A stretch of 64,000 nt of DNA from a virus. How positions within the stretch are numbered: position 1 is the first letter of the stretch; every line of letters starts with the position of its first letter. Positions 1 through 64,000 of the stretch are shown here, piece after piece. A program made the position numbers and the translations under genes. The notes under the pieces were generated by a model. The model had not been told where the DNA came from. It saw only the letters and a list, made by a program, of their open reading frames with translations, and made no database searches. Where the stretch lies: positions 213,090 through 277,089 of the IMG/VR virus record IMGVR_UViG_3300046787_000200. The stretch is one strand, 5' to 3'.

Positions 1-43
1 TTGGTGAAGAAGAATTCTTAAAAGAACACGAACAAACTAAAAT

Positions 44-535
44 GTGGAGGACTCTTTCAAAATGATTTTCAATCACATTAAAGAATTAAAAGCACAAGGA
101 AAGAAGATCGGTATTACTTTTAGTACATTTGATCTTTTACATGCCGGTCATGTAGCTATGTTGAGTGAAGCAAAGAATCATTGTGATTACTTAATTTGTG
201 GACTGCAAACTGACCCTACAATTGATCGACCTGATACTAAGAACAAACCAATTCAAAGTATTGTAGAACGACAGATTCAATTAGCGGCTTGTCGCTATGT
301 TGATGAAGTAGTTGTATATCAAACTGAACAGGACCTCATTGACCTACTGCTTATTCTACCATTAGATGTTCGCATTTTGGGCGTAGAGTATGCAGATAAA
401 GAGTTTACCGGAAGATGGGAAGGTAGTGAGCGCGGCATTGAACTTGTGTTCAATGGTCGTGACCATAGTTTCAGTAGTAGTAGTTTAAGAAAACGAGTAG
501 CAGATGCTCAAATTATAAATACACTTAATAAATAA
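44..535 (+). CDS. HxGH nucleotidyltransferase (cytidylyl/adenylyltransferase; resembles TagD and HldE domain II)
   Basis: 163 aa. N-terminal GITFSTFDLLHAGHV (HxGH motif) and overall pattern match small sugar-phosphate nucleotidyltransferases. Confidence 0.6.
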   Translation: MEDSFKMIFNHIKELKAQGKKIGITFSTFDLLHAGHVAMLSEAKNHCDYLICGLQTDPTIDRPDTKNKPIQSIVERQIQLAACRYVDEVVVYQTEQDLIDLLLILPLDVRILGVEYADKEFTGRWEGSERGIELVFNGRDHSFSSSSLRKRVADAQIINTLNK

Positions 536-536
536 T

Positions 537-1331
537 ATGCCAAAAAGAATACTAATAATGGGTCTTCCAGGATCCGGAAAAACATACCTAGCACAGCACA
601 TTGTAGACCATCTACAAGCTGAAAAGAAAAAAGTTGGTTGGTTAAATGCCGATGACGTTCGTAAAAAGTACAACGATTGGGACTTTAGTACTGAAGGTCG
701 TATTCGTCAAAGCCATCGTATGCGTGAATTAGCAGATGCAATGACTAATGTTGATTATGTGATATGTGACTTTGTTGCACCACTTGTTGAAATGCGTAAC
801 AACTTCAAAGCAGACTGGACTATTTGGGTTGATACCATTGACAAAGGTCGTTTTGAAGATACTAATAAAGCCTTTATTCCACCTGATGTATATGACTTTA
901 GAATCACAGAACAACATGGTGAAAAGTGGGGTGAGTTCATTGCCGCACATATCTTAGATAATAGACGCAGACCGATATTTGATTGGCAAAAAGAAACAGT
1001 ACAGATGTTAGGCCGCTGGCAACCATGGCATGAAGGACATCGTAAATTATTTGAACGATCTATTGCCAAGACAGGACAGGTTGTAATACAGATACGTGAT
1101 TGTCAAGGATGGAATGGTTCTAATCCATTTGCCATCGAACAAGTAAAGAACTTTATTAAACGTGATTTAGATATGTTATATCAAGGTCAATATGAAATTC
1201 AAATTGTTCCAAATATTGTTAATATTACATATGGTCGTGATGTTGGATATAAGATTGAACAAGAAACTTTTGATGATGCTACACATTCTATTAGTGCCAC
1301 AAAGATTCGCAAGGAGATGGGCCTTAAGTAA
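537..1331 (+). CDS. fusion of a P-loop kinase-like domain and an HxGH nucleotidyltransferase-like domain
   Basis: N-terminal Walker A (IMGLPGSGKTYLAQHI). C-terminal WQPWHEGHRKLFE (HxGH). Starts 2 nt after the previous stop. Confidence 0.5.
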   Translation: MPKRILIMGLPGSGKTYLAQHIVDHLQAEKKKVGWLNADDVRKKYNDWDFSTEGRIRQSHRMRELADAMTNVDYVICDFVAPLVEMRNNFKADWTIWVDTIDKGRFEDTNKAFIPPDVYDFRITEQHGEKWGEFIAAHILDNRRRPIFDWQKETVQMLGRWQPWHEGHRKLFERSIAKTGQVVIQIRDCQGWNGSNPFAIEQVKNFIKRDLDMLYQGQYEIQIVPNIVNITYGRDVGYKIEQETFDDATHSISATKIRKEMGLK

Positions 1332-1921
1332 TGTTTTCTGATTTGAAGTTACCTATAGTAATTATTTCATCAATACGTACAGGATCTACCGGCCTTCTTT
1401 TTGAATTAGAAAAGATATTTTTAGAAAAGGGTATCAGTCCTGTAGTATTAAATGAACCTATAGTATATAACAACAAATCAGATTCAGTTATACCATTTTT
1501 AAAATCTATCAATACTAATCAATTTATTCTTAAAGTACATGCATATGATTTACAATATTACCCAAAATATTTTATTAAAAAACTAGAAAATAATTCATAT
1601 AATATTATAAGATTGCGTAGAAAATCAATAATTGATCAATGCTTAAGTTTATATATTAGTCTATATACAAAAATTTGGATTAATACTACTGAAACAAATA
1701 AACAGTTAGAAAATACTACTATTGAAATATCTGAACAATTATTACATAAAACAATTGAGGATGTTAAAAAATTTAATAAAGCTATTGATAATTGTGCATA
1801 TAAATTTTCATTAGATTTAATCTATGAGGATTTGGAATTAACAAAAACGTTTACGGTAAAAAGAAAAACGTCAATAACATACGAAGAACTAAGAAGTCGT
1901 ATTTCCAAAATGATTACATGA
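1331..1921 (+). CDS. hypothetical protein with a weak sulfotransferase-like P-loop
   Basis: 196 aa. Beta-strand followed by IRTGSTGLL, resembling a sulfotransferase PAPS loop. Start overlaps the upstream stop (TAATG). AT-rich. Confidence 0.35.
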   Translation: MFSDLKLPIVIISSIRTGSTGLLFELEKIFLEKGISPVVLNEPIVYNNKSDSVIPFLKSINTNQFILKVHAYDLQYYPKYFIKKLENNSYNIIRLRRKSIIDQCLSLYISLYTKIWINTTETNKQLENTTIEISEQLLHKTIEDVKKFNKAIDNCAYKFSLDLIYEDLELTKTFTVKRKTSITYEELRSRISKMIT

Positions 1922-1959
1922 GTTAAATATCACAACCGGTCTCTTTGGGCTCACCCCGG

Positions 1960-1989
1960 TATACAAATTCTGCGTCCTATGCTATAATC
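1960..1989 (+). promoter_or_regulatory. sigma70-like promoter (weak -35 TATACA, -10 TATAAT) upstream of queD
   Basis: TATAAT at 1984-1989 with 18-nt spacer. Conserved ACATAGGAGA ribosome-binding context before the ATG. Confidence 0.3.
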
Positions 1990-2006
1990 TAACATAGGAG
2001 AAATCA

Positions 2007-2489
2007 ATGGCAAATAAAAAATTCTTTTCAACAAAAACATACAGACAAATAGGTCCTGTCGCATACCGTCAATGGCGTGCTGATAGTCATTGTAATTTGA
2101 TTCATGGCTATGCTATGAGTTTTCACTTTGAGTTTGAAGCCGACACACTAGATGCTCGTAATTGGGTAACTGACTTCGGTGGACTACGCCCACTTAAAGA
2201 TAAACTAGAAGAATGGTTTGACCATACTCTATTAGTCGCACAAGATGATCCTATGCGTGATGAACTATTGCGTTTAGGTGAATTGAAACTAGCAAAGATT
2301 ACAGAAGTAGAACGCACTGGCTGTGAAGGTATTGCTGACTTCTTGTATGAATACATTAACACAATCTTCTTGCCCAATTGCGGTAGTGAAGAAGCTAAAC
2401 GTGTATGGTGCTGTAGAGTAGAGGTCCGTGAGACTGATAGTAATATGGCAGGGCGTGGTGGTCACCGAGAAGATAGAGAGTTTGAATGA
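2007..2489 (+). CDS. queD: 6-carboxy-5,6,7,8-tetrahydropterin synthase (QueD / PTPS family)
   Basis: 160 aa. CxxHGH-type motif SHCNLIHGYAMSFHFEF matches the QueD zinc site and fold pattern. Confidence 0.8.
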   Translation: MANKKFFSTKTYRQIGPVAYRQWRADSHCNLIHGYAMSFHFEFEADTLDARNWVTDFGGLRPLKDKLEEWFDHTLLVAQDDPMRDELLRLGELKLAKITEVERTGCEGIADFLYEYINTIFLPNCGSEEAKRVWCCRVEVRETDSNMAGRGGHREDREFE

Positions 2490-3661
2490 GCAAAAGAGTA
2501 GCAGTAATCGGTGCAGGCATTACCGGCATCACAACAGCATATTACCTTGCTAAACAAGGTTATCAAGTACACGTGTACGAACAAGAGCCTTACCCCGCAA
2601 TGCGTACTAGCTTTGCTAACGGGGGTCAGGTCTCTGTAAGTAACAGCGAAGTATGGACTACATGGAGTAACGTCAAGAAGGGCATCAAGTGGCTCTTTAA
2701 GAAAGATGCTCCACTACTCATTCGCCCTCGTTTAGATTTCAAACAATGGAAGTGGATCGCAAAGTTCTTATACAATACTGCCACCAATCAGTATGAAAAG
2801 AACACTAGCGAAACAATTAAAATGGGCCTAGAATCTAGTAAGTTGTACAAAGAGATTATTTACACAGAGAAACTATCGTTCGACCAATCACCTAGTGGCA
2901 TCTTGCACTTCTACAAAGACGACCAATACTTTGAAGCCGCTAAACAAGCACAAACTATCTATCGTAGTAATGGTTGCGAGTGGGATATTGTTAGTACACA
3001 AAAAGTTAAAGAACTAGAAAGTAAACTAGAATCTGTTAAAGGTATTGTAGGTGGTGCTTGGACATTAAGTGATTGGACCGGAGACATTCACAAGTTTTGT
3101 ATTGAACTAGAGAAAGTATTAAAGAAGAAATACGGTGTAGCCTTCATTTACAATACAACAGTTACCAAAGAGTATATGCAACAGCTAGTTAATTTGTATG
3201 ATAGTGTTGTTGTGTCAGCGGGTGTAGGTAGCGTTGAAATTGCTAAGTATGTCGGTGATAACCTTGATATATATCCAGTCAAGGGTTATAGTATCACTAT
3301 TAACAACGTAGATAAGAAACACTTACCTATCGTTAGTCTATTAGATGACCAGGCAAAGATTGTTACATCAACATTGGGCAACAAGTTCCGTGTTGCAGGT
3401 ACTGCTGAACTTGCAGGTGAGAACTACGATATCAGACACGATAGAGTTAAACCACTATTAGATTGGGTAAGAACTAACTTCCCGAATATCAATACGCATG
3501 ATTACAGTAGTTGGGCTTGCTTGCGACCAATGACTCCTAATATGATGCCTATTACCAAATGTAGTGACAAGAATAGTAAAGTGTACTATAATACAGGACA
3601 CGGTCACTTAGGCTGGACATTAGCACCATACACAGCAAAACTTATTTCGGAACAAATATGA
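2486..3661 (+). CDS. FAD-dependent oxidoreductase (D-amino-acid oxidase / ThiO-like)
   Basis: N-terminal Rossmann motif VAVIGAGITGITTAYYL. C-terminal GHGHLGW block. ATGA overlaps with both neighbours. Confidence 0.7.
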   Translation: MSKRVAVIGAGITGITTAYYLAKQGYQVHVYEQEPYPAMRTSFANGGQVSVSNSEVWTTWSNVKKGIKWLFKKDAPLLIRPRLDFKQWKWIAKFLYNTATNQYEKNTSETIKMGLESSKLYKEIIYTEKLSFDQSPSGILHFYKDDQYFEAAKQAQTIYRSNGCEWDIVSTQKVKELESKLESVKGIVGGAWTLSDWTGDIHKFCIELEKVLKKKYGVAFIYNTTVTKEYMQQLVNLYDSVVVSAGVGSVEIAKYVGDNLDIYPVKGYSITINNVDKKHLPIVSLLDDQAKIVTSTLGNKFRVAGTAELAGENYDIRHDRVKPLLDWVRTNFPNINTHDYSSWACLRPMTPNMMPITKCSDKNSKVYYNTGHGHLGWTLAPYTAKLISEQI

Positions 3662-4506
3662 GTCATTTAAAAGTATCAGAGTTATTTTACAGCATTCAAG
3701 GTGAGGGTAGATACATGGGTGTTCCCTCCGTGTTCTTACGAACATATGGATGTAATTTTACATGCGGTGGATTCGGCATGTCTAAGGGAGAAGTTAGTAG
3801 TGAGAGAGATGTTATTGCGATTAAAGCAGAAGATTATACAGATTATAAATCCCTACCGCTTGTCAGTACGGGATGTGATAGTTACGCAAGTTGGGACCCT
3901 AGGTTTAAACATCTTAGTCCTGTGCTCACTACCGATGCTATTGCTAGTAGCATTATGGATATACTTCCTCATGGGCGTTGGATGGATGAGCATCTTGTTA
4001 TTACAGGTGGTGAACCTCTTCTCGGTTGGCAAAGAGCGTATCCAGAATTACTTTCGCATGAAAAAATGAAGGCATTGAAAGAGATTACATTTGAAACTAA
4101 CGGCACACAAGAACTGAGTCAAGACCTTAAAGTATATCTACAACAATGGAAGATCAACAGAGAAAAGAATGCATTAACATTTAGTGTAAGCCCTAAATTA
4201 AGCATTAGCGGTGAGAAGTGGGAAGAAGCAATTCGTCCTGAGATTATTCATCAATATGAAAGTATAGGCTTTGTATATTTGAAGTTTGTTATTGCTACGA
4301 GTGAGGATGCACTTGAAGCAGATAAGGCAGTTAAAGAATATCGTCACAGAGGATTTAGAGGGCCAGTATACTTTATGCCATGCGGTGGTGTAGAATCACT
4401 TTACAATCTAAATGCTAAGAATGTAGCTATTGAAGCAATGAATCGAGGATATAGATACAGTGATAGATTGCAAGTGCCGTTGTTTAAAAATGAATGGGGA
4501 ACATAA
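3658..4506 (+). CDS. queE: 7-carboxy-7-deazaguanine synthase-like radical SAM protein (QueE)
   Basis: N-terminal ELFYSIQGEG matches the QueE signature. Cysteine motif is GCNFTCGGFG, i.e. non-canonical spacing. Confidence 0.7.
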   Translation: MSHLKVSELFYSIQGEGRYMGVPSVFLRTYGCNFTCGGFGMSKGEVSSERDVIAIKAEDYTDYKSLPLVSTGCDSYASWDPRFKHLSPVLTTDAIASSIMDILPHGRWMDEHLVITGGEPLLGWQRAYPELLSHEKMKALKEITFETNGTQELSQDLKVYLQQWKINREKNALTFSVSPKLSISGEKWEEAIRPEIIHQYESIGFVYLKFVIATSEDALEADKAVKEYRHRGFRGPVYFMPCGGVESLYNLNAKNVAIEAMNRGYRYSDRLQVPLFKNEWGT

Positions 4507-4688
4507 TGAAAGAAATAGTAATAACAAGAAATCAATTTGAGAAATTAAAAGAAGTTTTTGAAATGTACGACCTTGATAGAGTTGTTTGGAAAGAAAATTC
4601 ATCTAGTGGCATCGGTCCCACAGTTACAATTGAATTTGATCCAAAGAGCACAATGAAGATGGACATCACCGATGTTGATAGTTGGTAA
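4494..4688 (+). CDS. hypothetical protein
   Basis: 64 aa ORF overlapping the queE stop; in the operon orientation. Confidence 0.4.
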   Translation: MGNIMKEIVITRNQFEKLKEVFEMYDLDRVVWKENSSSGIGPTVTIEFDPKSTMKMDITDVDSW

Positions 4689-4705
4689 TAATATAAAGGA
4701 AATTA

Positions 4706-5806
4706 ATGAGTTATTTATTTACAAGTGAGAGCGTATCGGAGGGACACCCTGATAAAATTGCAGATGCAATTAGTGATAAAGTATTAGATTTAGTAATGAC
4801 ACATGAGGATCGAGCATTACGTTGTGCATGTGAAACATTGGTTACTACTAATCGTGTTATTGTTGCAGGTGAGTATAAAGGAGTATTGCACAACGAAGCC
4901 GTAGAAAATGCTGTACGTGATGTTATTAAAGATGTAGGTTATGAACAATTAGGTTTTGATTGGCGTACAGTAGAGATTACTAATCTATTGCACGGACAAA
5001 GTGCTGATATTGCGTTAGGTACAGATACGTTTGGTGCAGGTGATCAAGGATTAATGTTTGGCTATGCATGCAATGAAACAGATGTACATATGCCCTCAGC
5101 TATCTATTGGGCGCATCGTATTGTAGAAGAACTAACACAGATTCGTAAGTCAGGGTCAGTTGAATGGTTAGGTCCAGATGCTAAAAGTCAAGTAACATTT
5201 GAATATAACGATGACAATACACCTAAGCGTATTAGTAAAGTAGTGTGTTCAACGCAACACAGTGAAGGTATTGATATCAATTCAGTTAGAATGGGTGTTG
5301 AGAATATCATTCGAGGAATACTACCGGAACAATATTTAGACAATGAAACTGAATTCTTTATTAACCCAACTGGTCGATTTGTTATCGGTGGTCCTGATGG
5401 TGACACTGGGCTTACTGGCCGTAAGATTATCGTTGATACTTATGGTGGGTATAGCCCTCATGGTGGCGGAGCCTTCAGTGGCAAAGATCCTACTAAAGTG
5501 GATAGGTCTGCTGCCTACATGATGCGATATATTGCTAAAAATATTGTAGCAAGCGGACAAGCAAACTGGGCTACTTGTCAGATTAGTTATGCTATTGGTA
5601 TGGCACAACCTATGAGTTTCTACATTGAAACTGCACATACTGAACAAAGTCGCACACTAACAAAATGGGTACAAGACAATGTTGATTTGACACCTAACGG
5701 TATCATTGATCGTTTTGATTTGTTTAGACCGATCTATAGTAGCACAACTAACTATGGTCACTTTGGTAAGCCAGACTTGCCTTGGGAAAAAGTAGATTTG
5801 TTCTAA
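4706..5806 (+). CDS. metK: S-adenosylmethionine synthetase
   Basis: 366 aa. SESVSEGHPDKIADAISD N-terminus and MetK-wide conservation. Confidence 0.9.
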   Translation: MSYLFTSESVSEGHPDKIADAISDKVLDLVMTHEDRALRCACETLVTTNRVIVAGEYKGVLHNEAVENAVRDVIKDVGYEQLGFDWRTVEITNLLHGQSADIALGTDTFGAGDQGLMFGYACNETDVHMPSAIYWAHRIVEELTQIRKSGSVEWLGPDAKSQVTFEYNDDNTPKRISKVVCSTQHSEGIDINSVRMGVENIIRGILPEQYLDNETEFFINPTGRFVIGGPDGDTGLTGRKIIVDTYGGYSPHGGGAFSGKDPTKVDRSAAYMMRYIAKNIVASGQANWATCQISYAIGMAQPMSFYIETAHTEQSRTLTKWVQDNVDLTPNGIIDRFDLFRPIYSSTTNYGHFGKPDLPWEKVDLF

Positions 5807-5807
5807 A

Positions 5808-6038
5808 ATGCCACTAGACGAGTTTATATCACAGGCAGATGATTATTTCTATAAGAGATGTTTGGGGGCCGAGCTTAAATTTGCTTGGTTGCCCAAGACT
5901 TGTTATATATCCGGTAAAACTATTTGGTTGAAATACGGGTACAAAATGACAGCCATGTGGACTGGCCCTGATGATCCTGTCTTTGAACACAGATGGCACG
6001 ATAAGAATACCCATATTATATGGAAACTAACGAGGTAA
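5808..6038 (+). CDS. hypothetical protein
   Basis: 76 aa ORF starting 2 nt after the metK stop. Confidence 0.4.
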   Translation: MPLDEFISQADDYFYKRCLGAELKFAWLPKTCYISGKTIWLKYGYKMTAMWTGPDDPVFEHRWHDKNTHIIWKLTR

Positions 6039-6042
6039 ATAC

Positions 6043-6222
6043 ATGTATGAGTTAAGATATCTTGTCCGTCCTGGTTGGGATGGACCTGAAAAAGTGTTAC
6101 AATATAGAACACAGATTGAAGTTTCTGATTATAGTGCAGTAAATCCTAGAACTAGTGACTATATTAGAAAACTTGAATGGACAGAATGGCGTGACGTGCC
6201 AGTAGTAGATGAAACAAAATGA
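6043..6222 (+). CDS. hypothetical small protein (59 aa)
   Basis: Not in the ORF track (<60 aa). Its stop overlaps the next start (ATGA). Confidence 0.35.
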   Translation: MYELRYLVRPGWDGPEKVLQYRTQIEVSDYSAVNPRTSDYIRKLEWTEWRDVPVVDETK

Positions 6223-7550
6223 GAACATACGATAAACGCATTGGATTTTTAGTAAGCTATCAAACACTAATACCGCATGGTGGTATTGGACAATTTACAA
6301 AAAGTTTTTGTGAGTTGATGGATAGTCATAACATTAAAGTAGATATCATTACTGATAAGTTACCCCAAGACAATGAGTTTATTAAATCTATTCCGACTAA
6401 TATTATAGCACCAGCAGAATCATTACGATATACTGAGCATAGTAATATTTTTATGTATGGTGATACTTTCTGTTATGAACGTATGGCTAACTTCCGTAAT
6501 AGTATTATTAAAGCATTGAGTAGTAATTTATATGATGCATTAGTTTGCAATACATACGAGACTGTTCAAGTGGCTAGCACTATGGGTCTTGATGATTGCA
6601 TTCAAATCATCGCATATACTCATTTAGAAAGTCAAATCTTTAAAGATACAAAGAACCCTTTCTTATACAATACAAATGCAATGATGCGACAGCAATTAGA
6701 TACACCGGGAGTATATGTAGGGACTCAAAGTAAATTTAATCAATTGAATATCAGTGATACTGCGTATCATCTTCCTATCCCTATTACAGAGAAATCATTA
6801 TTAGAAGAATATCACGGACCACGTGAAGGTGTATTATTCGTTGGTCGTTGGGAAGAAGGCAAGAACCCTGAATTGTTTATTGACTTAATTGAACAGACTG
6901 GGTTGCCTGCTAAGGTTATGACTAGTCCTAATGGTGTAAAGAAGTTTGAAGATAGACTAGCAAAAATTGGTGCTGTGTTTGATGTTCGTTCTAGTATCAT
7001 TGGTCAAGAGAAAGTTGATTTCATCAAGTCAAGTCGTATTGCATTTAATCCTAGTGTAGTCGAAAGTTATGGCATGGCATTCTATGAACAACACATTCAA
7101 TTGCCTACGTTAGTATTAGAGAGCCAACGATGGACTAAAAACTTCAATGAAGATTTCTTTTACAAATGCACAAAGAAAGACATGGCTAAGAGTGCACAAG
7201 AGTTATATGATAGTTTTGAGAAACCAGAAACTTGGTATAACTTAGGATCATTGGATCATGCTAAACAGCAAGAAGATAGTGTATTTCACAAGTGGAATAG
7301 TTGCTTCCGTGAATTTCAGCCTAAGTTATCTAACAGTAATACAGCTAAAATTTGTAATGAAACAACTATTACACATTCTGACTTCATTGAAAATCTAGGT
7401 CGTAGTGTAATTTGTATTGATGATGTTCGTAGCGTGTTGACCAACAAACATAAGTTTAGAGTTATCTATACAGACAATGACACTTATTTAACTAAAGATC
7501 CAGTCTTTGAACCAGCAGAAGAAACTAGTGAGGAATTATTTCAGTGGTAA
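6219..7550 (+). CDS. glycosyltransferase, GT-B / GT4-like
   Basis: 443 aa. LFVGRWEEGKN ... VESYGMAFYEQ resembles the GT4 E-x7-E donor-binding region. Confidence 0.5.
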   Translation: MRTYDKRIGFLVSYQTLIPHGGIGQFTKSFCELMDSHNIKVDIITDKLPQDNEFIKSIPTNIIAPAESLRYTEHSNIFMYGDTFCYERMANFRNSIIKALSSNLYDALVCNTYETVQVASTMGLDDCIQIIAYTHLESQIFKDTKNPFLYNTNAMMRQQLDTPGVYVGTQSKFNQLNISDTAYHLPIPITEKSLLEEYHGPREGVLFVGRWEEGKNPELFIDLIEQTGLPAKVMTSPNGVKKFEDRLAKIGAVFDVRSSIIGQEKVDFIKSSRIAFNPSVVESYGMAFYEQHIQLPTLVLESQRWTKNFNEDFFYKCTKKDMAKSAQELYDSFEKPETWYNLGSLDHAKQQEDSVFHKWNSCFREFQPKLSNSNTAKICNETTITHSDFIENLGRSVICIDDVRSVLTNKHKFRVIYTDNDTYLTKDPVFEPAEETSEELFQW

Positions 7551-8377
7551 AAAAAGTTTTAATTACAGGTAACAGTGGTTACATAGGTTCACATCTTACT
7601 AAGATGTTAAAGAATGATTATGAAGTTTATGGATTAGATAAAGTAGAGCCACAAGAGTCACCTCATACATTCTATCATTGTGATATCAATCGTCAGTTTA
7701 GTTTAGAAGATGAGTTTGATTGTGTGATTCATTTAGCCGCATTGGTTAATGTAGGTGAAAGCGAAATCAAACCTATTCCATATTACATTACTAATTTGAA
7801 TGGCACAATGAATGTGTTGAATAAAATTAAAACAAAGAACTTTATCTTTGCAAGCACAGGAGCCGCACAAGATTGTTGTAGTGCATACGGAATTAGTAAA
7901 CGTGCGGCAGAAGATGTAGTTAGAGAATATTGTATCACCCATCGTCCAACACCATATACAATCTTTAGATTTTATAATGTTATTGGAAGCGAAGGCTTTG
8001 CTCCCACTAACCCCGATGGATTGATGTATAATCTAATTATGGCTATGCAATCAAAACAGTTTACTATATTCGGTAATGATTATGATGTATCACCTGATGG
8101 CACTTGTATTAGAGATTATGTTCATGTAAATGAAATATGTGATGCATTAAAACAAGCTATTGAGAAACCTAGTAATAGTGTAGAATGTTTGGGTCACGGA
8201 GTAGGATATACTGTAAAAGAGATTGTTGATGAGTTTCAAAAAGTCAATAATATCAACTTCAACGTGAAATACGGTTCAAGAAGAAAGGGTGATGTGGCCA
8301 GTAGTGTATTAGAAGATGTATCTCCTTATATGCGTAATTTGTATACAATAGACGAGTTGCTAAAGGTTGACAAATAA
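7544..8377 (+). CDS. NAD-dependent epimerase/dehydratase (SDR family)
   Basis: VLITGNSGYIGSHL Rossmann motif and a YGISK (YxxxK) catalytic motif. Confidence 0.7.
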   Translation: MVKKVLITGNSGYIGSHLTKMLKNDYEVYGLDKVEPQESPHTFYHCDINRQFSLEDEFDCVIHLAALVNVGESEIKPIPYYITNLNGTMNVLNKIKTKNFIFASTGAAQDCCSAYGISKRAAEDVVREYCITHRPTPYTIFRFYNVIGSEGFAPTNPDGLMYNLIMAMQSKQFTIFGNDYDVSPDGTCIRDYVHVNEICDALKQAIEKPSNSVECLGHGVGYTVKEIVDEFQKVNNINFNVKYGSRRKGDVASSVLEDVSPYMRNLYTIDELLKVDK

Positions 8378-8591
8378 TACATTTGGGTATATAATAGAGT
8401 CTTATTCAGTTGATTTACAGGGTAACAAAATGTCAGAAAAAGTAGAGCTTTATTGCACCCAAAATGACGAAGGTCAATGGCTTGTTTGGTTCCCTCATCC
8501 CTTAGGCGGTATGAATGTCTTGGAAACATTCGACAATGAAACCGACGCTAGGGCTTTTCACCAAGATCAAATTGATAGTGCTGAAATTTGA
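8367..8591 (+). CDS. hypothetical protein
   Basis: 74 aa. Its stop codon TGA lies inside the -35 of the downstream promoter. Confidence 0.4.
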   Translation: MTNNTFGYIIESYSVDLQGNKMSEKVELYCTQNDEGQWLVWFPHPLGGMNVLETFDNETDARAFHQDQIDSAEI

Positions 8592-8616
8592 CAATAAATG
8601 GCAATTGTGCTATAAT
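8588..8616 (+). promoter_or_regulatory. consensus sigma70-type phage early promoter TTGACAATAAAT-N-TATAAT
   Basis: TTGACA at 8588-8593, TATAAT at 8611-8616, 17-nt spacer. Confidence 0.55.
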
Positions 8617-8650
8617 ACTTGTATTGAGTTAATTAAAGGAATATAGATAT

Positions 8651-9322
8651 ATGGTTACGCAAACTAAATCGTTCAAATTGCCTAAAAATTTTCCACCAGT
8701 GGACAATGGTAGTGTATACAAAGAAATTACAAAAGTCATTAAAAACAATGAATTTGTATTTGATTTGGATAACCAAATATCAATGTTGGCATTACAAAAA
8801 ATGTTACCAGAGTATCCTTTTACTAAGGTTGCTGATTGTGTTTTGAATGTAGCTGAAAACTTTTTAGGTAAAAGTCTCTCTAGAAGAAAATATATTGATA
8901 GTATGTCATTTCAAGGTAATCTAGTTGATTATATTCCGGTAGCTGATATCAAAGCTTTGTGGGACGCTAGTCCTAAAGAATGGGTATACACTATTGTATA
9001 CAATGGTAAAATTGTTAAAATTGGCATGACTAGTTCGGGATTATCATCTAGGTATACTTCATATAAATCCGGAACTACCTTAGCAATGATTAAGGGTAGT
9101 TGTGCTACAACTAATTTTGTAGTTACACAATGCAATTATCTCGCATTATTGAAGAATATTAAGGTTGAAATTTTTGCATATGAAATTCCTCAGTTGATTA
9201 CTGAGCAGATTATTTTTGGCAAAAAAGAAAAAGTGCTAAATAAAGTAGCACATCAATTTGAATCTACCTTAATCAATATATACAAAGATTCAAAAGGATA
9301 TATTCCACCTTTGTGCGGATAA
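8651..9322 (+). CDS. hypothetical protein with a possible degenerate GIY-YIG nuclease motif
   Basis: VYTIVYNGKIVKIGMTSSGLSSRYTSY resembles GIY..YIG..R. Weak call. Confidence 0.3.
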   Translation: MVTQTKSFKLPKNFPPVDNGSVYKEITKVIKNNEFVFDLDNQISMLALQKMLPEYPFTKVADCVLNVAENFLGKSLSRRKYIDSMSFQGNLVDYIPVADIKALWDASPKEWVYTIVYNGKIVKIGMTSSGLSSRYTSYKSGTTLAMIKGSCATTNFVVTQCNYLALLKNIKVEIFAYEIPQLITEQIIFGKKEKVLNKVAHQFESTLINIYKDSKGYIPPLCG

Positions 9323-9335
9323 TTATAAAAACTTA

Positions 9336-10253
9336 ATGAAAACTAAATCTTTAATCAAAGCGCAGACTGTTGCTAAAATAAAAATAAAAAAAGAATTGGA
9401 TAAGTTTTACACACATCCAGACATTGCAAAGAAATTTGTTGATTATATAAATGCGTTAGTACCTTTATCTAACTTCGGCACAGTATTAGAACCTTCTGCC
9501 GGCTCAGGAAACATATTACAATTTCTACCGAACACTGCAATTGGAATGGACCTATACCCAGAATCAAAGAATATTATTCAACAAGATTTTTTCACATATG
9601 AACCGGAAGGGTACCCCTTTCCAGGGGTACCGATAGCGTGTGTAGGTAATCCACCATTCGGTAACGGTTATATGAATCCGTTGGCTAAAGGATTTTTTAA
9701 TCATGCGGCTAAATTCAGTGATGTAATAGCATTTATTGTTCCGGCAAAATGGCACACATCGTGGAAAGTTCATAAACAATTAGATACTAGATTTGGATTA
9801 TATTTTAGCGAAATTCTTCCTAAAAATAGTTTTTTATTAAATGATATAGCATATGATGTAAACTGTTGTATGCAAATTTGGAGTAAGAACGCATTAGGTA
9901 CCAATTTAAGAATTATTACGAAACCAAAAACATCGCATGAAGATTTTGATTTCTTTTTGACTTGTGACAATGTTCCCAGAAAAAAAGAAGTTATCCAACA
10001 ATTAACTAATAAAGAATATTGGGAATTTGGTTTGAAATACTGGGGAAAGATTGGTTTATGTGAGATCACTGACGTGCCGATAACCACTACAACTCATTAC
10101 TTGTTTAAATCTAAAAAGCCCTATGTTAGGTCTATCTTAGAGCAAATTGATTGGATGAAATATGTTTCTAATATGGGAGCCCCTAATATCGGTGGCAAGT
10201 CTATTCTTGTCAAAGCATATGAAGATAAAAAACACGAACTACAAATTAAATAA
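9336..10253 (+). CDS. DNA N6-adenine/N4-cytosine methyltransferase (amino-MTase, motif I then IV)
   Basis: LEPSAGSGNIL (motif I) and GNPPFGNGY (motif IV, NPPF). Confidence 0.7.
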   Translation: MKTKSLIKAQTVAKIKIKKELDKFYTHPDIAKKFVDYINALVPLSNFGTVLEPSAGSGNILQFLPNTAIGMDLYPESKNIIQQDFFTYEPEGYPFPGVPIACVGNPPFGNGYMNPLAKGFFNHAAKFSDVIAFIVPAKWHTSWKVHKQLDTRFGLYFSEILPKNSFLLNDIAYDVNCCMQIWSKNALGTNLRIITKPKTSHEDFDFFLTCDNVPRKKEVIQQLTNKEYWEFGLKYWGKIGLCEITDVPITTTTHYLFKSKKPYVRSILEQIDWMKYVSNMGAPNIGGKSILVKAYEDKKHELQIK

Positions 10254-10682
10254 TTATAATTGATTACGTTTCTTAGCTAAGAACTGTTCAGCAATCATCA
10301 CCAACTCTTGCATTTGCTCAATACTCTCACAGTTCCATCTACGCAAACTCTTGTTAATGTTACTATTTGGATCTCTCGCTGTCTTGGCGCTAGTTCTGCT
10401 TTTCTTCATGCCCTTCATTCTAGCACAGAATGATTTACGGCGTTTAGCGGCTTTACTGCCCTTTTTAAGTTTGCTAGGTTTAGTAGTAACAGCAGTTTGA
10501 ATCTTGCTACCAGGATGACTACGACGGTAGCTGGCTACACTCTTTTTACTCATGCCACCAACTCGTTTGTTATTATGCTTTGACCAATTTTCGCCTTCTT
10601 CTACATGCTCACACTCACATGGATTTTTTCCACAATGTGGACACATGTTGCTTGATTCAGTTAAAATTTCACTTATTCTCAT
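10254..10682 (-). CDS. highly basic small protein with an N-terminal Cys/His cluster (possible DNA-binding or internal virion protein)
   Basis: 142 aa on the minus strand. CPHCGKNPCECEH, then a K/R-rich body. Confidence 0.5.
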   Translation of the reverse strand: MRISEILTESSNMCPHCGKNPCECEHVEEGENWSKHNNKRVGGMSKKSVASYRRSHPGSKIQTAVTTKPSKLKKGSKAAKRRKSFCARMKGMKKSRTSAKTARDPNSNINKSLRRWNCESIEQMQELVMIAEQFLAKKRNQL

Positions 10683-10700
10683 AGTATCATCCGTAAATAG

Positions 10701-10729
10701 TTGACTTTATTGCGTAAACGTGTTACAAT
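10701..10729 (+). promoter_or_regulatory. sigma70-like promoter TTGACT-N17-TACAAT
   Basis: Lies in the divergent intergenic region before the UvdE-like gene. Confidence 0.4.
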
Positions 10730-10759
10730 ATATCTTATTATTTATCACTTCTTATTCTT

Positions 10760-11791
10760 ATGCACTCATTTGACACTACTAACAAACGTATCGGTTTCGC
10801 CTGTAAATGGGCAGAAATCAATAAAAAAGGTGAGATTGTATCTGCCGAAGGTCTTAACACTGGTGGTACTACACAAGCTTGGGCAAAGCGTAATAGTCGT
10901 AGTGTAGTAGAAGAAAAGATTATGGATGTTGCTAAACGTAACATTATGAATACTCACGCATTGGTTAAGAAAGTTGCTACACTTGAACCCGAACTACGAA
11001 TGTTGCGTCTTACTAGTGATATGCTCAGTTTCTATACTATGGATGAATACAAAGACTTTTGGCATTCAACTGATGTTCAGAATTCGCTTGAACGTTGGAT
11101 GGCTCCTATCGGTGAAACTGCTCGGGCTAATGACGTTCGCTTGTCATTTCATCCTGACCAATTTGTAGTTTTAGCAAGTGACCGTGAAGAAGTAGTAAAT
11201 AAGAGTATAGATGAATTTGAATATCACGTTGACATGGCTAGATTTATGGGTTATGGTCAGAAGTTTCAGGATATCAAAATCAATGTTCACATTTCTGGTC
11301 GTAAAGGTCCTCAGGGCATCAGGGATGTGTATGGTAGACTTAGCCCTGAGGCACGAAACACACTAACACTAGAGAATGAGGAATACACACATGGACTTAC
11401 TGACTGCTTATCATTATCTGACCTCGTACCTACGGTCATGGACATACATCATCACTGGATTCGTGAGGGAGAATACATCGATTGTAATGACGTACTTGTT
11501 AAAAGGGTTATTGACAGTTGGCGTGGCGTACGCCCTACTTTACATTATTCTGTCAGTAGGGAAGATTGTCTTGTTGAACACTCCCGAAATGAACGTCCCT
11601 CCCATAATGCGTTGATTGAGGCAGGATACAGTAAACAGAAGCTTAGGGCACACAGTGATTACTATTGGAATGATGCAGTGAACGATTGGGCATTGACATT
11701 TATTGATAGTTTTGATATGATGTGTGAAAGCAAAGCTAAGAACTTAGCTAGCTTTAAATTACTAGAGAGATACAAATGTTTGAAAAATTAA
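10760..11791 (+). CDS. uvsE: UV DNA damage endonuclease (UvdE/UvsE family)
   Basis: RLSFHPDQFVVLAS ... INVHISGRKG ... TLENEE ... DIHHH ... RAHSDYY align with UvsE catalytic blocks. Confidence 0.75.
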   Translation: MHSFDTTNKRIGFACKWAEINKKGEIVSAEGLNTGGTTQAWAKRNSRSVVEEKIMDVAKRNIMNTHALVKKVATLEPELRMLRLTSDMLSFYTMDEYKDFWHSTDVQNSLERWMAPIGETARANDVRLSFHPDQFVVLASDREEVVNKSIDEFEYHVDMARFMGYGQKFQDIKINVHISGRKGPQGIRDVYGRLSPEARNTLTLENEEYTHGLTDCLSLSDLVPTVMDIHHHWIREGEYIDCNDVLVKRVIDSWRGVRPTLHYSVSREDCLVEHSRNERPSHNALIEAGYSKQKLRAHSDYYWNDAVNDWALTFIDSFDMMCESKAKNLASFKLLERYKCLKN

Positions 11792-12186
11792 AAAACTTAT
11801 TTAAAAAGCCAGAACCTATCAAGGAACCTGCACCCAAGAAGGTTAAAGAAAAGAAAGTTGTAGCCGAGCTTACTGCTAAAGAGAAAGCTACTCAAGCAGG
11901 TGAGCCATACATTAACATACTGAGTCTAGAAATTGACCCGGCTGATGTTAACAACGGTGCATTTGAATTAGATTGGAATGATAAGTTTATTCTAAATTTA
12001 ATTCGTGCAGGTTACAAACAAAAAGATACTGACACTGATGATGTGATAGTTGATCGGTGGTTTCAAACAGTATGTAGAAATATTGCTTTAGAAGTATATG
12101 AGCAACAACAAGCTGATCCTACGAACCGTGACTTGCGAGTGGTAAGGACCAAGAACTTGGGTGGCGGCCGCACAGAGGTAAGTTGA
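11776..12186 (+). CDS. hypothetical protein
   Basis: 136 aa, overlaps the upstream stop. Confidence 0.4.
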   Translation: MFEKLKNLFKKPEPIKEPAPKKVKEKKVVAELTAKEKATQAGEPYINILSLEIDPADVNNGAFELDWNDKFILNLIRAGYKQKDTDTDDVIVDRWFQTVCRNIALEVYEQQQADPTNRDLRVVRTKNLGGGRTEVS

Positions 12187-12608
12187 TGAATAAAGTAGAA
12201 ATTAATGTACATAATGCCTTAGTACGCAATAAACAGCATGTAAATTGTTCATTGATTTTAAAAACGTCATACAAAGATGCATATAATTATGCGTTGTATT
12301 GTAGTGACCATGATCACTTTTTATGTTGGGCTAGTTATGATGATTTTGATAACTATGCAAAACTAGGTATTAACAAAGTAGAATATACAGATAATGATAA
12401 TTATTTAGGTGCATGTATCATACCTAGTAATAATTGGGCATTCGAAGACCATACTCCTAGTGGATTAGTCAAAACAAAAACAACTAAAGTTACTAATTAT
12501 AAGACAGGCAAGAAAACTGAAATTTGGGTAGCTTTTAAGGGAAACAAACTCCGAGACCCGTCAATGCCCGAATATTGGGAATTTATTGAAAAAGCACAAA
12601 AAGGTTGA
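12183..12608 (+). CDS. hypothetical protein
   Basis: 141 aa, ATGA overlap. Confidence 0.4.
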   Translation: MMNKVEINVHNALVRNKQHVNCSLILKTSYKDAYNYALYCSDHDHFLCWASYDDFDNYAKLGINKVEYTDNDNYLGACIIPSNNWAFEDHTPSGLVKTKTTKVTNYKTGKKTEIWVAFKGNKLRDPSMPEYWEFIEKAQKG

Positions 12609-12632
12609 CAACTAATGGTATTTCTGCTATAA
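12604..12632 (+). promoter_or_regulatory. sigma70-type early promoter TTGACA-N17-TATAAT
   Basis: TTGACA at 12604-12609 (overlapping the previous stop), TATAAT at 12627-12632. Confidence 0.5.
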
Positions 12633-12663
12633 TTAATCTATTAAATCATATAACGGATTACAA

Positions 12664-13455
12664 ATGGCAGCTATATCGTTCAATCTCTTTAAAAACTCAT
12701 GTGAAGAACGTGGGTATACCGAACGGGTATATGAAGAACAAAACAACTGTGTGTTGTATACAAACAACGGTGTAAAGTGTGAGATTAAAAAGAACCACTA
12801 TACCGTAGGTTGGTTGGCCCGTCCAGAAGACGTAGCCGAAATGCGTAGCCGCATTTTATCCCAAGGCTTTACTGAAAAAATTGGTAAACGTTCTCCGACC
12901 AGAAAAGATGCTAAAGATTTTATTAACATTAACTTTGACGGTGATGTACTAGAAAACTTTTGGATCATTGTTGGTACCATTGAAGCTATTGAAACCATTG
13001 TACGCAAGGTACGTGGTCAAGCTATCAAGCCTATTCCACGTGAAGTATCCGAACGTAACATCTTTGAGAAAATCGCAAAACGTTTCAAATACTTTATCGA
13101 TAATGAAGATGGGTTTGGTCTAGAAAATACTCGTGCCTTACTTGAAGGGGATAGCATCGACCATTTGATTACTATCGGCGAATCAGTTAAGCGCACCAAA
13201 GAAAATACATACCGTGAACATATTGTTCCTTGTATTATGATTTACAATCAAGCGGTTACTATGACTATGGAAAAGCGTAGTGTAACTGAAGTAGCACAAA
13301 TGATTAAAAACAATTTGGCTATTGTGTTGATTACTAATGAAGAAGCTACATTGCTTGACAATGAATTAGATATGCAGACTAGTATGCCCGAAGGTTGGGT
13401 GTTCGGTGACGATGTGTTTGCACGATTGTCAACTGCCCAAATACAATTGAAATAA
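12664..13455 (+). CDS. hypothetical protein
   Basis: 263 aa ORF downstream of the promoter. Confidence 0.45.
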   Translation: MAAISFNLFKNSCEERGYTERVYEEQNNCVLYTNNGVKCEIKKNHYTVGWLARPEDVAEMRSRILSQGFTEKIGKRSPTRKDAKDFININFDGDVLENFWIIVGTIEAIETIVRKVRGQAIKPIPREVSERNIFEKIAKRFKYFIDNEDGFGLENTRALLEGDSIDHLITIGESVKRTKENTYREHIVPCIMIYNQAVTMTMEKRSVTEVAQMIKNNLAIVLITNEEATLLDNELDMQTSMPEGWVFGDDVFARLSTAQIQLK

Positions 13456-13481
13456 TCTAAATAGTAGTATATAATAAACAT

Positions 13482-14495
13482 ATGAAATACGCACTAATAG
13501 ACACAGCTAACACATTCTTTCGTGCCCGTCACGTTGCCTCACGTAACAGTGATCCTTGGGAAAAGGTGGGCATGGCACTACATCTTACACTTGCATCAGT
13601 CAATCAAATGGTGCGTAAGTTTGGAATTGATCACGTAGTATTCTGCTTAGAGGGCCGTAGCTGGCGCAAAGATCATTACGAGCCCTACAAGAAAAATCGT
13701 GTAGTTGATGCACTATCACAAACTGAAGCAGAACGTGAAGAAAATGAAATGTTTTGGGATACATATGAAAAGTTTACTACGTATCTTAAAGAGAAAACTA
13801 ATGTTTCAGTATTGAGACACGAACGTGCCGAGGCAGATGACTTGATTGCTCGCTTCATTCACTTGCATCCTAATGATGAACATTTTATCATCAGTAGCGA
13901 TACCGACTATGTTCAACTTATCAATGAAAATGTTAAACAATATAATGGTGTAGCTGGTCAACTAATTACGCTTGAAGGTTACTTTGATGATAAGGGTAAA
14001 GTAGTTAAAGACAAGAAAACTAAAGAACCCAAGCTACTCGGTGACCCTCAATGGCATCTATTTATGAAATGTATGCGTGGTGATAGTAGTGACAATGTAT
14101 TCAGTGCTTATCCCGGTGTGCGTGAAAAAGGTACTAAGAATAAAGTTGGCTTGACTGAAGCGTATGCTGATAGACATAAGCAAGGCTTCAATTGGAACAA
14201 CATGATGTTGCAACGTTGGGTTGACCACAATGAGGTTGAACACCGTGTTAAAGATGATTACGAGCGCAACCGTGTACTGATTGACTTGACTGCACAACCA
14301 CAAGAAATCAAAGATGCAGTTGATGCACGTATTAAGGAGAGTGTTCGTGTAACTACTATACCTCAAGTTGGTATTCACTTTATGAAATTCTGCGGAAAAT
14401 ATGAACTTACTAAAATTTCTGAACAAGCCGAAACGTATGCTAAATGGCTTAATTCGCCCTATAACGGAGCCCTTCATGTTACCGAACGTACTTAA
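13482..14495 (+). CDS. 5'-3' exonuclease / flap endonuclease (T4 RNase H / T5 FEN family)
   Basis: ALIDTANTFFRA N-terminus and IISSDTDYVQLI (the -DKD-xQL- FEN block). Confidence 0.75.
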   Translation: MKYALIDTANTFFRARHVASRNSDPWEKVGMALHLTLASVNQMVRKFGIDHVVFCLEGRSWRKDHYEPYKKNRVVDALSQTEAEREENEMFWDTYEKFTTYLKEKTNVSVLRHERAEADDLIARFIHLHPNDEHFIISSDTDYVQLINENVKQYNGVAGQLITLEGYFDDKGKVVKDKKTKEPKLLGDPQWHLFMKCMRGDSSDNVFSAYPGVREKGTKNKVGLTEAYADRHKQGFNWNNMMLQRWVDHNEVEHRVKDDYERNRVLIDLTAQPQEIKDAVDARIKESVRVTTIPQVGIHFMKFCGKYELTKISEQAETYAKWLNSPYNGALHVTERT

Positions 14496-14712
14496 AAAAC
14501 AAATTTATGCCGGTATACTAGAGGTTTTGAAAGATAGACGATGCTATTATCGCAGTACTGTTGGTGGCGGTTCCTATTCTTACTTCACTGAAGAAGGAGA
14601 AAAGGCAATTATGCATTATATTAAAACAATGGCACCGACTATATTGGACCAGCATGATTATGAGATGAATGAGATTGCTAAGAAGATGGTTTGGGAAGAG
14701 TTAAAGAAGTGA
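14476..14712 (+). CDS. hypothetical protein
   Basis: Track ORF 14401-14712 trimmed to the internal ATG preceded by GGAG. Overlaps the FEN stop. Confidence 0.35.
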   Translation: MLPNVLKKQIYAGILEVLKDRRCYYRSTVGGGSYSYFTEEGEKAIMHYIKTMAPTILDQHDYEMNEIAKKMVWEELKK

Positions 14713-14770
14713 ACGATAAAATATTCTTTGGAACTGTCTTAGCATTGTTTGTTGCTATGACTGGACATCC

Positions 14771-15034
14771 TTGGATCGCATTGATTATATTTTGGTTGAG
14801 TATTATATGACATTCACAACTAATGAAATCAAGTTTAAAAAAATCAAACGAGGTGAGGCAGACTTTTTGATGACTGATGGGATAAAAGTTGTACCACGAG
14901 CCACTATCGAAATCAGTCAATGTTGTCCAGATAACTATAAAAGTTTGATTAATGAATGCGTTGAGCACGGTTGGATTAGACCAGTAGCATATATGAAAGA
15001 ATCAGAATTTGTTTGGGAAAAATTAGGAGAATAA
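14771..15034 (+). CDS. hypothetical protein
   Basis: 87 aa ORF. Confidence 0.35.
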   Translation: MDRIDYILVEYYMTFTTNEIKFKKIKRGEADFLMTDGIKVVPRATIEISQCCPDNYKSLINECVEHGWIRPVAYMKESEFVWEKLGE

Positions 15035-15035
15035 T

Positions 15036-15281
15036 ATGGATGAAAACGAACGAGAAATAAATATCAATGGATTGACTCCTGAAGAAGTTCAAATGCTTGA
15101 TATGATGTGGAGTATTGAATCAATTGAAGATATGGAAGATTGGGTAGCAAGTCTTAATAGAGATGAGCGTCTGATGGTATATCGTCTTAGGATGCTATTG
15201 ATTGCAGAAATGATTGATTACGATAATGTGCAGGATTTGTCACAAGCTAGAAACTATTTGAAAAAATTTCAGTTGAAATGA
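15036..15281 (+). CDS. hypothetical acidic protein
   Basis: 81 aa ORF. Confidence 0.35.
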   Translation: MDENEREININGLTPEEVQMLDMMWSIESIEDMEDWVASLNRDERLMVYRLRMLLIAEMIDYDNVQDLSQARNYLKKFQLK

Positions 15282-15742
15282 AAAAGCTTTATTACATTAA
15301 AGAAGGTAGAAAATATGTTCCAGTTTCAGAATATGATAACGAACTTTTGGATTCATTTACAAAAGGTAATCACTTGGTGTGCGTATATCCCGGAGGCAGT
15401 AGTCGCAGGTACAATATTGATCCTAACTATGCCGCGATGATTGCCGCAGGTCGTGTCGCAGAGGATGCTATCTGTGATTCATTGATGAAATCTAGTGAAT
15501 TACGACCAATGAAAGCCCCTATAACAGAAGCACAATCTAAAGCTTGGAAGAACTTTGCTAAAGAAATGGGTGATGATATCTGTGCGTTATCTTATGGCAG
15601 TACCCGTGACCATGCTGAAGCGGCTGTAAAAGCTATGCAGGAAGAAGCACTGAAACTAATGACCAACCCTGCAGTAAAGAAAGCGTATGAACATTTTATG
15701 TTAGTATGTGAATTAACCAAAGAACATAATGAAAACACGTGA
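15278..15742 (+). CDS. hypothetical protein
   Basis: 154 aa, ATGA overlap. Confidence 0.4.
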   Translation: MKKLYYIKEGRKYVPVSEYDNELLDSFTKGNHLVCVYPGGSSRRYNIDPNYAAMIAAGRVAEDAICDSLMKSSELRPMKAPITEAQSKAWKNFAKEMGDDICALSYGSTRDHAEAAVKAMQEEALKLMTNPAVKKAYEHFMLVCELTKEHNENT

Positions 15743-16025
15743 AGAAATTATTACTGAGATGTGTTATACATATCGACACGACTATGGTTTAGACAAAGAC
15801 CCTAACGATCCGCCTTGGACAGCAGGCATGACACCCGACGAGCGTAACGGCCTATATACTACAATGAGACAAATCTATGAACATAACATTGAACCAATGT
15901 TGAATCAATATAAAGATTTACAAGAAGGCAATAGCGTTGTTATTCCTAAAGATAAAGAACATGCTGAAGCGATGGTAAGAATTGGTATGTTTTATTTGGA
16001 GCAAAAGAATGGCAAGCCTAGCTGA
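15729..16025 (+). CDS. hypothetical protein
   Basis: 98 aa ORF. Confidence 0.4.
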   Translation: MKTREEIITEMCYTYRHDYGLDKDPNDPPWTAGMTPDERNGLYTTMRQIYEHNIEPMLNQYKDLQEGNSVVIPKDKEHAEAMVRIGMFYLEQKNGKPS

Positions 16026-16284
16026 GTACTTTGAAAAGAATCGTTACAAGCCTGTATATGAATTCATGGCTAGAGTTACTGGTATGTACGGTAAGATTCG
16101 TTGGGTAGGTAGTGTGGGCAATGATACTGTTATCAGCGAACTACGTGGTCCTGAATTGCATATTCATTTGGATTTACCATTAAAGATTGACGGCAAGTAT
16201 ACTTATGTGTTAATATGTAAGCATAAGGGTGTAACACGATTAATAAATTTTGATGACGAAATCGTATCAAAGAAAAGGAAATAA
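16009..16284 (+). CDS. hypothetical protein
   Basis: Start trimmed to the ATG after GGAGCAAAAGA. Confidence 0.35.
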   Translation: MASLAEYFEKNRYKPVYEFMARVTGMYGKIRWVGSVGNDTVISELRGPELHIHLDLPLKIDGKYTYVLICKHKGVTRLINFDDEIVSKKRK

Positions 16285-16287
16285 ACT

Positions 16288-16755
16288 ATGACTAATAAAA
16301 CACTAATTGCAAAACCTGTAGTAAAAAATCAATTCTGGATTGTAACTGACGGCAATGAAAAAGTAGGCAATGTACTTGCTGATGGGTCGGGCTTTGAAGT
16401 TAAACTTAATGGCAACAAGACACATTATAAAAATACCAAAGCTATTCAAAAAGTAGCTAACATTGAATTTCAAAATTTCAGTAGTTTTAGTAGTTCTAAA
16501 AAAGAAACACCATTAAGTGAATATCCAACTACAGGTAAAGTATCTAATTCAGTATTAGATATTAAACGTAAATTGCATTTATTTACTAAAGGAACTAAAA
16601 GTAAATGCTACTATGCCGCTGGGTGGTATACGTTTAAGCAAGGATCAGAAGAAAAAGTAATTTTTTGTCCAAAATACATCTTTATTCAACGTTATGAATA
16701 TCGTGGTCCATTTAAAACAAAAGACGAAGCAGAAGCATTGATAAATAATATATGA
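16288..16755 (+). CDS. hypothetical protein
   Basis: 155 aa ORF. Confidence 0.4.
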   Translation: MTNKTLIAKPVVKNQFWIVTDGNEKVGNVLADGSGFEVKLNGNKTHYKNTKAIQKVANIEFQNFSSFSSSKKETPLSEYPTTGKVSNSVLDIKRKLHLFTKGTKSKCYYAAGWYTFKQGSEEKVIFCPKYIFIQRYEYRGPFKTKDEAEALINNI

Positions 16756-16946
16756 TTATTATAAAGCGTTTCATTGATAAAGTAGCATCCACCCGTGGTA
16801 CTAATTTAGTTTTACCCATAGATGAGGCTAAAATGTTACGAGATGAGATTGCAAAATTACTAGCAGATAATTACGAGTTACTTAATAAAGAAAGTTCACA
16901 AGATAATACTGTTATACAACTAGAAGTTAACGGTGGTAAATTTTAA
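16752..16946 (+). CDS. hypothetical protein
   Basis: 64 aa, overlapping stops and starts. Confidence 0.35.
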   Translation: MIIIKRFIDKVASTRGTNLVLPIDEAKMLRDEIAKLLADNYELLNKESSQDNTVIQLEVNGGKF

Positions 16947-17239
16947 TGAGTAGAACACAACCCAAAGTACTACTAGAATTAGTAGACAAAAATACATATA
17001 AATGTGACCAAATAGTTGAAGCATCAGGTATATGGGCAGTATTCTATGACGGTCAGCCTATCAATTTAAAAAGTCAGCATTACCAAGATCCAGATGCAAC
17101 TCCTAAATATAAAAAGACTAGTTTCAGTAATCCTGGTCATGCAAGAAATCTGTGTCGTAAACTAAACGCACAATTTAAAACTGATAAATTTAGCGTTGTT
17201 TTTATGAACAACGGCAGTAAAGTATATCCGGACGATTGA
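16946..17239 (+). CDS. hypothetical protein
   Basis: 97 aa ORF. Confidence 0.4.
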   Translation: MSRTQPKVLLELVDKNTYKCDQIVEASGIWAVFYDGQPINLKSQHYQDPDATPKYKKTSFSNPGHARNLCRKLNAQFKTDKFSVVFMNNGSKVYPDD

Positions 17240-17242
17240 TAT

Positions 17243-17839
17243 ATGGCTAATGAGTTTCTTTATAAAATAAATATTCCACCTTTCATTGATATAGTTAGAG
17301 ATGATTGGAAACACAATTTAAATTGGAATTCACTAAAAAAATTGCCAGCTGTGATACCTGCCAATGTTTTGATGCAGGATCAGTATTTGAATTTTAACAA
17401 TATTGAATGGAAAAATATTGTTCGTTTGCCTTTAAATCCAACTATAGAAACATTCATCCATTCTGATAACTCCGGTGATTCGATTGATCCAAACTTAGAA
17501 AATCCTAAAATGATATGGTTTGCAATTAATTTCGTTTTATCAGGCTCAGGTAGAATGGATTATTATTTACCATCGCAGTTAGATCCTGAATCATTCTCTG
17601 ATCCAGATGATCCTTATCAGCAAAAAAATTGGACTACGAAACAACAACCATATAAAAGCTATGAGATGACACCGGGTGCATATTTAGTAAATGCTACAAT
17701 ACCACATAGAGCTACAGCATACAATGAAAGAATTGTATTGTCAGTAAGACCGAATCGTATGGGGGAACAAGGTATCTTACTTTGGAATAAAAGTTGGGAT
17801 AATATTGTAGATATGTTCAAAGAATACATAGTTGAATGA
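17243..17839 (+). CDS. hypothetical protein
   Basis: 198 aa ORF. Confidence 0.4.
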   Translation: MANEFLYKINIPPFIDIVRDDWKHNLNWNSLKKLPAVIPANVLMQDQYLNFNNIEWKNIVRLPLNPTIETFIHSDNSGDSIDPNLENPKMIWFAINFVLSGSGRMDYYLPSQLDPESFSDPDDPYQQKNWTTKQQPYKSYEMTPGAYLVNATIPHRATAYNERIVLSVRPNRMGEQGILLWNKSWDNIVDMFKEYIVE

Positions 17840-18240
17840 CAGAACGTGTTACTAGTAAAAAACATATAACAGAATTAGTACTGGCTGAACTCCCTGACAA
17901 ACATAAATTAGATTCTAGTGCAGATGCACTTATGGTTCGTATATGGGCTAGTGGGAGACAAGAAGGTTTAAGATTGACTGAGTATGGTGATTTTATATTC
18001 AGAATGGCTGATATTGAATATTACCAATCAGATTTTAAACTACGTGATGGTATATCAGACCATGCATACCTACTAGAAATAAACAAAAAAATCAAATGCC
18101 CATACTATTTGGGTGTAAATAAGATTGAAGGAAAGAAAAAGCAACCATATATAAGATTATATGATAGCAAGATTGCTATGATGATTGAGCTATATGGTGA
18201 TATTATAACTTACTTAGATTCAATAAAGGTAAAAAAATGA
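17836..18240 (+). CDS. hypothetical protein
   Basis: 134 aa ORF. Confidence 0.4.
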   Translation: MTERVTSKKHITELVLAELPDKHKLDSSADALMVRIWASGRQEGLRLTEYGDFIFRMADIEYYQSDFKLRDGISDHAYLLEINKKIKCPYYLGVNKIEGKKKQPYIRLYDSKIAMMIELYGDIITYLDSIKVKK

Positions 18241-18413
18241 CTGAAGAAAAGAAAAGCAAGAACCCGTTTATCAATATGGCTAGAGAAGCAAAAGCACGTG
18301 ATATGAAATTAGCCCCAGAGAAAGCTACTCAGATACAAAAAGCTAAAGCACCTAAACCAAGTAAAGGCTTCGGTGGTGCTAGTGTAGTTCGTAGAACCGG
18401 TCGTGGTGGTTAA
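18237..18413 (+). CDS. hypothetical small Gly-rich protein (58 aa)
   Basis: Not in the track. ATGA overlap upstream. Its stop overlaps the stop of a convergent minus-strand gene (TTAA). Confidence 0.3.
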   Translation: MTEEKKSKNPFINMAREAKARDMKLAPEKATQIQKAKAPKPSKGFGGASVVRRTGRGG

Positions 18414-18907
18414 TACCAAACACCCTCATTACGCATACGTTTAATATAAGTTAAGAATCCACTACATACCCCGTAGCTTCTTACCTTTACCATAGAATAT
18501 AAACTACGGTCGTTTATTTCCGGTAAAAACATAACACTATTATTGTTAATAGGAACTGTTCCGGGCGTTATTAGTTTACCATTACTAGCAGTCACATATG
18601 CAGGTGGAGGTGTAGGGGTTTCAAACCAAAAATAATTTGGATACACACTAATGGATTGGTCTGAAATCCAAGTCTGCATATCTTCATTCTTAGCATTAAT
18701 CCAGAATCTAGGACCTTTTATATAGTCAGCACTAACTTCAAATTGCGGTACAGGTTGTCCGTTGCCTACATACAATTTATTATCTATTCTCCAAACATCA
18801 ATTAAACATGAATATCCGGATCCTAGTGCTTTGTTTATTTGTTTGGGTAGATTGGCATCTTGGTAATTGGTACCATCGTAAATTCCCTGGTAAGATATAT
18901 ATAACAT
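18410..18907 (-). CDS. hypothetical protein
   Basis: 165 aa minus-strand ORF with diverse composition, convergent with upstream plus-strand genes. Confidence 0.4.
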   Translation of the reverse strand: MLYISYQGIYDGTNYQDANLPKQINKALGSGYSCLIDVWRIDNKLYVGNGQPVPQFEVSADYIKGPRFWINAKNEDMQTWISDQSISVYPNYFWFETPTPPPAYVTASNGKLITPGTVPINNNSVMFLPEINDRSLYSMVKVRSYGVCSGFLTYIKRMRNEGVWY

Positions 18908-18998
18908 AATATGTATTTATGTCAACGTATATAATAGCTGCCGCGTTATATATATGTAGACAATAAATTCTACTTCATTAACATAAAGGAAACTTAAA

Positions 18999-19259
18999 AT
19001 GAAAACATTAGCAATCGCAACATTAACAGCATTATCTTTCACAGCATTTGCCGCAGAACCAGCTAAAGCCCCTGCAACACCTGCTCCGGCAGTAGTAGCA
19101 CCGGCTGCACCTGCTAAAGCAGAAGCACCAAAGACTGAAATGAAGTTGGCTAAGAAGAAAGAAGATAAAAAGGCAGATGCCACTAAAAGTGCCCCTGCCA
19201 AGACAGAAGCGGCTCCAGCAACAACTGCTCCAAAACAAGACGCCAAGCCAACTAAGTGA
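18999..19259 (+). CDS. secreted Ala/Pro/Lys-rich low-complexity protein
   Basis: Signal peptide MKTLAIATLTALSFTAFA followed by AP/K-rich repeats. GGAAAC ribosome-binding site upstream. Confidence 0.5.
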   Translation: MKTLAIATLTALSFTAFAAEPAKAPATPAPAVVAPAAPAKAEAPKTEMKLAKKKEDKKADATKSAPAKTEAAPATTAPKQDAKPTK

Positions 19260-19458
19260 AGTAGATGATGACGAAAGCTACGATACGGTCGAAATTGACT
19301 TACATCGTGGCTTTAGTCGCCCGAAACTAATCACAGTTAATCTTTGGGATGATGATACTGAACTACCTGAACATATCACAAAAAGACTTGAAAACGCAAG
19401 AATTAAAGCATTGATGGCATATCATAGTAAATATACAAATGATTTTACCAAAGATTAA
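19177..19458 (+). CDS. hypothetical ORF overlapping the previous gene in the +1 frame (the acidic portion after 19260 looks protein-like)
   Basis: No in-frame ATG downstream of 19260. Either a long overlap or a frameshift fusion. Confidence 0.2.
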   Translation: MPLKVPLPRQKRLQQQLLQNKTPSQLSEVDDDESYDTVEIDLHRGFSRPKLITVNLWDDDTELPEHITKRLENARIKALMAYHSKYTNDFTKD

Positions 19459-20155
19459 GCTTATCACCTTTTCAAATCAATGTTTAGAATATTCAGGGTT
19501 AGACACATTAGAAGATTGTTTTGATAAAGAGCATTTTTTAAACTATCCATATAAAGTTGAATATAAGTACAACTCTAGGGGATTCAGAGGGCCTGAATGG
19601 CCTTCTGATTTAACCAACGTATGTTGGTGTGTGGGAGATAGTTTTACAGCCGGCCTAGGCTCACCATTCAATCATACTTGGCACTATGTATTAGCAGAGA
19701 AATCAAATATACAAACTGTAAATGTAAGTATGGACGGTGCTAGTAATTCTTGGATTTGTCGTAAAACTTTAGACTTGTTAACAATAAAACCAAAAAATAT
19801 TATAATACAATGGTCATATATTCATCGTAGAGAAACAGATAATATACATGATTTGGATGAAGTAAGGCGCATATATTCAATCAATACAACAACTGAGCAG
19901 GATATGCAACATATTATTGATTGTATTGATAAAGTAGAATCAAATAAAGAACAAACAAATATAATTCATACATTTATACCAGCATGTGTTCCTGAATCAG
20001 AAAAGAAACATTTTAAGGCACTAATAGAAAAGATGGATATAAACGTAGTTTTGTTTGACCAAGTAGATCGGGCAAGAGACGGTCATCATTATGATATCCA
20101 AACTAGTAGCAACTTAGCAGAAAAGTTGATACAATCTAAATATATAAATATTTAA
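19439..20155 (+). CDS. SGNH/GDSL-like hydrolase
   Basis: CVGDSFTAGLG (GDS block) and ARDGHHYD (DxxH block). Paralogous to the ORF at 61902. Confidence 0.45.
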   Translation: MILPKIKLITFSNQCLEYSGLDTLEDCFDKEHFLNYPYKVEYKYNSRGFRGPEWPSDLTNVCWCVGDSFTAGLGSPFNHTWHYVLAEKSNIQTVNVSMDGASNSWICRKTLDLLTIKPKNIIIQWSYIHRRETDNIHDLDEVRRIYSINTTTEQDMQHIIDCIDKVESNKEQTNIIHTFIPACVPESEKKHFKALIEKMDINVVLFDQVDRARDGHHYDIQTSSNLAEKLIQSKYINI

Positions 20156-20239
20156 CGACATTTTTGTTGTATAAATAATTATGAAGTTAGGGTTCTTCAT
20201 AAAAACCCAACACTTAAACACACACATAGGAGATATAAA

Positions 20240-20506
20240 ATGTTTAACACAGCAACTCACGCCTTTATCGACGGCGTTTCAGACTTCAAAAAGAAATTCG
20301 TAGAACAAACAGTTCAACACGATGGAATCAAAAATGCATTAAACGGTTTCGTTGATGCACAAACAAAATACACTAAATCAGCCGCAGATGCAGGTATGCA
20401 ATCAGCAATGGCTTTGGGTTTGATTTTCTCAAGCAAAGATTTCTATACAGAAATGGGTGACCAGTTCAAATCAATGGTTCCTGCTTTCAACAAGAAAGCA
20501 AAGTAA
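20240..20506 (+). CDS. hypothetical protein (possibly a late gene)
   Basis: Two TATAAATA motifs and a hairpin upstream. CACATAGGAGA ribosome-binding site. Confidence 0.45.
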   Translation: MFNTATHAFIDGVSDFKKKFVEQTVQHDGIKNALNGFVDAQTKYTKSAADAGMQSAMALGLIFSSKDFYTEMGDQFKSMVPAFNKKAK

Positions 20507-20508
20507 TC

Positions 20509-20673
20509 ATGGTTGATGTATTAATGGCATTTGCCGCACTAATGGTCATCGCCTGTTTTGGTATGTTCATTGCTTTCATGCGCACACATAGTTTTGAGTT
20601 ATCTAATACTTTTAACAGTGTTATGGAAGCGATAGAAGATATCAAATCTTACAAAGCGTCTAAGATGAAATGA
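20509..20673 (+). CDS. small membrane protein (54 aa)
   Basis: Not in the track. Hydrophobic MVDVLMAFAALMVIACFGMFIAF. ATGA overlap with the next gene. Confidence 0.35.
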   Translation: MVDVLMAFAALMVIACFGMFIAFMRTHSFELSNTFNSVMEAIEDIKSYKASKMK

Positions 20674-21245
20674 TTTACACATACCGCACGAACATATATA
20701 AGATACTTGATTACAGTAGGCATTTAAAAAATCTTACTGACGAAGATAAAATTAGTCGCTTTGGATATCTGATTACAGATCACATGATAGACCAATTGAT
20801 TTTAAATATGTGTTATAATCCTAGCGAACATGAATTATGGTATGCTAGAACAGATGATACACGTGTGGGATGGGGACACTTAGCAAGAAATCCCGACGGT
20901 AGTTGGGAGCTTGCTGTCTCGGTTGACCGAGAATTTCAACGACAAGGAATAGGAAACAAACTGATTTCAGAAATGTTAGAGTTTGCTAAATTCCATCATA
21001 TATCCGAAATCTATATGCATTGCATTGAAGATAATCGTGTCATACAACATTTAGCATCAAAGCATGATTTGACTACAAGAGAACGAGGTGCAGGTGAGCG
21101 TACAGCCGCATTGGAAGTTCCCGAGCCTACATTTGTTGAAGCTAATAAACAACTCTGGAAGGAACAAACAGAGATACTAAAAGAAATGGGTAAGTTACGC
21201 AGTCGTTTAACAAACTTGTGGACTAATCCAATATTACCGAAATAA
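20670..21245 (+). CDS. GNAT family N-acetyltransferase
   Basis: REFQRQGIGNKLI (GNAT motif A). Confidence 0.6.
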   Translation: MIYTYRTNIYKILDYSRHLKNLTDEDKISRFGYLITDHMIDQLILNMCYNPSEHELWYARTDDTRVGWGHLARNPDGSWELAVSVDREFQRQGIGNKLISEMLEFAKFHHISEIYMHCIEDNRVIQHLASKHDLTTRERGAGERTAALEVPEPTFVEANKQLWKEQTEILKEMGKLRSRLTNLWTNPILPK

Positions 21246-21303
21246 TTGTATAACAATATAAAACTGTTATACTCAATACACATACACTTTTTAAGGAAAT
21301 AAA

Positions 21304-21573
21304 ATGTCAGACTTTACACCAAAAGTACCCGAAGTTAAATTTAACAAAAACGGTTACGAAATCCGATCAGATATCTTAGCTATGGCTAAAGACCTAGTTG
21401 GTCAAGAATATCAAATGAAATTTCATGGTTGGGAAATGAGCGCCAAACGTGATGAGAAAACAGGTCAACTTGTTTCAACAGTTAACATGCCTGAGTTTCC
21501 AGGTCTAGAAAAGATTTTGGAAACTGCTGAAAAGATGTATGGCTTTGTAAATCAAAGTCAAACTAAAAAATAA
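21304..21573 (+). CDS. hypothetical protein
   Basis: 89 aa. AAGGAAATAAAATG ribosome-binding site. Confidence 0.4.
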   Translation: MSDFTPKVPEVKFNKNGYEIRSDILAMAKDLVGQEYQMKFHGWEMSAKRDEKTGQLVSTVNMPEFPGLEKILETAEKMYGFVNQSQTKK

Positions 21574-21635
21574 TTTATATTTAATTATTGAATAGGGTCT
21601 ATTTTAGGCCCTATTTTTTTGTAGATAAATACCAC

Positions 21636-22739
21636 ATGAATGTATTAATATTAACCCCAGATAGAGTAGGAAGTACCCTATTACAAAGACTGATAACTGT
21701 ATACATGGCAGGACACAACTATGATAAACCTGTCATTAACCTACATGAACTCACTAATGGAATTGAGCCTTATTACAGTGATGTGTATAACCGAGAAGTA
21801 TTAGGTAAACCAAAAAGCAGAGAATGGGGTTATTACCAAAGCCTAGAAGAAATAACAAATCTATTACATACTTCCGACCATTATAAAACATGTAGATTGG
21901 CTAGATATCATATCGTTCAACGTGGTGATAGTATGGCTGATCAAATTCAGTTTTACAAATATATCAATGATAACTTTTATGTTATATCTGCACGTAGAAA
22001 TAATTTATTTGAACATGCTATTAGTTGGGGCATAGCAGGTGTCACTAAAAAATTAAATGTGTTTACGCATGAGGAAAAAATTGATACATTTTATAACATA
22101 TATAAAAACGGTATAACTATTCATCCAACTAATTTAACCAATCATTTATATAGTTACAAAGAGTATATAAACTGGTGTGATACTTATTTTCAAGTAACAT
22201 CATACTTTGATTATGAAAAAGACTTAAAGAATATTGAACAATATATTTTAGGGTTAGATATATTCCCGGAACAAGAACGTAGAAGTTGGGAAGATATATT
22301 TTCAATTCCATGGAGTGATTGGAATAAATGTCATAAACTAGTAAGTGATTTCGGTGCTACTGATATGAAATTACTTGCAGATTATAGCAATAAAGAAACA
22401 TCAAAAGAATTAACTCCTGCATTATTGCAAACCAATTTAAGTTTAGCCGATCAAAATTATCTAGCCACACACGGTAAAAAATATGTAAGTGCATATAAAG
22501 GTATTGAGCAATTAGTAAGACAGGGTGCATTAGTTTCAGGTGTACCTATTAAATTACAGACACTAGCAGAAAAGAAAAAAATCATAAAGAACTTTGATGA
22601 ATGTGTTGAGGTATATAATAAATGGGTAGATGAAAACAACATGGGTGAGAAGTACACTAATGAGGAAATAAAACTGTTAGCTAATAATGAAGTCAAAGAA
22701 TGGTATAGTGAAGTTCCGCAGACATTATTGATATCATAA
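21636..22739 (+). CDS. hypothetical protein with a weak sulfotransferase-like P-loop
   Basis: Start trimmed to the ATG after a GATAAATA motif. LTPDRVGSTLL resembles the 1331 ORF loop. Confidence 0.4.
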   Translation: MNVLILTPDRVGSTLLQRLITVYMAGHNYDKPVINLHELTNGIEPYYSDVYNREVLGKPKSREWGYYQSLEEITNLLHTSDHYKTCRLARYHIVQRGDSMADQIQFYKYINDNFYVISARRNNLFEHAISWGIAGVTKKLNVFTHEEKIDTFYNIYKNGITIHPTNLTNHLYSYKEYINWCDTYFQVTSYFDYEKDLKNIEQYILGLDIFPEQERRSWEDIFSIPWSDWNKCHKLVSDFGATDMKLLADYSNKETSKELTPALLQTNLSLADQNYLATHGKKYVSAYKGIEQLVRQGALVSGVPIKLQTLAEKKKIIKNFDECVEVYNKWVDENNMGEKYTNEEIKLLANNEVKEWYSEVPQTLLIS

Positions 22740-22774
22740 GTTTTTTTTAGACACAACTAAAATATGATAACTAC

Positions 22775-23008
22775 ATGTGTAAAATATATTTTAGAGGAAC
22801 CAAAATGTCAGAACAAACGTCTAGTGATTCACTTACATTAACAATGAGCCCGGCTGATTTATCAGTTATGGCTAAAGCAATGGAAAAATCTGTGATTTCA
22901 ATGCAAATGGAATTTGCAGAATTAGAAAAAAAGGCAGTTATACTTAAACAAGATATAGACCGCCAAGTTGCTATGCTTAATATAATTAAATCGTCACTTA
23001 AAAGTTGA
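22775..23008 (+). CDS. hypothetical protein
   Basis: 77 aa ORF with a GGAAC ribosome-binding site. Confidence 0.4.
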   Translation: MCKIYFRGTKMSEQTSSDSLTLTMSPADLSVMAKAMEKSVISMQMEFAELEKKAVILKQDIDRQVAMLNIIKSSLKS

Positions 23009-23036
23009 CAATAATTAAACAAAAATACTACTTTTT

Positions 23037-23061
23037 GCCCCGTATCTTATGGGGCTTTTTT
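23037..23061 (+). terminator. rho-independent terminator
   Basis: GCCCC-gtatcttat-GGGGC stem-loop followed by a T6 run. Confidence 0.6.
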
Positions 23062-23072
23062 GTAGCCAAAAT

Positions 23073-23101
23073 TTGACAATAAATCATTTTGGGTCTATAA
23101 T
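23073..23101 (+). promoter_or_regulatory. consensus early promoter TTGACAATAAAT-N-TATAAT
   Basis: TTGACA at 23073-23078, TATAAT at 23096-23101. Confidence 0.55.
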
Positions 23102-23130
23102 ACATGTATAGATTGATTAAAGGAACTGAT

Positions 23131-23346
23131 ATGAACTTCACACAATACATGCTTGATTTTTATGGTCCAAATGGTATCTATCCACTGGGTTTCAATGCAA
23201 CACAAATTAGTTTAGCTACCCAACTTTACAAAACCCGTCTACCCGAGGGTGAAGAATTCTACGGAGATACAGTAGACCGTGAACGTGTCCGTGATATCAT
23301 CTTGGCCGCACGTGAATCAGTGGTTCCCGAATACGCCAAAATTTGA
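23131..23346 (+). CDS. hypothetical protein
   Basis: Start set at the ATG after AAAGGAACTGAT. Stop TGA lies inside the next promoter's -35. Confidence 0.4.
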   Translation: MNFTQYMLDFYGPNGIYPLGFNATQISLATQLYKTRLPEGEEFYGDTVDRERVRDIILAARESVVPEYAKI

Positions 23347-23371
23347 CAATAAATCAGTTTGGGTATATAAT
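23343..23371 (+). promoter_or_regulatory. consensus early promoter with conserved leader
   Basis: TTGACA at 23343, TATAAT at 23366. Leader AGAATCTTAGACAGTCAACTAAAGGAC. Confidence 0.55.
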
Positions 23372-23403
23372 AGAATCTTAGACAGTCAACTAAAGGACAC
23401 AAA

Positions 23404-23664
23404 ATGAAAGTAGAAACAGCATTGAAACAGATCCAAAAAGAAGCACAATTCTTGGGTCTGGGTGTTATGGAAACATTGCAGTTTATTGCACAAAATCCCT
23501 TAGCACAACCCGCTAAGACTTTGGAAGCTTTCAAGGTTCTCAACCCCAACTTTCAGTTCCCAAAGAAAAAGGTCAAGAATTTGATGACCGGCAAGGAAAT
23601 TGAAATTGATGCAGATACCCCTAACTGTTGCAACCCTGCATCGGAAACTTATTGGTCAATGTAA
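23404..23664 (+). CDS. hypothetical protein
   Basis: 86 aa ORF. Confidence 0.4.
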   Translation: MKVETALKQIQKEAQFLGLGVMETLQFIAQNPLAQPAKTLEAFKVLNPNFQFPKKKVKNLMTGKEIEIDADTPNCCNPASETYWSM

Positions 23665-23665
23665 T

Positions 23666-23694
23666 TTGACATTAAATGGGCATTGTGCTATAAT
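23666..23694 (+). promoter_or_regulatory. consensus early promoter with conserved leader
   Basis: TTGACA at 23666, TATAAT at 23689. Same leader as above. Confidence 0.55.
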
Positions 23695-23726
23695 AGAATC
23701 TTAAACAGTCAACTAAAGGAAATAAA

Positions 23727-23993
23727 ATGTCAGCATTAACAAAGTATTTGGATCGTAAGAATTCTTTTGCTACACTCTTTGGTAGCAAGGTACTTAGCCT
23801 GCAAAATGCTAAGGATCGTCAAAGTATTGCCGATTCAATTGATTGTGACTTGAGTCCAGAGAATTTGACTTGTGACGGTGAGTTGCCCCGTAGCTTAGTT
23901 CAATCACGTTATAAGGAATTGACTAAGGCGGCTTTTGAGTTGAAGAAATTGGATCCTTCAGTTAAGTTTTACGAATACGGTACAGAAGTTTAA
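23727..23993 (+). CDS. hypothetical protein
   Basis: 88 aa ORF. Confidence 0.4.
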   Translation: MSALTKYLDRKNSFATLFGSKVLSLQNAKDRQSIADSIDCDLSPENLTCDGELPRSLVQSRYKELTKAAFELKKLDPSVKFYEYGTEV

Positions 23994-24003
23994 GGAGAGA
24001 CAC

Positions 24004-24747
24004 ATGCCAGGATTTGTTAACGTATCACACATGACCAATCGTCAGATCCAACGCATGGGTCACGCTGATGACGACGGTGGCAATACATATCGCACAAGAA
24101 CCAACACTAAGAAAATTGTGTTGAATTACAATGCCGACGATGTATGGGGTGCGGCAGTTCAGGCACAACGTATCAATAATGCTTATGTTAAGTTGAGTAT
24201 GATTTCAGAGTCGGATCCTAATCTTACAAAACTATCCAATCGTATGATTGTTGAAAAGTTGTTAGCTGATCCATTCACTATTACCGATGAAGACCGTGAA
24301 GAAGGTAAAAAGGTTCGTGCATACTATCAAGCATTCACTTTCAAAATCTTGCAAGGCAAACGATTGAATGAGTTTGATAATACCGCAATGTTGATTGCCA
24401 ACAGGGATGCTATTACTAGCACTTATGATATTGCAGTTATTGCTAGTTTGCCCTCTGTATACGAGCGTGGTGTTAAACGTCAAACGGTTGATCAACGTAT
24501 TAGTTTTGCTAAAGGTGGCTATATTAGTGCAATTGGTAATAAAGTATCACTTACTGTTGAAGTACTGAGGTCAATTTATTCACTTAAGTGGGCTACAACC
24601 TATATTACCGGTATTACAGATGATGACCAAGTTGTATTCTTTGCATATAAGAATGAATTAGAAGTAGGTAAGATGGTTGACATTTACGGTACTGTCAAAG
24701 CACATAGAGATAATACTACCCAACTTAATCGTGTAAAGGTTATTTAA
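24004..24747 (+). CDS. hypothetical protein
   Basis: 247 aa. AAGGAG ribosome-binding site. Confidence 0.45.
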   Translation: MPGFVNVSHMTNRQIQRMGHADDDGGNTYRTRTNTKKIVLNYNADDVWGAAVQAQRINNAYVKLSMISESDPNLTKLSNRMIVEKLLADPFTITDEDREEGKKVRAYYQAFTFKILQGKRLNEFDNTAMLIANRDAITSTYDIAVIASLPSVYERGVKRQTVDQRISFAKGGYISAIGNKVSLTVEVLRSIYSLKWATTYITGITDDDQVVFFAYKNELEVGKMVDIYGTVKAHRDNTTQLNRVKVI

Positions 24748-24974
24748 TGAATACAGAATTGATTCAGAAATTGAAGTCGCAATGTATCTTCCGTGAACAA
24801 CGAGGTACTACTGCTTTTAACAGTTATATGGTTGATCGGTTTGATAGTGAAAAGTTTGCAGAACTGATTGTGAGAGAGTGTGACCGTTATGCCCGTAGTG
24901 TGTGGGAACATGGTCCGTTGTTGGGTAGGGATTTGTTAATCCATTTTGGAGTTGAGGAGATGAGTGATGATTAA
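24747..24974 (+). CDS. member of the small paralog family carrying KFAELIVREC and HFGVEE motifs
   Basis: Contains FAELIVRECDRYARS and a C-terminal HFGVEE. ATGA overlap upstream. Confidence 0.45.
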   Translation: MNTELIQKLKSQCIFREQRGTTAFNSYMVDRFDSEKFAELIVRECDRYARSVWEHGPLLGRDLLIHFGVEEMSDD

Positions 24975-25095
24975 TTTTATTGTAGGTGTTATTGTAGGTA
25001 TTGTTATTGCCACTGTTGGATTTAGCGGTATCGCTAAAATGGCAGACAAAGGTGTTGACAAAGTTAAAGAAGTAACTATTGAACAGGTGAAATAA
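24967..25095 (+). CDS. small single-pass membrane protein (42 aa)
   Basis: Not in the track. MINFIVGVIVGIVIATVGF. Its start is embedded in the GVEEM junction and its stop abuts the next ATG. Confidence 0.3.
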   Translation: MINFIVGVIVGIVIATVGFSGIAKMADKGVDKVKEVTIEQVK

Positions 25096-25548
25096 ATGGG
25101 ACTTGATATGTATGCTTATGTTGCCAGCAAAAAAGGTCAACAAAGTGAGTTTTATGAAACTGCTGAGTTTGATGCAACCACTAGTGAGTTTGTAAGTAAA
25201 ACAGTTACCAAGCCATACGAAATTGCTTATTGGCGTAAGCATCCTAACTTGCATGGTTGGATGGAAAAGTTGTGGTTACGCAAGAATGGGTACCCAACAA
25301 ATTCTAATGACCAATTCATTGAGGGTAAAGAACCACCAAGCTTCAATGGTATTGAACTTGAGCTAACGTGGGATGATTTGGATGAACTTGAACGAGTTAT
25401 TCGTCATGGTCAACTTCCAAACACAGAAGGTTTCTTTTTTGGTAAGCCTTCTGATAATCGTTACTATGAACAAGACCTTGAGTTTGTAAACAACGCTAAA
25501 GCAGAAGTGTTCTTAGGATTAAAAGTATTTTATAATAGTAGCTGGTGA
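25096..25548 (+). CDS. hypothetical protein
   Basis: 150 aa ORF. Confidence 0.4.
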   Translation: MGLDMYAYVASKKGQQSEFYETAEFDATTSEFVSKTVTKPYEIAYWRKHPNLHGWMEKLWLRKNGYPTNSNDQFIEGKEPPSFNGIELELTWDDLDELERVIRHGQLPNTEGFFFGKPSDNRYYEQDLEFVNNAKAEVFLGLKVFYNSSW

Positions 25549-25988
25549 TGCATAAGTTTTATTTCGCATATGGTATGAACACAAACATTGCCGAGATGGC
25601 TAATCGTTGCCCAAAAGCAACCAGTCTCGGTAAGTGTATATTAGAGAACTTTGAGTTAAGGTTCCGTACTCATGCAGATATTGACTTAGTGCCCGGCAGT
25701 TGTATGGAAGGTGTGCTATGGGAGATCACACCTGAATGTGAAGATGCATTGGATAGATTAGAAGGCTATCCTTATTATTACAATAAGATTAATGTAGTGG
25801 TCAATGACAATATCATTGCTATGGCTTACATTATGAATCAAAAAGGTAAAGAAGAGCCTCCCGGTTTAAGTTATGAAAAGTGTTTGATTGAAGGATACAC
25901 ATCACACGGATTGAATGTTGATTGGTTGACAGAAACTATTGATGATGTTATAATGAATTATGAACTTAACGAAATACAGCAAAAATAG
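25545..25988 (+). CDS. gamma-glutamyl cyclotransferase-like (GGCT/AIG2 fold)
   Basis: YFAYGMNTN (the YGSNM block) and LDRLEGYPYYY. Confidence 0.55.
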   Translation: MMHKFYFAYGMNTNIAEMANRCPKATSLGKCILENFELRFRTHADIDLVPGSCMEGVLWEITPECEDALDRLEGYPYYYNKINVVVNDNIIAMAYIMNQKGKEEPPGLSYEKCLIEGYTSHGLNVDWLTETIDDVIMNYELNEIQQK

Positions 25989-25992
25989 AGTA

Positions 25993-26355
25993 ATGGAAAC
26001 GTTTCAGCATTGGCATGTTCCTCGTGACTTTGCTGAGCCAATGTATAACTACCTTGTGTTTGGATACTATCCGGGTAGTTGTTTTACAAGTGTCCTTGCC
26101 AATGATTTTTTAGGTGCTATGTTCCGTAGTCATCCTAGCAATACTATTGAAGCATTTAAGGCTCTTGCTGGTTGGATGACTGATACTATCCCTAAACAAG
26201 CGCAAGGTAGTTACGGTGCAGTTGAAGATTGGATTAAGTTAGATGATGATGAACGCAGAACTATCCTTGAAAAGCACGATTTGATTTTCACTACTGAAAA
26301 TGAATCTTGGATGATTCTTAAAGATGAACCTATCAATGAAGTTGTATTATATTAA
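25993..26355 (+). CDS. hypothetical protein
   Basis: Start trimmed to the ATG after the previous stop. Confidence 0.35.
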   Translation: METFQHWHVPRDFAEPMYNYLVFGYYPGSCFTSVLANDFLGAMFRSHPSNTIEAFKALAGWMTDTIPKQAQGSYGAVEDWIKLDDDERRTILEKHDLIFTTENESWMILKDEPINEVVLY

Positions 26356-26364
26356 GGAAATGTA

Positions 26365-26850
26365 ATGGCTATACTATATCGTATTAAACCTGTAGACAAA
26401 AAATCAGTTGAAGCATTTTATGATGTTTACAAGCAAATGCCTGATGGCACTATCCGTGGTTGGAGTGTGACTGAACTCTATCGGTGGGGGCAAGGCTTTG
26501 TTGAAAATGAAGATGAACTGCCTTTTAGTGATGACCGGTATCATTGTGTCGATCCTACAATTGGTTGGGGATGTGAACTTGATGACCTCTGTGCAGTAGA
26601 CTTTGAGTTTGATGACAGTTTTACAGACGAAGAAAAGGCCGAGATTGAACAACACTGGGAAGACGGTGGTGCTGGATGGCTCTACGACGGGGAGCATGAT
26701 TGGGAAGTTGAAGAGGATACATTCACTATTTTGGGTCCGTTCACGGTTGACAAAATAGACGAAGATGTGTATAATGTTAGTATTGAAACAGTAGAACTTA
26801 AACAGCGTCCACCATTTGTAGCAACAACAGCGTGGCCATTCTCAGGATAA
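26365..26850 (+). CDS. hypothetical strongly acidic protein
   Basis: 161 aa, rich in D/E. AAGGAAATG ribosome-binding site. Confidence 0.45.
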   Translation: MAILYRIKPVDKKSVEAFYDVYKQMPDGTIRGWSVTELYRWGQGFVENEDELPFSDDRYHCVDPTIGWGCELDDLCAVDFEFDDSFTDEEKAEIEQHWEDGGAGWLYDGEHDWEVEEDTFTILGPFTVDKIDEDVYNVSIETVELKQRPPFVATTAWPFSG

Positions 26851-26853
26851 AAT

Positions 26854-27054
26854 ATGACAAATTTAGAAGTAAGAGAGAAGCTTTTGCAGGCACAAGATTT
26901 ACTATCCGATGTTTATCATTGGGCTAAGCAACCACATACCAAGTTTACTGGTATGGATATGAATAGTCAGATAGCTAGGTACACAAGCGATGCCGATTCT
27001 TCTATTAATGATTCCCTTGAGGAATTAAAACATCCCAATGGATGTATGCCTTAA
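26854..27054 (+). CDS. hypothetical protein
   Basis: 66 aa ORF. Confidence 0.35.
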   Translation: MTNLEVREKLLQAQDLLSDVYHWAKQPHTKFTGMDMNSQIARYTSDADSSINDSLEELKHPNGCMP

Positions 27055-27064
27055 GGAGTTAAGA

Positions 27065-28414
27065 ATGAGTGCAAGTTGGATTAATAAACTAAACGAATCA
27101 GATAGTCGCCTTCATAAGGAAGATGTACTCAAACAGGCATTAGAGGCAAGTGTCCTCGGTAGTGACAATGCTATCAAATTTTTGACATTGACTAAACTTA
27201 CATATAATCCCTATGTGACATTCGGTGTCAGAAAAGTTCCTGATACTGTGGGCATCGTTGATGCAGAAAATCCTTGGGAAGACTTTGATAAACTATTGTG
27301 TGAGTTAGGTTCACGAGGCTTGTCAGGTAATGCCGCACTTGATGCTATCAATGAAATGAGTGAGCGGTTTAACAGTGACGAATGGAATACATTCTGTGCT
27401 CCTGTTATTCGCAGAGACTTACGAGCAGGTATTAGCGATAAGACAATCAATAAAGTTTGTAAAAAGACTGACTACGAGATTCCTGTATTCGGTTGTCAGT
27501 TAGCAACTAACTGTGAAGGTCGCCCAGAGATGAAGGGTACTAAGCGTTTAGAGCCTAAACTTGATGGTGTGCGTGTATTGATGTTTGTGATTCCCGGTGC
27601 AGATTTCGGCATCACTACAGTTTGCTATAGTCGTAATGGTAAAGTGTTTGATAACTTTACACATATTGAACAACAAGTTAGTGATAACTTTGTTAAGATT
27701 GTTCGTGCTTGTAATGGTACCGATCAAGGTCGTAGTTTGATTGATGGCTTTGTATTAGATGGTGAAGTGATTGGTAATACATTCCAAGAACTGATGCGAC
27801 AGGCACGCCGTAAGACTGATGTACAAGCCGATGATAGTGTGTTTAATATCTTTGATATTATTCCATTAAGTGATTTCCGTCAAGGTCATTATAATGCACA
27901 ATTGCGTAAGCGTATCGCATTACTTGATAGTATGCGCCCAGTCGTTGACGAAATGCCCAATGTAGAGTTGTTGCCACACATCATGGTTGACTTAGATACT
28001 GCGGCAGGCAAGGATCAGTTCAATAGATATTGTAGAGATATGGTAGAAGCTGGTTTTGAAGGTGTGATGATTAAAGAGTTAGAAGCACCATACATCTGTA
28101 AGCGTAGCACTGATTGGATGAAATATAAACCCACATTAACGGTAGATTTGGAGGTCGTATGTGTTGAAGAAGGTACTGGTAGAAACTTGGGAAGACTTGG
28201 AGCATTGGTTTGTCATGGAGTTGACGACGGGAAAGAAATTACAGTCAATGTGGGTAGTGGCTTTAGTGATGGTGATCGAGATGATTACTGGACTAATCGC
28301 AATCTGGTCATTGGTCGAACTGCTGAAGTATTGTGTGATGTGATTACACAGAACAGGGATGGTACTTACAGTTTGCGTTTCCCTCGCTTTATTAGATTCA
28401 GGGATGACAAATGA
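27065..28414 (+). CDS. ATP-dependent DNA ligase
   Basis: Motif I EPKLDGVR (KxDGxR). Start set at the ATG after AAGGAG. Size is T4/T7-ligase-like. Confidence 0.7.
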   Translation: MSASWINKLNESDSRLHKEDVLKQALEASVLGSDNAIKFLTLTKLTYNPYVTFGVRKVPDTVGIVDAENPWEDFDKLLCELGSRGLSGNAALDAINEMSERFNSDEWNTFCAPVIRRDLRAGISDKTINKVCKKTDYEIPVFGCQLATNCEGRPEMKGTKRLEPKLDGVRVLMFVIPGADFGITTVCYSRNGKVFDNFTHIEQQVSDNFVKIVRACNGTDQGRSLIDGFVLDGEVIGNTFQELMRQARRKTDVQADDSVFNIFDIIPLSDFRQGHYNAQLRKRIALLDSMRPVVDEMPNVELLPHIMVDLDTAAGKDQFNRYCRDMVEAGFEGVMIKELEAPYICKRSTDWMKYKPTLTVDLEVVCVEEGTGRNLGRLGALVCHGVDDGKEITVNVGSGFSDGDRDDYWTNRNLVIGRTAEVLCDVITQNRDGTYSLRFPRFIRFRDDK

Positions 28415-28671
28415 ACGAAAAGATTAAACTACTTGCCAAACAGGCTGGAGGCAATCCTAACTATAAAGCATTCAGGGGCCACCCCTTACCTCCCCCACCT
28501 GACTACATCGATCCTGCTACAGTAGATTTGGCTAAGTTCGCAGAGTTGATTGTTCGGGAATGTGCCAGAGTTATTGATCGTGGCGATGGTGAAATGTCAA
28601 GTATGGATGAAACCATTTGGTGCAATGTGTGTAGAGACGATATTTTAGAACATTTTGGAGTGGAAGAATGA
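28411..28671 (+). CDS. KFAELIVREC/HFGVEE paralog family member
   Basis: FAELIVRECARVIDRG and a C-terminal EHFGVEE that contains the next ribosome-binding site and ATG. Confidence 0.45.
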   Translation: MNEKIKLLAKQAGGNPNYKAFRGHPLPPPPDYIDPATVDLAKFAELIVRECARVIDRGDGEMSSMDETIWCNVCRDDILEHFGVEE

Positions 28672-28901
28672 CTTATGAAGAAGCAAAAAATCTTAAATCG
28701 TTTAAGAACTATTGCAACTGTGGTGGTAGTGCTTGGACGATGAATGATCGTAATCCTGCAAGACCACATATGAGTTGGTGCCCACAGATTGAAGAATACA
28801 ATGAGTGGTATGATTTAGTTGGGGCAGAACTTATTGCCAAAGACAGAAAAGAAACTAAAAGTAAGTTGGGTTATAGTAGAATAGGATTGGGGAATGTATG
28901 A
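28668..28901 (+). CDS. hypothetical protein
   Basis: 77 aa, ATGA overlap. Confidence 0.4.
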   Translation: MTYEEAKNLKSFKNYCNCGGSAWTMNDRNPARPHMSWCPQIEEYNEWYDLVGAELIAKDRKETKSKLGYSRIGLGNV

Positions 28902-29125
28902 AAGTTGAGATTTGTCGGCCAGACGGAACACCATATCTAACCCTGCGTAAGGATGATAGGTTAGCTTATATCCAAATACACGATTATGATTTTTTGGGAG
29001 ATCCCATTGAGTTTAACTTTGATAGGCGAACTATCCCAGCACTGATTGATGCACTCAGCAGACTTCAGCGTGGAGAAGATAGTTCAACCATTCGCACCCA
29101 CTACTTTAATCAGGATATAGAATGA
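28898..29125 (+). CDS. hypothetical protein
   Basis: 75 aa, ATGA overlap. Confidence 0.4.
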   Translation: MKVEICRPDGTPYLTLRKDDRLAYIQIHDYDFLGDPIEFNFDRRTIPALIDALSRLQRGEDSSTIRTHYFNQDIE

Positions 29126-29433
29126 TACACATTACTGAAGAAGGCGGAGTGATTCGCAATGGTTTGAATTTTTACCCGCTAACGGATAAAAGCAGTTTTG
29201 GGTTTAGGTTTCGTTATGGATCAAAAATCTTTTGGTTTCGGTATAGCCGAATCACTCAACGCTGGACCATTAAAAACAGCACCAATCTGGTTGATAGTTA
29301 AAAATTTACTTTGGTATTGCCCTAAAATTTACTTTGGTATTGCTCCGGTATAAGAGTAATACTTTTTGCTGACTTGACACAAAATCCATTTGGTTGTATA
29401 ATATACACATAGACAGACAAAAAGGAGAGAAAA

Positions 29434-29637
29434 ATGCGTAGTATCAAAGAAGTCAAAACAGAACTTGAAAAACTCCGTGAAGAATACGAAAGTAAAGTTT
29501 CCTTGCTCAAAACTGAAATAGTAAGTATCCGTGAAAGTCGTGGATATAAACTCAAAGTACCCAAGTATGAAACTTATTACGAACCAGGACGCTCAACAAT
29601 GCCCACACCCTCAGGTGGTATGGGTGCAGGATATTAA
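29434..29637 (+). CDS. hypothetical protein
   Basis: 67 aa. AAAGGAGAGAAAAATG ribosome-binding site. Confidence 0.4.
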   Translation: MRSIKEVKTELEKLREEYESKVSLLKTEIVSIRESRGYKLKVPKYETYYEPGRSTMPTPSGGMGAGY

Positions 29638-29639
29638 GG

Positions 29640-29669
29640 TTGACAATAAATGAGTATTATGTTATAATA
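29640..29669 (+). promoter_or_regulatory. consensus early promoter with conserved leader
   Basis: TTGACA at 29640, TATAAT at 29664 (18-nt spacer). Leader AGAATCTTAGACAGTAAAG. Confidence 0.5.
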
Positions 29670-29701
29670 GAATCTTAGACAGTAAAGAAAAGGACTAACA
29701 A

Positions 29702-29941
29702 ATGAACAAACGAATTAAAGAACTTGCTGAACAATGTACTACAATCAATGATTCTACAACTATTCCAGTTGATAAGGATTTTGACTATGAAAAGTTCGCC
29801 GAGTTGATTATTGCTGAATGTATTGATGTATTCAGTAAAGATTTACCGGATACTACAAGCCCGGATTATCAACTAGGTAGCCTTCCAGAAGTCGTCAATC
29901 GTATCGCTAATGTAGCAGAACATTTCGGAGTTGAACTATGA
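29702..29941 (+). CDS. KFAELIVREC/HFGVEE paralog family member
   Basis: KFAELIIAECIDVF and a C-terminal EHFGVEL with the overlapping next ATG. Confidence 0.45.
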   Translation: MNKRIKELAEQCTTINDSTTIPVDKDFDYEKFAELIIAECIDVFSKDLPDTTSPDYQLGSLPEVVNRIANVAEHFGVEL

Positions 29942-30309
29942 TCGTTCCGGATTTAATCAAAGCAGTTGAACAAGGATTCAGGAAACATACTATGATTGCC
30001 GCAAAAGAAGCCAAAGCACTCTACCACTATAGTGGTGCAGAGGTTGAACAGTTTCTAAAAACTGAAGTTGAGCCTCGAGTGACTGAAGCCGCAAAAGGTG
30101 GTAAGAGGTCGGCTATGATTCATCTTGGCTCAAAAGGTCCGTACGAATATCTTAGTCAATTAGTTACTCCACAACAAATGGCAGCGGTAGCCAGATTGAT
30201 TGAATTGGGCTATAGTGCTCAGATTCAATTGTACGATGAAAAGTATGTTCCAGGCGGTCCAGCTGACGGATCTTTTGAAGCATTCTATGGCATTCAAATT
30301 GGGTGGTAA
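29938..30309 (+). CDS. hypothetical protein
   Basis: 123 aa ORF. Confidence 0.4.
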   Translation: MIVPDLIKAVEQGFRKHTMIAAKEAKALYHYSGAEVEQFLKTEVEPRVTEAAKGGKRSAMIHLGSKGPYEYLSQLVTPQQMAAVARLIELGYSAQIQLYDEKYVPGGPADGSFEAFYGIQIGW

Positions 30310-30312
30310 ATT

Positions 30313-30456
30313 ATGAATTGGCAAGAAGATCCTGATAATCCATTGAAAGAAAAGTTCGCCGAGTTGATTGTTCGGGAATGTGCGTTAGTTATACAAAAGA
30401 AAGTTGGACCAAAGTCTGCCTTAGATGTATTAGAACATTTCGGAGTTGAAGAATGA
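30313..30456 (+). CDS. KFAELIVREC/HFGVEE paralog (47 aa)
   Basis: Not in the track. KEKFAELIVRECALV ... LEHFGVEE, then an overlapping ATG. Confidence 0.4.
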   Translation: MNWQEDPDNPLKEKFAELIVRECALVIQKKVGPKSALDVLEHFGVEE

Positions 30457-30587
30457 GTTGCGATATTATTCCACCACCACCAAGACAGAGATGTGAAGGT
30501 TGTGGGCCGTTAATTAATGGGAAACATACAAGTGTTGTTTGCAAATTTTTACAATGGGTTGATAAACATTTCGGAGTTAAAGAATGA
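30453..30587 (+). CDS. small Cys-rich paralog (44 aa) ending in HFGVKE
   Basis: Not in the track. CEGCGPLINGKHTSVVC, and a C-terminal KHFGVKE that carries the next start. Confidence 0.35.
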   Translation: MSCDIIPPPPRQRCEGCGPLINGKHTSVVCKFLQWVDKHFGVKE

Positions 30588-30814
30588 ACGAACGAATTAG
30601 AGAACTTTTTAAAAAGGCTGGCGGAAAAACATCCACCCGTAATCTCGCAAGCAACCCTGTCCAAGTGGTAAAAACACATGAACTTTGGGATGACCGTATT
30701 GAAAAGTTCGCCGAGTTGATTGTGAAAGAATGTATTGATATTGCTGAACAAACAAGATACGATGGTAAAGTAGTAGCCGAGCGAATCAAGTTTGTTTTCG
30801 GAGTTGAAGAATGA
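30584..30814 (+). CDS. KFAELIVREC/HFGVEE paralog family member
   Basis: KFAELIVKECIDIAEQ and a C-terminal FVFGVEE. Confidence 0.45.
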   Translation: MNERIRELFKKAGGKTSTRNLASNPVQVVKTHELWDDRIEKFAELIVKECIDIAEQTRYDGKVVAERIKFVFGVEE

Positions 30815-31011
30815 ACGAAAATATAAAGGCAGGGGCAAACATTCACGCAGGTGATGGTGGGTATAGTGAAGGCACACAAGAAGCATACGATGAGTTTGTA
30901 AAGATCCGCAACTATCAAGTTATTTGCCCTAAGTGTGGAGTAGATAGACTTAAAGTTGATTGTCCCAATATCAATAGATTAGATTGTGGTATTAAGGTAG
31001 AAGCACAATGA
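30811..31011 (+). CDS. small zinc-ribbon protein
   Basis: CPKCGVDRLKVDCPNINRLDCG. Shares a module with the C-terminus of the next ORF. Confidence 0.4.
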   Translation: MNENIKAGANIHAGDGGYSEGTQEAYDEFVKIRNYQVICPKCGVDRLKVDCPNINRLDCGIKVEAQ

Positions 31012-31334
31012 AAGAACTGATTAGAAAGTTTGAAAAAGAATCTGGCCTTGAAATCTACGGACTCGGAGCGAGACGAGAAAAGTGGGAACACTGTATGGAA
31101 AAGTTCACTGAGTTGGTTGTTCGGGAATGTGTTTCTATCTGTAAAGATAAAGAACGCCCAAATCTATATGGTATTAAAGAAGTTGAAGTAGCGATTAAAC
31201 AACATTTTGGTATTATTGAACCTAAAGGCTGGGTCTGCCCCAAATGCAAGGCTGATAGAACTAAGATTCCTTGCCCATTAGGTTTTGGAGCACAAGTAGA
31301 TGGTCGTTGCCCTATGACTGCGGAGGCACAATGA
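31008..31334 (+). CDS. fusion-type paralog: KFTELVVREC core plus a C-terminal zinc-ribbon module
   Basis: KFTELVVRECVSICKD ... HFGIIEP ... CPKCKADRTKIPCP ... RCP. Confidence 0.45.
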   Translation: MKELIRKFEKESGLEIYGLGARREKWEHCMEKFTELVVRECVSICKDKERPNLYGIKEVEVAIKQHFGIIEPKGWVCPKCKADRTKIPCPLGFGAQVDGRCPMTAEAQ

Positions 31335-31507
31335 TTAAAGTATTATTTGCATTTGTATTACTATTTGCTGTATTTTATGCGGGTATTACACTTGCCCGAA
31401 AAATGACAGGTAAAGAGGCATTAGCCTTGACAAAAATTGCAGGATACAGTATACTATCTTCATTACTGACACTTGCAGTATTAATCTCAATCGTTGTAAT
31501 TTTTTAA
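31331..31507 (+). CDS. small two-helix membrane protein
   Basis: Track ORF trimmed to the ATG after GGAGG (ATGA overlap). Hydrophobic VLFAFVLLFAVFYAGITL and LLTLAVLISIVVIF. Confidence 0.4.
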   Translation: MIKVLFAFVLLFAVFYAGITLARKMTGKEALALTKIAGYSILSSLLTLAVLISIVVIF

Positions 31508-31603
31508 GGACTATAATGTTTCCTGAATTTCTTGTGAGACCATTATATTTTATTCTTGGTTTCGTATTTTGTTTCTTTCTTTTTGTAAAAGGTATTATCT
31601 AAA

Positions 31604-32416
31604 ATGAATCGTTCTATTAAACTCTCTCTTATCGCTATCGCAGTTGCATTGACTAGTGCTTGCACCCGTATTGAAACTGGTGAGGTCGGTGTTCGTGTTG
31701 GCTTTGACAAACAAGTCAAGCCCGGTGAACTTGAACCCGGTAGCTTCAACCAAGTGCTTGTCGGTGATGTGTTGACCTTCCCATACAAGGATGTTAATAT
31801 CACTATTGACAATATGACTCCTGTTGCGAAAGACAACAGCACTATGAAAGACCTTGATGCGGTGATTGTTTACAACATCAACAAGAATCAAGCCGCTGAA
31901 CTGTATTCTACCAAGAACCGCAGTTTCCACGCTGACTTCAAAGGCGACACTTACTTGATGTATAACTACATTGTTCAGAATGCCCGTAATGCTATCTACA
32001 AGTCTGCACGAAAGTATGAAGCATTGGATATGGCAGACAATCGCACTGAGATGGAGAATTACATCAAAGATGAAATCACACGCAACCTTGCAGAAGAAAA
32101 ACTAGATGGTAGTATCACTATCACACAGGTTATGATTCGTACTGTAGTTCCAAGTGATACAGTTGTTGCAAGTGCAAATGATTTGGTTCGTAGTAAAAAC
32201 GAATTGAAGCAAAAAGAAGTTGAAGTTAAAACTGCTGAAGCAGAGGCCCGTCGTATTGCGGCTCTAGCACAAAATGCAGGTGCTATTCAATATATGGATG
32301 CTCAGGCTCGTATGAAGCAAGCAGATGCGGCACTTGAAACTGCTAAGGCTATTGCATCATTCAAGGGTAATACTCTTGTGATTGGTGCTGGAACTAATGT
32401 CAATGTAGGTAAATAA
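31604..32416 (+). CDS. SPFH/Band-7 (stomatin/HflK-like) domain lipoprotein
   Basis: Lipobox LTSAC. IETGEVGVRVGF ... DLDAVIVYNI is SPFH-like. Coiled-coil C-terminus. Confidence 0.55.
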   Translation: MNRSIKLSLIAIAVALTSACTRIETGEVGVRVGFDKQVKPGELEPGSFNQVLVGDVLTFPYKDVNITIDNMTPVAKDNSTMKDLDAVIVYNINKNQAAELYSTKNRSFHADFKGDTYLMYNYIVQNARNAIYKSARKYEALDMADNRTEMENYIKDEITRNLAEEKLDGSITITQVMIRTVVPSDTVVASANDLVRSKNELKQKEVEVKTAEAEARRIAALAQNAGAIQYMDAQARMKQADAALETAKAIASFKGNTLVIGAGTNVNVGK

Positions 32417-32545
32417 ATAGCATGTACCGACTATTCTATAAAATAGGATATGAGGTCGGTACATGCCTCTCATTATTATTGAGCAGGCAATCAATCACAA
32501 TGTGGGCTATGCTCACAATTTTTTATATTTTAAAAGGAAATTAAA

Positions 32546-32863
32546 ATGGCAACAAGAGTAATGATGAAGAATACTAAAACAGGTATTCGCAAAGAAGGTT
32601 ATTTTGGATTCAGTTGGACATACTTGTTCTTTGGATTCTGGGTACCATTGTTTAGAGGTCACTTCCCAATGGCAGGTATTCACCTAGTCATTAGTTTCAT
32701 CAGTGTCTTTATGTTTGGAATTCCACAACTTGTTCTTGCTTTCTTCTTCAATAAGTTTTATACTCTAAGACTCATTGAAGATGGTTATGAATTTGATGAT
32801 GATGAACAATTAGTAAAAACTGCATCTACCATCTTAAATATCGCACAACCTACAAAATCATGA
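32546..32863 (+). CDS. membrane protein
   Basis: 105 aa with two hydrophobic helices. AAAGGAAATTAAAATG ribosome-binding site. Confidence 0.45.
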   Translation: MATRVMMKNTKTGIRKEGYFGFSWTYLFFGFWVPLFRGHFPMAGIHLVISFISVFMFGIPQLVLAFFFNKFYTLRLIEDGYEFDDDEQLVKTASTILNIAQPTKS

Positions 32864-32977
32864 TGACCTTGAACGAATTCTCTATGTTTGTCGCTGGAGT
32901 TATCTGGGGCATCTTTATTATTAAGCCGTTATGGGAAATAGGGGCAAAGATTTACAAGAACGCTAAGGAGGCGCAAA

Positions 32978-33253
32978 ATGGTAACAATCGTTAAACATGA
33001 GTGGCATCAACATGATCGCCAATACGCAATTGAACTTGATGAGGCACTATTAAGTGAAATCTATCCTGATTTGGATGAAGATGAAATCGCACAGAAACTT
33101 GCTGATATTGAATCAGGTGAAGTTGATTACGAAGAAGTTATCAACGATGCCTACGAGAATGATGTAGAGATTGAATGGGACTTTCAATATGATGATTGTT
33201 GGACTGACCGCAAAGGTGGTTATGATGTTACATATGAATTGGTCAATAAATGA
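32978..33253 (+). CDS. small highly acidic protein
   Basis: 91 aa, about one third D/E. AAGGAGG ribosome-binding site. Confidence 0.45.
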   Translation: MVTIVKHEWHQHDRQYAIELDEALLSEIYPDLDEDEIAQKLADIESGEVDYEEVINDAYENDVEIEWDFQYDDCWTDRKGGYDVTYELVNK

Positions 33254-33453
33254 CTGACGATCCTAACTTATTAGTTGGTAAATCGTTTGTCTTTGAGGAT
33301 GGGGCTGAAATAACAGTAACACAGGCTAAGTTACGTGATGAAGGTATATATTGGGTAACATATATTACTAAAACAGGTCCCGGTATACCCGTAAGATATG
33401 TAATGAGACATGAAGAATTTATCAATACATATGGTCATTTGTTTAAAGACTAA
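33250..33453 (+). CDS. hypothetical protein
   Basis: 67 aa, ATGA overlap. Confidence 0.35.
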   Translation: MTDDPNLLVGKSFVFEDGAEITVTQAKLRDEGIYWVTYITKTGPGIPVRYVMRHEEFINTYGHLFKD

Positions 33454-33460
33454 ATATTAG

Positions 33461-35029
33461 ATGCGCTTAAAATTCCTATCTTTTTCAAATCTTACATTAT
33501 TGGTTGCACTATCATTAAGTTCAGTAGCAGCCTGGTATAGTATCATTGGCTTAACCGCTATCTTTGCAGGTGCGGTTATTCCTGTTATCATTATGGGTTC
33601 TATACTCGAAGTAGGTAAGATTACTACTACAGTATGGTTACGTAAATACTGGCATCGTGCTAGTTGGGTACTCAAACTATATCTTGTTCCTGCTGTTGTA
33701 GCATTAGCATTACTCACAAGCATGGGTATCTTTGGCTTCTTAAGTAAAGCGCACATGGACCAAGGTATCACATCAGGTGATGTGCAGGCTAAGTTAGCAC
33801 TTTATGATGAGAAGATAAAGACACAAAGAGATAATATTGAGTTAGCACGTAAAGCATTAACTCAAATGGATAACCAAGTTGACCAACGATTAAGTAGAGG
33901 TGATAGTGAAACTAGTGCTGAACGTGCAGTTGCTATTCGTAGACAACAAGCAGGTGAACGTAGTAAACTACAAAAAGATATTGGTGATGCACAAACACAA
34001 ATTGCTAAACTAAACGAAGAACGTGCGCCTATTGCGGCAGAGAATCGTAAAGTAGAAGCAGAAGTAGGTCCTATCAAATATATTGCCGCATTAATTTATG
34101 GTGATACTGCTGATAATAATATGTTAGAAAGTGCGGTAAGATGGGTTATTATATTATTGGTTGTTGTATTTGATCCATTGGCAATTGCACTTGTTCTTGC
34201 CGCTAATGCAAGTAAAGAATGGGATCTTGAAGAACCCGCAGAATATGATAAACCAGATGCATGGGTTGCTGATGTAGGTGAAAAACCTACTGTAGAAGAA
34301 ATTGAACCAGCATACGAGCCAGATGACGGTCCATTAACTGAAGAACAGATTGAACAAATCAAAGAAAGTGTCGATCCTGCTCCACCTGGATGGATGTTTG
34401 AGAAAAGTTCTATTATAAAAGATGAACCAGAAAAGTCAGTTGCAGAGTTGCATCCATACTTGAATCAGCCGTTCACACACTTTACTGATACTAAGCCAAT
34501 GGTTGCGCCCAAAGAAGAAGTAAAAGAAGAACCTATCGTTGAGAAAAAGCTAAAGAAGAAACGTGCTAAGAAAAAGGTTGAGCCAACTATTGAAACAGTA
34601 GACGTAACTACTGAAGAAGTTGTATTGCCTCCGGTAACAAAGTATAAAGAAATGCCTGGTGGTTATGTTGACTTTGAAGGTAAGCAGATTCAAAAAGATG
34701 CATTAAAGAGTTTGCGTCCGGATTTGTTTATGGTTAAACCAGACAGAACAAATGGGCAAGTTGAAACAGATTTTGGAACAAAGTTCCCCGAAACAGCAAA
34801 ACGTGGTAATATCTTTGTTCGTGTAGATGTTTCTCCCAATCGTGTCTATAAGTTTGATGGCCGTCAATGGATTGAAATGCAAAAGGAACAAACCGATACA
34901 TACCTTCACAACCAAAAGTATATTGAATTCCTAGTAGGAAAAATAGAAAAAGGTGAGTATGATATCGAGTTATTGTCCGATACCGAACGTGAAGAAATTG
35001 CCCAATATTTAGGTAACCAAAAGAGTTGA
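33461..35029 (+). CDS. large membrane protein with an N-terminal multi-TM region and extended coiled-coil/charged domains
   Basis: 522 aa. Three or four hydrophobic helices in the first 100 aa, a heptad-like charged middle section, and another TM around residue 225. Confidence 0.5.
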   Translation: MRLKFLSFSNLTLLVALSLSSVAAWYSIIGLTAIFAGAVIPVIIMGSILEVGKITTTVWLRKYWHRASWVLKLYLVPAVVALALLTSMGIFGFLSKAHMDQGITSGDVQAKLALYDEKIKTQRDNIELARKALTQMDNQVDQRLSRGDSETSAERAVAIRRQQAGERSKLQKDIGDAQTQIAKLNEERAPIAAENRKVEAEVGPIKYIAALIYGDTADNNMLESAVRWVIILLVVVFDPLAIALVLAANASKEWDLEEPAEYDKPDAWVADVGEKPTVEEIEPAYEPDDGPLTEEQIEQIKESVDPAPPGWMFEKSSIIKDEPEKSVAELHPYLNQPFTHFTDTKPMVAPKEEVKEEPIVEKKLKKKRAKKKVEPTIETVDVTTEEVVLPPVTKYKEMPGGYVDFEGKQIQKDALKSLRPDLFMVKPDRTNGQVETDFGTKFPETAKRGNIFVRVDVSPNRVYKFDGRQWIEMQKEQTDTYLHNQKYIEFLVGKIEKGEYDIELLSDTEREEIAQYLGNQKS

Positions 35030-35035
35030 AAACAA

Positions 35036-35064
35036 TTAAGTATTAGTATATAATATACATATTG
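35036..35064 (+). promoter_or_regulatory. sigma70-like promoter TTGAAA-N17-TATAAT
   Basis: Upstream of the lipoprotein gene at 35085. Confidence 0.4.
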
Positions 35065-35084
35065 TAACAACTATCGGAGTAATT

Positions 35085-35705
35085 ATGAAGCTCACGCTTA
35101 TCGCATTGTCTTGTGTAATCTTTGCAGGATGTGCTAGTAATAAAGGTGAAATTCCTACTATTGAATCACAATCATTCAAAATCAGTAAAAATGAATCAAT
35201 CAAAATTGATAAAGCATGTGGTTGGATTCAACGAGATAAATGTACTATTGAAAGAATCGAAGCTGTTGGTGTTCAACCATCAGTAGGTGCAACACGTTCA
35301 TTGCAAAAATCAACTACACTTATGGCTTGTGATAACGCTAGAGCCAACGTAGTTAGTTATGTGTTCGGCACTAATGTTAGTGAGAATAGAGTTGCACGAA
35401 CAAAGAACAAGCAGAATGAAAATCAAAAAGACCGTGTAAAGTCTAAGACTGAGATTGGTCAAGATGTTGATATGGCAAGTGATGACAATGAGAAAGATAC
35501 TAATTACAGTATCCGAGAAGCATTGATTAACTCTGACATTGATATGGTTCGAACAATCACTACATCTAGTCAAGGTAAATTAGTTGGATTTAGGATTGAA
35601 GATGCTAGACCAATTGATGCTAAAACAATTGCTTGTACTATCACTTGGAGCAAGAATGATAGCCAAGATTTGAAGAAAGTCCGTAGTTTAATTTCAGGAC
35701 AATAA
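35085..35705 (+). CDS. lipoprotein (LPP20-like)
   Basis: Lipobox IFAGC and an LPP20-like VGVQPSVGATRS ... A..A..V block. Confidence 0.45.
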   Translation: MKLTLIALSCVIFAGCASNKGEIPTIESQSFKISKNESIKIDKACGWIQRDKCTIERIEAVGVQPSVGATRSLQKSTTLMACDNARANVVSYVFGTNVSENRVARTKNKQNENQKDRVKSKTEIGQDVDMASDDNEKDTNYSIREALINSDIDMVRTITTSSQGKLVGFRIEDARPIDAKTIACTITWSKNDSQDLKKVRSLISGQ

Positions 35706-36673
35706 TGAAAAAATTACTATCAGGATTGTTATGTCTGGTAGCTACAACTGCAGGTGCTATACAAGTTACTGGCGAAGGTTCTACGTTTGAAGAAGCAAAA
35801 CAAAATGCTTTTAAAACAGCAATTGAATTTGAAGCTGGTGCGGTTGTAGTTAGTGAACGTGAAAGCAGTAACTATAAATTAGTAAGGAATGAGATTCTAG
35901 TTTATAGTTCTGGCTACATCACTGATTATAAAATCATTAGTTCCATTAATCAAGGCAATCAATTCAAGGTATTAGTAGATGTTCAAGTTGCTAGTAACAA
36001 ACTAGCTGATAGGATATTGGGTGTAGGTAAGGATGCTAAAACTTTTGATACTGACAAACACAGTAATCAATATAATAGTTATTTGCAGGGTAAACAAAAC
36101 GGTGATAGATTGTTACAACAACTATTAAATGATTACCCTAAAAAAGCATACAATCTTACACAAGGTGTTCATCAGTTAAAAGTTGATGTTAATCGTAATG
36201 GTATCATTGAAATCCCATTAGAGTTACGTTGGAACTATAAGTTTATTGAATCATTTAATGAGGCACTTAAAATTTTAGAAGATGGTAGTAATGGTTTATT
36301 AAAAGCTAGTCCGAGTAACGTTACAGTAATGGCGAAGGATCCTAAAGATTGGGTAATAGGTAGTAAAAATCAGTATAAGTTTAATGATATGAATACTGTA
36401 TCTATGATTACGCAAACATTACAGAACAATCAACCTAGAATTTTAGTTAGCATTAAGAATCTTAATAACAAGATTGCATTTCAACAATGTTATATTCCCG
36501 ACTCAATGTCAGGAAAGAAGCCGGCATTTTATGATGCTAGCAATCACGTTGTAGTATATGGAAATCGTGTTGAGAAGAATAAAATTTTCTTAAATTTTGT
36601 AAACATGCACGAAGTAATTAAAGAGATTCAAAGCATAGAACTAAACATTGTAGCAGATAATAACTGTCCATAA
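35705..36673 (+). CDS. secreted/periplasmic protein with an N-terminal LPP20-like domain
   Basis: Signal peptide, then VTGEGSTFEEAKQNAFKTAIEFEAGAVVVSE. TAATG overlap. Confidence 0.45.
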   Translation: MKKLLSGLLCLVATTAGAIQVTGEGSTFEEAKQNAFKTAIEFEAGAVVVSERESSNYKLVRNEILVYSSGYITDYKIISSINQGNQFKVLVDVQVASNKLADRILGVGKDAKTFDTDKHSNQYNSYLQGKQNGDRLLQQLLNDYPKKAYNLTQGVHQLKVDVNRNGIIEIPLELRWNYKFIESFNEALKILEDGSNGLLKASPSNVTVMAKDPKDWVIGSKNQYKFNDMNTVSMITQTLQNNQPRILVSIKNLNNKIAFQQCYIPDSMSGKKPAFYDASNHVVVYGNRVEKNKIFLNFVNMHEVIKEIQSIELNIVADNNCP

Positions 36674-36711
36674 AAAATCATTCACATAAAAAAACACAGA
36701 TAAGTATTAAT

Positions 36712-37914
36712 ATGTCAACAGAAAACAAACTCAATCATTGCTCATTTTGTGATAAACACAAAGATGATGTTAAGAAACTAATTGTTAGCGAAGAAGTGGC
36801 AATTTGTAGTGATTGCGTAGAACTATGCAATTCACTTATGTTAGATGATGATGGTAAAAGTGAATTTGTATCGGAAGATACTGTATCATATGATCCAGAA
36901 TCAATTAAAGATTATCTTGACCAACATGTTATCGGACAAGATAATGCTAAAAAAGTGTTAAGTGTTGCTATTGCTAATCACTATAAACGTATCAACCGGC
37001 CACCAAAAGACTTAGAAATCTCTAAGGGTAATGTGTTGCTTGTTGGTCCTACTGGCTCAGGTAAAACATTGCTTGCTAAGACAGTTGCCAAATATCTCAA
37101 AGTGCCCTTTGTTGTAGCAGATGCGACAAGTATCACTGAAGCTGGTTATGTAGGTGATGACGTTGAATCCATGATTAGTATGTTACTCAATGCCGCTGGC
37201 GGTGATGTTAAACTGGCCGAGCGTGGTATTGTGTTCATTGATGAGATTGACAAGATTGCACGTAAAGGCGAATCTGCAAGTATCACCCGTGATGTGTCAG
37301 GTGAGGGTGTTCAGCAAGCTTTACTGAAAATGGTTGAAGGCACTGTATGTCGTATTCCAGCAGGTGGTGGACGTAAACATCCCGGTGGTGATATGATTGA
37401 GATTAACACTAAGAATATCTTATTCATTGCCGGTGGTGCATTTGTTGGGTTGAAAGATATTATTAAAAGTAGAGAAACTGGATCTAGTATCGGGTTCGGG
37501 GCTAAAATCAAAGATAAGAGCATAGAGGGCAATCTAAGCAACGTTAGCCCAGACGATTTAGTTAAATTCGGTATGATTCCTGAATTCATCGGACGTTTCA
37601 CTACTACTGTAAACGTAGAGGATTTGAGCAAAGAAGATTTGGTAAAGGTATTGACTGGTATTAAGAATAACTATATCGACCAATACAAGTATTTGCTGAG
37701 TTTAGACAACATTGAGTTAAACTTCACAGAAGATGCATTGGATCAGTTAGCAGAGAATACACTAGCATTGAAAACAGGTGCTCGTGGATTGCATACTGAG
37801 ATTGAGCGTGTATTGATGACACATATGTTTAATACTAAGAAATACCGTGAAAATAAAATTCTAAACATAAATATAGATAGAAAACAAATTTTGGAGCCAA
37901 AAGTATTAGTATGA
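36712..37914 (+). CDS. clpX: ATP-dependent Clp protease ATP-binding subunit ClpX
   Basis: N-terminal C4 zinc domain (CSFC ... CSDC), Walker A LLVGPTGSGKTLLAKT, and ClpX-wide similarity over 400 aa. Confidence 0.9.
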   Translation: MSTENKLNHCSFCDKHKDDVKKLIVSEEVAICSDCVELCNSLMLDDDGKSEFVSEDTVSYDPESIKDYLDQHVIGQDNAKKVLSVAIANHYKRINRPPKDLEISKGNVLLVGPTGSGKTLLAKTVAKYLKVPFVVADATSITEAGYVGDDVESMISMLLNAAGGDVKLAERGIVFIDEIDKIARKGESASITRDVSGEGVQQALLKMVEGTVCRIPAGGGRKHPGGDMIEINTKNILFIAGGAFVGLKDIIKSRETGSSIGFGAKIKDKSIEGNLSNVSPDDLVKFGMIPEFIGRFTTTVNVEDLSKEDLVKVLTGIKNNYIDQYKYLLSLDNIELNFTEDALDQLAENTLALKTGARGLHTEIERVLMTHMFNTKKYRENKILNINIDRKQILEPKVLV

Positions 37915-38126
37915 GAGGTAGAAAGGTTTTAGTTCAGGACGGAAACGTAGACAAAGCATTGCGAAAATTTAAAAAAATTATCGCAGACTATGGTACCTTG
38001 CAAGAGGTTCGTGACCGTCAAGAATTTGTAAAGCCTACTATCAAACGCAAATTAGCAAGAAGCCAGGCGAAAAGACGCTGGAACAAGTATTTGCGTGACC
38101 AAAGTCTTCCTAAGAAAAACTTTTAA
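37911..38126 (+). CDS. rpsU: ribosomal protein bS21
   Basis: 71 aa. KVLVQDGNVDKALRKFKK ... EVRDRQEFVKPTIKRK aligns with bacterial S21. ATGA overlap with clpX. Confidence 0.8.
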   Translation: MRGRKVLVQDGNVDKALRKFKKIIADYGTLQEVRDRQEFVKPTIKRKLARSQAKRRWNKYLRDQSLPKKNF

Positions 38127-38232
38127 GTTCCAAAATAGTAGATTTTTTTGCATATTTTTATTATAATAAATATGTATTCAGATGCCGATGGTCGGGTCTG
38201 AAATATGTCATCTTGCTTAAAAGGAGAAAAAA

Positions 38233-38685
38233 ATGACAAATCAATTAACCCTTCGTTCCTTAGACATTCCGTCTATTCATAAGTTCTCAGTCGGTTTCGA
38301 CCGTATGTTTGACGAACTAACTCGTAATCAAGCGCAACAATCAAACTACCCCCCATATAACATTGTACAAATCAATGAAGATGAATATATGATTAGTGTT
38401 GCTGTTGCAGGTTTCGGGCCTGATAATCTATCAGTTACAAAAGATAAAAACTTCCTAGTAATTGAAGGTAATCATGCATTGAATAGTATTAAAACTAACG
38501 ATGCAGATCCTGTATATCTACATAAGGGTATCAGTGAGCGTAACTTCCGACGTGAGTTCCGTTTAGCGGACCATGTAGAGATTGAGAACGCACATTTAGA
38601 ATTGGGTATCTTAAGTATTCACTTGAAACGTGAAGTTCCTGAAGAACAAAAGCCCAAGTCTATTGCAATTACCTACACTAAATAA
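38233..38685 (+). CDS. ibpA: small heat-shock protein (IbpA/IbpB, Hsp20 family)
   Basis: SVGFDRMFDEL ... YPPYNIVQINEDEYMISVAVAGF, i.e. the alpha-crystallin domain. Confidence 0.85.
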   Translation: MTNQLTLRSLDIPSIHKFSVGFDRMFDELTRNQAQQSNYPPYNIVQINEDEYMISVAVAGFGPDNLSVTKDKNFLVIEGNHALNSIKTNDADPVYLHKGISERNFRREFRLADHVEIENAHLELGILSIHLKREVPEEQKPKSIAITYTK

Positions 38686-38748
38686 TATAATAGTGTTTCA
38701 TTAAAACAAGTGTGCGGGGCAACTCGCACACATAACTAAAAGAAAATT

Positions 38749-39054
38749 ATGTCTAAAACTGATACTAAAATTAAAATCAAACCTAATCTTGCACTAGCAG
38801 AACCCCCATTGTATAAAATCATTTATATCAATGATGAAGTAACCAGTATGCAATTTGTAGTAAACAGTTTGATTAGTTATTTTAATTATAATGAAGATAC
38901 TGCAACTTCATTGACAGAGAATATTCATCATCAAGGTAGTGCAGTTGTTGCAGTTTTACCGTACGAAATTGCAGAGCAAAAGGGAATTGAAGTAACACTT
39001 GATGCACGTAGCAAGGGTTTTCCACTACAAGTCAAAGTAGAAGCTGAGGCTTAA
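38749..39054 (+). CDS. clpS: Clp protease adaptor ClpS (N-degron recognin)
   Basis: PPLYKIIYINDEVTSMQFVV ... HHQGSAVVAVLPYEIAE matches the ClpS core. Confidence 0.8.
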   Translation: MSKTDTKIKIKPNLALAEPPLYKIIYINDEVTSMQFVVNSLISYFNYNEDTATSLTENIHHQGSAVVAVLPYEIAEQKGIEVTLDARSKGFPLQVKVEAEA

Positions 39055-39752
39055 ACTTCTATATCAATGCGTTTAGGCCAATACGGTCTACGTCCGTAAT
39101 ATGAATTGTTGATATAATTAATATTTTCTATTGTTGTATCAACATTTTTATCATAACTTCCATATATCCAAGTAGATACTTTATGTTCAGAATCATGACC
39201 TAGTATCTGTGTTAACGGGATTTGATCACTTATCATATCTGGTTGTTCCCCAAAATATAAATTAGGTCCCGGAACTGAATGTGTAACTACTATTATCTTT
39301 TTTACATCTAAATGTAATTGTAGTTTTGATAGGCTTGATCCTATGTAAGATATATCTTCTACATGTTGTCCATGTAGGTGTAATTTCTCTAATGTTGACG
39401 GTGTATCAATGTTACTACCATACCATCCGTTAGTTCCCAATATAGCTATACCGTTTATAACGACAACATGTCTATGTAGGAACGCAACATTGTTTATTGA
39501 TTTACATATTTGATTTATTTCAAGGTATCTGTTTTTTACTAGATGAAGCGAATCATGTTCTAATGATCCTGCAATGTAAAAAATACCCTGATAAAATTTT
39601 GATAAATGAAGCAGGGTTTGATGTATTACTCGCAATTCACTGCTTATATTTCCAGCAATTATTAGGTATAGGCTTGTTGCCTTATTTTCCCAATTAAAGC
39701 TATCTTCAGCGCCTAAATTTAAGTCGCTGATAACATCAAACCCTATATTCAT
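39051..39752 (-). CDS. calcineurin-like metallophosphoesterase (weak motifs)
   Basis: 233 aa on the minus strand. LIIAGNIS, GSLEHD and VVTHS blocks. TAATG-coupled to the upstream minus-strand gene. Confidence 0.45.
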   Translation of the reverse strand: MNIGFDVISDLNLGAEDSFNWENKATSLYLIIAGNISSELRVIHQTLLHLSKFYQGIFYIAGSLEHDSLHLVKNRYLEINQICKSINNVAFLHRHVVVINGIAILGTNGWYGSNIDTPSTLEKLHLHGQHVEDISYIGSSLSKLQLHLDVKKIIVVTHSVPGPNLYFGEQPDMISDQIPLTQILGHDSEHKVSTWIYGSYDKNVDTTIENINYINNSYYGRRPYWPKRIDIEV

Positions 39753-40030
39753 TAAGCTTGAGTAGTTGGCTTAGCTTTTGGTGCTCTTGGCTTAGCTGGT
39801 GCTTTAGCCTTAGGTGCAGCCGGAGCTTTTGGCTTGGCTGGAGCTTTTGGCTTTGCAGGTGCTTTTGCTTTAGCTTTTGCCGGCGCCTTTTCAGCAACCG
39901 GAACAGGTGCTTCTACAGCCAATGGAATCGGCGTAGTTGCGGCTGGCTCTGGAACTTTGTATGGGGCAGATGGGGCTGCCTCTACTGGTTTAGCTGAAAA
40001 ACCAAACAAATTCTTTAAAAAATCTAACAT
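39752..40030 (-). CDS. Ala/Pro/Lys-rich (histone H1/AlgP-like KAPAKP repeat) protein
   Basis: 92 aa with repeats of KAPAKPKAPAKP. AGGAGA ribosome-binding site on the minus strand. Confidence 0.5.
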   Translation of the reverse strand: MLDFLKNLFGFSAKPVEAAPSAPYKVPEPAATTPIPLAVEAPVPVAEKAPAKAKAKAPAKPKAPAKPKAPAAPKAKAPAKPRAPKAKPTTQA

Positions 40031-40128
40031 TTCTGTCTCCTAAACATATATTTACTCGGGTTGGAAATCCGTATATTTTTTCCGTAAAGTACGCATTGTT
40101 ATGGGCAATATAGTATCATAAATACATT

Positions 40129-40620
40129 ATGTTCAGAAACGCAAATTTAGCCGAACTTATGCGTGAGGAGTTGCCTCCGATAGCATATCAAAAACGCCTT
40201 CTTTATAGAACGGACTATGATGAAGTTGTAGCACTTTATCGCCTGATTAATAAAACTATTTTCAACAATAAACTTATCATGCCTGAAATTGAGGTTATGC
40301 CACGTTGTAGAAAATACTGGGGAATGTGCTATGGTGCATTAAAAATGCCCACTAAGAATAAAAGCTTTTGCAAAATACGTATGATGGATAAATGGTATTG
40401 TCGTCAATGGTTAATTAATGTATTAGCACATGAAATGTGTCATCAATATCAATGGGATGTTGAGGGAGTTCGTAGACTTAATCGAGGACAACAACCTATA
40501 ATGAGTCATGGTCCTAGTTTCTTTGTATTCAGAGACAAATTAAAGAAACATGGCATAGCATTAAAAAGCGCACATAGCAAACGTAAGTGGTTTCACCATC
40601 AAAACTTATTTAAGTGTTGA
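40129..40620 (+). CDS. SprT-like zinc metalloprotease domain protein
   Basis: HEMCH (HExxH motif) in NVLAHEMCHQYQW. Confidence 0.45.
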   Translation: MFRNANLAELMREELPPIAYQKRLLYRTDYDEVVALYRLINKTIFNNKLIMPEIEVMPRCRKYWGMCYGALKMPTKNKSFCKIRMMDKWYCRQWLINVLAHEMCHQYQWDVEGVRRLNRGQQPIMSHGPSFFVFRDKLKKHGIALKSAHSKRKWFHHQNLFKC

Positions 40621-40638
40621 ATCTGATAAATACTCATT

Positions 40639-42207
40639 ATGCGTGATTTAATAACATTACTTGAAAACCTAGCTATGGCAGAAGCCGCAAAGAAAGATCC
40701 TAATGCTCCTTCTACACTCTTTGCTAATGGCTTAACACCTACACAAATTAATAAAGAGCCTGCAAGATGGAACTTATTGATTAATAAAATAAAGACTAAT
40801 AAACCATTTGTTGATAACTACACAGGTGAGGATATCTATATCAAACCAAGTGAAGTCAATCGTCTTACACAACTTAAAGATGAAGGTAAGTTTAAAGGGG
40901 AAAAAGTTACTATTATAACTAAAGATGGTAGAGAAATCCCAATGGCTCAGTTAGCCAAAAATGAAGAATTTGGCGGCAGTACTAAAGAATCTGTTTTACT
41001 AAAGCCATCACTAATTAAAATCACTGATAGAGATATACCTGCGTCTGACTTGTATGAAACAATTGAAAACAATCAAGTATTAGCAAGCACCGATTACGGG
41101 CAAGTAGTCCAACAACTTGCTACATATATTGTATCCGGTGAGTATGTTCAGATGCCAGAACAATATACAACAAAAGAAAAAGAAAAAGAACGCAAAGCTA
41201 TTGTTGATTATGCAGGTGAGTATTTAGGTGTGTTAGCTTTGTTATATGACCGTAGTCGTTTCCCGAGAAAACGTCAGTTCCAAGAATGGCTTGGTGGTGA
41301 TATGGGTTCATTGGTATTAAATTTCCCTAGTGCGGCTAACAATAACATTGCAGATAGTTATGCTACTATCACTAATCCAGGTACAAGTCATAGCTTGAAC
41401 ATTTCAAGTAAAGGAACCGGTGGCGGAGCGGCGCCTGCAGTATCTGGATTGAAAGTTAGTGAAGATATTAAACGTAATCCTAAATTACGAAACGCAGTAA
41501 AACTTATTGAATTATGCCAAGCAGGTAAAGATGCTAGTGGTCCAAGCACAATTGTTCAAGCATTTAAGATTATGGATTTCTTATTTAAAGTGAATCCAAG
41601 TAGCATTCCTAAAATATGGCACAAGTTTTTGCCATTCGAAAGTAAAGCTCCAAAGATACTACAACAAAGTATTGATAGCATAAACAACGGCACTTCATTA
41701 CCATCGTCATATCAACCACTGCTTAATGCAGTAAACAGTGAAACTGCTACTGATGGTGGTAAGCTGGTATATCTCATTAAGAAAACTATTGCACATAGTG
41801 TAAATGAGGGTAATGCAATTCCTGAATTTGCTGATACTATCTTACAAGTTTTAGAAATGAACTTCATCCAACAATATACAGATTATCATAGCAACGGTGA
41901 ACTAACCTTTGCAACTCAGTGGCCATCTAAGTTGTCAGGTGTCGTTACATTAGAAAACAAGTCAAGTGCAAAAGAACCAAGTAGTGCTGGTTTTAGCTTC
42001 AAGTTGGGTAGAAATGCACAAGATTATGATGATCCAGGTCCAGACGGTGCGACCGGAGATGTTATTCAGCCAGATGAATACGGAGATGATGTGGGTGCGG
42101 CTGCGGCAGATATTGTTGAACCAAAAATCAACAACAAAAATGTCAGGGCATTCGCCAAACCTGAACCCGAAGCTGATATCGGCATCGGTCGTAAGAAGCG
42201 TAAATAA
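40639..42207 (+). CDS. hypothetical protein (522 aa) with a basic C-terminal tail
   Basis: Long ORF with diverse composition, ending GIGRKKRK. Confidence 0.5.
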   Translation: MRDLITLLENLAMAEAAKKDPNAPSTLFANGLTPTQINKEPARWNLLINKIKTNKPFVDNYTGEDIYIKPSEVNRLTQLKDEGKFKGEKVTIITKDGREIPMAQLAKNEEFGGSTKESVLLKPSLIKITDRDIPASDLYETIENNQVLASTDYGQVVQQLATYIVSGEYVQMPEQYTTKEKEKERKAIVDYAGEYLGVLALLYDRSRFPRKRQFQEWLGGDMGSLVLNFPSAANNNIADSYATITNPGTSHSLNISSKGTGGGAAPAVSGLKVSEDIKRNPKLRNAVKLIELCQAGKDASGPSTIVQAFKIMDFLFKVNPSSIPKIWHKFLPFESKAPKILQQSIDSINNGTSLPSSYQPLLNAVNSETATDGGKLVYLIKKTIAHSVNEGNAIPEFADTILQVLEMNFIQQYTDYHSNGELTFATQWPSKLSGVVTLENKSSAKEPSSAGFSFKLGRNAQDYDDPGPDGATGDVIQPDEYGDDVGAAAADIVEPKINNKNVRAFAKPEPEADIGIGRKKRK

Positions 42208-42220
42208 TTACCAAAAACAT

Positions 42221-42249
42221 TTGACTTTAACATAAACTTCTGTTATAAT
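42221..42249 (+). promoter_or_regulatory. sigma70-like promoter TTGACT-N17-TATAAT upstream of clpP
   Basis: TTGACT at 42221, TATAAT at 42244. Confidence 0.5.
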
Positions 42250-42278
42250 AGTGGAAACATTATTTTTAAAGGAAGTTT

Positions 42279-42866
42279 ATGTCTCTAGTACCAATCGTTA
42301 TTGAACAAACAAGCAAAGGTGAACGTAGCTATGATATCTATAGCCGTCTAATGCGTGACCGTGTTATTCTGCTTGAAGGTGAAGTTCACGACCAAATGGC
42401 AAATCTAATTGTTGCTCAACTACTATTCCTCGAAAGTGAAGGTGACAAAGATATCTCAATGTATATCAATAGCCCAGGTGGTAGTGTAACTGCTGGTATG
42501 GCAATCTATGATGCTATGCAATTCATTAAACCCGATGTACAAACAATCGTTATGGGTCAAGCTTGTTCAATGGGTTCACTACTCGCACAAGCAGGAGCTA
42601 AAGGTAAACGTATGATGTTGCCTAATGCACGACACATGATTCACCAACCCTCAGGTGGCGCACGTGGTATGCAAAGTGATATCGAAATCAGCTATAAAGA
42701 AATTACTTACTTGAAGAAACGCCTAACCGATATCTATGTCAAGCATAACAGTGCAGGAAAGACTTATGAAGAATTTGAACGAGACATGGACCGTGATAAG
42801 TTCATGTCGGCTGAAGAAGCATTAGCTTACGGCTTGATTGATAAAATTATTGAAAAGAGAGAATAA
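42279..42866 (+). CDS. clpP: ATP-dependent Clp protease proteolytic subunit ClpP
   Basis: [19 protein letters not shown]-type N-terminus. Catalytic-region blocks [23 protein letters not shown] and HQPSGG. Confidence 0.9.
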
Positions 42867-42867
42867 A

Positions 42868-43359
42868 ATGCCTTGGATCGAGAATATTGCATTAGTAGAT
42901 GTAGCGAAGGCTCGTCATCATAATGCTGGCGAAAACAGTATGCTAATACAAATTGTCGATCCGGCTATGGAGTTCCCTGCTCCGTTGCATAAGTTCAAAG
43001 AGATTCATCAGTTTGAGTTTTTGGACCTTGAAAGCAATGATCCATGGGGAGAAGAATTTAAAGTAACTGATTCACAAGCTGAAAGCCTTGTTAAGTTACT
43101 ACAACATGCATTGGAGAAAAGAATGAATGTAGTAGTTCATTGTGTCGCCGGTGTATGTCGCAGTGGTGCAGTTTGTGAAGTTGGTGTTATGATGGGCTTC
43201 AATGATACTGAAGCTTTTCGTAGTCCTAACTTAATGGTTAAGCATAAGATGATGAAGGTTCTAGGATGGACCTACGATGAAAACGAGCCCCATACAATCA
43301 ATGGTGTAACTACTGATTGGGGCTTCGTCCTACCAAAAGAGCGTGAGGGCGATATCTAG
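42868..43359 (+). CDS. protein-tyrosine / dual-specificity phosphatase (CX5R)
   Basis: VVVHCVAGVCRSGAV. Start trimmed to the ATG just after the clpP stop. Confidence 0.6.
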   Translation: MPWIENIALVDVAKARHHNAGENSMLIQIVDPAMEFPAPLHKFKEIHQFEFLDLESNDPWGEEFKVTDSQAESLVKLLQHALEKRMNVVVHCVAGVCRSGAVCEVGVMMGFNDTEAFRSPNLMVKHKMMKVLGWTYDENEPHTINGVTTDWGFVLPKEREGDI

Positions 43360-43366
43360 CCAAAAT

Positions 43367-43395
43367 TTGACAATAAATCATTTTGGGTCTATAAT
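43367..43395 (+). promoter_or_regulatory. consensus early promoter
   Basis: TTGACA at 43367 (contains the PTP-gene stop TAG/TGA region), TATAAT at 43390. Confidence 0.55.
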
Positions 43396-43424
43396 ACATG
43401 TATTGATTGATTAAAGGAGCTGAA

Positions 43425-43679
43425 ATGACTGATTTTGAAACTAAGTGCTACGGAATGTCTGAACAAAATATCCGTGAACAGTACATGGAAAGTACTACTG
43501 CTAAGTTCGCAGGTCTAGAAATGGTTGTAATGGGTATTCTTTCTGACTGCCAAGAAATGCAAGCCATGAATAACCCTATGATTGCTTCTATGCGTTCAAA
43601 TGAATACGTTCGTAAACAATTGAATATTGCCAAATTTATCCTGTCTGAAATGATGGATGCAAAAGTAGCCAAAATTTGA
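43425..43679 (+). CDS. hypothetical protein
   Basis: Start at the ATG after AAAGGAGCTGAA. Stop TGA lies inside the next -35. Confidence 0.4.
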   Translation: MTDFETKCYGMSEQNIREQYMESTTAKFAGLEMVVMGILSDCQEMQAMNNPMIASMRSNEYVRKQLNIAKFILSEMMDAKVAKI

Positions 43680-43704
43680 CAATAAATGGGTAATCTGTTA
43701 CAAT
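43676..43704 (+). promoter_or_regulatory. consensus early promoter (TTGACA-N17-TACAAT) with conserved leader
   Basis: Leader GATACTTAGACAGTTAGATAAAGGAC. Confidence 0.5.
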
Positions 43705-43737
43705 AGATACTTAGACAGTTAGATAAAGGACTAGGAA

Positions 43738-44004
43738 ATGCGTAGACAACAAATTGTAAGTGGTATGAATAACAGTCAAAAAATCCGTTTTATGATTGAC
43801 GGATTTGGTATGTATTGCAAAGTTTCTGATATTGAGAACTTTGCTACTAGCTCACACCGTGTTGCAGTTATTTCGGCATTGCAACATTTACAATGCACCC
43901 GTGATTTAGCCAAAAGTTGCGGCAAAAAAGATATCCCATCTGGTTTCGGCACTCGCAGAACGTTTCAAGGTGTTGACCATGATGTTCAAGTTAACCTCAT
44001 CTAA
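43738..44004 (+). CDS. hypothetical protein
   Basis: 88 aa ORF. Confidence 0.4.
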   Translation: MRRQQIVSGMNNSQKIRFMIDGFGMYCKVSDIENFATSSHRVAVISALQHLQCTRDLAKSCGKKDIPSGFGTRRTFQGVDHDVQVNLI

Positions 44005-44014
44005 GGAGTAAACA

Positions 44015-44284
44015 ATGACTAAGAAAATTTCTATCAAAGTTTTCGGTGATCCAGGACACGCTTGGGCACGTTTCCCCAAAGCAAGATTGGTCAAGCTTGG
44101 TATCGCTGATAAGATTTCTTGCTATAGTTACCAAAACGGCACTAATGCTTTCCTCGAGGAAGATTGTGACCTCTCAACACTAATGACGGCTCTCCGTGAA
44201 CATGGCTACACGGATATCAAATTCAACGAAAGCCACACTAATAAACAGAGCAAAATCCGTAGTTACAATACCTACAGAATTTGA
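44015..44284 (+). CDS. hypothetical protein
   Basis: 89 aa. AAGGAG ribosome-binding site. Stop lies inside the next -35. Confidence 0.4.
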   Translation: MTKKISIKVFGDPGHAWARFPKARLVKLGIADKISCYSYQNGTNAFLEEDCDLSTLMTALREHGYTDIKFNESHTNKQSKIRSYNTYRI

Positions 44285-44309
44285 CAATAAATGGTGTTTG
44301 TGCTATAAT
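44281..44309 (+). promoter_or_regulatory. consensus early promoter with conserved leader
   Basis: TTGACA at 44281, TATAAT at 44304. Confidence 0.55.
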
Positions 44310-44343
44310 ATATTCTTAGACAGTTAAATAAAGGACTTACAAA

Positions 44344-44568
44344 ATGCGTAGTTTTACTTTTGATGTAGTGGACATTATGGATGCTAATGGGCATTGCCGC
44401 ACAATTGAAGGTGCTGAGTGGATTAAACTAGCAACCAAGATGGTTAGTGAAGGTCGTGCTACTCTTGTAGAAAACAACCGATCAATGTCTGGATCCGGGA
44501 CCGCATTTAGTAATTCGGCTGATGTATGTTATTTGCGTTCTAACATGACCGTGACTGAAGTTGTATAA
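44344..44568 (+). CDS. hypothetical protein
   Basis: 74 aa ORF. Confidence 0.4.
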   Translation: MRSFTFDVVDIMDANGHCRTIEGAEWIKLATKMVSEGRATLVENNRSMSGSGTAFSNSADVCYLRSNMTVTEVV

Positions 44569-44586
44569 AAACAACATATCCAAAAC

Positions 44587-44615
44587 TTGACAATAATTGG
44601 ATTTGGGACTATAAT
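44587..44615 (+). promoter_or_regulatory. consensus early promoter with conserved leader
   Basis: TTGACA at 44587, TATAAT at 44610. Confidence 0.55.
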
Positions 44616-44649
44616 AGAATCTTAGACAGTTAAATAAAGGACTTACAAA

Positions 44650-45144
44650 ATGGCTACTCGTTCTACAATCGCTTTAGAATTCGCTGATGGTACTATTGGT
44701 CAAGTGTACGCACACTGGGATGGTTACTTGTCAGGTAATGGCAAGACTCTGTTTGAATACTATTCTAATCCCTTCATCTTGCGTGACTTGATCGACCTCG
44801 GTAGTATCTCTAGCCTGGGTAACACAATAGGTACAAAACATCCCTTCAGTCACTATGACACCGAGTTGTCATTGGTTCAGTTCAATAACCTCTACGACAA
44901 TATGACTACATTCTATGGTCGTGACCGCGGCGAGACTGATGTAGAGGCAAAGTATTTCAAAGATTTTGCAGATTACAAAGCTAACTGCCAACAAGAAGAA
45001 TACGATTACATCCTGCGTAACGTGAATGGTGTTGCTACTTGGTTTGTATCAGATCATGGTAGCGAATTCATTTTGCTGACTGAGGCTTTTGCTGAGGAAG
45101 CACGTGTAATCGCTGAAGAATCAAAAGAAGCATTGCCCCTCTAA
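44650..45144 (+). CDS. hypothetical protein
   Basis: 164 aa ORF. Confidence 0.45.
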   Translation: MATRSTIALEFADGTIGQVYAHWDGYLSGNGKTLFEYYSNPFILRDLIDLGSISSLGNTIGTKHPFSHYDTELSLVQFNNLYDNMTTFYGRDRGETDVEAKYFKDFADYKANCQQEEYDYILRNVNGVATWFVSDHGSEFILLTEAFAEEARVIAEESKEALPL

Positions 45145-45154
45145 GGAGAAACAA

Positions 45155-45487
45155 ATGGAAGCAGTAGTAGAAACAACAGTATGGAGTGATAGCAACAAAG
45201 CCAATCACACTTATTTGCTCGATGGTAGCAAGATGGTTGCATACATTAGTGTTGGTTCTACTACTCCATTCTATTTTAAAAACCCGATCACAATTGACAA
45301 GCGTGGTCGTAAGTTTACTCCAGTAAAACCCAATCCTTTCAAGGCAGTAAAAGAAAAATCTACAATCATCAAAGTGTCCGGCAGTAAAGGTAATGTCTAT
45401 TCTATTGATACAGACGAAAAGACTTGTACATGCCCTGGCTTTATGTATCGTGGTACTTGTAAACACATAACTGAACTGGTGACATAA
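45155..45487 (+). CDS. hypothetical protein with a C-terminal SWIM-type zinc finger
   Basis: CTCPGFMYRGTCKH, i.e. the CxCxnCxH pattern. Confidence 0.45.
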   Translation: MEAVVETTVWSDSNKANHTYLLDGSKMVAYISVGSTTPFYFKNPITIDKRGRKFTPVKPNPFKAVKEKSTIIKVSGSKGNVYSIDTDEKTCTCPGFMYRGTCKHITELVT

Positions 45488-45801
45488 TGAAATTGCCAAA
45501 CAAATATAGACCATCGGATGTGAGTAAAAAATATCGCATCCGTTATCGTTTAGAAACAGGTCGTAGTGAGTCATTTCATTGGCATAGTCGTGTAAGATGG
45601 TATCCAGTAGGATGGAAACTGAATAAGCAAACACTAGGTAGAATCTTTAGTCGTTTACATTATTTGGCCCGTCACGCACCCAAACCAATTCAACTAAAAT
45701 ACAAACGGGTGTATAATCTATTTGAAGAAAAATATTTTGCAAGTAAAGGTAAAGCTAGTAGTCGGTACCTAGGAAACAACACACCATATAAATGGTTATG
45801 A
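45487..45801 (+). CDS. hypothetical basic protein
   Basis: 104 aa ORF. Confidence 0.4.
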   Translation: MKLPNKYRPSDVSKKYRIRYRLETGRSESFHWHSRVRWYPVGWKLNKQTLGRIFSRLHYLARHAPKPIQLKYKRVYNLFEEKYFASKGKASSRYLGNNTPYKWL

Positions 45802-45995
45802 ACGAAAAATTAAATACATTTAGAGCATTACAAGAATTGCCGCCGGCTGTAACAAGTATTTGGTGCCGCTTTAACTTACATAATTGGACTAAGTGGGGAC
45901 CGGTAGAAAGTAGTAACAGTTCTATCTGGGCGCGCCAAAATCGATTCTGTGTGCATTGTAATACAATCGAACAAAAGAAGTGGCAGGTAACATGA
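45792..45995 (+). CDS. hypothetical protein
   Basis: 67 aa ORF. Confidence 0.35.
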   Translation: MVMNEKLNTFRALQELPPAVTSIWCRFNLHNWTKWGPVESSNSSIWARQNRFCVHCNTIEQKKWQVT

Positions 45996-46255
45996 AAATC
46001 ATCAAATTAAATCGTAGATACAAAGCCTTTAAGGAACAGGGCCATACCGTTGGCTTACGATTTTATAGTTGGTGTAATGAAGCAGGCCCATACGAAAAGT
46101 ATTTGACAAAAATGTATGGATCCCAGTATGCGTATAACCACAATGAATGGCGTTGCGGCTTCGGTAGTCGTCCACGTCGCAATGAACCTAGACCATACTT
46201 CATCACACTGCGTGATGAAAAAGTATTGACTGCAATGTTGTTAGCCGTGCAATGA
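45980..46255 (+). CDS. hypothetical protein
   Basis: 91 aa ORF. Confidence 0.4.
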   Translation: MAGNMKIIKLNRRYKAFKEQGHTVGLRFYSWCNEAGPYEKYLTKMYGSQYAYNHNEWRCGFGSRPRRNEPRPYFITLRDEKVLTAMLLAVQ

Positions 46256-46449
46256 AAATCGAATCTACAAGTTATCCCGGATGGAACAATCATCCTACTT
46301 ATCATGTTGGCACATTTAGTGAATGGAAAGAACTTTGTTTTTGGATGTACAAGAATAAAGTGGAACATTTTCTATTGAGTAGTGGTAGCACTGGATATAT
46401 ATTCCAAGTTAAAAAAAATAACGAATGGTTTACATTGAGGTGGCTATGA
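46252..46449 (+). CDS. hypothetical protein
   Basis: 65 aa ORF. Confidence 0.35.
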   Translation: MKIESTSYPGWNNHPTYHVGTFSEWKELCFWMYKNKVEHFLLSSGSTGYIFQVKKNNEWFTLRWL

Positions 46450-46673
46450 TGTACGAATTGTACGAAGAAAAGTTAGATCCAATGTATCTGCCCTGCGGTG
46501 GCACCGCATACTTTGATGATAGTTCGGGCATTAGTTATCGTTGCGACCATTGTATGGCAGTTGTGGGTAGTATCGGACAACCGCAAAGTTGTAAAGATGA
46601 AGAACAGAAATATCTCAACTGGCAAAAGCTAGGTGGCAAGGGTTGGGACTATAATTTAGGGTGTGTGAAATGA
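46446..46673 (+). CDS. hypothetical Cys-containing protein
   Basis: Start trimmed to the ATG after GAGGTGG. Contains a CGG ... CDHC pattern. Confidence 0.35.
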   Translation: MMYELYEEKLDPMYLPCGGTAYFDDSSGISYRCDHCMAVVGSIGQPQSCKDEEQKYLNWQKLGGKGWDYNLGCVK

Positions 46674-46852
46674 ATGCTCAAACAATTTTGGCATTGCTCT
46701 TTATTATTTTGATGGTCAATGCCTGCAATAAGATTTACAATAATCCTAAAGTAGTGTATAATTGTGACTTAGCAGAAATAAGTCCAGACTATCCAAAAGA
46801 AGTCAAACAAAAATGTAGAGAATTAACAAATGAAAATCGCACTAGCAAGTGA
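46661..46852 (+). CDS. hypothetical small membrane/secreted protein
   Basis: Hydrophobic N-terminus ILALLFIILMVNAC. Confidence 0.35.
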   Translation: MCEMNAQTILALLFIILMVNACNKIYNNPKVVYNCDLAEISPDYPKEVKQKCRELTNENRTSK

Positions 46853-47678
46853 CTTGCACTTAGAGTTTGAAGATATTGACCTTAAGAACACCGAGGGTGC
46901 TGAGGTTCTTATCCTATCGGGTGACATTATGACAGCCGAAGATTTACACAACCATCCAGAAATGGATTACGGAATGTATTCCAGTGTGAACCTCGCTGAC
47001 TTAGGTCGTAGGCAACAAACAGCCCAAAGATTCCGTGACTTCTTAAAGCGTGTAAGTTTTGAGTTTCCGCATGTTGTTTATGTTGCAGGCAACCACGAAT
47101 TCTATCACGGTAAATGGAAAGCTAGCCTACAATATTTACGTGATGAATGTGCTAAGTTCCCCAACGTTTACTTTTTAGAACGTGATGTAAAGGTCATCAA
47201 TGACGTAACATTCATTGGTGCTACATTATGGACTGATTGTAACAAAGGTGATCCACTGACATTACATGCGTTGACTGACATGATGAATGATTATCGAGTG
47301 ATTCGTAATGATGAGCGTGAATACACTAAGTTACGGCCTGCACATTCAATGTATCGTCATCAGCAAACATTAAGTTATTTGAAGGCTGTATTGCCTGATA
47401 TGAAAGATAAGAAAGTTGTATTTGCAGGACATCATGGTCCTTCTGCAATGAGTACTCATCCTCGCTATGTTAATGAAACATTAATGAATGGCGGTTATCG
47501 TAGTGAATTGAGTGAGTTCATTTTAGACAATCCACAGATTGTATTATGGACTCATGGTCATATGCATGACCCGTTTGATTACATGATTGGGACGACTAGG
47601 GTGGTTTGTAATCCTCGCGGATATGCAGGCCATGATGAACAAGCTGACATATTTCAGCTAAAGTTTTTGGATATCTAA
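46830..47678 (+). CDS. calcineurin-like metallophosphoesterase
   Basis: LILSGDI, YVAGNHEF (GNHE block) and GHHG blocks. Confidence 0.65.
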   Translation: MKIALASDLHLEFEDIDLKNTEGAEVLILSGDIMTAEDLHNHPEMDYGMYSSVNLADLGRRQQTAQRFRDFLKRVSFEFPHVVYVAGNHEFYHGKWKASLQYLRDECAKFPNVYFLERDVKVINDVTFIGATLWTDCNKGDPLTLHALTDMMNDYRVIRNDEREYTKLRPAHSMYRHQQTLSYLKAVLPDMKDKKVVFAGHHGPSAMSTHPRYVNETLMNGGYRSELSEFILDNPQIVLWTHGHMHDPFDYMIGTTRVVCNPRGYAGHDEQADIFQLKFLDI

Positions 47679-47702
47679 GTGAAACAAGGTGTCCAGAATG
47701 TG

Positions 47703-47731
47703 TTGATTAACGATAGAGAATATCGTATAAT
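47703..47731 (+). promoter_or_regulatory. sigma70-like promoter TTGATT-N17-TATAAT
   Basis: Lies inside track ORF 47679-48032, upstream of the likely true start. Confidence 0.4.
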
Positions 47732-47774
47732 CTTTATACGTTGTGAGAACAACGAAATTTTTAAGGAAAATAAA

Positions 47775-48032
47775 ATGACAGAAACTAAACAAGCCCGTGT
47801 CTTAGAGGCACTTCAGTCTGGTGAGCAACTCACAGCAAAACAAATCTCCGCACGTTTCGGAGTAGCAAACCCAACAGCTACTATCAGTAGCTTGCGTTTC
47901 GCAGGTTATGCAGTTTATGCTAATGAGCGTACCGATACTAAGGGCCGTGTTACTACCAAGTACCGTCTAGGTAAGCCTTCCCGTGCTCTAGTAGCCGCAG
48001 GTTACCGTGCAATGGCACTAGGTATCGTTTAA
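47775..48032 (+). CDS. small helix-turn-helix-like protein
   Basis: Start at the ATG after AAGGAAAA. LTAKQISARFGVANPTATISSLR is HTH-like. Confidence 0.4.
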   Translation: MTETKQARVLEALQSGEQLTAKQISARFGVANPTATISSLRFAGYAVYANERTDTKGRVTTKYRLGKPSRALVAAGYRAMALGIV

Positions 48033-48053
48033 TCTCTTACTGAGAATGAACAA

Positions 48054-48076
48054 AAAGGGCAGTAATGCCCTTTTCC
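48054..48076 (+). terminator. rho-independent terminator
   Basis: AAAGGGCA-gtaa-TGCCCTTTT. Confidence 0.55.
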
Positions 48077-48079
48077 TAC

Positions 48080-48109
48080 TTGCATTTAATTCAAAAGTGT
48101 GCTATAATA
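48080..48109 (+). promoter_or_regulatory. sigma70-like promoter TTGCAT-N18-TATAAT
   Basis: Followed by a CACATAGGAGA ribosome-binding site and the ATG at 48132. Confidence 0.45.
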
Positions 48110-48131
48110 TGTTATCACATAGGAGATTGTA

Positions 48132-48647
48132 ATGAGTTTATTTCACAAGATTATGAATAAATTAGGCAGATATCGTCTTATTCCTGATCGTAGAACCGGT
48201 GAGGACTATATGCACCGTTACTACTTATTTCTCAAAGACCGTAGTTGGTTCCCCTTCAATGTAACATTGCATAAAATTGTACGTAGCGATGATCCTATTA
48301 TGCATGATCATCCTTGGCCTTATTTAACAATCGTTCTTAAAGGTGGTTATTGGGAACATACACCTGTGTTCAATAACGAAAATAAAATGATTGCAGAATT
48401 TCAGACTTGGCGAGGTCCAGGTAGTATCATCAAGCGTAGTGCAGGTGAATATCATTGGCTTGAGCTTGATGAAGGTACTACTGCTACTACATTGTTCTTT
48501 ATGGGACCACAACAACGTGAGTGGGGATTCTTAACAAAGACAAAAACAGGTAGAGATCGTTGGATAAAGTATGATCATTACTTAACTGATTGGAAGCCAT
48601 ACCACGAAAAATATGTTATGTCAAAAGCTAGTAGGAAAGAAAAATGA
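48132..48647 (+). CDS. hypothetical protein
   Basis: 171 aa ORF. Confidence 0.45.
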   Translation: MSLFHKIMNKLGRYRLIPDRRTGEDYMHRYYLFLKDRSWFPFNVTLHKIVRSDDPIMHDHPWPYLTIVLKGGYWEHTPVFNNENKMIAEFQTWRGPGSIIKRSAGEYHWLELDEGTTATTLFFMGPQQREWGFLTKTKTGRDRWIKYDHYLTDWKPYHEKYVMSKASRKEK

Positions 48648-48805
48648 TTTTATTAAATATAGGCGTTGTTTTATTCTTTGGACATTTGTTGATTACCAAA
48701 GATTACACTATTAATCCTAGATGGATGTATTACATGGATGGATTAGTATTTGCATTTAATTTTGCAATTGTGTTAAAATACATTACTGATATGATGGGAC
48801 TTTAA
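48644..48805 (+). CDS. small membrane protein (53 aa)
   Basis: Not in the track. ATGA overlap. Hydrophobic ILLNIGVVLFFGHLLI. Confidence 0.35.
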   Translation: MILLNIGVVLFFGHLLITKDYTINPRWMYYMDGLVFAFNFAIVLKYITDMMGL

Positions 48806-48806
48806 T

Positions 48807-49088
48807 ATGAATGATGATACAAAAGAAATACTAACTATTCTACAAGAAGAATGTGCCGAAGTAATTGTAGAGGTTAGTAAATGTTTTAGATTCGGTCCTG
48901 ATCAATGTTTAGAAAATACAGAAGTTTCAAACATCCAACGACTACAAAAAGAGTTAGGTGACCTACAAGCAATGATTGAACTACTAATTGATAATAATGT
49001 AGGTGTCACTACTCAGGGTCTTAAAGAAGCTAAAAAAGCTAAATTTAAGAAATTAAAACAATGGTCTAACTTAACTATCACTAAATAA
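48807..49088 (+). CDS. hypothetical protein
   Basis: 93 aa ORF. Confidence 0.4.
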   Translation: MNDDTKEILTILQEECAEVIVEVSKCFRFGPDQCLENTEVSNIQRLQKELGDLQAMIELLIDNNVGVTTQGLKEAKKAKFKKLKQWSNLTITK

Positions 49089-49094
49089 ATCACT

Positions 49095-49475
49095 ATGTTT
49101 GAAATTTTTATTATAGTATTCATATTTTGGCTAGGTTATCAATTTGGTCAAGTAGCATTATCTTGGAAGCTACGTGATATACTACGCAAGGAAGCGATTA
49201 AAGAAGGTCTTGTTGTTGATGGTAACTATAACATCATTAATGTAAAAGATGAGAAACCTAATGTGTTTCAGTTGTTTATAGAAAAAGCCAATAACATTCT
49301 CTATCTCTATGATAGAGAAAATGATACATTTGTATGTCAGGGTTCTTCTTTGGTAGAACTAGCCAAACTTGCAAAAGAATATAAAAACATTAAATATGCC
49401 GCAGTGATTGATGGCAATGAAGTCTACGCATTTGTCGACGGCACCGTTAAAACTGAACAAGAAGTATTAAAATGA
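49095..49475 (+). CDS. hypothetical protein with an N-terminal TM helix
   Basis: 126 aa ORF. Confidence 0.4.
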   Translation: MFEIFIIVFIFWLGYQFGQVALSWKLRDILRKEAIKEGLVVDGNYNIINVKDEKPNVFQLFIEKANNILYLYDRENDTFVCQGSSLVELAKLAKEYKNIKYAAVIDGNEVYAFVDGTVKTEQEVLK

Positions 49476-50011
49476 AAGTTAAAATTGGTCCTTTCCCTAA
49501 AAAGGGTAACAGAAGGAAAATCGATATTCAAATTGATAAATTTGATACTTGGAGTTTCGACCATACCCTAGCAACTATCATTTATCCGGCGTTGCTTCAA
49601 CTTAAAGCAACTAAGCACGGTATTCCTAGTGAATTAGTAGATGACGTGGGCGGGGAAGATTGGTCTCAACAAGATAGTTTTGATTTCTATAAAGAAACAC
49701 ACGATGAATCTTGGACTATTGCCGCAAAGCGTTGGGACGAGATCCTTGATAAAATGATTTGGTCATTCCAACAACTTACAATTGACGATTATAGTAGTAA
49801 ATACCATCACGGTACAAGCGAGTATGATTGGATTAAGAGTGACAAAACATATCCAAATCCTATTACTGGTAAAATAGAACCAACATATCAAATGGTTGAC
49901 AAAGATCCCGACAGTCATTGGTATGATGCAGAAGGACATCAATTACACGAAGACCGTATACAAGAAGGTCTTGAATTGTTCGGTAAGTATTATAGAAGTT
50001 TATGGGATTAA
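49472..50011 (+). CDS. hypothetical protein
   Basis: 179 aa ORF. Confidence 0.4.
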   Translation: MKVKIGPFPKKGNRRKIDIQIDKFDTWSFDHTLATIIYPALLQLKATKHGIPSELVDDVGGEDWSQQDSFDFYKETHDESWTIAAKRWDEILDKMIWSFQQLTIDDYSSKYHHGTSEYDWIKSDKTYPNPITGKIEPTYQMVDKDPDSHWYDAEGHQLHEDRIQEGLELFGKYYRSLWD

Positions 50012-50014
50012 TTA

Positions 50015-50254
50015 ATGTTTGATAATATGACAAAGCAACTAGACTTACAAACTCTAGGCAAGGGACAAAAAGATTTTAAAATTACTAAGGAAGAATTCGA
50101 AGATTTTTGCAAAGGGTTTCTGTTTGAACAGATTAAAGGCAATGATAAATTAGGTGAAGCCTTTTGCAAAAAGTACAACGAGACTAATTTTGTACTAAGT
50201 ATATTACCCAACGAATCTGCTATAGAGCATATTAAAAAATTCTACGTAAGATGA
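50015..50254 (+). CDS. hypothetical protein
   Basis: 79 aa ORF. Confidence 0.35.
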   Translation: MFDNMTKQLDLQTLGKGQKDFKITKEEFEDFCKGFLFEQIKGNDKLGEAFCKKYNETNFVLSILPNESAIEHIKKFYVR

Positions 50255-50772
50255 AACAAAAATTTATAGACTATTATATGGATGTTGCAGAACGCACATC
50301 AAAACTATCCAGCGCAATTCGCAGACAAGTAGGTGCTGTTATTGTTAAAGAGAATCGTATTCTCAGTTATGGTTACAATGGTATGCCAACTGGTTGGACT
50401 AACGAATGTGAGTACAAAGATTATATGAGTGGCGATGCAGGTGGATGGTTAAACCCTGACGAAATTTATGAAAAGTGGCCACATGAAGAATATGACAAAA
50501 CAGTAGAATCCAATCGAAGATACAGATTAGTCACTAAGGATGAAGTATTACACGCTGAGAGTAACGCAATCGCTAAAGTGTCCGGCTCAACAGAATCTAG
50601 CGAAGATGCTACATTGTTTGTGACCACAGCTCCATGCATTCATTGTGCTAAGATGATTTTTCAGTCAGGTATCAAAAGTGTATTCTACCGCGATACTTAC
50701 CGTGACGATGCGGGAGTAGAATTTTTAGAAAAGGGCGGAGTGAGTGTCACCCGATACCCAGTACAAGACTGA
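50251..50772 (+). CDS. dCMP (deoxycytidylate) deaminase
   Basis: HAESNAI and PCIHCAKMI zinc-binding motifs (the HAE ... PCxxC pattern). Confidence 0.75.
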   Translation: MKQKFIDYYMDVAERTSKLSSAIRRQVGAVIVKENRILSYGYNGMPTGWTNECEYKDYMSGDAGGWLNPDEIYEKWPHEEYDKTVESNRRYRLVTKDEVLHAESNAIAKVSGSTESSEDATLFVTTAPCIHCAKMIFQSGIKSVFYRDTYRDDAGVEFLEKGGVSVTRYPVQD

Positions 50773-50944
50773 AATAATTATTCGCTATGGACAACTAAGA
50801 CCAATTATTGATTGGTGTGAACGTAACTGCGAAAATGATTGGGGATTTAGTTGCCGGCATCCTGCAGGAGATCAAGGCGGGGTGTACGATTTCTATTTTG
50901 AAACAGAAGCTGACTACATAAACTTTATACTTTGGAAAAAATAA
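50744..50944 (+). CDS. hypothetical protein (GTG start)
   Basis: 66 aa. GGAG 3 nt upstream of the GTG. Confidence 0.3.
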   Translation: MSPDTQYKTEIIIRYGQLRPIIDWCERNCENDWGFSCRHPAGDQGGVYDFYFETEADYINFILWKK

Positions 50945-51213
50945 TGAAGTACTATACATTTTACCGTGAGAGTAATAACTTTGATGATATCTTAAATGAT
51001 CAAATTATCAAAAAGATCATTGATGAAAAAGTGCGTTGGTATCAACATTTGATTATTGGTATGCAGGACACCAACGAACAATCATTTAGTTATATCACAT
51101 TAAAATACGGTGACGAGATGGTGCAGGAATTGATAAAAGATCGTAGTCCTATACCGGGCGTTGACTATATGCCTAAACGTGATGCTAGTAAGTATAAGAA
51201 AGTCATAGAATGA
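50932..51213 (+). CDS. hypothetical protein
   Basis: 93 aa ORF. Confidence 0.4.
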   Translation: MEKIMKYYTFYRESNNFDDILNDQIIKKIIDEKVRWYQHLIIGMQDTNEQSFSYITLKYGDEMVQELIKDRSPIPGVDYMPKRDASKYKKVIE

Positions 51214-51707
51214 ACCATGATTATATTATAGAAAAGTTAACAACATGGATGAAGGGATTTGTAGAAATTCCTAATCCTTTATTGGGGAATTGGCCTCCCT
51301 GTCCTTATGCTAGACAAGCACGAATCAATAACAAAATCGAAATTGTTTATTCAGGTCACGATGTTATTCCTGCAACAGTAGAACAAAATCTAAGTAAGCT
51401 AGAAGATAAAGATGTTATCATTGTTTATTTTGATCATAAGATGATTCAGCCTGATGCACTTGCAGACTTAGTTAAAGTGTATAATGAGGGCTTCTTAATG
51501 CCTAGAAACTATGTAGCATTAGAGGATCATCCTGATTCAGTTGAATATGTCAATAATGTAAAGATGAACTTCGGTGAGTGTGGGCTATTGATTGTATCTA
51601 AACTAGACATGCTAAATGATGCTAGTGATAAGATACGAGAAAAGGGCTATTATAAACATTGGTCACAGGAAGAATTAGATTCAGTAGTCTCCTGGCGATA
51701 TAAATAA
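51210..51707 (+). CDS. hypothetical protein
   Basis: 165 aa ORF. Confidence 0.4.
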   Translation: MNHDYIIEKLTTWMKGFVEIPNPLLGNWPPCPYARQARINNKIEIVYSGHDVIPATVEQNLSKLEDKDVIIVYFDHKMIQPDALADLVKVYNEGFLMPRNYVALEDHPDSVEYVNNVKMNFGECGLLIVSKLDMLNDASDKIREKGYYKHWSQEELDSVVSWRYK

Positions 51708-51711
51708 GTTA

Positions 51712-52149
51712 ATGAAATTCTGCAGGATAAACTTATCTAAAACTAATTACACTCCCTTGAAATATGCCTATCATATGCCAATGATAGAACGTGATGCCAG
51801 TATGGATAATCTAAAAGAAATATACCGTAAATATTGCGCTTACAAACAATTTGATAGTGTAGTTCCTTTATTTGAAGGTATGATACTTGACAAATACACA
51901 GATGTAATTGGATACTATCCAAACGACAAGTTATCAGCATTTAGTATAGTTAAACGATATGACCGAGAAAATGCAGAAGCATTGCAATTTGCATGGGATT
52001 ATAAAAACCCTGAACTACGATTAGGCATAGAAAGCCTCAAGCATGAATGTGCTTACTATAAAAGTCAAGGATACAAATATTTGTATCTAGGACTTGCAGA
52101 CGAATATAAAAGCCAAATTGATGGCTACGAAATATTAGGACCATTATAA
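51712..52149 (+). CDS. hypothetical protein (weak resemblance to the Bpt/ATE C-terminal region)
   Basis: KYLYLGLADEY weakly resembles the YxYLGYW block of arginyl/leucyl-tRNA protein transferases. Confidence 0.35.
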   Translation: MKFCRINLSKTNYTPLKYAYHMPMIERDASMDNLKEIYRKYCAYKQFDSVVPLFEGMILDKYTDVIGYYPNDKLSAFSIVKRYDRENAEALQFAWDYKNPELRLGIESLKHECAYYKSQGYKYLYLGLADEYKSQIDGYEILGPL

Positions 52150-52481
52150 TGGATATATATCACATTTGGTGTGACAAATCAGAAGACATACCCGACTTAG
52201 AGTGGGTTAATAATATGAAGGGGTTCTTGGACCACCTCGTATCAGAAAAGAAAATGGAATCATATCGTATCACTAGATGCAAGATGGGATTTCGTAGTAT
52301 CGCAGATATGCCTGAATGGCATATTATGATGGAATTTACAGACATGGCTCAGATGGATAATGCATTCAAACGAGTCGCACCACTTGAAGGGGAATTAGAA
52401 ACTAAGCATAAGAGTTTCAATCAATTCGTTAGTGGTAATATACAACACGCACTTTTTAGAGATTGGCCAGACATATTATGA
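52149..52481 (+). CDS. hypothetical protein
   Basis: 110 aa ORF. Confidence 0.4.
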   Translation: MDIYHIWCDKSEDIPDLEWVNNMKGFLDHLVSEKKMESYRITRCKMGFRSIADMPEWHIMMEFTDMAQMDNAFKRVAPLEGELETKHKSFNQFVSGNIQHALFRDWPDIL

Positions 52482-53536
52482 CATATTCAGTTTATCAACA
52501 TTGGGATCCATTAAAGGTAATGGTAGTAGGAAAATCATATCCTCCCGAGTTATATGATTACATTAAGAACGAAAAGGTTCGTAAAGTATTTTATCAAATC
52601 GCAGAAGAAACAGAAGAAGATTATCAAAAGTTATCTAACTTGTTATCTACATTCGGAGTAAACGTTATACGTTGTGATATGGATGAACAAACAGCATTCG
52701 CAAAACAATGTATTAAGAAAAATGCTCCTATATCAAAACCATGGGCTATGCAACCGAGAGATGCTACAATTATGTTAGGCGAAACATTTTATTGTAGTGA
52801 TCATATGGTGCAACCATTGCATGAAGCGTTAGATTTATTAAAATTAAATGGTAATAAAATTGATACTATGGTTCCTGATTCAGGCTTCAAGTATAATAAT
52901 AACCCTATCTATATGAATGCCGCAATGACAACACGTGTGGGTAAAGATTTAATAATAGGAACACTTGATCAAGTTGACAAAGATACTAACATAGGTTTGT
53001 TAGAGAAAAATCTACAAGATAGGTTTACTGAGTACCGAGTCAAAATGATTGCTACACACGGGCATACTGATGGGTGTTTTTGTCCAGTAGTACCTGGTTT
53101 GATTTTTAGTATTATGGGACCATGGAATTATAAAAGTACTTTTCCTGATTGGGAAGTGTTGTACTTACACGGTGAATCTTGGTCTAAGGTACAAAACTTT
53201 TTAAACTTAAAGAAAAACAATGCAGGTAAATGGTGGGTGCCAGGACAAGAACTAAACCAAGATTTTACTGATTACGTAGAAACTTGGATGAATCATTGGG
53301 TTGGATATGTAGAAGAAAGTGTATTTGATGTTAATATGATTGTAGTTGACAAAAAGAATGTTATCGTAAATAGCTACAATGAAAAGGCATTCGATGCGTT
53401 TAGTCGTCATGGCATAACACCGCATATCTGCAACTTCCGTCATCGTTATTTCTGGGACGGTGGATTACATTGTATTACGTCAGATATCCACCGTGAAGGT
53501 GTGATGGAAGATTACTTCCCGGAACGTAATCAATAA
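52478..53536 (+). CDS. amidinotransferase-superfamily enzyme (glycine/inosamine amidinotransferase-like)
   Basis: C-terminal GGLHCITSDIHREG matches the GGxHCxTxDxxRxG catalytic-Cys block. Start at the ATG overlapping the previous stop. Confidence 0.45.
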   Translation: MTYSVYQHWDPLKVMVVGKSYPPELYDYIKNEKVRKVFYQIAEETEEDYQKLSNLLSTFGVNVIRCDMDEQTAFAKQCIKKNAPISKPWAMQPRDATIMLGETFYCSDHMVQPLHEALDLLKLNGNKIDTMVPDSGFKYNNNPIYMNAAMTTRVGKDLIIGTLDQVDKDTNIGLLEKNLQDRFTEYRVKMIATHGHTDGCFCPVVPGLIFSIMGPWNYKSTFPDWEVLYLHGESWSKVQNFLNLKKNNAGKWWVPGQELNQDFTDYVETWMNHWVGYVEESVFDVNMIVVDKKNVIVNSYNEKAFDAFSRHGITPHICNFRHRYFWDGGLHCITSDIHREGVMEDYFPERNQ

Positions 53537-54261
53537 GTAAGTGCAAGAAGCTTTGCTTCAGGAATACGTGTCTTAGTATTCTTTGAACCTAACAGGACTA
53601 CGGTCCTGATTCCATTTGCAGTATCAATCATCATAACGATACATCCACCTGCTTTACTAATAAAGCCTGTCTTACTGACTAAGAACTTATAGCCATTACC
53701 TACTAGACTATTTGTGTTTCTAAACTCTGCTGTTTTCTTCTTAGTAAGAGGCCAACGAACTGCATCCATATTACTTGCATGAACAATTAGTGGATACTGA
53801 CTTGCCGCAAGTACTAACTTAATCAAATCTTCTGCCGTACTTACGTTTGTATGAAATCTACCAGTTGGGTCAGTAAATGCACTATTAGACATTTGTAATG
53901 ATACTGCCTTTGCATTCATGGCTTCAACACAATTTTTATATCCACCGGGATAATAATCACATAACATCTTTGCGGCATTGTTGTCTGATTTTACAATTGC
54001 TAAATCAATCAATGTTTCACGTGTTAACTGCTTGTTGTACAATTTCTTTGGGATAATTTCCGTTAATGATTGTCCGCTGTCTAGTACGACCATTGCTGTC
54101 ATTAGTTTAGTAATGCTTGCGATACTACGGATCTCTGTGGTATTAGAACCTTCAAGTATCTTTCCATTAATATCAGCAACTAACCAAGCTTGCGCTGTTA
54201 ATGGGGTTGCATGTACTGAACTTGACACAAGCAATAATGTTATTAATAGTTTTTTAATCAT
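53530..54261 (-). CDS. serine-type D-Ala-D-Ala endopeptidase/carboxypeptidase (PBP7/PbpG-like, S11)
   Basis: Signal peptide, SITK (SxxK), SDN (SxN) and KTGF (KTG) motifs in the correct order. Confidence 0.7.
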   Translation of the reverse strand: MIKKLLITLLLVSSSVHATPLTAQAWLVADINGKILEGSNTTEIRSIASITKLMTAMVVLDSGQSLTEIIPKKLYNKQLTRETLIDLAIVKSDNNAAKMLCDYYPGGYKNCVEAMNAKAVSLQMSNSAFTDPTGRFHTNVSTAEDLIKLVLAASQYPLIVHASNMDAVRWPLTKKKTAEFRNTNSLVGNGYKFLVSKTGFISKAGGCIVMMIDTANGIRTVVLLGSKNTKTRIPEAKLLALTY

Positions 54262-54581
54262 ACTGATGGTCCTCTTTTATAATTTATAAGTTTCAAGTCA
54301 GTGCCTGTTCCAACAACACAGCTTAACTCATCTTTAGTTGCAATTATAGTCCAATCTTTATCAGTGCCATTCATCCAAACACTCATAGTAGATTCAGCTT
54401 CATCATCAGCTTTACCTGTTAGTAGTGGCAATTCTTTGTATTTCTCTCTGAGATTTTTAAAAAGTTCTTTTGTGTTATAGCACGGTAACTCTGCCTTCAC
54501 AGTGGTTTCTAATTTCTGAGAGTATAAATTGCTTGGTAATACTAAGCAACCTAAAATTAATATTAGGTAATGTAATTTCAC
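54258..54581 (-). CDS. secreted small protein
   Basis: Signal peptide MKLHYLILILGCLVLPSNLYSQ. ATGA-coupled to the PBP gene. Confidence 0.4.
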   Translation of the reverse strand: MKLHYLILILGCLVLPSNLYSQKLETTVKAELPCYNTKELFKNLREKYKELPLLTGKADDEAESTMSVWMNGTDKDWTIIATKDELSCVVGTGTDLKLINYKRGPSV

Positions 54582-54641
54582 TGGGATTCCTATTTTTACT
54601 ATTATAGCATATTATTGTTAAGTATGCTATTTAATCTTACC

Positions 54642-54824
54642 CTACTTGCAATCTTTGTTGTTTTTAACAAACCAATAATGCTTTTGTAATTCTCTAAGCA
54701 CTTCGCTTTCGGGTTGCTTGAATTGTCTTGCAGCCATTTCAACAAAATCTACCCATCTGAACCCGTAATCATTATTTCCTTGGCACCATTGTTGATACAT
54801 CAATTGTAATTCTCTGCCCGTCAT
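54642..54824 (-). CDS. hypothetical protein
   Basis: 60 aa minus-strand ORF. Confidence 0.3.
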   Translation of the reverse strand: MTGRELQLMYQQWCQGNNDYGFRWVDFVEMAARQFKQPESEVLRELQKHYWFVKNNKDCK

Positions 54825-54967
54825 TTCTTTTTCTTTTCTAGTGGTTCTTTTTGTTTAGTTACTTCGATTTTAGTTTCTTTCAACAGTTTTTCTGTTGTAG
54901 GGCTCGTGTAATGAGCATGAAGTTTAGGAGGATTCTTAGGTCTGGGCTTGTGTTTAAACCAACTCAT
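54821..54967 (-). CDS. hypothetical small basic protein (48 aa)
   Basis: Not in the track. ATGA-coupled to 54642-54824. Confidence 0.25.
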   Translation of the reverse strand: MSWFKHKPRPKNPPKLHAHYTSPTTEKLLKETKIEVTKQKEPLEKKKK

Positions 54968-55081
54968 AATAGTTCCTTTATGTTTATTTATCTACACACT
55001 TTATATTTGCCCATTTGTTGATAAATATCAATAGTAAAAACCATCTTTACTCAAATAAAAATAATAACAAGGAAAGAAAAG

Positions 55082-56209
55082 ATGAAAAAGACGATATTGG
55101 CTATAGCCATGAGCCTAAGCCTGGGTGTGATGGCTCAAACTACCACTACCTCAAGCAGTAGTGGAGGGACAACTACAGGAACAAGTACACTTATTAATCA
55201 AGGAACTTATGATTCTAAAAGTCTTGTAGATACAAATAGCACCAGTAACAGCACTAGCACAGTTACATCAAACAGTAATACAAATAGTACTAGCAATAGT
55301 AATAGTACCAGTGCGGTCACTAGCACTAGCACCAATACTAATAACAACAATAGCAATAGTACTAGTGTGAATACTAACAATAACATTCAAAGCGGAACTG
55401 TAACTAATAACAATAACAATGTTAATAGTGGGACAATGACATATAACAACAATAATGTCAATACAGGAACGATGACGTATAACAATAATAATGTTAGCAC
55501 AAGTACAAGTAATAACACAAACATTAACAAGAATGAAAATACTGGTACAATGACATATAACAACAATAATGTCAGTTCAAGTACGGCCACTAACAATAAC
55601 AACAATGTCAGCACAAGTACTGCCACTAACAATAATGTTAATACTGGTGATATGACTAACAGAAATATTAACACTTCAACTAGTTCTAGTACGGCTACTA
55701 ACAATAATATAAATCAAAATAATTCAGTTAATACGAATATTCAACAAGGTGAATTGACTAATAAGAATATCAACTCTACTGAGATTACACAAAAAGTTAT
55801 TCAGCCTCCACCTACTGCGGTAGCACCTGCTATGCTAAGTGGTGGAAACGCTGACCTATGTTCAACAGGTAGTTCAGGCAGCGTACAAACACAAGTGTTT
55901 GGTGTAAGTGCTGGCGGTACTGTACGTGATATGAATTGTGAACGATTAAAGTTGTCCAAGACCCTGTACGACATGGGCATGAAAGTTGCCGCAGTTGCTA
56001 CTATGTGTCAAGACCGTCGTGTGTTTGATGCTATGTTAGCCGCTGGCACACCTTGTCCGTTCGAAGGCAAGATAGGCGCACAAGCTCGTGCTGAATGGGA
56101 TGCAAATCCTGACAAGATTCCAAAACTAGATGAGGTAAAATTAGATGATACTTATAAGAAAGTTGGCATTGGCGCTATCCTTGGCGTTCTTGTCCACAAG
56201 TTATTCTAA
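55082..56209 (+). CDS. secreted Ser/Thr/Asn-rich repetitive protein with a conserved Cys-containing C-terminal domain
   Basis: Signal peptide MKKTILAIAMSLSLGVMA. GTMTYNNNNV tandem repeats. C-terminal domain with 4 Cys and a hydrophobic tail. Confidence 0.55.
   Translation: MKKTILAIAMSLSLGVMAQTTTTSSSSGGTTTGTSTLINQGTYDSKSLVDTNSTSNSTSTVTSNSNTNSTSNSNSTSAVTSTSTNTNNNNSNSTSVNTNNNIQSGTVTNNNNNVNSGTMTYNNNNVNTGTMTYNNNNVSTSTSNNTNINKNENTGTMTYNNNNVSSSTATNNNNNVSTSTATNNNVNTGDMTNRNINTSTSSSTATNNNINQNNSVNTNIQQGELTNKNINSTEITQKVIQPPPTAVAPAMLSGGNADLCSTGSSGSVQTQVFGVSAGGTVRDMNCERLKLSKTLYDMGMKVAAVATMCQDRRVFDAMLAAGTPCPFEGKIGAQARAEWDANPDKIPKLDEVKLDDTYKKVGIGAILGVLVHKLF
55420..55650 (+). repeat. in-frame tandem coding repeats (about 30-nt units encoding NNNNV(N/S)TGTMTY)
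   Basis: At least four near-identical units are visible within the 55082 ORF. Confidence 0.5.
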
Positions 56210-57824
56210 TAGTCAACAAATAGACACTACTGGTAATCTGACTAACTTTACTAATCAGGCTACTAGTATAACCTCTACTTGGCAAAATGCAGGTACTATA
56301 GGTCAACCTCTTACATGTTGGTACAGCGGTGATCCGGGCTATTGTGGTCCATTACCTAGAGTGGCTGCCTGGGGAGAAGGTAGTAATATCATTAACTTCT
56401 CGTATGGATTAACAGATTTATATCAAGTGGTTAACATCAAAAACGCATTACCTAACTCAGGTACAGGATTACAAGTCAATGGATTTAACTTTGGATTCAC
56501 TGCAAAAAACGGCAATGGATGGGATGACGGAAGACAAGATTACTTAACAGCTTATGTAAACATCTACAACAACACAAATTCAAAGGTACTTGAGTCTTAT
56601 AATTATAACGTGAATGGTCAATACAACTGGACACAGTTTTATTGGTCAGAAACATTCAAGTCACCATATGGTGTGCCTAGTCTAGGCAATGCTCAATACG
56701 GACTTATTGGTAAAGATAATAACTTTTGGGTTGGACCTTATGGTCCAGAAGTATCAGGTGTAAATTTTAGTTTAAAGTATAGTGTTGATCCTTGTGCAAC
56801 AAATCCACTATACTCACCTACATGTAAGGGCTACATGGATGCATTAGCAAAATTAGGTCCCGCTATTTTAACATCTACTGATACACCACCGCCTCCTCCA
56901 CCTGAAGATGGTGCGCCTCCAGCACCACCTCCTCCGGGTAGTCCTCCCCCACCTAGTAACCCGCAACAGTCTGGTCCTCTACCCCCTCCCGGTAGTCCAC
57001 CGCCTCCGGCAGGCTCTCAACCGCGTACAAATGAAACTAAAACTGCTAGTGATAATAAAGCGGGTCCTAGTTTAGGTTCTGTGTTGAGTATGATTAGCAG
57101 TAACCAAGCTAGAATAGGTAATGAAACTAAAGCAGTTGTTCAAGCCGCTGAGTCAGCCGCGGCTAAAGATGCACTACAAGCACAAGAACAGGCTGAGGCA
57201 GTTGCCGGGACATTGACTGCACAAAGTGTTACTAGCAGTATGGTAACTACAGGATCAACAACCTCACAAACAAACACATCTTCACAAACATCTGCGGTTG
57301 CCGTAGTAAACACTACACAAACTAACGTAGTTAGTGTCAGTGGATTACGTGCACCAATTCAGACTGTATTTTCTGACCCTAATATTACAATGAATAACAA
57401 TACATCATTTGGATCAACAGAAATGATGTATAGTTTGCAATCACCACAAGGTCGCAATGCTACTACTGAAATAGAAATCCCGCAGAATGAAGGTATCAAA
57501 ATGGGAACACGTTCTGTATTGAATGATGCGATTGAAGAACGACCAGTAGTACAAAATACAACTACACAAGAACAAAAGGCAGAAACAGTGAACAGAAATG
57601 TACAACCAAACGAATTAGCAGGTAAAGTAGATATTGCATCAATGGCGACACAACCTACAGGATATCAAGCATATTCTATGATGATGCCCGATGTAGCTTT
57701 CTATGCACCAAAAGAGATTTATAAGAATCAAAAGAACGTTGATAACGCTAGATTGTTAAGAGGTTTAGGTAGTGATAGACTACACCAAGAGATGGTTAAT
57801 CAACAGTATGCACCAAGGAATTAA
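56145..57824 (+). CDS. secreted protein with a beta-rich N-terminal domain, Pro-rich linker and Ser/Thr/Gln-rich C-terminus
   Basis: Signal-like N-terminus. PPPPPPEDGAPPAPPPPGSPPPP linker. Overlaps the previous ORF by 64 nt. Confidence 0.45.
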   Translation: MILIRKLALALSLAFLSTSYSNSQQIDTTGNLTNFTNQATSITSTWQNAGTIGQPLTCWYSGDPGYCGPLPRVAAWGEGSNIINFSYGLTDLYQVVNIKNALPNSGTGLQVNGFNFGFTAKNGNGWDDGRQDYLTAYVNIYNNTNSKVLESYNYNVNGQYNWTQFYWSETFKSPYGVPSLGNAQYGLIGKDNNFWVGPYGPEVSGVNFSLKYSVDPCATNPLYSPTCKGYMDALAKLGPAILTSTDTPPPPPPEDGAPPAPPPPGSPPPPSNPQQSGPLPPPGSPPPPAGSQPRTNETKTASDNKAGPSLGSVLSMISSNQARIGNETKAVVQAAESAAAKDALQAQEQAEAVAGTLTAQSVTSSMVTTGSTTSQTNTSSQTSAVAVVNTTQTNVVSVSGLRAPIQTVFSDPNITMNNNTSFGSTEMMYSLQSPQGRNATTEIEIPQNEGIKMGTRSVLNDAIEERPVVQNTTTQEQKAETVNRNVQPNELAGKVDIASMATQPTGYQAYSMMMPDVAFYAPKEIYKNQKNVDNARLLRGLGSDRLHQEMVNQQYAPRN

Positions 57825-57825
57825 T

Positions 57826-57963
57826 ATGAGTGCCGAAACATTACTGACAATTATAACATTCTTATTGTTAGTGTACTCCGGTATACTTTCGTATATATTA
57901 TATAGAGTTGTAGTGGTGATGCTTACAGAAGCAGACAAGAAGAAAAAGAATTCATTATTTTAA
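57826..57963 (+). CDS. small single-pass membrane protein (45 aa)
   Basis: Track ORF 57772-57963 trimmed to the ATG after the previous stop. LLTIITFLLLVYSGILSYILYRVVVVML. Confidence 0.35.
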   Translation: MSAETLLTIITFLLLVYSGILSYILYRVVVVMLTEADKKKKNSLF

Positions 57964-57974
57964 AGGAAAATGAT

Positions 57975-58562
57975 ATGTCAGAAGAAATTAAAGACGTTAA
58001 CGCAAAGATTGACGAAGCAGAAGCGGCAATGAAGAAGTATGCTAGTAAAGATACTGTTATCAGTATCGGTGGCTACGAATTTACACCTGCTAAACTAATG
58101 GTAGCATTCACCATTGTGAGTTCTACATTAGGTGGATTATATGGTGCTTTTGAAGTTTACAAAGACTATCAGAGTATGAAGAAGAAAATTGCTGAGTATA
58201 GTGCGCCGGACTTATCTGGCTTTGACAAACGACTAGCAGTCATTGAAGAAAACAGTGCCAAAACTAGTGACTATACACGTGATATCAAAACAGACTTAAA
58301 GAATGATTTGCGTAGAAATGAATCAGTTACAGAACAAGTTGAGCGTAGTGTTAAACAGGCACAGCGTGAAACTGAAAGTGAAATGCGTGAAATGCGTAAA
58401 GCTGTACGTGAAGATTTAGAAAAAGCAAGAAATGAAGCTAACACTATTCGTAGAGAGATGGCTGACGCACGTAGAGAAATTGAGCGTGAAGTAGTCCAAT
58501 TAAAGAAAGAAGTTGATAGCAAAATTCAGAAGGCTATCGATAATCCGTTAGCAAACAAATGA
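57975..58562 (+). CDS. membrane-anchored coiled-coil protein
   Basis: One TM (LMVAFTIVSSTLGGLYGAF) followed by a long charged heptad-like region. AAAGGAAAATGATATG ribosome-binding site. Confidence 0.5.
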   Translation: MSEEIKDVNAKIDEAEAAMKKYASKDTVISIGGYEFTPAKLMVAFTIVSSTLGGLYGAFEVYKDYQSMKKKIAEYSAPDLSGFDKRLAVIEENSAKTSDYTRDIKTDLKNDLRRNESVTEQVERSVKQAQRETESEMREMRKAVREDLEKARNEANTIRREMADARREIEREVVQLKKEVDSKIQKAIDNPLANK

Positions 58563-58719
58563 GATATCTAGTGCTACTGTTGGTGGGTATAACTATCCCG
58601 TCGACAGCGGCACGATGGGAATGTGTTCGTTGGGTATGGAGTGGCGATGTTTACAATCGTAAAGTAGTATGTTTAGAATGGCGAGATAGAGATGCACCGA
58701 AAAAGGTTGATAAGAAGAA

Positions 58720-59208
58720 ATGATAGATCCTATTACTATTGGTATTGCTTTTGCTACTGCACAGAAAACAGTAGGTTACATTAAGCAAGCCGTTGCCTTA
58801 GGAAAAGATGTTAACAGTCTTTACAAACAATTCAGTAGTTTTTTTATAAATTGCGACACAGTTCATTCTGGTAGTATGGAATTACAAGCCAAGATTGAAA
58901 AATCCATGTTATCAGATGGACAAATTAGAGCACAATCTTTGCAAATTGCTATGCAAAGTAAAGCATTAAGAGAAGCAGAAAAGCAACTGAAAGACATATT
59001 AATTTGGTCGGGCAACAAAGATGTGTGGGACGAAATGATGCGTGAGCGTATTCGTATGTATAAGGAAAGAGCGGCGGCAGAAAAGAAACGCAGAGAAGTC
59101 ATTGCCAAAGCACATGCTGATATGATTGATAGAGTGCTAATCGGAATTAGTACGATGGCAATAGGTGTCCCTGTAATGTTGGGATGTTTCACTGTAGTAG
59201 TCAGATAA
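58720..59208 (+). CDS. coiled-coil protein with a C-terminal TM anchor
   Basis: C-terminal LIGISTMAIGVPVMLGCFTVVV. Confidence 0.45.
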   Translation: MIDPITIGIAFATAQKTVGYIKQAVALGKDVNSLYKQFSSFFINCDTVHSGSMELQAKIEKSMLSDGQIRAQSLQIAMQSKALREAEKQLKDILIWSGNKDVWDEMMRERIRMYKERAAAEKKRREVIAKAHADMIDRVLIGISTMAIGVPVMLGCFTVVVR

Positions 59209-59228
59209 ATAATTTAAAGGAGCATTTT

Positions 59229-59765
59229 ATGGCAGAAGTAAAAACATTATCACGTTCAGAGCGTGAAGCACAAATTAAAGACAAAGCAGGTTGGGTTATC
59301 ACCGTCATCGCTTTATTACTAGCATGCACTACATATGTAGCGAACGGATTTAGTAGCAAGATACTAAGTAACACCATCAAAGCAAATGATACTTGGAATT
59401 TCTATCAAGCTAAAAGTATCAAGCAAAGTATCGCTGAAGGTCAATTAGAAGAAACTAAAGATCCAAAGCGTAAAGAAATGTTACAAGCTAAGATTGACCG
59501 TTATGAATCTGACCCTGTTAAAAATGAGGGTAAGAAAGAATTAATGGCTAAAGCATTGAAGATTGAAGCCGAGCGTGACGAAGCTAAGAAGCATACACCG
59601 TGGTTAACATTTGCCGCAATGGCATTTCAGTTAGCGATTGTATTATTATCTGCTAGTATTTTGGCTGTAGATAAGCGTATGTTTTGGGGAAGTATCGCAG
59701 TAAGTACATTCGGGGCAATACTATTAGCCCAGGGCATTTGGCTTTTCTTGCCATTTGCGATATAA
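59229..59765 (+). CDS. two-TM membrane protein
   Basis: Start at the ATG after AAGGAG. Two hydrophobic helices. Confidence 0.45.
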   Translation: MAEVKTLSRSEREAQIKDKAGWVITVIALLLACTTYVANGFSSKILSNTIKANDTWNFYQAKSIKQSIAEGQLEETKDPKRKEMLQAKIDRYESDPVKNEGKKELMAKALKIEAERDEAKKHTPWLTFAAMAFQLAIVLLSASILAVDKRMFWGSIAVSTFGAILLAQGIWLFLPFAI

Positions 59766-59772
59766 TGTATCA

Positions 59773-60321
59773 ATGAAACTTGACGAATTAGAAAAAAACA
59801 AAATGCCCCATCTATATTTGGATATGGATGGGGTCCAAGCTGATTTCTTTGGAGCTTGGGCAAAAAGACATGGCCTTACACATTACAAAGAAATACCTCA
59901 TCCAGAAGATGCTATTAATGAATTGGCTCATAGCAGTCCAAAAGAGGTATATCATTTCTTCCATAAGTTGCAACCACTACAAGGTGGTATGAAAATCATT
60001 CAATGGTTGCACAAAAACAAGATTCCGTTCACTGTATTAAGTGCCCCATTACGTGGCCCATATGCTAGTTCTAGTATACAAGCTAAAAAAGATTGGTTAG
60101 ACAAACATAATCCAGGCACTAGTAATAATGCTATATTTACTAGCAAAAAGTTTAAATATGCTACTGATAACGGTGAACAGAATGTGTTAGTAGATGACTT
60201 CGGTAGATACTTAGACGGTTGGAGTAATGCAGGTGGCATTGCAGTTAAGCACGAAGATAGTAATACCAATAATACAATTAATGAGTTAGAAAAGATTTAC
60301 GCACCTTATATAAACAGATAA
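59773..60321 (+). CDS. HAD-family 5'(3')-deoxyribonucleotidase-like protein
   Basis: LYLDMDGVQADF (the DxDGV-ADF motif I of the dNT family). Confidence 0.5.
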   Translation: MKLDELEKNKMPHLYLDMDGVQADFFGAWAKRHGLTHYKEIPHPEDAINELAHSSPKEVYHFFHKLQPLQGGMKIIQWLHKNKIPFTVLSAPLRGPYASSSIQAKKDWLDKHNPGTSNNAIFTSKKFKYATDNGEQNVLVDDFGRYLDGWSNAGGIAVKHEDSNTNNTINELEKIYAPYINR

Positions 60322-60328
60322 GTAAAGT

Positions 60329-60514
60329 ATGTCTAAGAAAAATCCAGCAAAAAATTATGATAGCTATGAAGTTATCACCCAAGAAGATCCTGAAACGGGC
60401 GATATGTTGATACCCATTCCTCCTCATTTGTTAGCAGAATTAGGTTGGAAAGAAGGAGATGATGTTGATTTTTCTATCGATGAAAAAGGCAGAATAATAG
60501 TTAAAAAAGTATGA
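60329..60514 (+). CDS. hypothetical protein
   Basis: 61 aa ORF. Confidence 0.35.
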   Translation: MSKKNPAKNYDSYEVITQEDPETGDMLIPIPPHLLAELGWKEGDDVDFSIDEKGRIIVKKV

Positions 60515-60948
60515 GTTATTCAATATACGACAATACAATGAATACTGTTAACACAGTATCAGTTACCGGCCCTACTCCATCCCCGGTATATACTACTACC
60601 GGAACAGGAAGTTCAGGACTATATTGGGGTATGAATGGGACGAGCGGTGGTTCTGGTCAAGTACTGACTACAAACGGCACTAATCCTAGTTGGATTACTG
60701 CAGATCCAAATCTAAAAGGTGCATCAATTCAAGTTAAAGGTGATGCTGAGTTTGACGGTGAAGTCACTATTAAAGGCAAGAAGCTAACAGAAATGTTTGA
60801 AAAGATAGAAGAACGATTAGCTATCCTTCACCCAAACCCAGAGTTAGAAGATAAATGGGAAAATCTTCGTGGCTTACGCAAAGCTTACATGGAATTAGAG
60901 CAGGAAATCATAGAAAAAGAGCGTGTTTGGAAGATTCTAAAAGATTGA
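60511..60948 (+). CDS. hypothetical protein
   Basis: 145 aa. Stop TGA lies inside the next -35. Confidence 0.4.
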   Translation: MSYSIYDNTMNTVNTVSVTGPTPSPVYTTTGTGSSGLYWGMNGTSGGSGQVLTTNGTNPSWITADPNLKGASIQVKGDAEFDGEVTIKGKKLTEMFEKIEERLAILHPNPELEDKWENLRGLRKAYMELEQEIIEKERVWKILKD

Positions 60949-60973
60949 CAAATATTCCATATTTTGCTATAAT
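60945..60973 (+). promoter_or_regulatory. consensus early promoter TTGACA-N17-TATAAT
   Basis: TTGACA at 60945, TATAAT at 60968. Confidence 0.5.
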
Positions 60974-61005
60974 AGAGACTGTTTAATAACTATGACCTAC
61001 ACATC

Positions 61006-61398
61006 ATGACCATGCACTTAGCACATCCCGCACTATCCATGGGCGGCAAACGCAAAGGTAAAACAAAGTTTCGCAATAGCGCAGAAGCTCAGAAAGCCCG
61101 TCAGCTTGATGCTGATTGGAAAGAATTACAGAAAAAATGGGAAGTCGATGCCGATGACAAAAAGCGCAAACGTGCATTGGCGGCTGAACCATTATCATAT
61201 AACTTATCAGCACCGGTAGGTCGTGCGACATCAAACAACATCCCAAGTCGTGTAACTGCAGGTGGTTCTACTGCACCTATTCATAAGGTCTATACTGGTA
61301 ATAAGATTCTTGGTATTGGTACTATGCACAAAAGTAATGCTGTGCCTATCTTTAGTGACGAGCAGGCTGTAGAAATTTCAAGGATGCGCCGTGGCTGA
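61006..61398 (+). CDS. hypothetical basic protein
   Basis: 130 aa ORF. Confidence 0.4.
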   Translation: MTMHLAHPALSMGGKRKGKTKFRNSAEAQKARQLDADWKELQKKWEVDADDKKRKRALAAEPLSYNLSAPVGRATSNNIPSRVTAGGSTAPIHKVYTGNKILGIGTMHKSNAVPIFSDEQAVEISRMRRG

Positions 61399-61675
61399 GT
61401 ATACTTTCTATTGTGTAGTGTCTAAAGATCGCCCACAACTTGAAATTAGTGCAGGTACATATAGATTTACTTCAATGAGTACCTATCATAGAAATACTAA
61501 AATAGTTGCGGCAAGCGACAAAGTTTGGCGTGTGGGTCCTAAAGGTGGTGTAAAGATTACCAAAGACCGTTATCATTTGTTTGGTAGCAGTAAATATGTT
61601 ACCAAAGATGAAACACAAATGAAACAATTTATGTGGGTTAAACTACAAGCCCAAGAATTTAAAAAAGGAGCGTAA
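61391..61675 (+). CDS. hypothetical protein
   Basis: 94 aa ORF. Confidence 0.4.
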
Positions 61676-61686
61676 AGCAAACATAT

Positions 61687-61902
61687 ATGGCTAAAGAAGA
61701 AGGCATTAGGATGGACGGTAAGGTAATCGATGTATTACCTAATGCCGTCTTTAGAGTTACATTAAACAGCGGTGCTACTGTTACCGGCTATATATCGGGT
61801 AAGATGCGTCAGCACGATATTAAAATACTATTAGGTGACACTGTAGAAATTGAGTTTAGTCCATATGATTTGACTAAAGGTCGCATAGTAAGACGCAGAT
61901 AA
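61687..61902 (+). CDS. infA: translation initiation factor IF-1
   Basis: 71 aa. [24 protein letters not shown] ... GYISGKMR ... [22 protein letters not shown] is near-collinear with bacterial IF-1 (S1/OB fold). Confidence 0.85.
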
Positions 61903-62648
61903 TGTTACACATTAATGATGGGTTTTTAGGATTAAGCCCAATGCATACTGTCAATAATATTAATAATACTCTCTATTCAGGGCATGATAGTTTAGAACTA
62001 TACAAAAAGAACTTGAAGTATAAACCAATCGATTGGTATTACAGAGATAAAATGATAAATTATTCCTACAATAATTTAGGTCACAGATGTAAACCTATCA
62101 GAGAAATCAATTTAGAAAATTATATCCTATTTATAGGATGTAGCCATACTGAAGGTGTAGGTAATCTATTAGAAGATACATTTCCCTATATTGTATCTAA
62201 TGAGTTACAATGCGATTATTATAACTTATCTATTGGTGGTACCGGAATCGATACAATGGTTTATAATTTAAATATGTGGTTGCATAAGATTAAAAATCCA
62301 CCAAAATATATAGTCTGGCAACAACCAGAACCAACTAGATATCTATCATATGATGATAAAACTATTAATATAAATGGACTTTGGCACAATACAGAACTAG
62401 TGCAAAACTTCATTATTGCCGGGGATATGAATAACTTCTTTAATGCTAGAGTAAAACTAGCACAGGAACTATTAAAACAAATACCTAATGTCATTCAAAT
62501 TGACTTTTTTACAAAAACAAATAACAATATATTCTTTGAAAAGCTAGATTCAGCAAGAGATGATCGCCATTACGGTATGTTATCTAATAGAAATGTTGCA
62601 AACTTATTAATAGAAAATATAAAAAATCATAATAATAAGGATAAATAA
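61902..62648 (+). CDS. SGNH-like hydrolase paralog
   Basis: [11 protein letters not shown] and ARDDRHYG blocks parallel those of the ORF at 19439. Confidence 0.4.
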
Positions 62649-62652
62649 TAGT

Positions 62653-62985
62653 ATGAATTTAACAATCACCGAATCAGCAGCCGCTAGAATGGCTGAATTA
62701 TTAGCAGACGAAGGTTTAACAGACCACACTAGAGTTCGTGTTTTTGTTCAAGGAGGGGGCTGTTCCGGTATGGAATATGGCTTTACTTTTTCGGATGAAA
62801 AGAACGAAGATGACTGGGAAGTTCCAGCCGGCTCATCAGTTGTATTAGTTGATAGTATGTCAGCCCAATACTTAAGTAGCGCAGAAATTGACTATGTTGA
62901 AGATTTAAACGGTGCTAGATTCAAAATAAACAATCCAAACGCACAAACTACGTGCGGATGCGGTAGTAGCTTTAGTCCATTCTGA
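62653..62985 (+). CDS. iscA: A-type iron-sulfur cluster carrier (IscA/ErpA, HesB family)
   Basis: [15 protein letters not shown] and a C-terminal CGCGSSF. Confidence 0.8.
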
Positions 62986-62998
62986 TGATATAGCATTT

Positions 62999-63030
62999 AG
63001 TCCTATTCTGATAAATACAGAATAAGGACT
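62999..63030. promoter_or_regulatory. perfect 13-bp inverted repeat with a GATAAATA loop, upstream of the tail-fibre gene
   Basis: AGTCCTATTCTG-ATAAATA-CAGAATAAGGACT. The loop resembles the T4 late promoter TATAAATA. Confidence 0.3.
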
Positions 63031-63034
63031 AAAA

Positions 63035-64000
63035 ATGGCTATAGGAAACTTACAAGTAATCAGTATTGGCTTGCCCAATGAGTCTACGGGCAGTGATTCA
63101 CTTTATACCGCATTTACCAAAACAGCAGAAAATTTTGACACATTATTCGCATGTGCCAGCCCATACTCCACGTTTGCTAACGGAGCGGGTATTGAAACTA
63201 ATACCAATTCAAATACTAATACAGTAACAATCACTAACACTGGTGTAACTTATTTACAAGCAGGGTCAGGTGTTACACTATCTGGTAATACTGGAAATAT
63301 TACAATTTCAACTACAGGAAGTAACGGTGGTGCCGGCACTGTTACTAGTGTAGGCGTGAATTCTAGTACGTTAACCATATCTAACAGCCCTATTATTAGT
63401 GCAGGTAATATCACTGTTAATCTGCCAGTAACTGGTATTACTGCAGGTACATATACCAATCCTACTGTTGCAGTAGACGTATATGGTAGAGTAACAACTA
63501 TATCAAATAATACAGTTTCAGGTACTGTTACTAGCGTAGGTATCACTCCGGGGACGGGTATCTTAGTCACAAATAGTCCAATTACAAGCTCAGGTAATAT
63601 TACTGTTACTAATACAGGTGTTACTAGAATTAGTGCCGGAACAGGCATTGCAGTTAGTGGTAGCAACGGTAATGTAACTGTGTCTGCTACAGGATTGACA
63701 AACGGAACAGTAACCAGTGTTACTGTAACTAGTAACAATTTGACTGTTTCAGGTGGGACTATCACAACGTCAGGTTCAATAGCAGTTGATTTACCTAGTG
63801 CAATAACACTTGCAGGAAACATTACTGCAGGTAATGTATTATCTAATGGTAGAATGATACTTAACGGTAGTGAAGATTTAGCTGATGCGGCTGCGGCAAA
63901 TCTATTAGTTACTGCAAGTTACTTCACTACAACTACCGCAGAGACTGCTACATTAGCAGCCGGAACTACCGGACAAATTAAAACATTTATGATGGCAGGT
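63035..64000 (+). CDS. tail fibre protein (N-terminal part; runs off the window end)
   Basis: Repeats such as GITAGTYTNPTVAVDVYGRVTTI and VTSVG..S..ISNSPI.S.GNITV are Phage_fiber_2-type tail-fibre repeats. No stop before 64000. Confidence 0.6.
   Translation, partial: MAIGNLQVISIGLPNESTGSDSLYTAFTKTAENFDTLFACASPYSTFANGAGIETNTNSNTNTVTITNTGVTYLQAGSGVTLSGNTGNITISTTGSNGGAGTVTSVGVNSSTLTISNSPIISAGNITVNLPVTGITAGTYTNPTVAVDVYGRVTTISNNTVSGTVTSVGITPGTGILVTNSPITSSGNITVTNTGVTRISAGTGIAVSGSNGNVTVSATGLTNGTVTSVTVTSNNLTVSGGTITTSGSIAVDLPSAITLAGNITAGNVLSNGRMILNGSEDLADAAAANLLVTASYFTTTTAETATLAAGTTGQIKTFMMAG

What the first reader, a model, noticed from the sequence alone, without database searches (positions are those of the whole stretch)
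2007..5806. 7-Deazaguanine module queD - FAD oxidoreductase - queE followed by metK
Three ORFs with overlapping stop and start codons (ATGA at 2486 and 3658) encode QueD, a DAO/ThiO-like FAD-dependent oxidoreductase, and a QueE-like radical-SAM enzyme. SAM synthetase lies 200 nt downstream. QueD and QueE make the preQ0 precursor used by phages for 7-deazaguanine DNA modification. An FAD oxidoreductase translationally coupled between them is not part of the canonical pathway and may catalyse a new tailoring step. MetK would supply the SAM consumed by QueE. FolE, QueC and DpdA are not in this window and should be elsewhere in the genome if DNA is modified.
Basis: partly seen in the sequence, partly recalled or inferred. 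Interest (0 to 1): 0.7.

Follow-up and report, generated by a model that had tools for sequence, protein, structure and literature searches.

The report
Borrowed flavoenzyme inside deazaguanine operon
The QueD and QueE genes belong to a known type of phage system that replaces guanine in DNA with a 7-deazaguanine, but the flavoenzyme between them is an optional gene picked up from marine bacteria and is most likely not a new step in that pathway.

Summary
QueD-like (2007-2489), a DAO-family flavoenzyme (2486-3661) and QueE-like (3658-4506) overlap by ATGA. MetK (4706-5806) follows after a conserved 64-aa ORF.

QueD and QueE belong to a widespread QueC-less 7-deazaguanine DNA-modification module. 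In syntenic relatives this module has FolE, a DpdL-type decarboxylase homologue and a divergent DpdA-like transglycosylase upstream, and a GT-B-like protein plus epimerase downstream (window 6219-8377).

The flavoenzyme is a DadA-type D-amino-acid dehydrogenase homologue (453.5 bits to NF009074). Its nearest cellular relatives (47-53% identity) are in Pelagibacterales and SAR86. It is accessory:
- Only 1 of 20 unbiased modules of the window's type has it, and 1 of 80 DpdA2 modules.
- In 33 other phage loci it lies in or beside nrdA-nrdB with no pathway gene within 10 kb.
- Against the closest flavoenzyme-less relative it is a clean ORF-sized insertion (2488-3667) into a variable cargo slot.

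MetK is also an indel.

Verdict: an ordinary new member of a known system carrying an auxiliary gene, not a new tailoring step. The DNA product of this module family has not been measured.

The parts
1960..1988 (+). Promoter-like site (TATACA-17-TATAAT with a TG extended -10), followed by a GGAG Shine-Dalgarno sequence before the QueD start. It is a candidate operon promoter.
   Evidence: This is weak evidence, because promoter-like hits in 1-9000 are not enriched over shuffles. The segment 1924-2487 including this site is conserved at 90% DNA identity in L237.
2007..2489 (+). QueD-like 6-carboxytetrahydropterin synthase (PTPS/T-fold). It belongs to a phage subfamily in which the third zinc ligand is Tyr (HGY instead of HGH).
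   Evidence: PF01242 E=6.9e-16 and phrog_2389 E=1e-40. It is 70% identical to Acidovorax phage ACP17 QueD and up to 96-100% identical to QueD in flavoenzyme-less modules. Residues C27, H31, D70-H71, E86 and E110 (E. coli numbering) are conserved, and H33 is Tyr.
2486..3661 (+). DadA-type FAD-dependent amino-acid dehydrogenase or oxidase homologue. It is an accessory, host-derived cargo gene inserted precisely between QueD and QueE.
   Evidence: NF009074 453.5 bits over full length and PF01266 E=6e-58. Nearest cellular homologues are 47-53% identical, in Pelagibacterales, other marine Alphaproteobacteria and SAR86. The SAR86 orthologue passes NF009074 at 518 bits. The window protein keeps 108 of 122 bacterial-invariant residues. 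It is absent from 19 of 20 unbiased modules. Window 2488-3667 is missing in L237 and L221.
3658..4506 (+). QueE-type radical-SAM 7-carboxy-7-deazaguanine synthase with a 36-residue insertion between cluster Cys2 and Cys3 (C32-x3-C36-x36-C73).
   Evidence: phrog_2076 E=1.5e-53. It is 47% identical to Synechococcus phage BUCT-ZZ01 QueE and 34% to the only QueE of Vibrio phage nt-1. All columns invariant with E. coli QueE are kept: Q12, E14, G15, G19, R26, three Cys, D38, TGG-P, ET-G and S-K.
4494..4688 (+). Conserved 64-aa ORF of unknown function. It overlaps the end of QueE and is part of the 4507-5873 indel.
   Evidence: Homologues at 52-91% identity lie directly after QueE in L003, L006-L011, L019 and L064. 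There is no Pfam, NCBIfam or PHROG hit.
4706..5806 (+). S-adenosylmethionine synthetase (MetK), an accessory cargo gene.
   Evidence: TIGR01034 480 bits, above the cut-off. It is present in only 5 of the 24 related flavoenzyme loci that carry QueE. Window 4507-5873 is absent from L237 and L221.
6219..7550 (+). GT-B-like (GT4-like) protein 'GT443', a conserved member of the deazaguanine module.
   Evidence: It is 39.5% identical to the gene between FolE and the DpdA2-like gene in BUCT-ZZ01. It is present in 35 of 80 DpdA2 loci immediately upstream of DpdA2. A profile of the family hits TreT and other GT-B enzymes weakly, E=0.002. The L003 orthologue gives Glycos_transf_1 at 2.5e-5, below the cut-off.
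7544..8377 (+). GalE-like NAD-dependent sugar-nucleotide epimerase, a conserved module member.
   Evidence: PF01370 E=3.4e-34 and TIGR01179 161 bits, below the cut-off. It is present in 18 of 21 QueD+QueE flavoenzyme loci and 31 of 80 DpdA2 loci, next to QueD or GT404.
44..535 (+). HldE-domain-II-like nucleotidyltransferase. In relatives it lies between FolE and QueD.
   Evidence: PF01467 and phrog_7878 E=2.6e-31. It is present in 31 of 80 DpdA-like loci between FolE and QueD, at up to 98% identity.
537..1921 (+). P-loop kinase plus NMNAT-like fusion (537-1331) and a 196-aa unknown ORF (1331-1921). Together they are a third accessory indel.
   Evidence: Window 539-1923 is absent from L237, L221, L215 and L010. 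The kinase is present in 13 of 80 DpdA-like loci.

Best explanation
The region is the QueD-QueE core of a QueC-less phage 7-deazaguanine DNA-modification module, into which an unrelated flavoenzyme gene has been inserted.

The module.
- Inferred pathway: GTP goes to H2NTP by FolE, to CPH4 by QueD, and to CDG by QueE.
- A DpdL homologue is proposed in the literature to decarboxylate CDG to 7-deazaguanine.
- A DpdA-type transglycosylase then exchanges the base into DNA.
- FolE, DpdL and the DpdA-like gene lie just upstream of the window in syntenic relatives.
- A GT-B-like protein and an epimerase downstream (6219-8377) are conserved module members of unknown role.

The flavoenzyme.
- Shown: it is a DadA-type D-amino-acid dehydrogenase homologue whose nearest cellular relatives are in marine bacteria. 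It is an accessory cargo gene dropped as a precise ORF-sized cassette into a variable slot between QueD and QueE.
- Inferred: it was acquired from bacteria of that kind. It is expressed by read-through and translational coupling. It most probably still oxidises an alpha-amino acid (D-amino acid or glycine type) as an auxiliary metabolic function.

MetK and the kinase/NMNAT pair are likewise cassette indels.
For: Module identity.
- QueD is 70% identical to ACP17 QueD, and QueE is 47% identical to BUCT-ZZ01 QueE. Both phages have FolE, DpdA2-like and DpdL or GT neighbours.
- The 80 DpdA2 loci show a compact QueE-FolE-GT443-DpdA2-DpdL-GT404-Epim-QueD module, with QueD up to 96% identical to the window's.
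- The 80 DpdA-like loci show DpdA-like, DpdL, (ManC), GT404, FolE, NTase, QueD, QueE, GT443 and Epim in that order, with NTase up to 98% and QueD up to 100% identical.
- The DpdA-like family aligns to DpdA2 by hhalign at 92% probability, E=5.8e-7, with DSGGxQ aligned.
- QueE catalytic and cluster residues are all conserved.

Flavoenzyme as cargo.
- It is present in 1 of 20 unbiased QueD+QueE modules and 1 of 80 DpdA2 loci.
- The 83 flavoenzyme loci split into 33 Nrd-context, 21 QueD+QueE, 19 QueD only, 3 QueE only (truncated) and 8 neither. Family HMMs find no pathway gene within 10 kb in the Nrd and 'neither' groups.
- Contexts interleave in the flavoenzyme tree.
- Window 2488-3667 is a clean indel against L237 and L221, where QueD and QueE abut at TAATG.
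- The QueD-QueE gap ranges from 3 nt to 3.8 kb. It holds more than 12 unrelated families, including endonuclease-VII-type genes.

DadA identity.
- NF009074 scores 453.5 bits for the window, 469 for a Pelagibacterales orthologue and 518 for a SAR86 orthologue.
- Of 122 bacterial-invariant residues, 108 are kept in the window protein and 98 in at least 90% of phage copies, equally in all contexts.
- The LRP arginine that aligns with the carboxylate-binding Arg302 of glycine oxidase is kept (the role of that residue is from memory).
Against: - QueD lies within about 2 kb upstream of the flavoenzyme gene, always in that order, in 38 of 83 loci. These include about 12 distinct lineages that lack QueE and FolE within 10 kb. 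That could reflect a QueD-linked function rather than inherited synteny.
- About 12 residues invariant in the bacterial orthologues are systematically changed in the phage copies (R296T, K137S, E173K, Y192W and others), so the substrate may have shifted.
- The window itself does not contain FolE, DpdL or DpdA, so their presence in this genome is inferred from relatives.
- No member of this module family has had its DNA analysed. ACP17 dpdL plus dpdA gave no dDG in E. coli (PMC10516641).
- The QueD subfamily lacks one canonical zinc ligand.
Confidence: 0.72

Rival explanations
1. The flavoenzyme acts on a pathway intermediate. The chemically most plausible substrate is CPH4. Its N5-C6(COOH) unit is a cyclic alpha-amino-acid motif of the kind that proline, pipecolate and D-amino-acid dehydrogenases oxidise. 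The enzyme would then divert or tailor the QueD product, for example to 6-carboxy-dihydropterin, or modify a later deazaguanine derivative.
For: - Both junctions are translationally coupled.
- QueD is directly upstream of the flavoenzyme gene in 38 of 83 loci, including QueD-flavoenzyme pairs with no QueE or FolE within 10 kb (L067-71, L078, L081 and others).
- L166 has the flavoenzyme gene right after QueD at the end of a DpdA2 module.
- About 12 bacterial-invariant positions are systematically altered in the phage copies.
- The chemical argument is inference only.
Against: - 19 of 20 unbiased modules of the same type and 79 of 80 DpdA2 modules lack the gene.
- 33 loci carry it in or beside nrdA-nrdB with no QueD within 10 kb.
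- QueD alleles 96-100% identical to the window's occur in flavoenzyme-less modules, so there is no co-adaptation.
- The QueD-only loci share the window's downstream synteny (Epim, UvdE), so the adjacency is inherited rather than repeatedly gained.
- The pathway has no QueC or QueF, so there is no aminomethyl group for an amine oxidase to act on.
- The gene is a clean cassette indel.
- No FAD enzyme is mentioned in the two key pathway papers.
Confidence: 0.13
2. The flavoenzyme serves nucleotide metabolism or redox supply in general, for example supporting ribonucleotide reductase. It could feed electrons into the respiratory chain during infection or generate an oxidant for NrdB cofactor assembly. 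Its placement in early nucleotide-metabolism operons (nrdA-nrdB, QueD-QueE) would reflect co-expression needs.
For: - In 33 loci the gene lies in or beside nrdA-nrdB. In many it is between the two genes with overlapping stop and start codons on both sides (L004, L029, L038-40).
- SHMT lies directly upstream of it in L244.
- The other slot cargo is largely nucleotide or one-carbon metabolism: a PRTase, a GMP-reductase-like enzyme and SHMT.
Against: - No known RNR system uses a DAO-family flavoprotein (from memory).
- The nrdA-nrdB junction is a classic insertion hot spot in T4-like phages, for example mobE (from memory), so this position may also be a cargo slot.
- The gene is absent from most relatives.
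- The bacterial orthologues are not linked to nrd genes.
Confidence: 0.1
3. The QueD-like and QueE-like genes are not used for DNA modification. They would boost host queuosine-tRNA precursor supply or make a free pterin or deazapurine metabolite.
For: - The curated QueD and QueE equivalog models are far below their cut-offs.
- The QueD subfamily lacks one zinc histidine.
- PMC6884629 notes that phages with preQ0-pathway genes but no DpdA might boost Q synthesis.
- PRTase and GMP-reductase-like genes occur in related modules.
Against: - In relatives the same genes are tightly clustered with DpdA2 or the DpdA-like protein and with DpdL.
- PMC10516641 reports a DpdA in all phages shown to carry 7-deazaguanine DNA.
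- It also reports complete G replacement in phiST, which has the same QueD subfamily plus DpdL.
Confidence: 0.05

Closest known systems
QueC-less 7-deazaguanine DNA modification clusters with DpdL (Cellulophaga phage phiST, Acidovorax phage ACP17; Hutinet et al. 2023, PMC10516641)
   Same: - FolE, QueD, QueE and a DpdL homologue are present, QueC is absent, and a TGT-superfamily transglycosylase lies next to DpdL.
- The window QueD is 70% identical to ACP17 QueD and shares the HGY active-site variant with phiST and ACP17 QueD.
- The ACP17 GT-like gene (ASD50404) has homologues in the module.
   Different: - The transglycosylase of the window's clade is a 512-538-aa family related to DpdA2 only at profile level. 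It is not detectably related to DpdA1 or DpdA3.
- The module carries two GT-B-like genes, an epimerase and nucleotidyltransferases that the paper does not discuss.
- FolE, DpdL and DpdA are outside the window.
- The window carries a flavoenzyme and MetK as insertions.
Vibrio phage nt-1 / KVP40-type DpdA2 system (Hutinet et al. 2019, PMC6884629)
   Same: - QueE belongs to the same subfamily, 34% identical over full length, with the same insertion between cluster Cys2 and Cys3.
- The transglycosylase is of the DpdA2 type.
   Different: - nt-1 has QueC and an ArcS-like gene and makes dPreQ0 and dG+ at low levels.
- The window's module family lacks QueC and has DpdL instead.
Bacterial D-amino-acid dehydrogenase DadA, NCBIfam NF009074 (PRK12409) type
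   Same: - The match is full length, 453.5 bits, E=7.7e-136.
- Identity to Pelagibacterales and SAR86 orthologues is 47-53%.
- The window protein keeps 108 of 122 invariant residues, including the FAD-binding GxGxxG and the LRP arginine.
   Different: - The score is below the curated cut-off of 494.
- About 12 invariant bacterial residues are systematically replaced in phage copies.
- The gene is encoded in phage operons (QueD-QueE or nrdA-nrdB) rather than on bacterial chromosomes, where its neighbours are housekeeping genes.
Glycine oxidase ThiO (PDB 1NG3, 1RYI, 7CYX), the closest solved structures
   Same: It has the same DAO fold family, and the C-terminal substrate-domain motifs align, E=3e-11.
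   Different: The relationship is distant: TIGR02352 gives 106 bits against a cut-off of 251. No thiamin genes are nearby.

Membership tests
QueE (7-carboxy-7-deazaguanine synthase, radical SAM) | Three cysteines ligating the [4Fe-4S] cluster (CxxxCxxC or a spaced variant) | tested here: met
   C32, C36 and C73 align with the three E. coli QueE cluster cysteines. A 36-residue insertion lies between Cys2 and Cys3 and is shared with nt-1 and BUCT-ZZ01 QueE. The alignment to B. subtilis QueE (5TGS) is split at the same place.
QueE (7-carboxy-7-deazaguanine synthase, radical SAM) | N-terminal QGEG substrate motif, the Arg before the cluster, and the TGGEP, ETNG and SPK motifs | tested here: met
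   The columns invariant across E. coli, window, nt-1, BUCT-ZZ01, ACP17 and phiST QueE are Q12, E14, G15, G19, R26, D38, T91-G92-G93-P95, E117-T118-G120 and S135-K137.
QueE (7-carboxy-7-deazaguanine synthase, radical SAM) | Score above the curated equivalog cut-offs | tested here: not met
   TIGR03365 53 bits against 206, TIGR04322 47.5 against 200, TIGR04508 42.5 against 240. The PHROG family 'QueE-like' matches at 1.5e-53. The protein is a divergent phage subfamily.
QueE (7-carboxy-7-deazaguanine synthase, radical SAM) | Conversion of CPH4 to CDG | not testable with these tools
   The indirect evidence is that the orthologue is the only QueE in nt-1, whose DNA contains dPreQ0 (PMC6884629), although host QueE could contribute there.
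QueD (6-carboxytetrahydropterin synthase, PTPS-I) | Catalytic Cys in the CxxxHGH motif, plus the Asp-His pair and Glu residues | tested here: met
   C27, H31, D70-H71, E86 and E110 (E. coli numbering) are invariant in the alignment with E. coli QueD and the experimentally validated phage 9g QueD.
QueD (6-carboxytetrahydropterin synthase, PTPS-I) | Three histidine zinc ligands (H16, H31, H33 in E. coli) | tested here: inconclusive
   H31 is kept. H33 is Tyr (HGY) in the window and in ACP17, phiST and BUCT-ZZ01 QueD. H16 aligns either to Tyr or to the His preceding the Cys, depending on the alignment.
QueD (6-carboxytetrahydropterin synthase, PTPS-I) | Score above the curated equivalog cut-off | tested here: not met
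   TIGR03367 gives 35.4 bits against 89.25. Pfam PTPS passes at 58.8 against 22.4.
Phage 7-deazaguanine DNA-modification system | A DpdA (TGT-superfamily) transglycosylase encoded by the phage | tested here: inconclusive
   None is found in the 64-kb window. In syntenic relatives a 512-538-aa protein with LGDSGGFQ lies next to DpdL, about 7-9 kb upstream of QueD. Its hhalign match to DpdA2 is 92% probability, E=5.8e-7. It has no Pfam or PDB sequence hit.
Phage 7-deazaguanine DNA-modification system | FolE together with QueD and QueE (CDG synthesis) | tested here: inconclusive
   QueD and QueE are in the window and FolE is not. FolE is present upstream of the NTase in 17-18 of the 21 QueD+QueE flavoenzyme loci (tblastn 17, family HMM 18) and in the closest relatives L010, L215 and L237. 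The window starts just downstream of that position.
Phage 7-deazaguanine DNA-modification system | A modified deoxynucleoside in virion DNA | not testable with these tools
   This needs LC-MS. No phage with this exact module type has been analysed. ACP17 was only tested heterologously, without product (PMC10516641).
D-amino-acid dehydrogenase DadA (NF009074) | Full-length match above the curated cut-off | tested here: not met
   The score is 453.5 bits against 494, over residues 3-391 of the protein and positions 2-403 of 410 in the model. The SAR86 orthologue passes at 517.8 and the Pelagibacterales one scores 469.3.
D-amino-acid dehydrogenase DadA (NF009074) | Conservation of residues invariant among the cellular orthologues | tested here: met
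   The window protein keeps 108 of 122. At least 90% of 84 phage copies keep 98 of 122. Twelve are systematically changed.
D-amino-acid dehydrogenase DadA (NF009074) | FAD-dependent oxidation of D-amino acids | not testable with these tools
   No solved DadA structure was found by sequence search. The nearest structures are glycine oxidases.
Dedicated pathway (tailoring) enzyme of the deazaguanine module | Co-occurrence with the module across relatives | tested here: not met
   The gene is in 1 of 20 unbiased modules that have QueD and QueE and 1 of 80 DpdA2 modules. In 33 of 83 flavoenzyme loci it is in Nrd context with no pathway gene within 10 kb.

The most novel reading that the evidence does not exclude
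Two novel readings are not excluded.

(a) The more likely one concerns the module. The QueC-less module to which these genes belong occurs on more than 500 viral contigs. It pairs a previously unclassified DpdA-like transglycosylase and DpdL with two GT-B-like proteins, a sugar epimerase and nucleotidyltransferases. It may therefore make a DNA base beyond the eight known 7-deazaguanines, for example a sugar-bearing or otherwise extended derivative. That would also explain why ACP17 dpdL plus dpdA alone gave no dDG in E. coli.

(b) The less likely one concerns the flavoenzyme. In the minority of phages that carry it, the DadA-like enzyme has been recruited to oxidise CPH4 or another intermediate, creating a branch of the pathway.

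The probability given is for (a) or (b) being true. I put (b) alone at about 0.1.
Probability: 0.3. Interest if true: 0.75.

Novelty: new member of a known kind. Interest (0 to 1): 0.3.

Why it matters
The claim as posed, a new FAD-dependent tailoring step in 7-deazaguanine synthesis, does not hold up, so little changes for the pathway itself. Three things are still useful.

1. It is a caution for annotation. In these tightly packed phage genomes, overlapping stop and start codons do not indicate functional coupling, and the QueD-QueE and nrdA-nrdB junctions act as cargo slots.
2. A DadA-type dehydrogenase is a widespread, strongly conserved auxiliary gene of large aquatic phages. Its nearest cellular relatives are in Pelagibacterales- and SAR86-type bacteria. 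I found no description of it in the searched literature.
3. The surrounding module is abundant in environmental viromes and has an unmeasured DNA product. It comprises a divergent DpdA-like protein, DpdL, two GT-like proteins and an epimerase. It is a good target for nucleoside mass spectrometry.

Tried and rejected
- Megablast of 2007-5806 against deposited phages found no match.
- The window's own contig is not on record, so the sequence upstream of position 1 could not be read.
- tblastn, phmmer and a three-sequence DpdA2 HMM found no DpdA2, DpdA3 or QueC in the window or in the flavoenzyme loci. The DpdA-like family was recognised only from its DSGGFQ motif and by hhalign.
- Pfam, PDB sequence and PDB profile searches of the DpdA-like protein were all empty. 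hhalign against DpdA1 of phage 9g found nothing.
- Intersecting contig names between the DpdA2 loci and the flavoenzyme loci found none in common. Only 80 of 399 DpdA2 loci were returned, so this is uninformative.
- I considered whether the KVP40/nt-1 'QueE-like' singleton is a non-QueE paralogue. I rejected this because the nt-1 preQ0 cluster has no other QueE.
- I considered whether the window QueD-like protein is DpdL. I rejected this because it keeps the catalytic Cys, and the true DpdL homologues are a separate family found upstream in relatives.
- I considered a ThiO or MnmC identity for the flavoenzyme. I rejected this because those models match only weakly or only over the Rossmann N-terminus.
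- The bacterial neighbours of the DadA orthologues gave no functional clue: acyl-CoA dehydrogenase, glyoxalase I, EfeU and a histidinol-phosphatase-like gene.
- Literature searches for DpdL, for GT-linked deazaguanine modules and for phage D-amino-acid dehydrogenase AMGs found nothing beyond the two Hutinet papers.
- Structure prediction was not used. The tools return no coordinates, so active-site mapping of the 12 changed residues was not possible, and loci proteins cannot be submitted.

Full report
OBSERVATION

Both junctions read ATGA.

- The first protein is a PTPS/QueD-family protein: PF01242 6.9e-16 and phrog_2389 1e-40, but only 35 bits on the curated QueD model against a cut-off of 89.
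- The second is a DAO-family flavoprotein. Its best model by far is the DadA-type D-amino-acid dehydrogenase NF009074, at 453.5 bits over the full length against a cut-off of 494.
- The third is 'QueE-like': phrog_2076 1.5e-53, with the curated QueE models at 42-53 bits against cut-offs of 200 or more.
- The fourth is a bona fide MetK, at 480 bits against 309.

The 199-nt spacer before MetK holds a conserved 64-aa ORF (4494-4688). The window is a fragment of a large phage genome. It encodes UvdE, a FEN/RNase H, an ATP-dependent ligase and ClpX, is almost entirely on one strand, has about 36% GC and no tRNAs. It has no close DNA relative among deposited phages.

ARE QueD AND QueE REAL?

I aligned the QueE-like protein with E. 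coli QueE and with phage QueEs from nt-1, BUCT-ZZ01, ACP17 and phiST. It keeps every invariant column: QGEG, the Arg before the cluster, three cluster cysteines, TGGEP, ETNG and SPK. A 36-residue insertion lies between Cys2 and Cys3 and is shared with nt-1 and BUCT-ZZ01. In nt-1, whose DNA contains dPreQ0 and dG+ (PMC6884629), this orthologue is the only QueE in the genome, because the preQ0/DpdA2 cluster there has none.

The QueD-like protein keeps the catalytic Cys, the Asp-His pair and both Glu. The third zinc histidine is Tyr (HGY). This variant is shared by the QueDs of phiST, ACP17 and BUCT-ZZ01 but not by the experimentally validated 9g QueD. It is not DpdL, which lacks the Cys and forms a separate family.

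I therefore accept both as QueE and QueD of a divergent phage subfamily. The activity is inferred, not shown.

WHAT THE GENES BELONG TO

The closest isolate relatives are Acidovorax phage ACP17 (QueD 70%) and Synechococcus phage BUCT-ZZ01 (QueE 47%).
- ACP17 has QueD, FolE, an unknown gene, a DpdA2-like gene, a GT-like gene, a DpdL homologue and QueE, in that order.
- BUCT-ZZ01 has QueE, a PRTase, an unknown gene, QueD, FolE, a homologue of window 6219-7550 and a DpdA2-like gene.

A scan of viral contigs with a DpdA2 alignment returned 80 loci with a compact module: QueE-FolE-GT443-DpdA2-DpdL-GT404-epimerase-QueD. The counts out of 80 are FolE 74, DpdL 70, QueE 66, GT404 63, QueD 57 and QueC only 3. 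QueD proteins there are up to 96% identical to the window's.

In the window's own clade the position next to DpdL is occupied by a 512-538-aa protein containing LGDSGGFQ.
- Pfam and PDB sequence searches see nothing in it.
- hhalign relates it to DpdA2 at 92% probability, E=5.8e-7, over 195 columns that include the DSGGxQ motif.
- It shows no relationship to DpdA1 of 9g or DpdA3 of phiST.

Scanning with this family returned more than 500 relatives. The recurrent order is DpdA-like, DpdL, (ManC-like), GT404, FolE, NTase, (kinase), QueD, QueE, GT443, epimerase. NTase is up to 98% and QueD up to 100% identical to the window.

The window therefore begins just downstream of the FolE position. It contains the distal half of a QueC-less, DpdL-type 7-deazaguanine module of the kind described for phiST and ACP17 (PMC10516641). 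FolE, DpdL, DpdA and QueC are absent from the window itself by iterated family HMMs.

IS THE FLAVOENZYME PART OF THE PATHWAY?

Five independent lines say no.

1. Distribution when selected on the flavoenzyme. There are 83 viral and metagenomic loci with this protein at 55-88% identity. Of these, 33 have it in or beside nrdA-nrdB, often with overlapping stop and start codons on both sides, and with no QueD, QueE, FolE, DpdL or DpdA within 10 kb. A further 21 have QueD and QueE, 19 have only QueD, 3 have QueE only because the locus is truncated upstream, and 8 have none of these.

2. Distribution when not selected on the flavoenzyme. Among 20 DpdA-like-family loci that contain both QueD and QueE, only one has it. 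Among 80 DpdA2 loci, only one has it.

3. Indel structure. blastn of window 1-9000 against L237 and L221 gives collinear blocks at 75-90% identity, interrupted by three clean gaps.
- 539-1923: the kinase/NMNAT fusion plus the 196-aa ORF.
- 2488-3667: the flavoenzyme ORF and nothing else.
- 4507-5873 against L237 (4509-5829 against L221): the 64-aa ORF plus MetK.

In L237 the QueD stop overlaps the QueE start as TAATG.

4. A cargo slot. The QueD-QueE interval ranges from 3 nt to 3.8 kb and holds more than a dozen unrelated families. These are a class II aldolase, a radical-SAM/SPASM protein, a PRTase, SHMT, a methyltransferase, Bax1-I and a GMP-reductase-like enzyme. Four loci also have an endonuclease-VII-type gene immediately before QueE.

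5. Phylogeny. Nrd-context and QueD-context copies interleave in a neighbour-joining tree. For example, L004, L005 and L014 (Nrd context) are sister to the window's clade. The tree has no support values, so this is indicative only.

WHAT THE FLAVOENZYME IS

Its nearest cellular homologues, at 47-53% identity, are chromosomal genes of Pelagibacterales, other marine Alphaproteobacteria and SAR86. A 59% 'bacterial' hit is a phage QueD-flavoenzyme fragment binned into a MAG. The SAR86 orthologue passes the curated DadA model at 518 bits, and its neighbours are unrelated housekeeping genes.

Of the 122 residues invariant among 17 bacterial orthologues, the window protein keeps 108. At least 90% of 84 phage copies keep 98, with no difference between contexts. 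About 12 are systematically changed. The LRP arginine aligning with the carboxylate-binding arginine of glycine oxidase is present (the residue's role is from memory).

The best reading is a host-derived DadA-type amino-acid dehydrogenase kept under purifying selection as an auxiliary metabolic gene. It is co-expressed with whichever early operon it sits in. Its substrate in infection is unknown.

RESIDUAL CASE FOR A PATHWAY ROLE

QueD lies immediately upstream of the flavoenzyme gene in 38 of 83 loci, including about 12 lineages without QueE or FolE nearby. CPH4, the QueD product, contains a cyclic alpha-amino-acid motif that is chemically a plausible substrate for this enzyme class (inference).

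Three points weigh against this.
- These QueD-only loci share the window's downstream synteny (epimerase, UvdE), so the adjacency looks inherited.
- QueD alleles 96-100% identical to the window's work in flavoenzyme-less modules.
- The Nrd-context copies are equally conserved.

I put this rival at about 0.13.

MetK

MetK is part of an indel. It is present in only 5 of the 24 related flavoenzyme loci that carry QueE. By established biochemistry QueE regenerates SAM in each turnover. The 'SAM supply for QueE' rationale is therefore not supported.

COMPARISON AND NOVELTY

The locus is a new, uncultured member of the known QueC-less DpdL-type deazaguanine systems. It has a divergent DpdA2-like transglycosylase and carries cargo insertions.

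Neither key paper mentions the two GT-B-like genes or the epimerase, which are conserved next to DpdA2 and DpdL. [quoted passage not shown] The DNA product of this abundant module family is therefore an open question. That question, rather than the flavoenzyme, is the interesting lead.

VERDICT

Interest is 0.3.

Noticed in passing
L003:761-2338 (also L006:2096-3712, L032:3219-4796, L042:3312-4868, L064:1607-3145, L052:896-2452); not in the window: A 512-538-aa protein family with LGDSGGFQ always lies just upstream of DpdL. It is related to DpdA2 only at profile level (hhalign 92%) and not to DpdA1 or DpdA3. It has no Pfam or PDB hit and more than 500 relatives in viral contigs. It may be an unclassified DpdA subfamily.
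   Followed up: partly
window 6219-7550 and 7544-8377; L088:12195-13223 (ACP17); L001:10778-12121 (BUCT-ZZ01): Two GT-B-like proteins (GT443, GT404) and a GalE-like epimerase are conserved inside QueC-less deazaguanine modules, directly next to DpdA2 and DpdL. The two Hutinet papers do not mention them. They may indicate a further, sugar-related step.
   Followed up: partly
window 3751-3876 (QueE residues 32-73): The radical-SAM cluster motif is C-x3-C-x36-C. The 36-residue insertion lies between Cys2 and Cys3 and is shared with the QueE of nt-1 and BUCT-ZZ01. This differs from the known Cx14CxxC variant, where the insert is between Cys1 and Cys2 (the latter from memory).
   Followed up: partly
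window 2091-2111 (QueD residues 29-35, CNLIHGY): This phage QueD subfamily has HGY instead of HGH, so the third zinc ligand is Tyr. The same is true in phiST, ACP17 and BUCT-ZZ01 QueD. The validated 9g QueD has HGH.
   Followed up: partly
QueD-QueE interval in L225, L230, L244, L246, L253, L279, L290, L008, L011, L058: The interval is a variable cargo slot of 3 nt to 3.8 kb. It holds a class II aldolase, a radical-SAM/SPASM protein, a PRTase, SHMT, a methyltransferase, Bax1-I and a GMP-reductase/IMPDH-like enzyme. An endonuclease-VII-type gene lies right before QueE in four loci and is a possible homing-endonuclease driver of the shuffling.
   Followed up: partly
L119-L123, L137-L140, L150-L165 (DpdA2 loci); L001:8861-9322: A phosphoribosyltransferase sits next to QueE in 21 of 80 DpdA2 modules. 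Together with GMP-reductase-like genes in some relatives this resembles the nucleotide-level steps of toyocamycin and tubercidin biosynthesis (from memory). It hints that some modules may process the base as a nucleotide.
   Followed up: no
L004:10001-11176 (361-kb contig), L029, L038-L040, L014, L018, L026: The same DadA-like gene lies between nrdA and nrdB with overlapping stop and start codons on both sides, in jumbo-phage contigs. The L004 neighbourhood also has NifU, IscA-like and two radical-SAM genes.
   Followed up: partly
window 537-1331 and 1331-1921: A fusion of a P-loop (APS-kinase-like) kinase with an NMNAT-like nucleotidyltransferase, plus a 196-aa ORF with no family hit. Together they are an indel against L237, L221, L215 and L010.
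   Followed up: partly
window 53530-54261 (- strand): A Peptidase_S11 D-alanyl-D-alanine carboxypeptidase (E=8.6e-36) is one of the few minus-strand genes. It would release D-Ala, a possible substrate for the DadA-like enzyme. No linkage was tested.
   Followed up: no
L170 (JBDNIA010000411.1, 'Crocinitomicaceae' MAG, 6.3 kb): This contig carries QueD followed by the DadA-like gene at 59% identity. It is almost certainly a phage fragment mis-binned into a bacterial MAG.
   Followed up: partly
window 9336-10253; 31604-32416; 36712-37914: Other cargo-like genes in the window are a DNA-methyltransferase-like protein (phrog_799/5172), an SPFH/Band 7 protein and a ClpX homologue with its zinc finger.
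   Followed up: no
L244:17409-18596 and 18593-19762: In the single unbiased module that contains the DadA-like gene, it is immediately preceded, with an overlap, by a serine hydroxymethyltransferase (PF00464, E=8e-143), which produces glycine. This is a hint, from one locus only, that the flavoenzyme works in amino-acid or one-carbon metabolism.
   Followed up: no

Follow-up and report, generated by a model that had tools for sequence, protein, structure and literature searches.

Two adjacent genes in the genome of an uncultured jumbo phage probably constitute a two-gene Type IIP restriction-modification (R-M) cassette of the Hpy188I family, with TCNGA as its predicted recognition site. The pair is carried on a 352-kb contig, of which we analysed a stretch of 64,000 nucleotides, referred to below as the window; the contig is also seen in SRR36525868, SRR35439270 and SRR26556770. 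The proposal draws on homology, fold and catalytic residues, on the linkage of the two genes and the purifying selection acting on them, and on the promoter sequence and the depletion of sites. Activity of the enzymes, their exact specificity, the timing and the role of the pair are inferred from these observations. An earlier note on this DNA had put forward a compact R-M unit as one option, and this suggestion holds up well: an Hpy188I-family homologue with intact catalytic residues is encoded next to a gamma-class methyltransferase (MTase), and the two are co-inherited in many viral genomes.

Organization of the locus

The three open reading frames lie at the coordinates described earlier. 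ORF1 (R; 8651..9322, plus strand) encodes a 223-aa homologue of the Hpy188I-family GIY-YIG Type II restriction endonucleases, and ORF2 (M; 9336..10253, plus strand) a putative gamma-class N6-adenine DNA MTase of 305 aa. ORF3 (10254..10682, minus strand) encodes a basic DUF6321 protein of 142 aa with a CPHC...CEC motif near its N-terminus (residues 14-24), in agreement with the highly basic protein bearing this motif that had been noted before; of the two orientations ascribed to it there, convergent is correct, the stop codons of ORF2 and ORF3 being abutted, and divergent is wrong. A sigma-70-type promoter sequence (TTGACA-17 nt-TATAAT, with TG before the -10 element; 12/12 consensus match) is located at 8588..8616 on the plus strand, its 3' end 35 bp before the ATG of ORF1, and a Shine-Dalgarno-like AAAGGAA (8635..8641, plus strand) can be read in the sequence ~10 nt 5' of the start codon. 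The window contains 14 perfect sigma-70 sites, all on the plus strand, against 0.14 expected, and a related locus (L114) likewise keeps a perfect promoter upstream of R. Judged from its sequence, the site at 8588..8616 is probably the early promoter of the R-M transcription unit. Repair genes (UvdE) are also found in the neighbourhood.

ORF3 matches the Pfam model DUF6321 (PF19846) over residues 40-116 (44.9 bits against a cut-off of 28.5; E=1.9e-11). A homologue occurs beside the pair solely in L110, L111 and L114, which represent the same phage or very close relatives; L001, L002 and the remaining loci lack one there. We considered ORF3 as a controller or partner protein and rejected it, since it is missing from the cassette outside the closest relatives; ORF3 is a bystander and not part of the R-M unit.

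ORF1 is a homologue of the restriction endonuclease Hpy188I

ORF1 consists of an N-terminal region (residues ~1-105) and a GIY-YIG core (~106-223), and at the sequence level its likeness to the GIY-YIG nuclease Hpy188I is far beyond chance. As a single sequence, it matches Hpy188I (PDB 3oqg) in phmmer at E=2e-6, and the profile of its family does so at E=1.1e-13, covering chain residues 63-179 and reaching the C-terminus; the PADLOC REase_II model PDLC03493 is matched at E=8e-9. In the GIY-YIG HMM search that had been recommended earlier, Pfam returned no GIY-YIG match for ORF1 (only T5orf172, E=0.065). The NCBIfam search of ORF1-3 yielded nothing useful.

The AF2 model of ORF1 (pLDDT 92.8) has three Hpy188I chains as its best Foldseek matches (E=2.6e-8, probability 1.00, TMt 0.59-0.61), followed by T4 endonuclease II (EndoII). 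The RMSD relative to Hpy188I is large, which is no surprise given that our model is a monomer and Hpy188I a domain-swapped dimer. These matches agree with a GIY-YIG core bearing the Hpy188I-specific N-terminal hairpin, C-terminal hairpin and glutamate helix.

In the alignment, Y113, K123, R134, Y138 and E204 of ORF1 correspond to the catalytic residues Y63, K73, R84, Y88 and E149 of Hpy188I (PMC3045582), and all five positions are invariant across 28 homologues. Lack of the GIY-YIG catalytic residues had been named beforehand among the grounds for abandoning the earlier reading of the locus; in ORF1 they are intact. The succession WVY(113)...KIG(123-125)...R134, which the earlier note had recognized as a degenerate GIY...YIG...R pattern, is the same variant of the GIY/YIG signature as LVY...KIG in Hpy188I. 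The equivalent of Hpy188I Ser87 is likewise invariant in the 28 homologues; in Hpy188I, this residue reads adenine N6/N7 and sterically senses N6-methyladenine, which explains methylation sensitivity.

Among the positions that contact DNA in Hpy188I, R of the window keeps Ser87, has Ser in place of both Thr100 and Cys90 and Ala in place of Ser102, and lacks Gln169. Three of the five contacts differ in the sub-clade to which it belongs, with Ser or Thr at Cys90, Ala at Ser102 and, in the window protein, termination before Gln169, whereas most other members of the family retain Cys, Ser and Gln at these positions. Given the three altered contacts, specificity could be relaxed or shifted. The GxCxTTN loop is kept in the family, and comparison with a relative of 88% amino-acid identity yields a dN/dS of 0.15 for ORF1, indicative of purifying selection.

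ORF2 and its relation to known methyltransferases

ORF2 carries motif I (EPSAGSG, residues 52-58) ahead of motif IV (NPPF, 105-108), the gamma-type order that had been pointed out earlier, and a C-terminal target-recognition domain. It matches PADLOC MTase_II models down to E=4.5e-29 as well as phrog_799 (DNA methyltransferase), and Foldseek searches with its AF2 model (pLDDT 87.4) return M.TaqI (~350 columns), a Type I M subunit and M.BseCI, in keeping with a Rossmann fold. For PDB entries, fold comparison alone was informative, with no matches by sequence from either single or profile searches; in Pfam, no model scored above threshold, D12 reaching just 13 bits. The gene is under purifying selection (dN/dS 0.05). 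The misgiving that the MTase might be orphan and Dam-like proved unfounded, as ORF2 belongs to the gamma-class N6-adenine MTases, does not resemble Dam and is paired with R. Orphan copies of ORF2-type MTases exist at two other loci (L042 and L045).

ORF2 gives no match at E<=0.1 to the PADLOC model PDLC03273 (432 positions), which, judging by the model's length and the fact that it goes together with R, we assume to be the M.Hpy188I-type model; taken as such, this comparison places ORF2 outside the M.Hpy188I subfamily. ORF2 is 31% identical (E=4e-32) to a 298-aa MTase of H. pylori, and the 243-aa ORF downstream of the latter is not ORF1-like. From this match and the groupings in PMC2630997, the nearest characterized enzyme to the ORF2 subfamily would be M.Hpy99XVIII, which is specific for TCNNGA (PMC3936762).

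Probable mobility of the cassette between viral genomes

The loci of relatives were found with an alignment-based search; a single ORF1 sequence as query retrieved none. Among the 30 loci found through R, an ORF2-type MTase directly follows R in 21, and the reverse order, M then R, was observed in 9 more loci. When searched for through close MTases, R was located upstream or downstream in 16 of the 21 loci. Giant-virus-type loci (n=9, including 6 labelled GVMAG in IMG/VR) have R convergent with an MTase of ~425 aa in 8 cases, 7 of which were scanned or tabulated, and all 5 of the ~425-aa MTases scanned match PDLC03273 (E 1e-102 to 1e-117). Wherever the flank is long enough, R is accompanied by an adjacent MTase, with three gene orders and two unrelated MTase families represented; the exception is L030, where no MTase ORF adjoins R.

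The cassette occurs in at least 8 different phage flanking contexts, most frequently as an insertion separating gp44 from gp62 in T4-like phages. When the window is compared with L114, the dS of the cassette is 0.42-0.49 versus 1.0 for the flanking epimerase, which suggests a more recent exchange of the cassette. In our reading, the R-M cassette is also mobile between viral genomes.

Against 50,697 phage records, neither megablast with positions 8000-11000 nor tblastn with ORF1 produced a match, the blank tblastn indicating that no cultured phage carries an ORF1-type nuclease. Both family alignments were also run against 185,579 bacterial and archaeal species representatives, without close relatives being found in what was a short-pattern scan that would miss distant ones such as Hpy188I itself. 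Within the literature covered, searches for TCNGA and for Hpy188I in combination with phage found no such system reported in phages or giant viruses.

Depletion of TCNGA in genomes carrying the nuclease

TCNGA, the site of Hpy188I, is the most depleted of the 16 xxNxx palindromes in every nuclease-carrying set. Its observed-to-expected ratio (O/E) is 0.66 in the window, 0.75 in phage contigs with R and 0.54 in giant-virus-type contigs with R, as against 0.89 in controls without R, which also display mild depletion. Inside the cassettes, TCNGA is depleted approximately four- to seven-fold, with an O/E of 0.26 in 24 phage cassettes (23 observed, 87.6 expected) and of 0.15 in giant-virus cassettes, the cassette copies being homologous and their site counts hence not independent. 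The depletion is seen with both unrelated MTase partners.

By comparison, TCNNGA is at expectation in phage cassettes as well as in giant-virus ones, 143 cassette sites having been observed with 151 expected, and its O/E in pooled contigs with R is 0.95 and 0.97. In the window, TCNNGA has an O/E of 0.65 (rank 1 of 16) and is as depleted as TCNGA there; the window cassette contains no TCNGA and 5 TCNNGA. A search of the window for a second MTase behind the TCNNGA depletion found no other ORF of >=120 aa with the motif [DNS]PP[YFWH]. Indirectly, the site counts point to TCNGA, the probable specificity of the R-M pair.

Proposed mode of action

By homology, ORF1 would act as a dimer with one metal ion, Tyr113 serving as the general base, Lys123 and Arg134 acting at the scissile phosphate and the metal being bound by Glu204. 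ORF2 would mark the same site as ORF1, predicted to be TCNGA methylated at N6 of its outer adenine, as in the Hpy188I system, leaving methylated phage DNA uncut. Packaged phage DNA would enter the host already methylated, and host RNA polymerase would transcribe R and M early from the promoter at 8588-8616. R may then cut unmethylated TCNGA both on the host chromosome and in the DNA of co-infecting phages without the methylase, while newly replicated phage DNA would be kept protected by M. A role for the nuclease against competitors, as envisaged in the earlier note, is plausible. Placing R ahead of M within a single early operon would be an unusual order for safe establishment, although Eco29kI shows the same order (PMC3113576).

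Alternative explanations

We regard it as unlikely, albeit worth serious consideration, that the pair is an R-M system with a site other than TCNGA, be it TCNNGA, as in the Hpy188III/M.Hpy99XVIII system, or a relaxed or novel site. ORF2 does not match PDLC03273 and shares 31% identity with the 298-aa H. pylori MTase, and PMC2630997 groups such partners with M.Hpy99ORF1012P, later shown to methylate TCNNGA. In addition, TCNNGA ranks first in depletion in the window, where R carries Ala in place of Ser102 and is devoid of Gln169. However, TCNNGA is undepleted in the pooled contigs and cassettes and persists in 5 copies in the window cassette, TCNGA is about four-fold depleted in cassettes, its depletion is seen with both unrelated MTase partners, and Ser87 and the GxCxTTN loop are conserved. 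Alternatively, the cassette could be mainly a selfish mobile element that cuts unmethylated, cassette-free co-infecting relatives and drives its own spread or marker exclusion with little benefit to the phage, a reading that is modelled on the free-standing GIY-YIG homing endonucleases of T4-like phages and overlaps with our main explanation, and which we consider quite improbable. The variety of flanking contexts with prevalent gp44/gp62 insertion, the low dS of the cassette compared to the epimerase, the purging of TCNGA from cassettes and the swapping of the MTase partner are all in line with it; nevertheless, the architecture is that of Type IIP enzymes and not of the I-TevI/Seg type (N-terminal GIY-YIG followed by a DNA-binding tail), a 5-bp site would entail many cuts per genome instead of one homing site, and strong purifying selection together with an early consensus promoter fits a function used in every infection. 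A classical homing endonuclease (I-TevI/Seg), an option raised in the earlier note, is not supported in view of the domain architecture: the GIY-YIG core of ORF1 is C-terminal, and structurally ORF1 comes closest to restriction and EndoII enzymes.

The two genes could also be mere neighbours, with ORF2 being an orphan anti-restriction methylase and ORF1 a methylation-independent nuclease, EndoII-like in degrading host DNA or involved in repair or recombination. Orphan MTase copies in L042 and L045, the second-best structural match to T4 EndoII and the nearby UvdE repair gene would be compatible with such an arrangement, which is nonetheless very unlikely considering that, L030 apart, R homologues with sufficient flank adjoin an MTase from one of two unrelated families, the gene order taking three forms, that the Ser87 equivalent is invariant and that depletion is specific to the Hpy188I site. 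Least credible of all is that ORF1 is the inactive remnant of an R-M system once present: although the window copy is one or two residues shorter at its end than most homologues and has substitutions in DNA contacts, the reading frame is unbroken and retains its full set of catalytic residues, dN/dS is 0.15 and the fold is modeled with confidence.

Comparison with known systems and implications

The nuclease family and fold of ORF1 are the same as in the Hpy188I system of Helicobacter pylori (PDB 3oqg/3or3; TCN^GA, m6A). The two enzymes have in common LVY/WVY plus KIG, the Arg, the Tyr and the in-trans-type Glu, as well as the Ser reading adenine N6/N7, the GxCxTTN loop and a C-terminal P..C motif. 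Like Hpy188I, ORF1 is linked to an N6-adenine gamma-class MTase, and the avoidance of TCNGA is consistent with the same site. At the same time, ORF1 is just ~23% identical to Hpy188I and has ~50 extra N-terminal residues, the order in the window is R then M, the 305-aa MTase belongs to a gamma subfamily other than the ~430-aa M.Hpy188I type, and the pair is carried by a lytic-type jumbo phage rather than a bacterium.

Homologues of R.Hpy188I flanked by MTases have been described in marine metagenomes by Kaminska et al. in 2008, who inferred R-M function and exchange of MTase partners (PMC2630997). Two of these marine members are flanked by M.EsaSS1928P/M.Hpy99ORF1012P-type MTases, a distinct gamma-class group, and M.Hpy188I-like MTases also occur as neighbours (PMC2630997). 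The family found in the window is very probably the same group, matched by description rather than by sequence. Whereas the 2008 fragments were too short to reveal their carrier, the carriers identified here are T4-like phages, the 352-kb phage and giant-virus MAGs.

Chloroviruses and marseilleviruses, with CviAI/M.CviAI and the melbournevirus genes mel_015/mel_016, provide a precedent for a virus with a complete prokaryote-type pair including an m6A MTase (PMC7253447). For these systems, degradation of host DNA or exclusion of rival viruses has been proposed, and the restriction endonuclease is transcribed early (PMC7253447). They differ from the window pair in their sites (GATC and others), in their non-GIY-YIG nucleases and in the eukaryotic hosts of the viruses, and a TCNGA system is not reported among them in PMC7253447.

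T4 EndoII (DenA, PDB 2wsh), with a GIY-YIG fold and 15-16% identity to ORF1, ranks second among the structural matches of the latter. In T4, this nuclease attacks the DNA of the host, the phage DNA being shielded by modification. Unlike ORF1, it operates without a partner MTase, hydroxymethylcytosine conferring the protection, and it has a degenerate site preference instead of a defined palindrome. The site of another GIY-YIG enzyme, Eco29kI, is CCGCGG. The Eco29kI system is reported to have R before M in one operon and closely spaced genes, as in the window (PMC3113576). Unlike ORF1 and ORF2, it involves another branch of GIY-YIG nucleases and a cytosine MTase, and it resides on a bacterial plasmid.

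If the pair is indeed an Hpy188I-type R-M system, a broader scenario can be entertained, although only tentatively: a cassette lineage of this type might circulate largely or exclusively in viruses, with carriers among marine T4-like phages, jumbo phages and the giant viruses of eukaryotes, and act as an early offensive weapon in lytic phages, functionally replacing the T4 strategy of modified bases and EndoII, with orphan methylases serving in counter-defence. Under this scenario, the nuclease would destroy the host chromosome and unmethylated rival phages, and m6A at TCNGA would be the mark of self. Complete R-M systems are unusual in lytic phages, and the pair in the window would offer a simple means of discriminating between phage and host DNA through m6A at a single 5-bp site. 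Since neither the enzyme family nor R-M systems carried by viruses are new, the conceptual advance is modest, as is the addition made by now placing the marine Hpy188I homologues of 2008 in viruses. One nuclease family is seen here paired with two unrelated methylases, and ORF1, if active, would represent a new isoschizomer or near-variant of Hpy188I.

The nuclease and methylase genes

The locus comprises two codirectional genes, ORF1 (8651-9322, + strand, 223 aa; WVY113...K123-I-G...R134) and ORF2 (9336-10253, + strand, 305 aa; EPSAGSG followed by NPPF), and a convergent gene, ORF3 (10254-10682, - strand, 142 aa; strongly basic, with CPHC...CEC near its start), the stop codons of ORF2 and ORF3 abutting. 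The earlier note had placed all three correctly and read them as a GIY-YIG-like protein, a gamma-type amino-methyltransferase (MTase) and a zinc-finger protein, together possibly a restriction-modification (R-M)-like unit.

The sole Pfam match of ORF1, T5orf172, is sub-threshold and its PHROGs match is a weak 'endonuclease' family. ORF1 matches the PADLOC Type II REase model PDLC03493 (E=8e-9), and the GIY-YIG restriction endonuclease Hpy188I is the only solved structure matched by its sequence (E=2e-6). A profile of 27 ORF1 homologues matches Hpy188I with E=1.1e-13, the alignment reaching the Hpy188I C-terminus, and the confident AlphaFold model (pLDDT 92.8) has its best PDB matches in the Hpy188I chains, ahead of T4 endonuclease II and then UvrC GIY-YIG domains. 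The active-site residues named in the published Hpy188I structure, Y63, K73, R84, Y88, and E149 (PMC3045582), correspond to Y113, K123, R134, Y138, and E204 of ORF1, and all five are invariant across 28 homologues from three gene arrangements, bearing out the GIY-YIG assignment. Invariant in these homologues, too, is the equivalent of Ser87, which hydrogen-bonds adenine N6/N7 in Hpy188I (PMC3045582); because of this contact, N6-methylation blocks the enzyme. Three other DNA-contact positions are altered in the sub-clade of the window (Cys90 to Ser/Thr, Ser102 to Ala, and Gln169 lost, the window protein ending before that position), and the exact site is therefore less certain for the window copy than for most of its relatives.

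ORF2 matches several PADLOC Type II MTase models (best E=4.5e-29) and a DNA methyltransferase PHROG. Motif I precedes motif IV, with a domain at the C-terminus, which is the gamma-class arrangement and agrees with the class first assigned. Its model (pLDDT 87.4) is similar to M.TaqI in both domains, and also to a Type I M subunit and M.BseCI. A 298-aa Helicobacter pylori MTase is 31% identical to ORF2 over 280 aligned positions; the ORF downstream of this homologue is unrelated to ORF1. An S-adenosylmethionine synthetase gene (4706-5806, + strand; phrog_1569), some 3 kb ahead of the methylase, could supply the methyl donor; the S-AdoMet_synt N, M, and C Pfam domains were found on the identical gene of another locus, L110.

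Linkage of nuclease and methylase

The ORF1 family is small (38 clusters in a k-mer-limited protein search) and the MTase family large (more than 1,100 clusters in a protein search). Among 30 loci fetched with the nuclease profile, 21 carry an ORF2-type MTase directly after the nuclease, and 2 further loci end too early to judge. The remainder are AT-rich and mostly labelled giant-virus MAGs in IMG/VR, one encoding a 1,393-aa B-family polymerase; in these loci, L030 excepted, the nuclease gene has as its convergent partner a gene for an Eco57I/N6_Mtase-type methylase roughly 425 aa long. Conversely, the nuclease is present in 16 of the 21 loci fetched by close MTase relatives (at least 54% identity), either upstream of the MTase or immediately behind it, which makes a third arrangement; beside distant MTase relatives (30-44% identity), it was never found. 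Thus, the nuclease almost never occurs without a methylase and the methylase at times stands alone, a pattern expected of R-M systems and one that upholds the proposed nuclease-MTase unit. ORF3 does not belong to it: this DUF6321 protein, which scores above the Pfam threshold, adjoins the pair in the same phage and its very close relatives only, and is a neighbour rather than a component.

Several variations accompany these loci. At least two phage contigs carry orphan methylases of about 63% identity with no nuclease beside them (L042 and L045, both 3992-4873), which may protect against nuclease-carrying competitors. At three loci on giant-virus-type contigs, the nuclease has an additional gamma MTase of 396 aa close upstream (L024 4299-5489, L025 4694-5875, L026 4680-5870), and at two the convergent MTase bears an N-terminal C2H2 zinc-finger extension (L022 928-2400, L025 6708-8201). 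The DUF6321 protein has 142 aa in the window and 186 aa in the closest relative, L114 (3137-3697), owing to a Cys/Lys/Pro-rich insertion behind the N-terminal CxxC motif; the last 100 C-terminal residues are nearly identical.

Depletion of the Hpy188I site

Site counts were compared with those expected under a maximal-order Markov model and ranked among the 16 xxNxx (or xxNNxx) palindromes. TCNGA, the Hpy188I site, ranks first in depletion in the window (observed/expected [O/E] 0.66, z -4.5), in 26 nuclease-carrying phage contigs (0.75, z -6.8), and in 9 giant-virus-type contigs (0.54, z -6.2); a caveat is that it is mildly depleted also in 59 nuclease-free control contigs (0.89, rank 3). The purge is deepest within the cassettes, again at rank 1, with O/E 0.26 in 24 phage cassettes (23 observed, 87.6 expected) and 0.15 in 7 giant-virus cassettes, although these counts are not independent since the cassette copies are homologous. 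That the signal accompanies two unrelated MTase partners argues against a protein-coding artefact.

TCNNGA, the sequence methylated by the H. pylori enzyme JHP1012 (M.Hpy99ORF1012P; PMC3936762), occurs about as often as expected both inside cassettes and across the pooled contig sets; the window cassette itself contains 5 TCNNGA and no TCNGA sites. In the window alone, unlike in related contigs, TCNNGA matches TCNGA in depletion (O/E 0.65, rank 1 of 16 xxNNxx). No second MTase-like ORF was found within the 64-kb window, and this depletion could stem from a host system or from a further R-M system in the rest of the 352-kb genome. Four-base palindromes are also strongly under-represented in the window (GATC O/E 0.53, CATG 0.61, GTAC 0.60, TCGA 0.56), which would fit a long history of restriction by hosts.

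Relation to known systems and proposed role

Kaminska et al. (2008) identified R.Hpy188I as a GIY-YIG enzyme with 23 further family members, mostly marine metagenome fragments, which had an MTase neighbour wherever the flanking sequence sufficed: seven resembled M.Hpy188I and two fell into a separate gamma subfamily, M.EsaSS1928P/M.Hpy99ORF1012P, from which it was concluded that MTase partners are exchanged (PMC2630997). The giant-virus partner MTases match PADLOC model PDLC03273 (432 positions) with E values of 1e-102 to 1e-117, and ORF2 does not match it; we infer that this model stands for M.Hpy188I-type enzymes. The window cassette is very probably one of these marine systems, now seen in full context. 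To the earlier work, our analysis adds that the carriers are viruses, as well as the three gene arrangements, the TCNGA purge at cassette level, evidence of purifying selection, and a putative early promoter; the resulting predictions are directly testable.

We propose that ORF1 and ORF2 form a Type IIP R-M system, in which the nuclease, probably a dimer using a one-metal GIY-YIG mechanism, would cut unmethylated TCNGA and the methylase would place m6A on its outer adenine. The phage would package methylated DNA and express both genes early. As biological roles, we infer attack on the host chromosome and on co-infecting genomes without the methylase, as has also been suggested for the R-M systems of chloroviruses and marseilleviruses (PMC7253447), with selfish spread of the cassette as a compatible second role.

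Expression, selection, and mobility

A perfect TTGACA-17-TATAAT promoter with an extended -10 element ends 35 bp upstream of the ORF1 ATG, with AAAGGAA at ribosome-binding distance, and is kept in L114. The window holds 14 such perfect sites, all on the + strand (starting at 8367, 8588, 12605, 23073, 23343, 23666, 25926, 26747, 29374, 29640, 43367, 44281, 44587, and 60945), with 0.14 expected; they are probably the early promoter class of the phage, presumably recognised by the polymerase of the host. An extended motif, TTGACAATAAAT...TTTGGG or TGTGC ahead of TATAAT, recurs in many of them. The nuclease-methylase gap is 13 nt in the window and 2 nt in L114, and neither has an obvious ribosome-binding site for the methylase, a layout compatible with coupled translation.

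Relative to L114, dN/dS is 0.15 for the nuclease and 0.05 for the methylase, evidence for purifying selection on the cassette. At 0.42-0.49, its dS is roughly half the value for the neighbouring epimerase gene (1.0; window 7544-10253 versus L114 432-3136), which suggests a more recent exchange of the cassette. The pair occurs in at least eight flanking contexts; in the commonest, it separates gp44 from gp62, the clamp-loader genes of T4-like phages, with gp45, regA, and gp43 alongside. Pattern-based scans covering 185,579 bacterial and archaeal species, with one genome apiece, yielded no close relatives of either gene. A 346.7-kb relative (L001) carries the pair in the same island behind the epimerase gene, among different neighbours. 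This variable island encodes a UvdE UV-damage endonuclease in the window (10760-11791, + strand) and a T4 endoV-like Pyr_excise protein (3868-4458) plus an extra N6_N4 MTase in L001, UvdE and Pyr_excise being alternative UV-repair cargo at one locus.

Follow-up and report, generated by a model that had tools for sequence, protein, structure and literature searches.

The array of small genes in the window (the whole 64,000-nucleotide stretch of viral DNA analyzed here) is probably a translationally coupled run of genes of an uncharacterized family, in which short conserved motifs act as patches for exchange. Read from its sequence, it would consist of swappable variable pieces lying between near-identical DNA stretches, with the tail of each gene doubling as the start signal of the next. 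The family is very large and is found in hundreds of uncultured freshwater phages, and the array in the window is one instance of it rather than a peculiarity of the source phage. It is almost absent from GenBank phages and has no match in Pfam, PHROG, NCBIfam or PDB. In metagenomes it is matched by 7,472 representatives (clusters at 50% identity), with 795 at E<=1e-10, and 7,985 of 8,000 scored candidates match at E<=1e-3. At 56 of 80 IMG/VR loci there are at least two copies within 12 kb, and up to 10. The proteins are small (~75 aa) and mostly acidic, with a median pI of 4.96.

Members of the family and architecture of the array

The original prediction named at least eight related ORFs. 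These are all present where it had placed them, on the + strand (as are the array genes, motifs and regulatory sites given below), and the family is real, but the count was too high: it comprises six members, one ORF tied to them by its tail and one zinc-ribbon ORF. The six paralogs were recovered by BLASTP and HMM comparisons (pairwise BLASTP E of 7e-12 to 6e-4), and a six-frame HMM scan of the 64-kb window found no further member. Their common parts, MNERIKEL, EKFAELIVREC and HFGVEE-stop, follow in the order N motif (consensus ATG AAC GAA CGA ATT AAA GAA CTT), variable N cassette, core motif (GAA AAG TTC GCC GAG TTG ATT GTK CGG GAA TGT), variable C cassette and tail motif (CAT TTC GGA GTT GAA GAA TGA). 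M1, the (E)KFAEL(I/V)(V/I)xEC core and the FG of the tail are invariant in the alignment. All-vs-all alignment shows that these motifs are not chance matches, and thousands of database proteins contain them as well; the middles are hypervariable, as had been proposed.

The member at 24747..24974 (75 aa) lies outside the array, after a 247-aa gene, and is a stable ortholog whose subtype makes up 78 of the best 120 database matches. Its codon differences from the ortholog in L081, a syntenic relative ~80% identical in the flanks, are 13 synonymous and 2 non-synonymous, a pattern that, by all appearances, marks real genes. The other five belong to the array. The start of 28411..28671 (86 aa), with a Pro-rich N cassette and a Cys-rich C cassette, overlaps the stop of the ligase gene (ATGA), while 29702..29941 (79 aa) ends in HFGVEL-stop, where CTATGA keeps the ATG. 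The short member at 30313..30456 (47 aa) is without the N motif and N cassette and covers only HMM positions 31-81, at E 4e-18; that at 30584..30814 (76 aa) is the nearest to the family consensus. In 31008..31334 (108 aa) a C-terminal Cys4 zinc ribbon is fused to the body (31230-31334); its relatives P0016 and P0050 share this body, end in HFGVEE and lack the ribbon, and its internal HFGIIE (31203-31220) lacks GGAG because the Gly codon is GGT.

Two further ORFs are associated with these members. The 66-aa ORF at 30811..31011 has an N-motif-like start (ATGAACGAAAAT, MNENIK), followed by a free zinc-ribbon module (30919-31011), and its L223 homolog has an extra 62-aa N-terminal part. The two ribbons match each other (local BLASTP E=2e-6), bearing out the proposal that the CPKCxxDRxKxxCP module occurs both free and fused. 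The 44-aa Cys-rich ORF at 30453..30587 is not a member: as had been recognized, its tail cassette (KHFGVKE-stop) is the sole link, with only the last ~12 residues matching the family (HMM E=2.3, BLASTP E 0.07-5).

The array and a Band_7 gene occupy a variable slot (28414..32975) between the DNA ligase gene (27038-28414) and conserved downstream genes; in L081 this slot is empty. It also holds several genes from outside the family. Three interleaved, ATGA-chained small ORFs at 28668..29301 (28668-28901, 28898-29125 and 29122-29301) have no match to the family, and a homolog of the first has another position in the L223 array. They are followed by a hairpin with a T-run (29336-29363) and a perfect TTGACA-N17-TATAAT promoter (29374-29402); this composite (29336..29402) resembles the promoter-early stem-loop (PeSL) cassettes of T4-like phages and is a feature separate from the coding linkers. 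A 67-aa non-family ORF (29434..29637) is flanked by this promoter and by a second perfect sigma-70 consensus promoter with a conserved leader (29640..29668), upstream of 29702; the latter is 80% identical to L081:8531-8595 (67 nt) and 75% to L081:8924-8996, both promoter regions. A 123-aa non-family ORF inside the array (29938..30309) belongs to phrog_5321 (function unknown), and a 58-aa membrane ORF (31331..31507), whose start overlaps the 31008 stop, is the conserved right-hand neighbor of the array, also in L222 and L223. Perfect sigma-70 promoters number 14, all on the + strand, against 0.14 expected, and those in the region suggest that the array is expressed early. ClpX, ClpS and ClpP are also encoded in the window, 5-11 kb downstream.

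Conservation of the motifs as DNA

A new finding is that the N, core and tail motifs are conserved as DNA, beyond their conservation as protein. With a degenerate peptide pattern we picked 264 unique genes at 91 loci, none of them from the window, and compared their codons; these loci are partly related, as 57 of 82 fall into one single-linkage component at >=500 nt flanking similarity. Within the motifs the preferred codons far exceed their background: Arg CGA (94% vs 13%), Leu CTT (84% vs 16%), Ala GCC (83% vs 21%), Glu GAG (87% vs 27%), Leu TTG (93% vs 24%), Gly GGA (96% vs 23%) and Val GTT (93% vs 36%). Outside the motifs, codons of the same genes are near background. The first 23 nt of the core consensus GAAAAGTTCGCCGAGTTGATTGTTCGGGAATGT, found in full at 30349..30381, recur exactly in at least 120 IMG/VR stretches, as does the junction consensus 28-mer TTCGGAGTTGAAGAATGAACGAACGAAT; the core at 30701..30733 encodes EKFAELIVKEC. 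Of the 2,529 pairs of loci that show blastn similarity at all, 2,114 show it within family genes only. In the stable ortholog the core at 24849..24881 keeps the same peptide while its codons have drifted (AAGTTTGCAGAACTGATTGTGAGAGAGTGT), which shows that constraint on the protein is not enough to fix the DNA. Between paralogs within the window, tracts of exact identity are only 15-23 nt long, no more than efficient homologous recombination usually requires.

The tail cassette and translational coupling

In the consensus layout of the tail, GGAG is followed by 7 nt and an ATG, and stop and next start overlap as ATGA. Among 232 family genes from other loci the ATGA overlap is present in 201 (87%) and the Gly codon is GGA in 96%, creating GGAG; the claim that the tail at once encodes GVEE-stop, a Shine-Dalgarno sequence and the next ATG is thus upheld. 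The window array is chained by nine ATGA overlaps. Its tail cassettes include 28648..28671 (EHFGVEE-stop, with GGAG, 7 nt and the ATG of ORF 28668), 29918..29941 (EHFGVEL-stop, containing the ATG of ORF 29938) and 30433..30456 (the exact consensus GAACATTTCGGAGTTGAAGAATGA, containing the ATG of ORF 30453). A full head-to-tail junction at 30564..30607 joins the 30453 tail to the 30584 N motif (ATGAACGAACGAATTAGAGAACTT), and another at 30791..30834 joins the 30584 tail (FVFGVEE-stop) to the N-motif-like start of 30811. The sequence GGAGTTGAAGAATGA occurs exactly at 30442-30456 and 30800-30814 and with one or two bases changed at 28657-28671, 29927-29941 and 30573-30587; at all five sites the TGA overlaps the start codon (ATG) of the ORF that follows. 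The junction of tail and N motif is unstructured (z ~0), and tail DNA is also found on non-members, which make up 61 of the 470 unique ORFs carrying it. Of 13 genes with an internal FGV and no start after it, 11 keep GGA, so that selection for the Shine-Dalgarno sequence is inseparable from general motif conservation.

Cassette exchange between and within genes

The N and C cassettes assort independently. In a sample of 505 unique genes, 51 of 308 N-cassette clusters are paired with more than one C cluster (maximum 35), and 57 of 345 C clusters with more than one N cluster (maximum 8), in agreement with the modular shuffling proposed earlier. The close relatives L222 and L223 carry different arrays at the corresponding place, with the ligase gene on one side and the Band_7 gene on the other, and among near relatives gene number, gene order and intragenic joints all vary. 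With the homology breakpoints falling on conserved motifs, this also substantiates the view of the junctions as recombination-friendly.

Exchange also occurs within the gene, at the KFAELIVREC core, which goes beyond what the original prediction claimed. The N cassette GGNPNYKAFRGHPLPPPPDYIDPATVDL is followed by a different C cassette in each of the window, L223 and L222; its partners in L222 and L223 are the C cassettes of 29702 and 30584, which in the window sit on other N cassettes. HSP ends in the L222/L223 comparison overlap on the 33-nt core, and this joint was recovered in four independent assemblies. Accordingly, we call the core at 28531..28563 (33 nt, AKFAELIVREC) a crossover site: both L222 and L223 homology to gene 28411 stops at its end, at 28563-28564. 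Similarly, homology of L222:287-440 to the window begins at 29789, the first position of the core at 29789..29821 (EKFAELIIAEC), and that of L223:1985-2110 stops at 31133, by the core at 31098..31130 (EKFTELVVREC).

We picture the motifs as short homology patches that would allow recombination between paralogs and between co-infecting phages, yielding new cassette combinations and copy-number changes, and also fusions or transfers of tails onto unrelated ORFs. For the gene that follows, the tail would provide both ribosome-binding site and start, via termination-reinitiation coupling.

Alternative explanations

It is possible, but unlikely, that the N motif and the tail serve mainly as a translation-initiation region common to the genes. 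A single regulator would then act on GGAG...ATGAACGAACGAAT in every family mRNA simultaneously, be it a small RNA, a translational repressor resembling RegA or a nuclease that, like RegB, cuts at GGAG, and shuffling would be a by-product. The conservation does extend from ~12 nt before the ATG to 24 nt after it, the junction is unstructured, the tail cassette is present on the 61 unrelated ORFs, and the phage has other conserved regulatory cassettes in its promoters with a shared leader. However, the 33-nt core lies mid-gene, is equally codon-fixed and cannot be an initiation region; furthermore, no regulator was identified, a search of the conserved motifs found no structure or Rfam match, and GGA is kept in most internal tails without a start.

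We regard as improbable the idea that the termini are protein-level signals, either a capsid-packaging leader, as in the T-even internal proteins, or degrons for the phage ClpS/ClpX/ClpP. A peptide signal would work with any choice of synonymous codons, and the last residues are set by the ATGA overlap, the codons for E, K, L and Q all ending in A. The promoters, too, look early rather than late, and no similarity to known leaders or degrons was seen, even though T4 Ip1-3 offer a precedent of a common leader (PMC12373910), the Clp genes are in the window and the termini also occur on otherwise unrelated ORFs.

It is very improbable that a homing or site-specific enzyme encoded by the phages recognizes or cuts the motifs and thereby drives gene conversion of the flanking cassettes: exact 23-28-mers are spread over many phages and an HNH/NUMOD3 gene lies ~2.4 kb from an array in L221, but no such enzyme is consistently linked to arrays or adjoins that of the window, where the sole nuclease found is a UvdE-type repair endonuclease 17 kb away, and the motifs are without dyad symmetry. 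Finally, it is hardly credible that this is an ordinary diverged paralog family with protein-required motifs, given that, for all the mapping of motifs onto three predicted helices and the 24747 lineage holding its peptide, that lineage's codon drift contrasts with codon fixation far above background at 91 loci, or that shuffling is mis-assembly, since, although short repeats can confuse de Bruijn assemblers and contigs may have been wrongly joined at a repeated motif in the short-k (Logan) assemblies that supply some of the chimeric joints, the N_B|C_z joint recurs in four independent assemblies, including k119 and k141 MEGAHIT contigs, and the motif tracts are shorter than these k.

Predicted structure and function

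AlphaFold predicts a three-helix scaffold, for which no known structural relative was found. In the AF2 model of 30584 (me2945458f956, pLDDT 84.8) helices at 3-11, 36-56 and 61-72 are accompanied by a beta hairpin at 15-33, while that of 28411 (ma82380798f48, pLDDT 82) has helices at 3-11, 40-57 and 65-81. In both models, despite their unlike cassettes, the helices fall on the three motifs, and the predicted picture is one in which the motifs are the scaffold helices and the cassettes are displayed in between.

By analogy, we tentatively suggest that the proteins might be early-expressed binders of variable host targets, in defense or takeover, diversified by cassette exchange; no structural or sequence relatives pointing to a target were found. 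Of the observations made here, the early-promoter context and the small, acidic proteins are the only ones that bear on the anti-defense or host-takeover idea of the original prediction.

Comparison with known systems

The modular theory of phage evolution is reportedly due to Susskind and Botstein in 1978, and lambdoid boundary sequences are said to have been described by Clark et al. in 2001. Such linker or boundary sequences, which in temperate phages separate genes or functional modules, are short, conserved and proposed to direct homologous recombination between dissimilar modules, though the evidence is sparse. The array linkers likewise are short conserved sequences bounding dissimilar modules; however, they are 24-33 nt long, codon-fixed and present in thousands of copies, and one is intragenic.

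The best functional analogy is offered by the T-even internal protein (ip) genes, reportedly studied by Repoila et al. in 1994, which also form a hotspot cluster of small diverse genes with a short conserved N-terminal segment. T4 Ip1-3, encoded in a genomic hotspot, have only an N-terminal leader in common, and each blocks a different variant of the host defense enzyme GmrSD (PMC12373910). In the array family, by contrast, a core, a tail and a predicted fold are common to the members as well; moreover, the Ip leader is a capsid-targeting peptide of virion proteins, whereas the array's promoter context looks early.

In the PeSL cassettes (Arbiol et al. 2010, PMC2839356; Comeau et al. 2014, PMC4122927), a short regulatory sequence conserved at the nucleotide level recurs throughout hyperplastic early regions. 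Like the array motifs, these cassettes are points of homologous exchange between small genes that are otherwise unrelated, with insertions, deletions and replacements among close relatives. However, they are intergenic terminator-plus-promoter units, whereas the array linkers are part of the coding regions; the one at the junctions is a translational element (Shine-Dalgarno, ATG and first 8 codons) and not a transcriptional one, and a third, mid-gene linker shuffles two halves of one protein. In polymorphic toxins, too, a constant part is joined to alternative variable parts through recombination with neighboring cassettes (PMC3482391). The array family similarly joins a constant part to many variable parts, but polymorphic toxins are large, secreted bacterial proteins with immunity genes, whereas the array proteins are phage products of 50-110 aa, and no toxin or immunity signature was found in the family.

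Translationally coupled ATGA overlaps with an upstream in-frame Shine-Dalgarno sequence are common, and the array shares with them the stop/start overlap and the GGAG 7 nt upstream within the preceding gene. What sets it apart from ordinary overlaps of this kind is the reuse of one 15-24-nt coupling cassette, together with its peptide tail, on hundreds of genes, unrelated ones included.

Members of the array and standing of the family

The small paralogous genes of this window belong to a large, undescribed family in which three motifs are fixed at the nucleotide level and the two segments between them assort independently, with breakpoints that fall on the motifs in near relatives. Each member consists of an N motif, a variable N cassette, a core motif, a variable C cassette and a tail motif. 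The ORFs of the original prediction are all present on the plus strand at their predicted coordinates. Its figure of at least eight family members was too high, the remainder of that observation being correct: an all-against-all comparison leaves six genuine paralogs (24747-24974, 28411-28671, 29702-29941, 30313-30456, 30584-30814 and 31008-31334, all on the plus strand), supported by alignment and by pairwise BLASTP E-values from 7e-12 to 6e-4. Invariant in the alignment of the six are the start, the (E)KFAEL(I/V)(V/I)xEC core and, close to the end, an FG; a six-frame HMM scan of the 64 kb window found no further members. The ORF at 30453-30587 had been tied to the family through its end only, and the HMM match indeed comprises its last ~12 residues. 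A zinc-ribbon module does occur, as proposed, both free (30811-31011) and fused to the tail of the paralog at 31008-31334 (E=2e-6). Both zinc-ribbon modules finish in EAQ-stop (30996-31011 and 31319-31334) with the same GCACAATGA overlap with the next start, which would seem to be another, smaller type of reusable junction. An unsupported antisense ORF of 165 aa across three family genes (30389-30886, minus strand) probably results from the plus-strand codon pattern.

Beyond the window, 7,985 of 8,000 scored metagenome candidates fall at E<=1e-3, and 7,472 representatives of 50%-identity clusters match the family, 795 of them at E<=1e-10. Across these representatives the motifs MNERIKELAEQAG, EKFAELIVREC and IKEHFGVEE are near-invariant, the two inter-motif segments vary freely in sequence and length, and 127/138 proteins stop 1-2 residues past FGV. 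The genes are real and constrained, since an ortholog pair of the 24747 subtype differs by 13 synonymous as against 2 non-synonymous changes. Nevertheless, no family member reaches the cut-off in Pfam-A, PHROGs v4, NCBIfam or the PDB sequences, the best matches being at chance level (E 0.012-0.5) and all to unrelated families; a Pfam domain is absent from all 120 top database relatives. In GenBank, megablast found neither a close relative of the window nor a phage match to the family, and tblastn returned a single weak match, to an uncultured contig from Manatee Spring, which leaves no cultured relative from which to annotate. Searches of the literature on the motifs and on comparable systems found no mention of the family. 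We rejected weak matches to XkdN-like tail chaperones (E 0.013-0.13, under the cut-offs and restricted to the N helix), as well as the JGI label 'predicted naringenin-chalcone synthase' on a 76-aa protein, which is an obvious mis-annotation. Bacterial and archaeal species genomes gave 15 matches only; every one lies in a freshwater MAG bin, the bins are of mixed phyla, and mis-binned phage contigs are the most likely source, so that no host can be assigned. The family marks a large blind spot, with thousands of sequence clusters of one small phage protein missing from Pfam, PHROGs, NCBIfam and the PDB.

Conservation of the motifs as DNA

We examined codon usage in 264 unique genes from 91 loci outside the window, the loci being picked by a degenerate peptide pattern. 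Position-specific codons of the motifs are almost fixed. In the N motif these are AAC for Asn (90% observed vs 41% background), CGA for Arg (94% vs 13%) and CTT for Leu (84% vs 16%); in the core motif, AAG for Lys (89% vs 38%), GCC for Ala (83% vs 21%), GAG for Glu (87% vs 27%) and TTG for Leu (93% vs 24%); and in the tail motif, CAT for His (96% vs 59%), GGA for Gly (96% vs 23%) and GTT for Val (93% vs 36%). The non-motif parts of the same 264 genes use codons near background. An exact 23-mer of the core and an exact 28-mer across the gene junction are each found in at least 120 IMG/VR stretches, and blastn similarity is confined to the family genes in 2,114 of the 2,529 locus pairs with any similarity, the loci being partly dependent in that 57/82 connect through some flanking similarity. 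Protein constraint alone does not fix the motif DNA, because the vertically stable 24747 has kept the peptide KFAELIVREC while its codons have drifted. We also considered whether the core motif forms an RNA hairpin (TTCGCCGA...TCGGGAA; -7 kcal/mol, z -1.2) and rejected it, since it is gone in the K and A variants and no better than shuffled; more generally, neither core nor junction folds better than shuffled sequence (z -1.2 to +1.1). Rfam and tRNA scans of the window returned no matches.

Cassette shuffling and recombination joints

The window is a piece of a 352,012-bp JGI metagenome contig of a large phage, whose ligase shares ~32% identity with its counterparts in Bacillus and Vibrio phages. 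The first gene of the array starts in an ATGA overlap with the stop of this DNA ligase gene (27038-28414), and the array is flanked on the other side by a Band_7 lipoprotein gene. In L081, a syntenic relative with ~80% nucleotide identity over shared genes, nothing lies between the ligase and the conserved downstream genes; 28414-32975 is thus a variable slot. Two further relatives, L222 and L223, share the slot, with 85% nucleotide identity in the ligase and 80-89% in the 58-aa membrane gene and Band_7. Copy number, suggested earlier as worth comparing among related phages, indeed varies: L223 has four family members with six other ORFs, in an order differing from that of the window, L222 has at least two members, and 56 of 80 fetched IMG/VR loci have 2-10 copies inside 12 kb.

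The modular shuffling at recombination-friendly junctions that had been proposed is borne out by these relatives, the joints of which map to the 33-nt core and to gene junctions. The N cassette of 28411 joins the C cassette of 30584 in L223 and that of 29702 in L222; in the latter, window 28410-28563 is matched by L222:166-319 and window 29789-29942 by L222:287-440, with an overlap of the two segments exactly on the 33-nt core. In L223 the N cassette of 31008 runs into another C cassette, without the zinc ribbon. Mis-assembly is possible for joints from short-k Logan contigs; it is unlikely as a general explanation, because four independent assemblies, among them one at k=119 and one at k=141, contain the L223-type joint, and exact motif tracts within the window measure 15-23 nt. 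On clustering the two variable segments of 505 unique genes separately at 70% identity, we obtained 308 N and 345 C clusters. More than one C partner is seen for 51 of the N clusters (35 in one case), and more than one N partner for 57 of the C clusters (maximum 8).

The tail motif and the next translation start

In the tail consensus (CAT TTC GGA GTT GAA GAA TGA), GGAG is followed after 7 nt by an ATG, whose A is the third base of the final codon and whose TG comes from the stop; this accounts for the choice among E, K, L and Q as last residue, all with codons ending in A. That the tail DNA doubles as the next start had been noticed originally, and GGAGTTGAAGAATGA or near variants are found at five junctions of the window, with the TGA overlapped by the next ATG. 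Nine ATGA overlaps link the array ORFs, each with a purine-rich motif upstream, and across the family the overlap is seen in 201/232 genes. A stop/start overlap with a Shine-Dalgarno sequence 5-10 nt upstream in the preceding ORF is a feature of coupled pairs that these junctions share at the sequence level, and their geometry suggests that the tail would act as a coupling cassette, doubling as ribosome-binding site and start. No significant hairpin is present in the junction DNA (-1.8 kcal/mol, z 0.2). GGA would be expected to disappear where FGV is internal, as it has in 31008 of the window (GGT), yet 11 of 13 such genes across loci keep it, and hence selection for the Shine-Dalgarno is inseparable from general motif conservation.

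The tail is also found on non-members, which make up 61 of 470 unique ORFs ending in tail DNA, as with ORF 30453 in the window, and include membrane proteins and a rhodanese-like ORF; this suggests that gene ends move independently of gene content. The FGVEE peptide seems to owe its form in large part to the ribosome-binding site and start codon that it encodes, and it has spread to unrelated genes. Non-members ending in (H)FGVEE-ATGA occur at metagenome loci such as L005, L006, L010, L038, L040 and L275, and the one in L275, a rhodanese-like ORF of 138 aa, also starts with MNERI.

Predicted structure

AlphaFold models of two members with different cassettes (30584, pLDDT 84.8; 28411, pLDDT 82.1) both predict helices on all three motifs, with the N cassette modeled as a beta hairpin in one and as a Pro-rich loop in the other. 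No solved or annotated structure was found to resemble the predicted fold. The members are acidic (median pI 4.96). In 57 of 740 members, as against 15.6 expected, ECxxxC behind the core is accompanied by Cx6-7HFG ahead of the tail, 28411-28671 being a case in the window (REC...WCNVCRDDILEHFG); this subfamily may have a metal site of the Cys3His kind, or disulfides that link helices 2 and 3.

Alternative explanations and comparison with known systems

We posit, tentatively and with somewhat less than even confidence, that the three codon-fixed motifs are kept as recombination linkers, in a combinatorial system where a single three-helix scaffold carries changing pairs of hypervariable binding cassettes. 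The motifs would serve as homology patches for recombination, and the proteins as early host-interaction binders. The rivals have a low probability: the motifs might instead be a shared regulatory initiation region or a nuclease target site, or the conserved ends might be peptide leaders or Clp degrons. Each of these leaves the combination of a mid-gene core motif and fixed codons unaccounted for.

Models based on diversity-generating retroelements and integrons fail on the features checked. The variable region of DGR targets has a constant length and adenine-only changes relative to a template repeat, whereas the family cassettes span ~8-40 aa and are unalignable between clusters; no reverse transcriptase was matched among the ~40 window ORFs scanned. 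Integron cassettes bear the attC imperfect inverted repeat at each 3' end, while the family junction DNA has no such hairpin. Of the systems already described, two come closest: the PeSL cassettes of T4-like phages (PMC4122927, PMC2839356) and, in T-even phages, the ip genes (PMC12373910). Like PeSLs, the motifs are nucleotide-conserved repeats at which the recombination joints of close relatives map (the 33-nt core and gene junctions); however, a PeSL is an intergenic stem-loop terminator with an early sigma-70 promoter, and the three family motifs are coding. The conserved MNERIKEL start and the hotspot clustering recall the T-even Ip proteins, but the family additionally shares its core, tail and fold, and no similarity to the T4 Ip leader was found in it; the Ip proteins, for their part, are packaged in the capsid and injected, and their leader is cleaved by the prohead protease. 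By analogy, the family system works like PeSLs and may function like ip genes, though it has the defining features of neither.

Should the recombination-linker reading hold, freshwater phages across lineages would be mixing cassettes and moving whole genes with their own translational start cassette, and would thereby diversify their host-interaction proteins through recombination. Of the homologous 'linkers' of modular phage evolution theory, the system would moreover be the clearest natural case, within genes as well as between them. The long debate on whether phage mosaicism arises by short conserved homology or by random illegitimate joining becomes testable, the candidate linkers being defined at the base level, present in thousands of copies and open to synonymous recoding. 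If the proteins do bind host defence or takeover targets and are diversified for it, nature would offer in them a library of small scaffolds, each with two loops open to exchange. On a practical note, false homology and mis-assemblies in freshwater viromes will arise from these motifs.

Promoters and genomic neighborhood

Fourteen perfect TTGACA-N17-TATAAT promoters, all on the plus strand, occur in the window between 8367 and 60973 (vs 0.14 expected), for example at 23073, 23343, 23666, 29640, 43367, 44281 and 44587. Two, at 29374 and 29640, lie inside the array, and their match to the consensus suggests that its genes would be transcribed early by host RNA polymerase. Several of the promoters are followed by a conserved leader of ~45 nt (AGAATCTTAGACAGTyAAmTAAAGGA...ACAAAATG), and the promoter 29-mer at 23073 recurs unchanged at 43367. 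It appears that the phage reuses promoter and leader together, as whole cassettes. A 20-nt direct repeat in two copies (29301-29320 and 29324-29343), a hairpin with a T-run (29336-29363) and, downstream of it, a perfect promoter (29374-29402) form a terminator-promoter composite (29301-29402) resembling the PeSLs of T4-like phages; this PeSL-like unit (29336-29402) is separate and distinct from the motifs.

The right-hand neighbors of the array (31331-32994) are membrane-associated: a 58-aa membrane ORF starting at 31331, the SPFH/Band_7 lipoprotein (31604-32416) and small membrane ORFs at 32546-32863 and 32860-32994 (44 aa). L222 has counterparts of the 58-aa ORF, Band_7 and the 44-aa ORF, with none matching 32546-32863; in L223 the 58-aa ORF and Band_7 were identified. 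The same early-looking region also codes for a UvdE-type UV-damage endonuclease (10760-11791) and a gamma-glutamyl cyclotransferase (GGACT/AIG2; 25545-25988). Further downstream lies a protein-quality-control gene block (36712-42866) with a ClpX-like ATPase (36712-37914), ribosomal protein S21 (37911-38126), Hsp20 (38233-38685), ClpS (38749-39054), an SprT-like protease (40129-40620) and ClpP (42279-42866). The fetched L223 stretch stops at S21, and in L081 the S21 gene is followed by one for HSP70.
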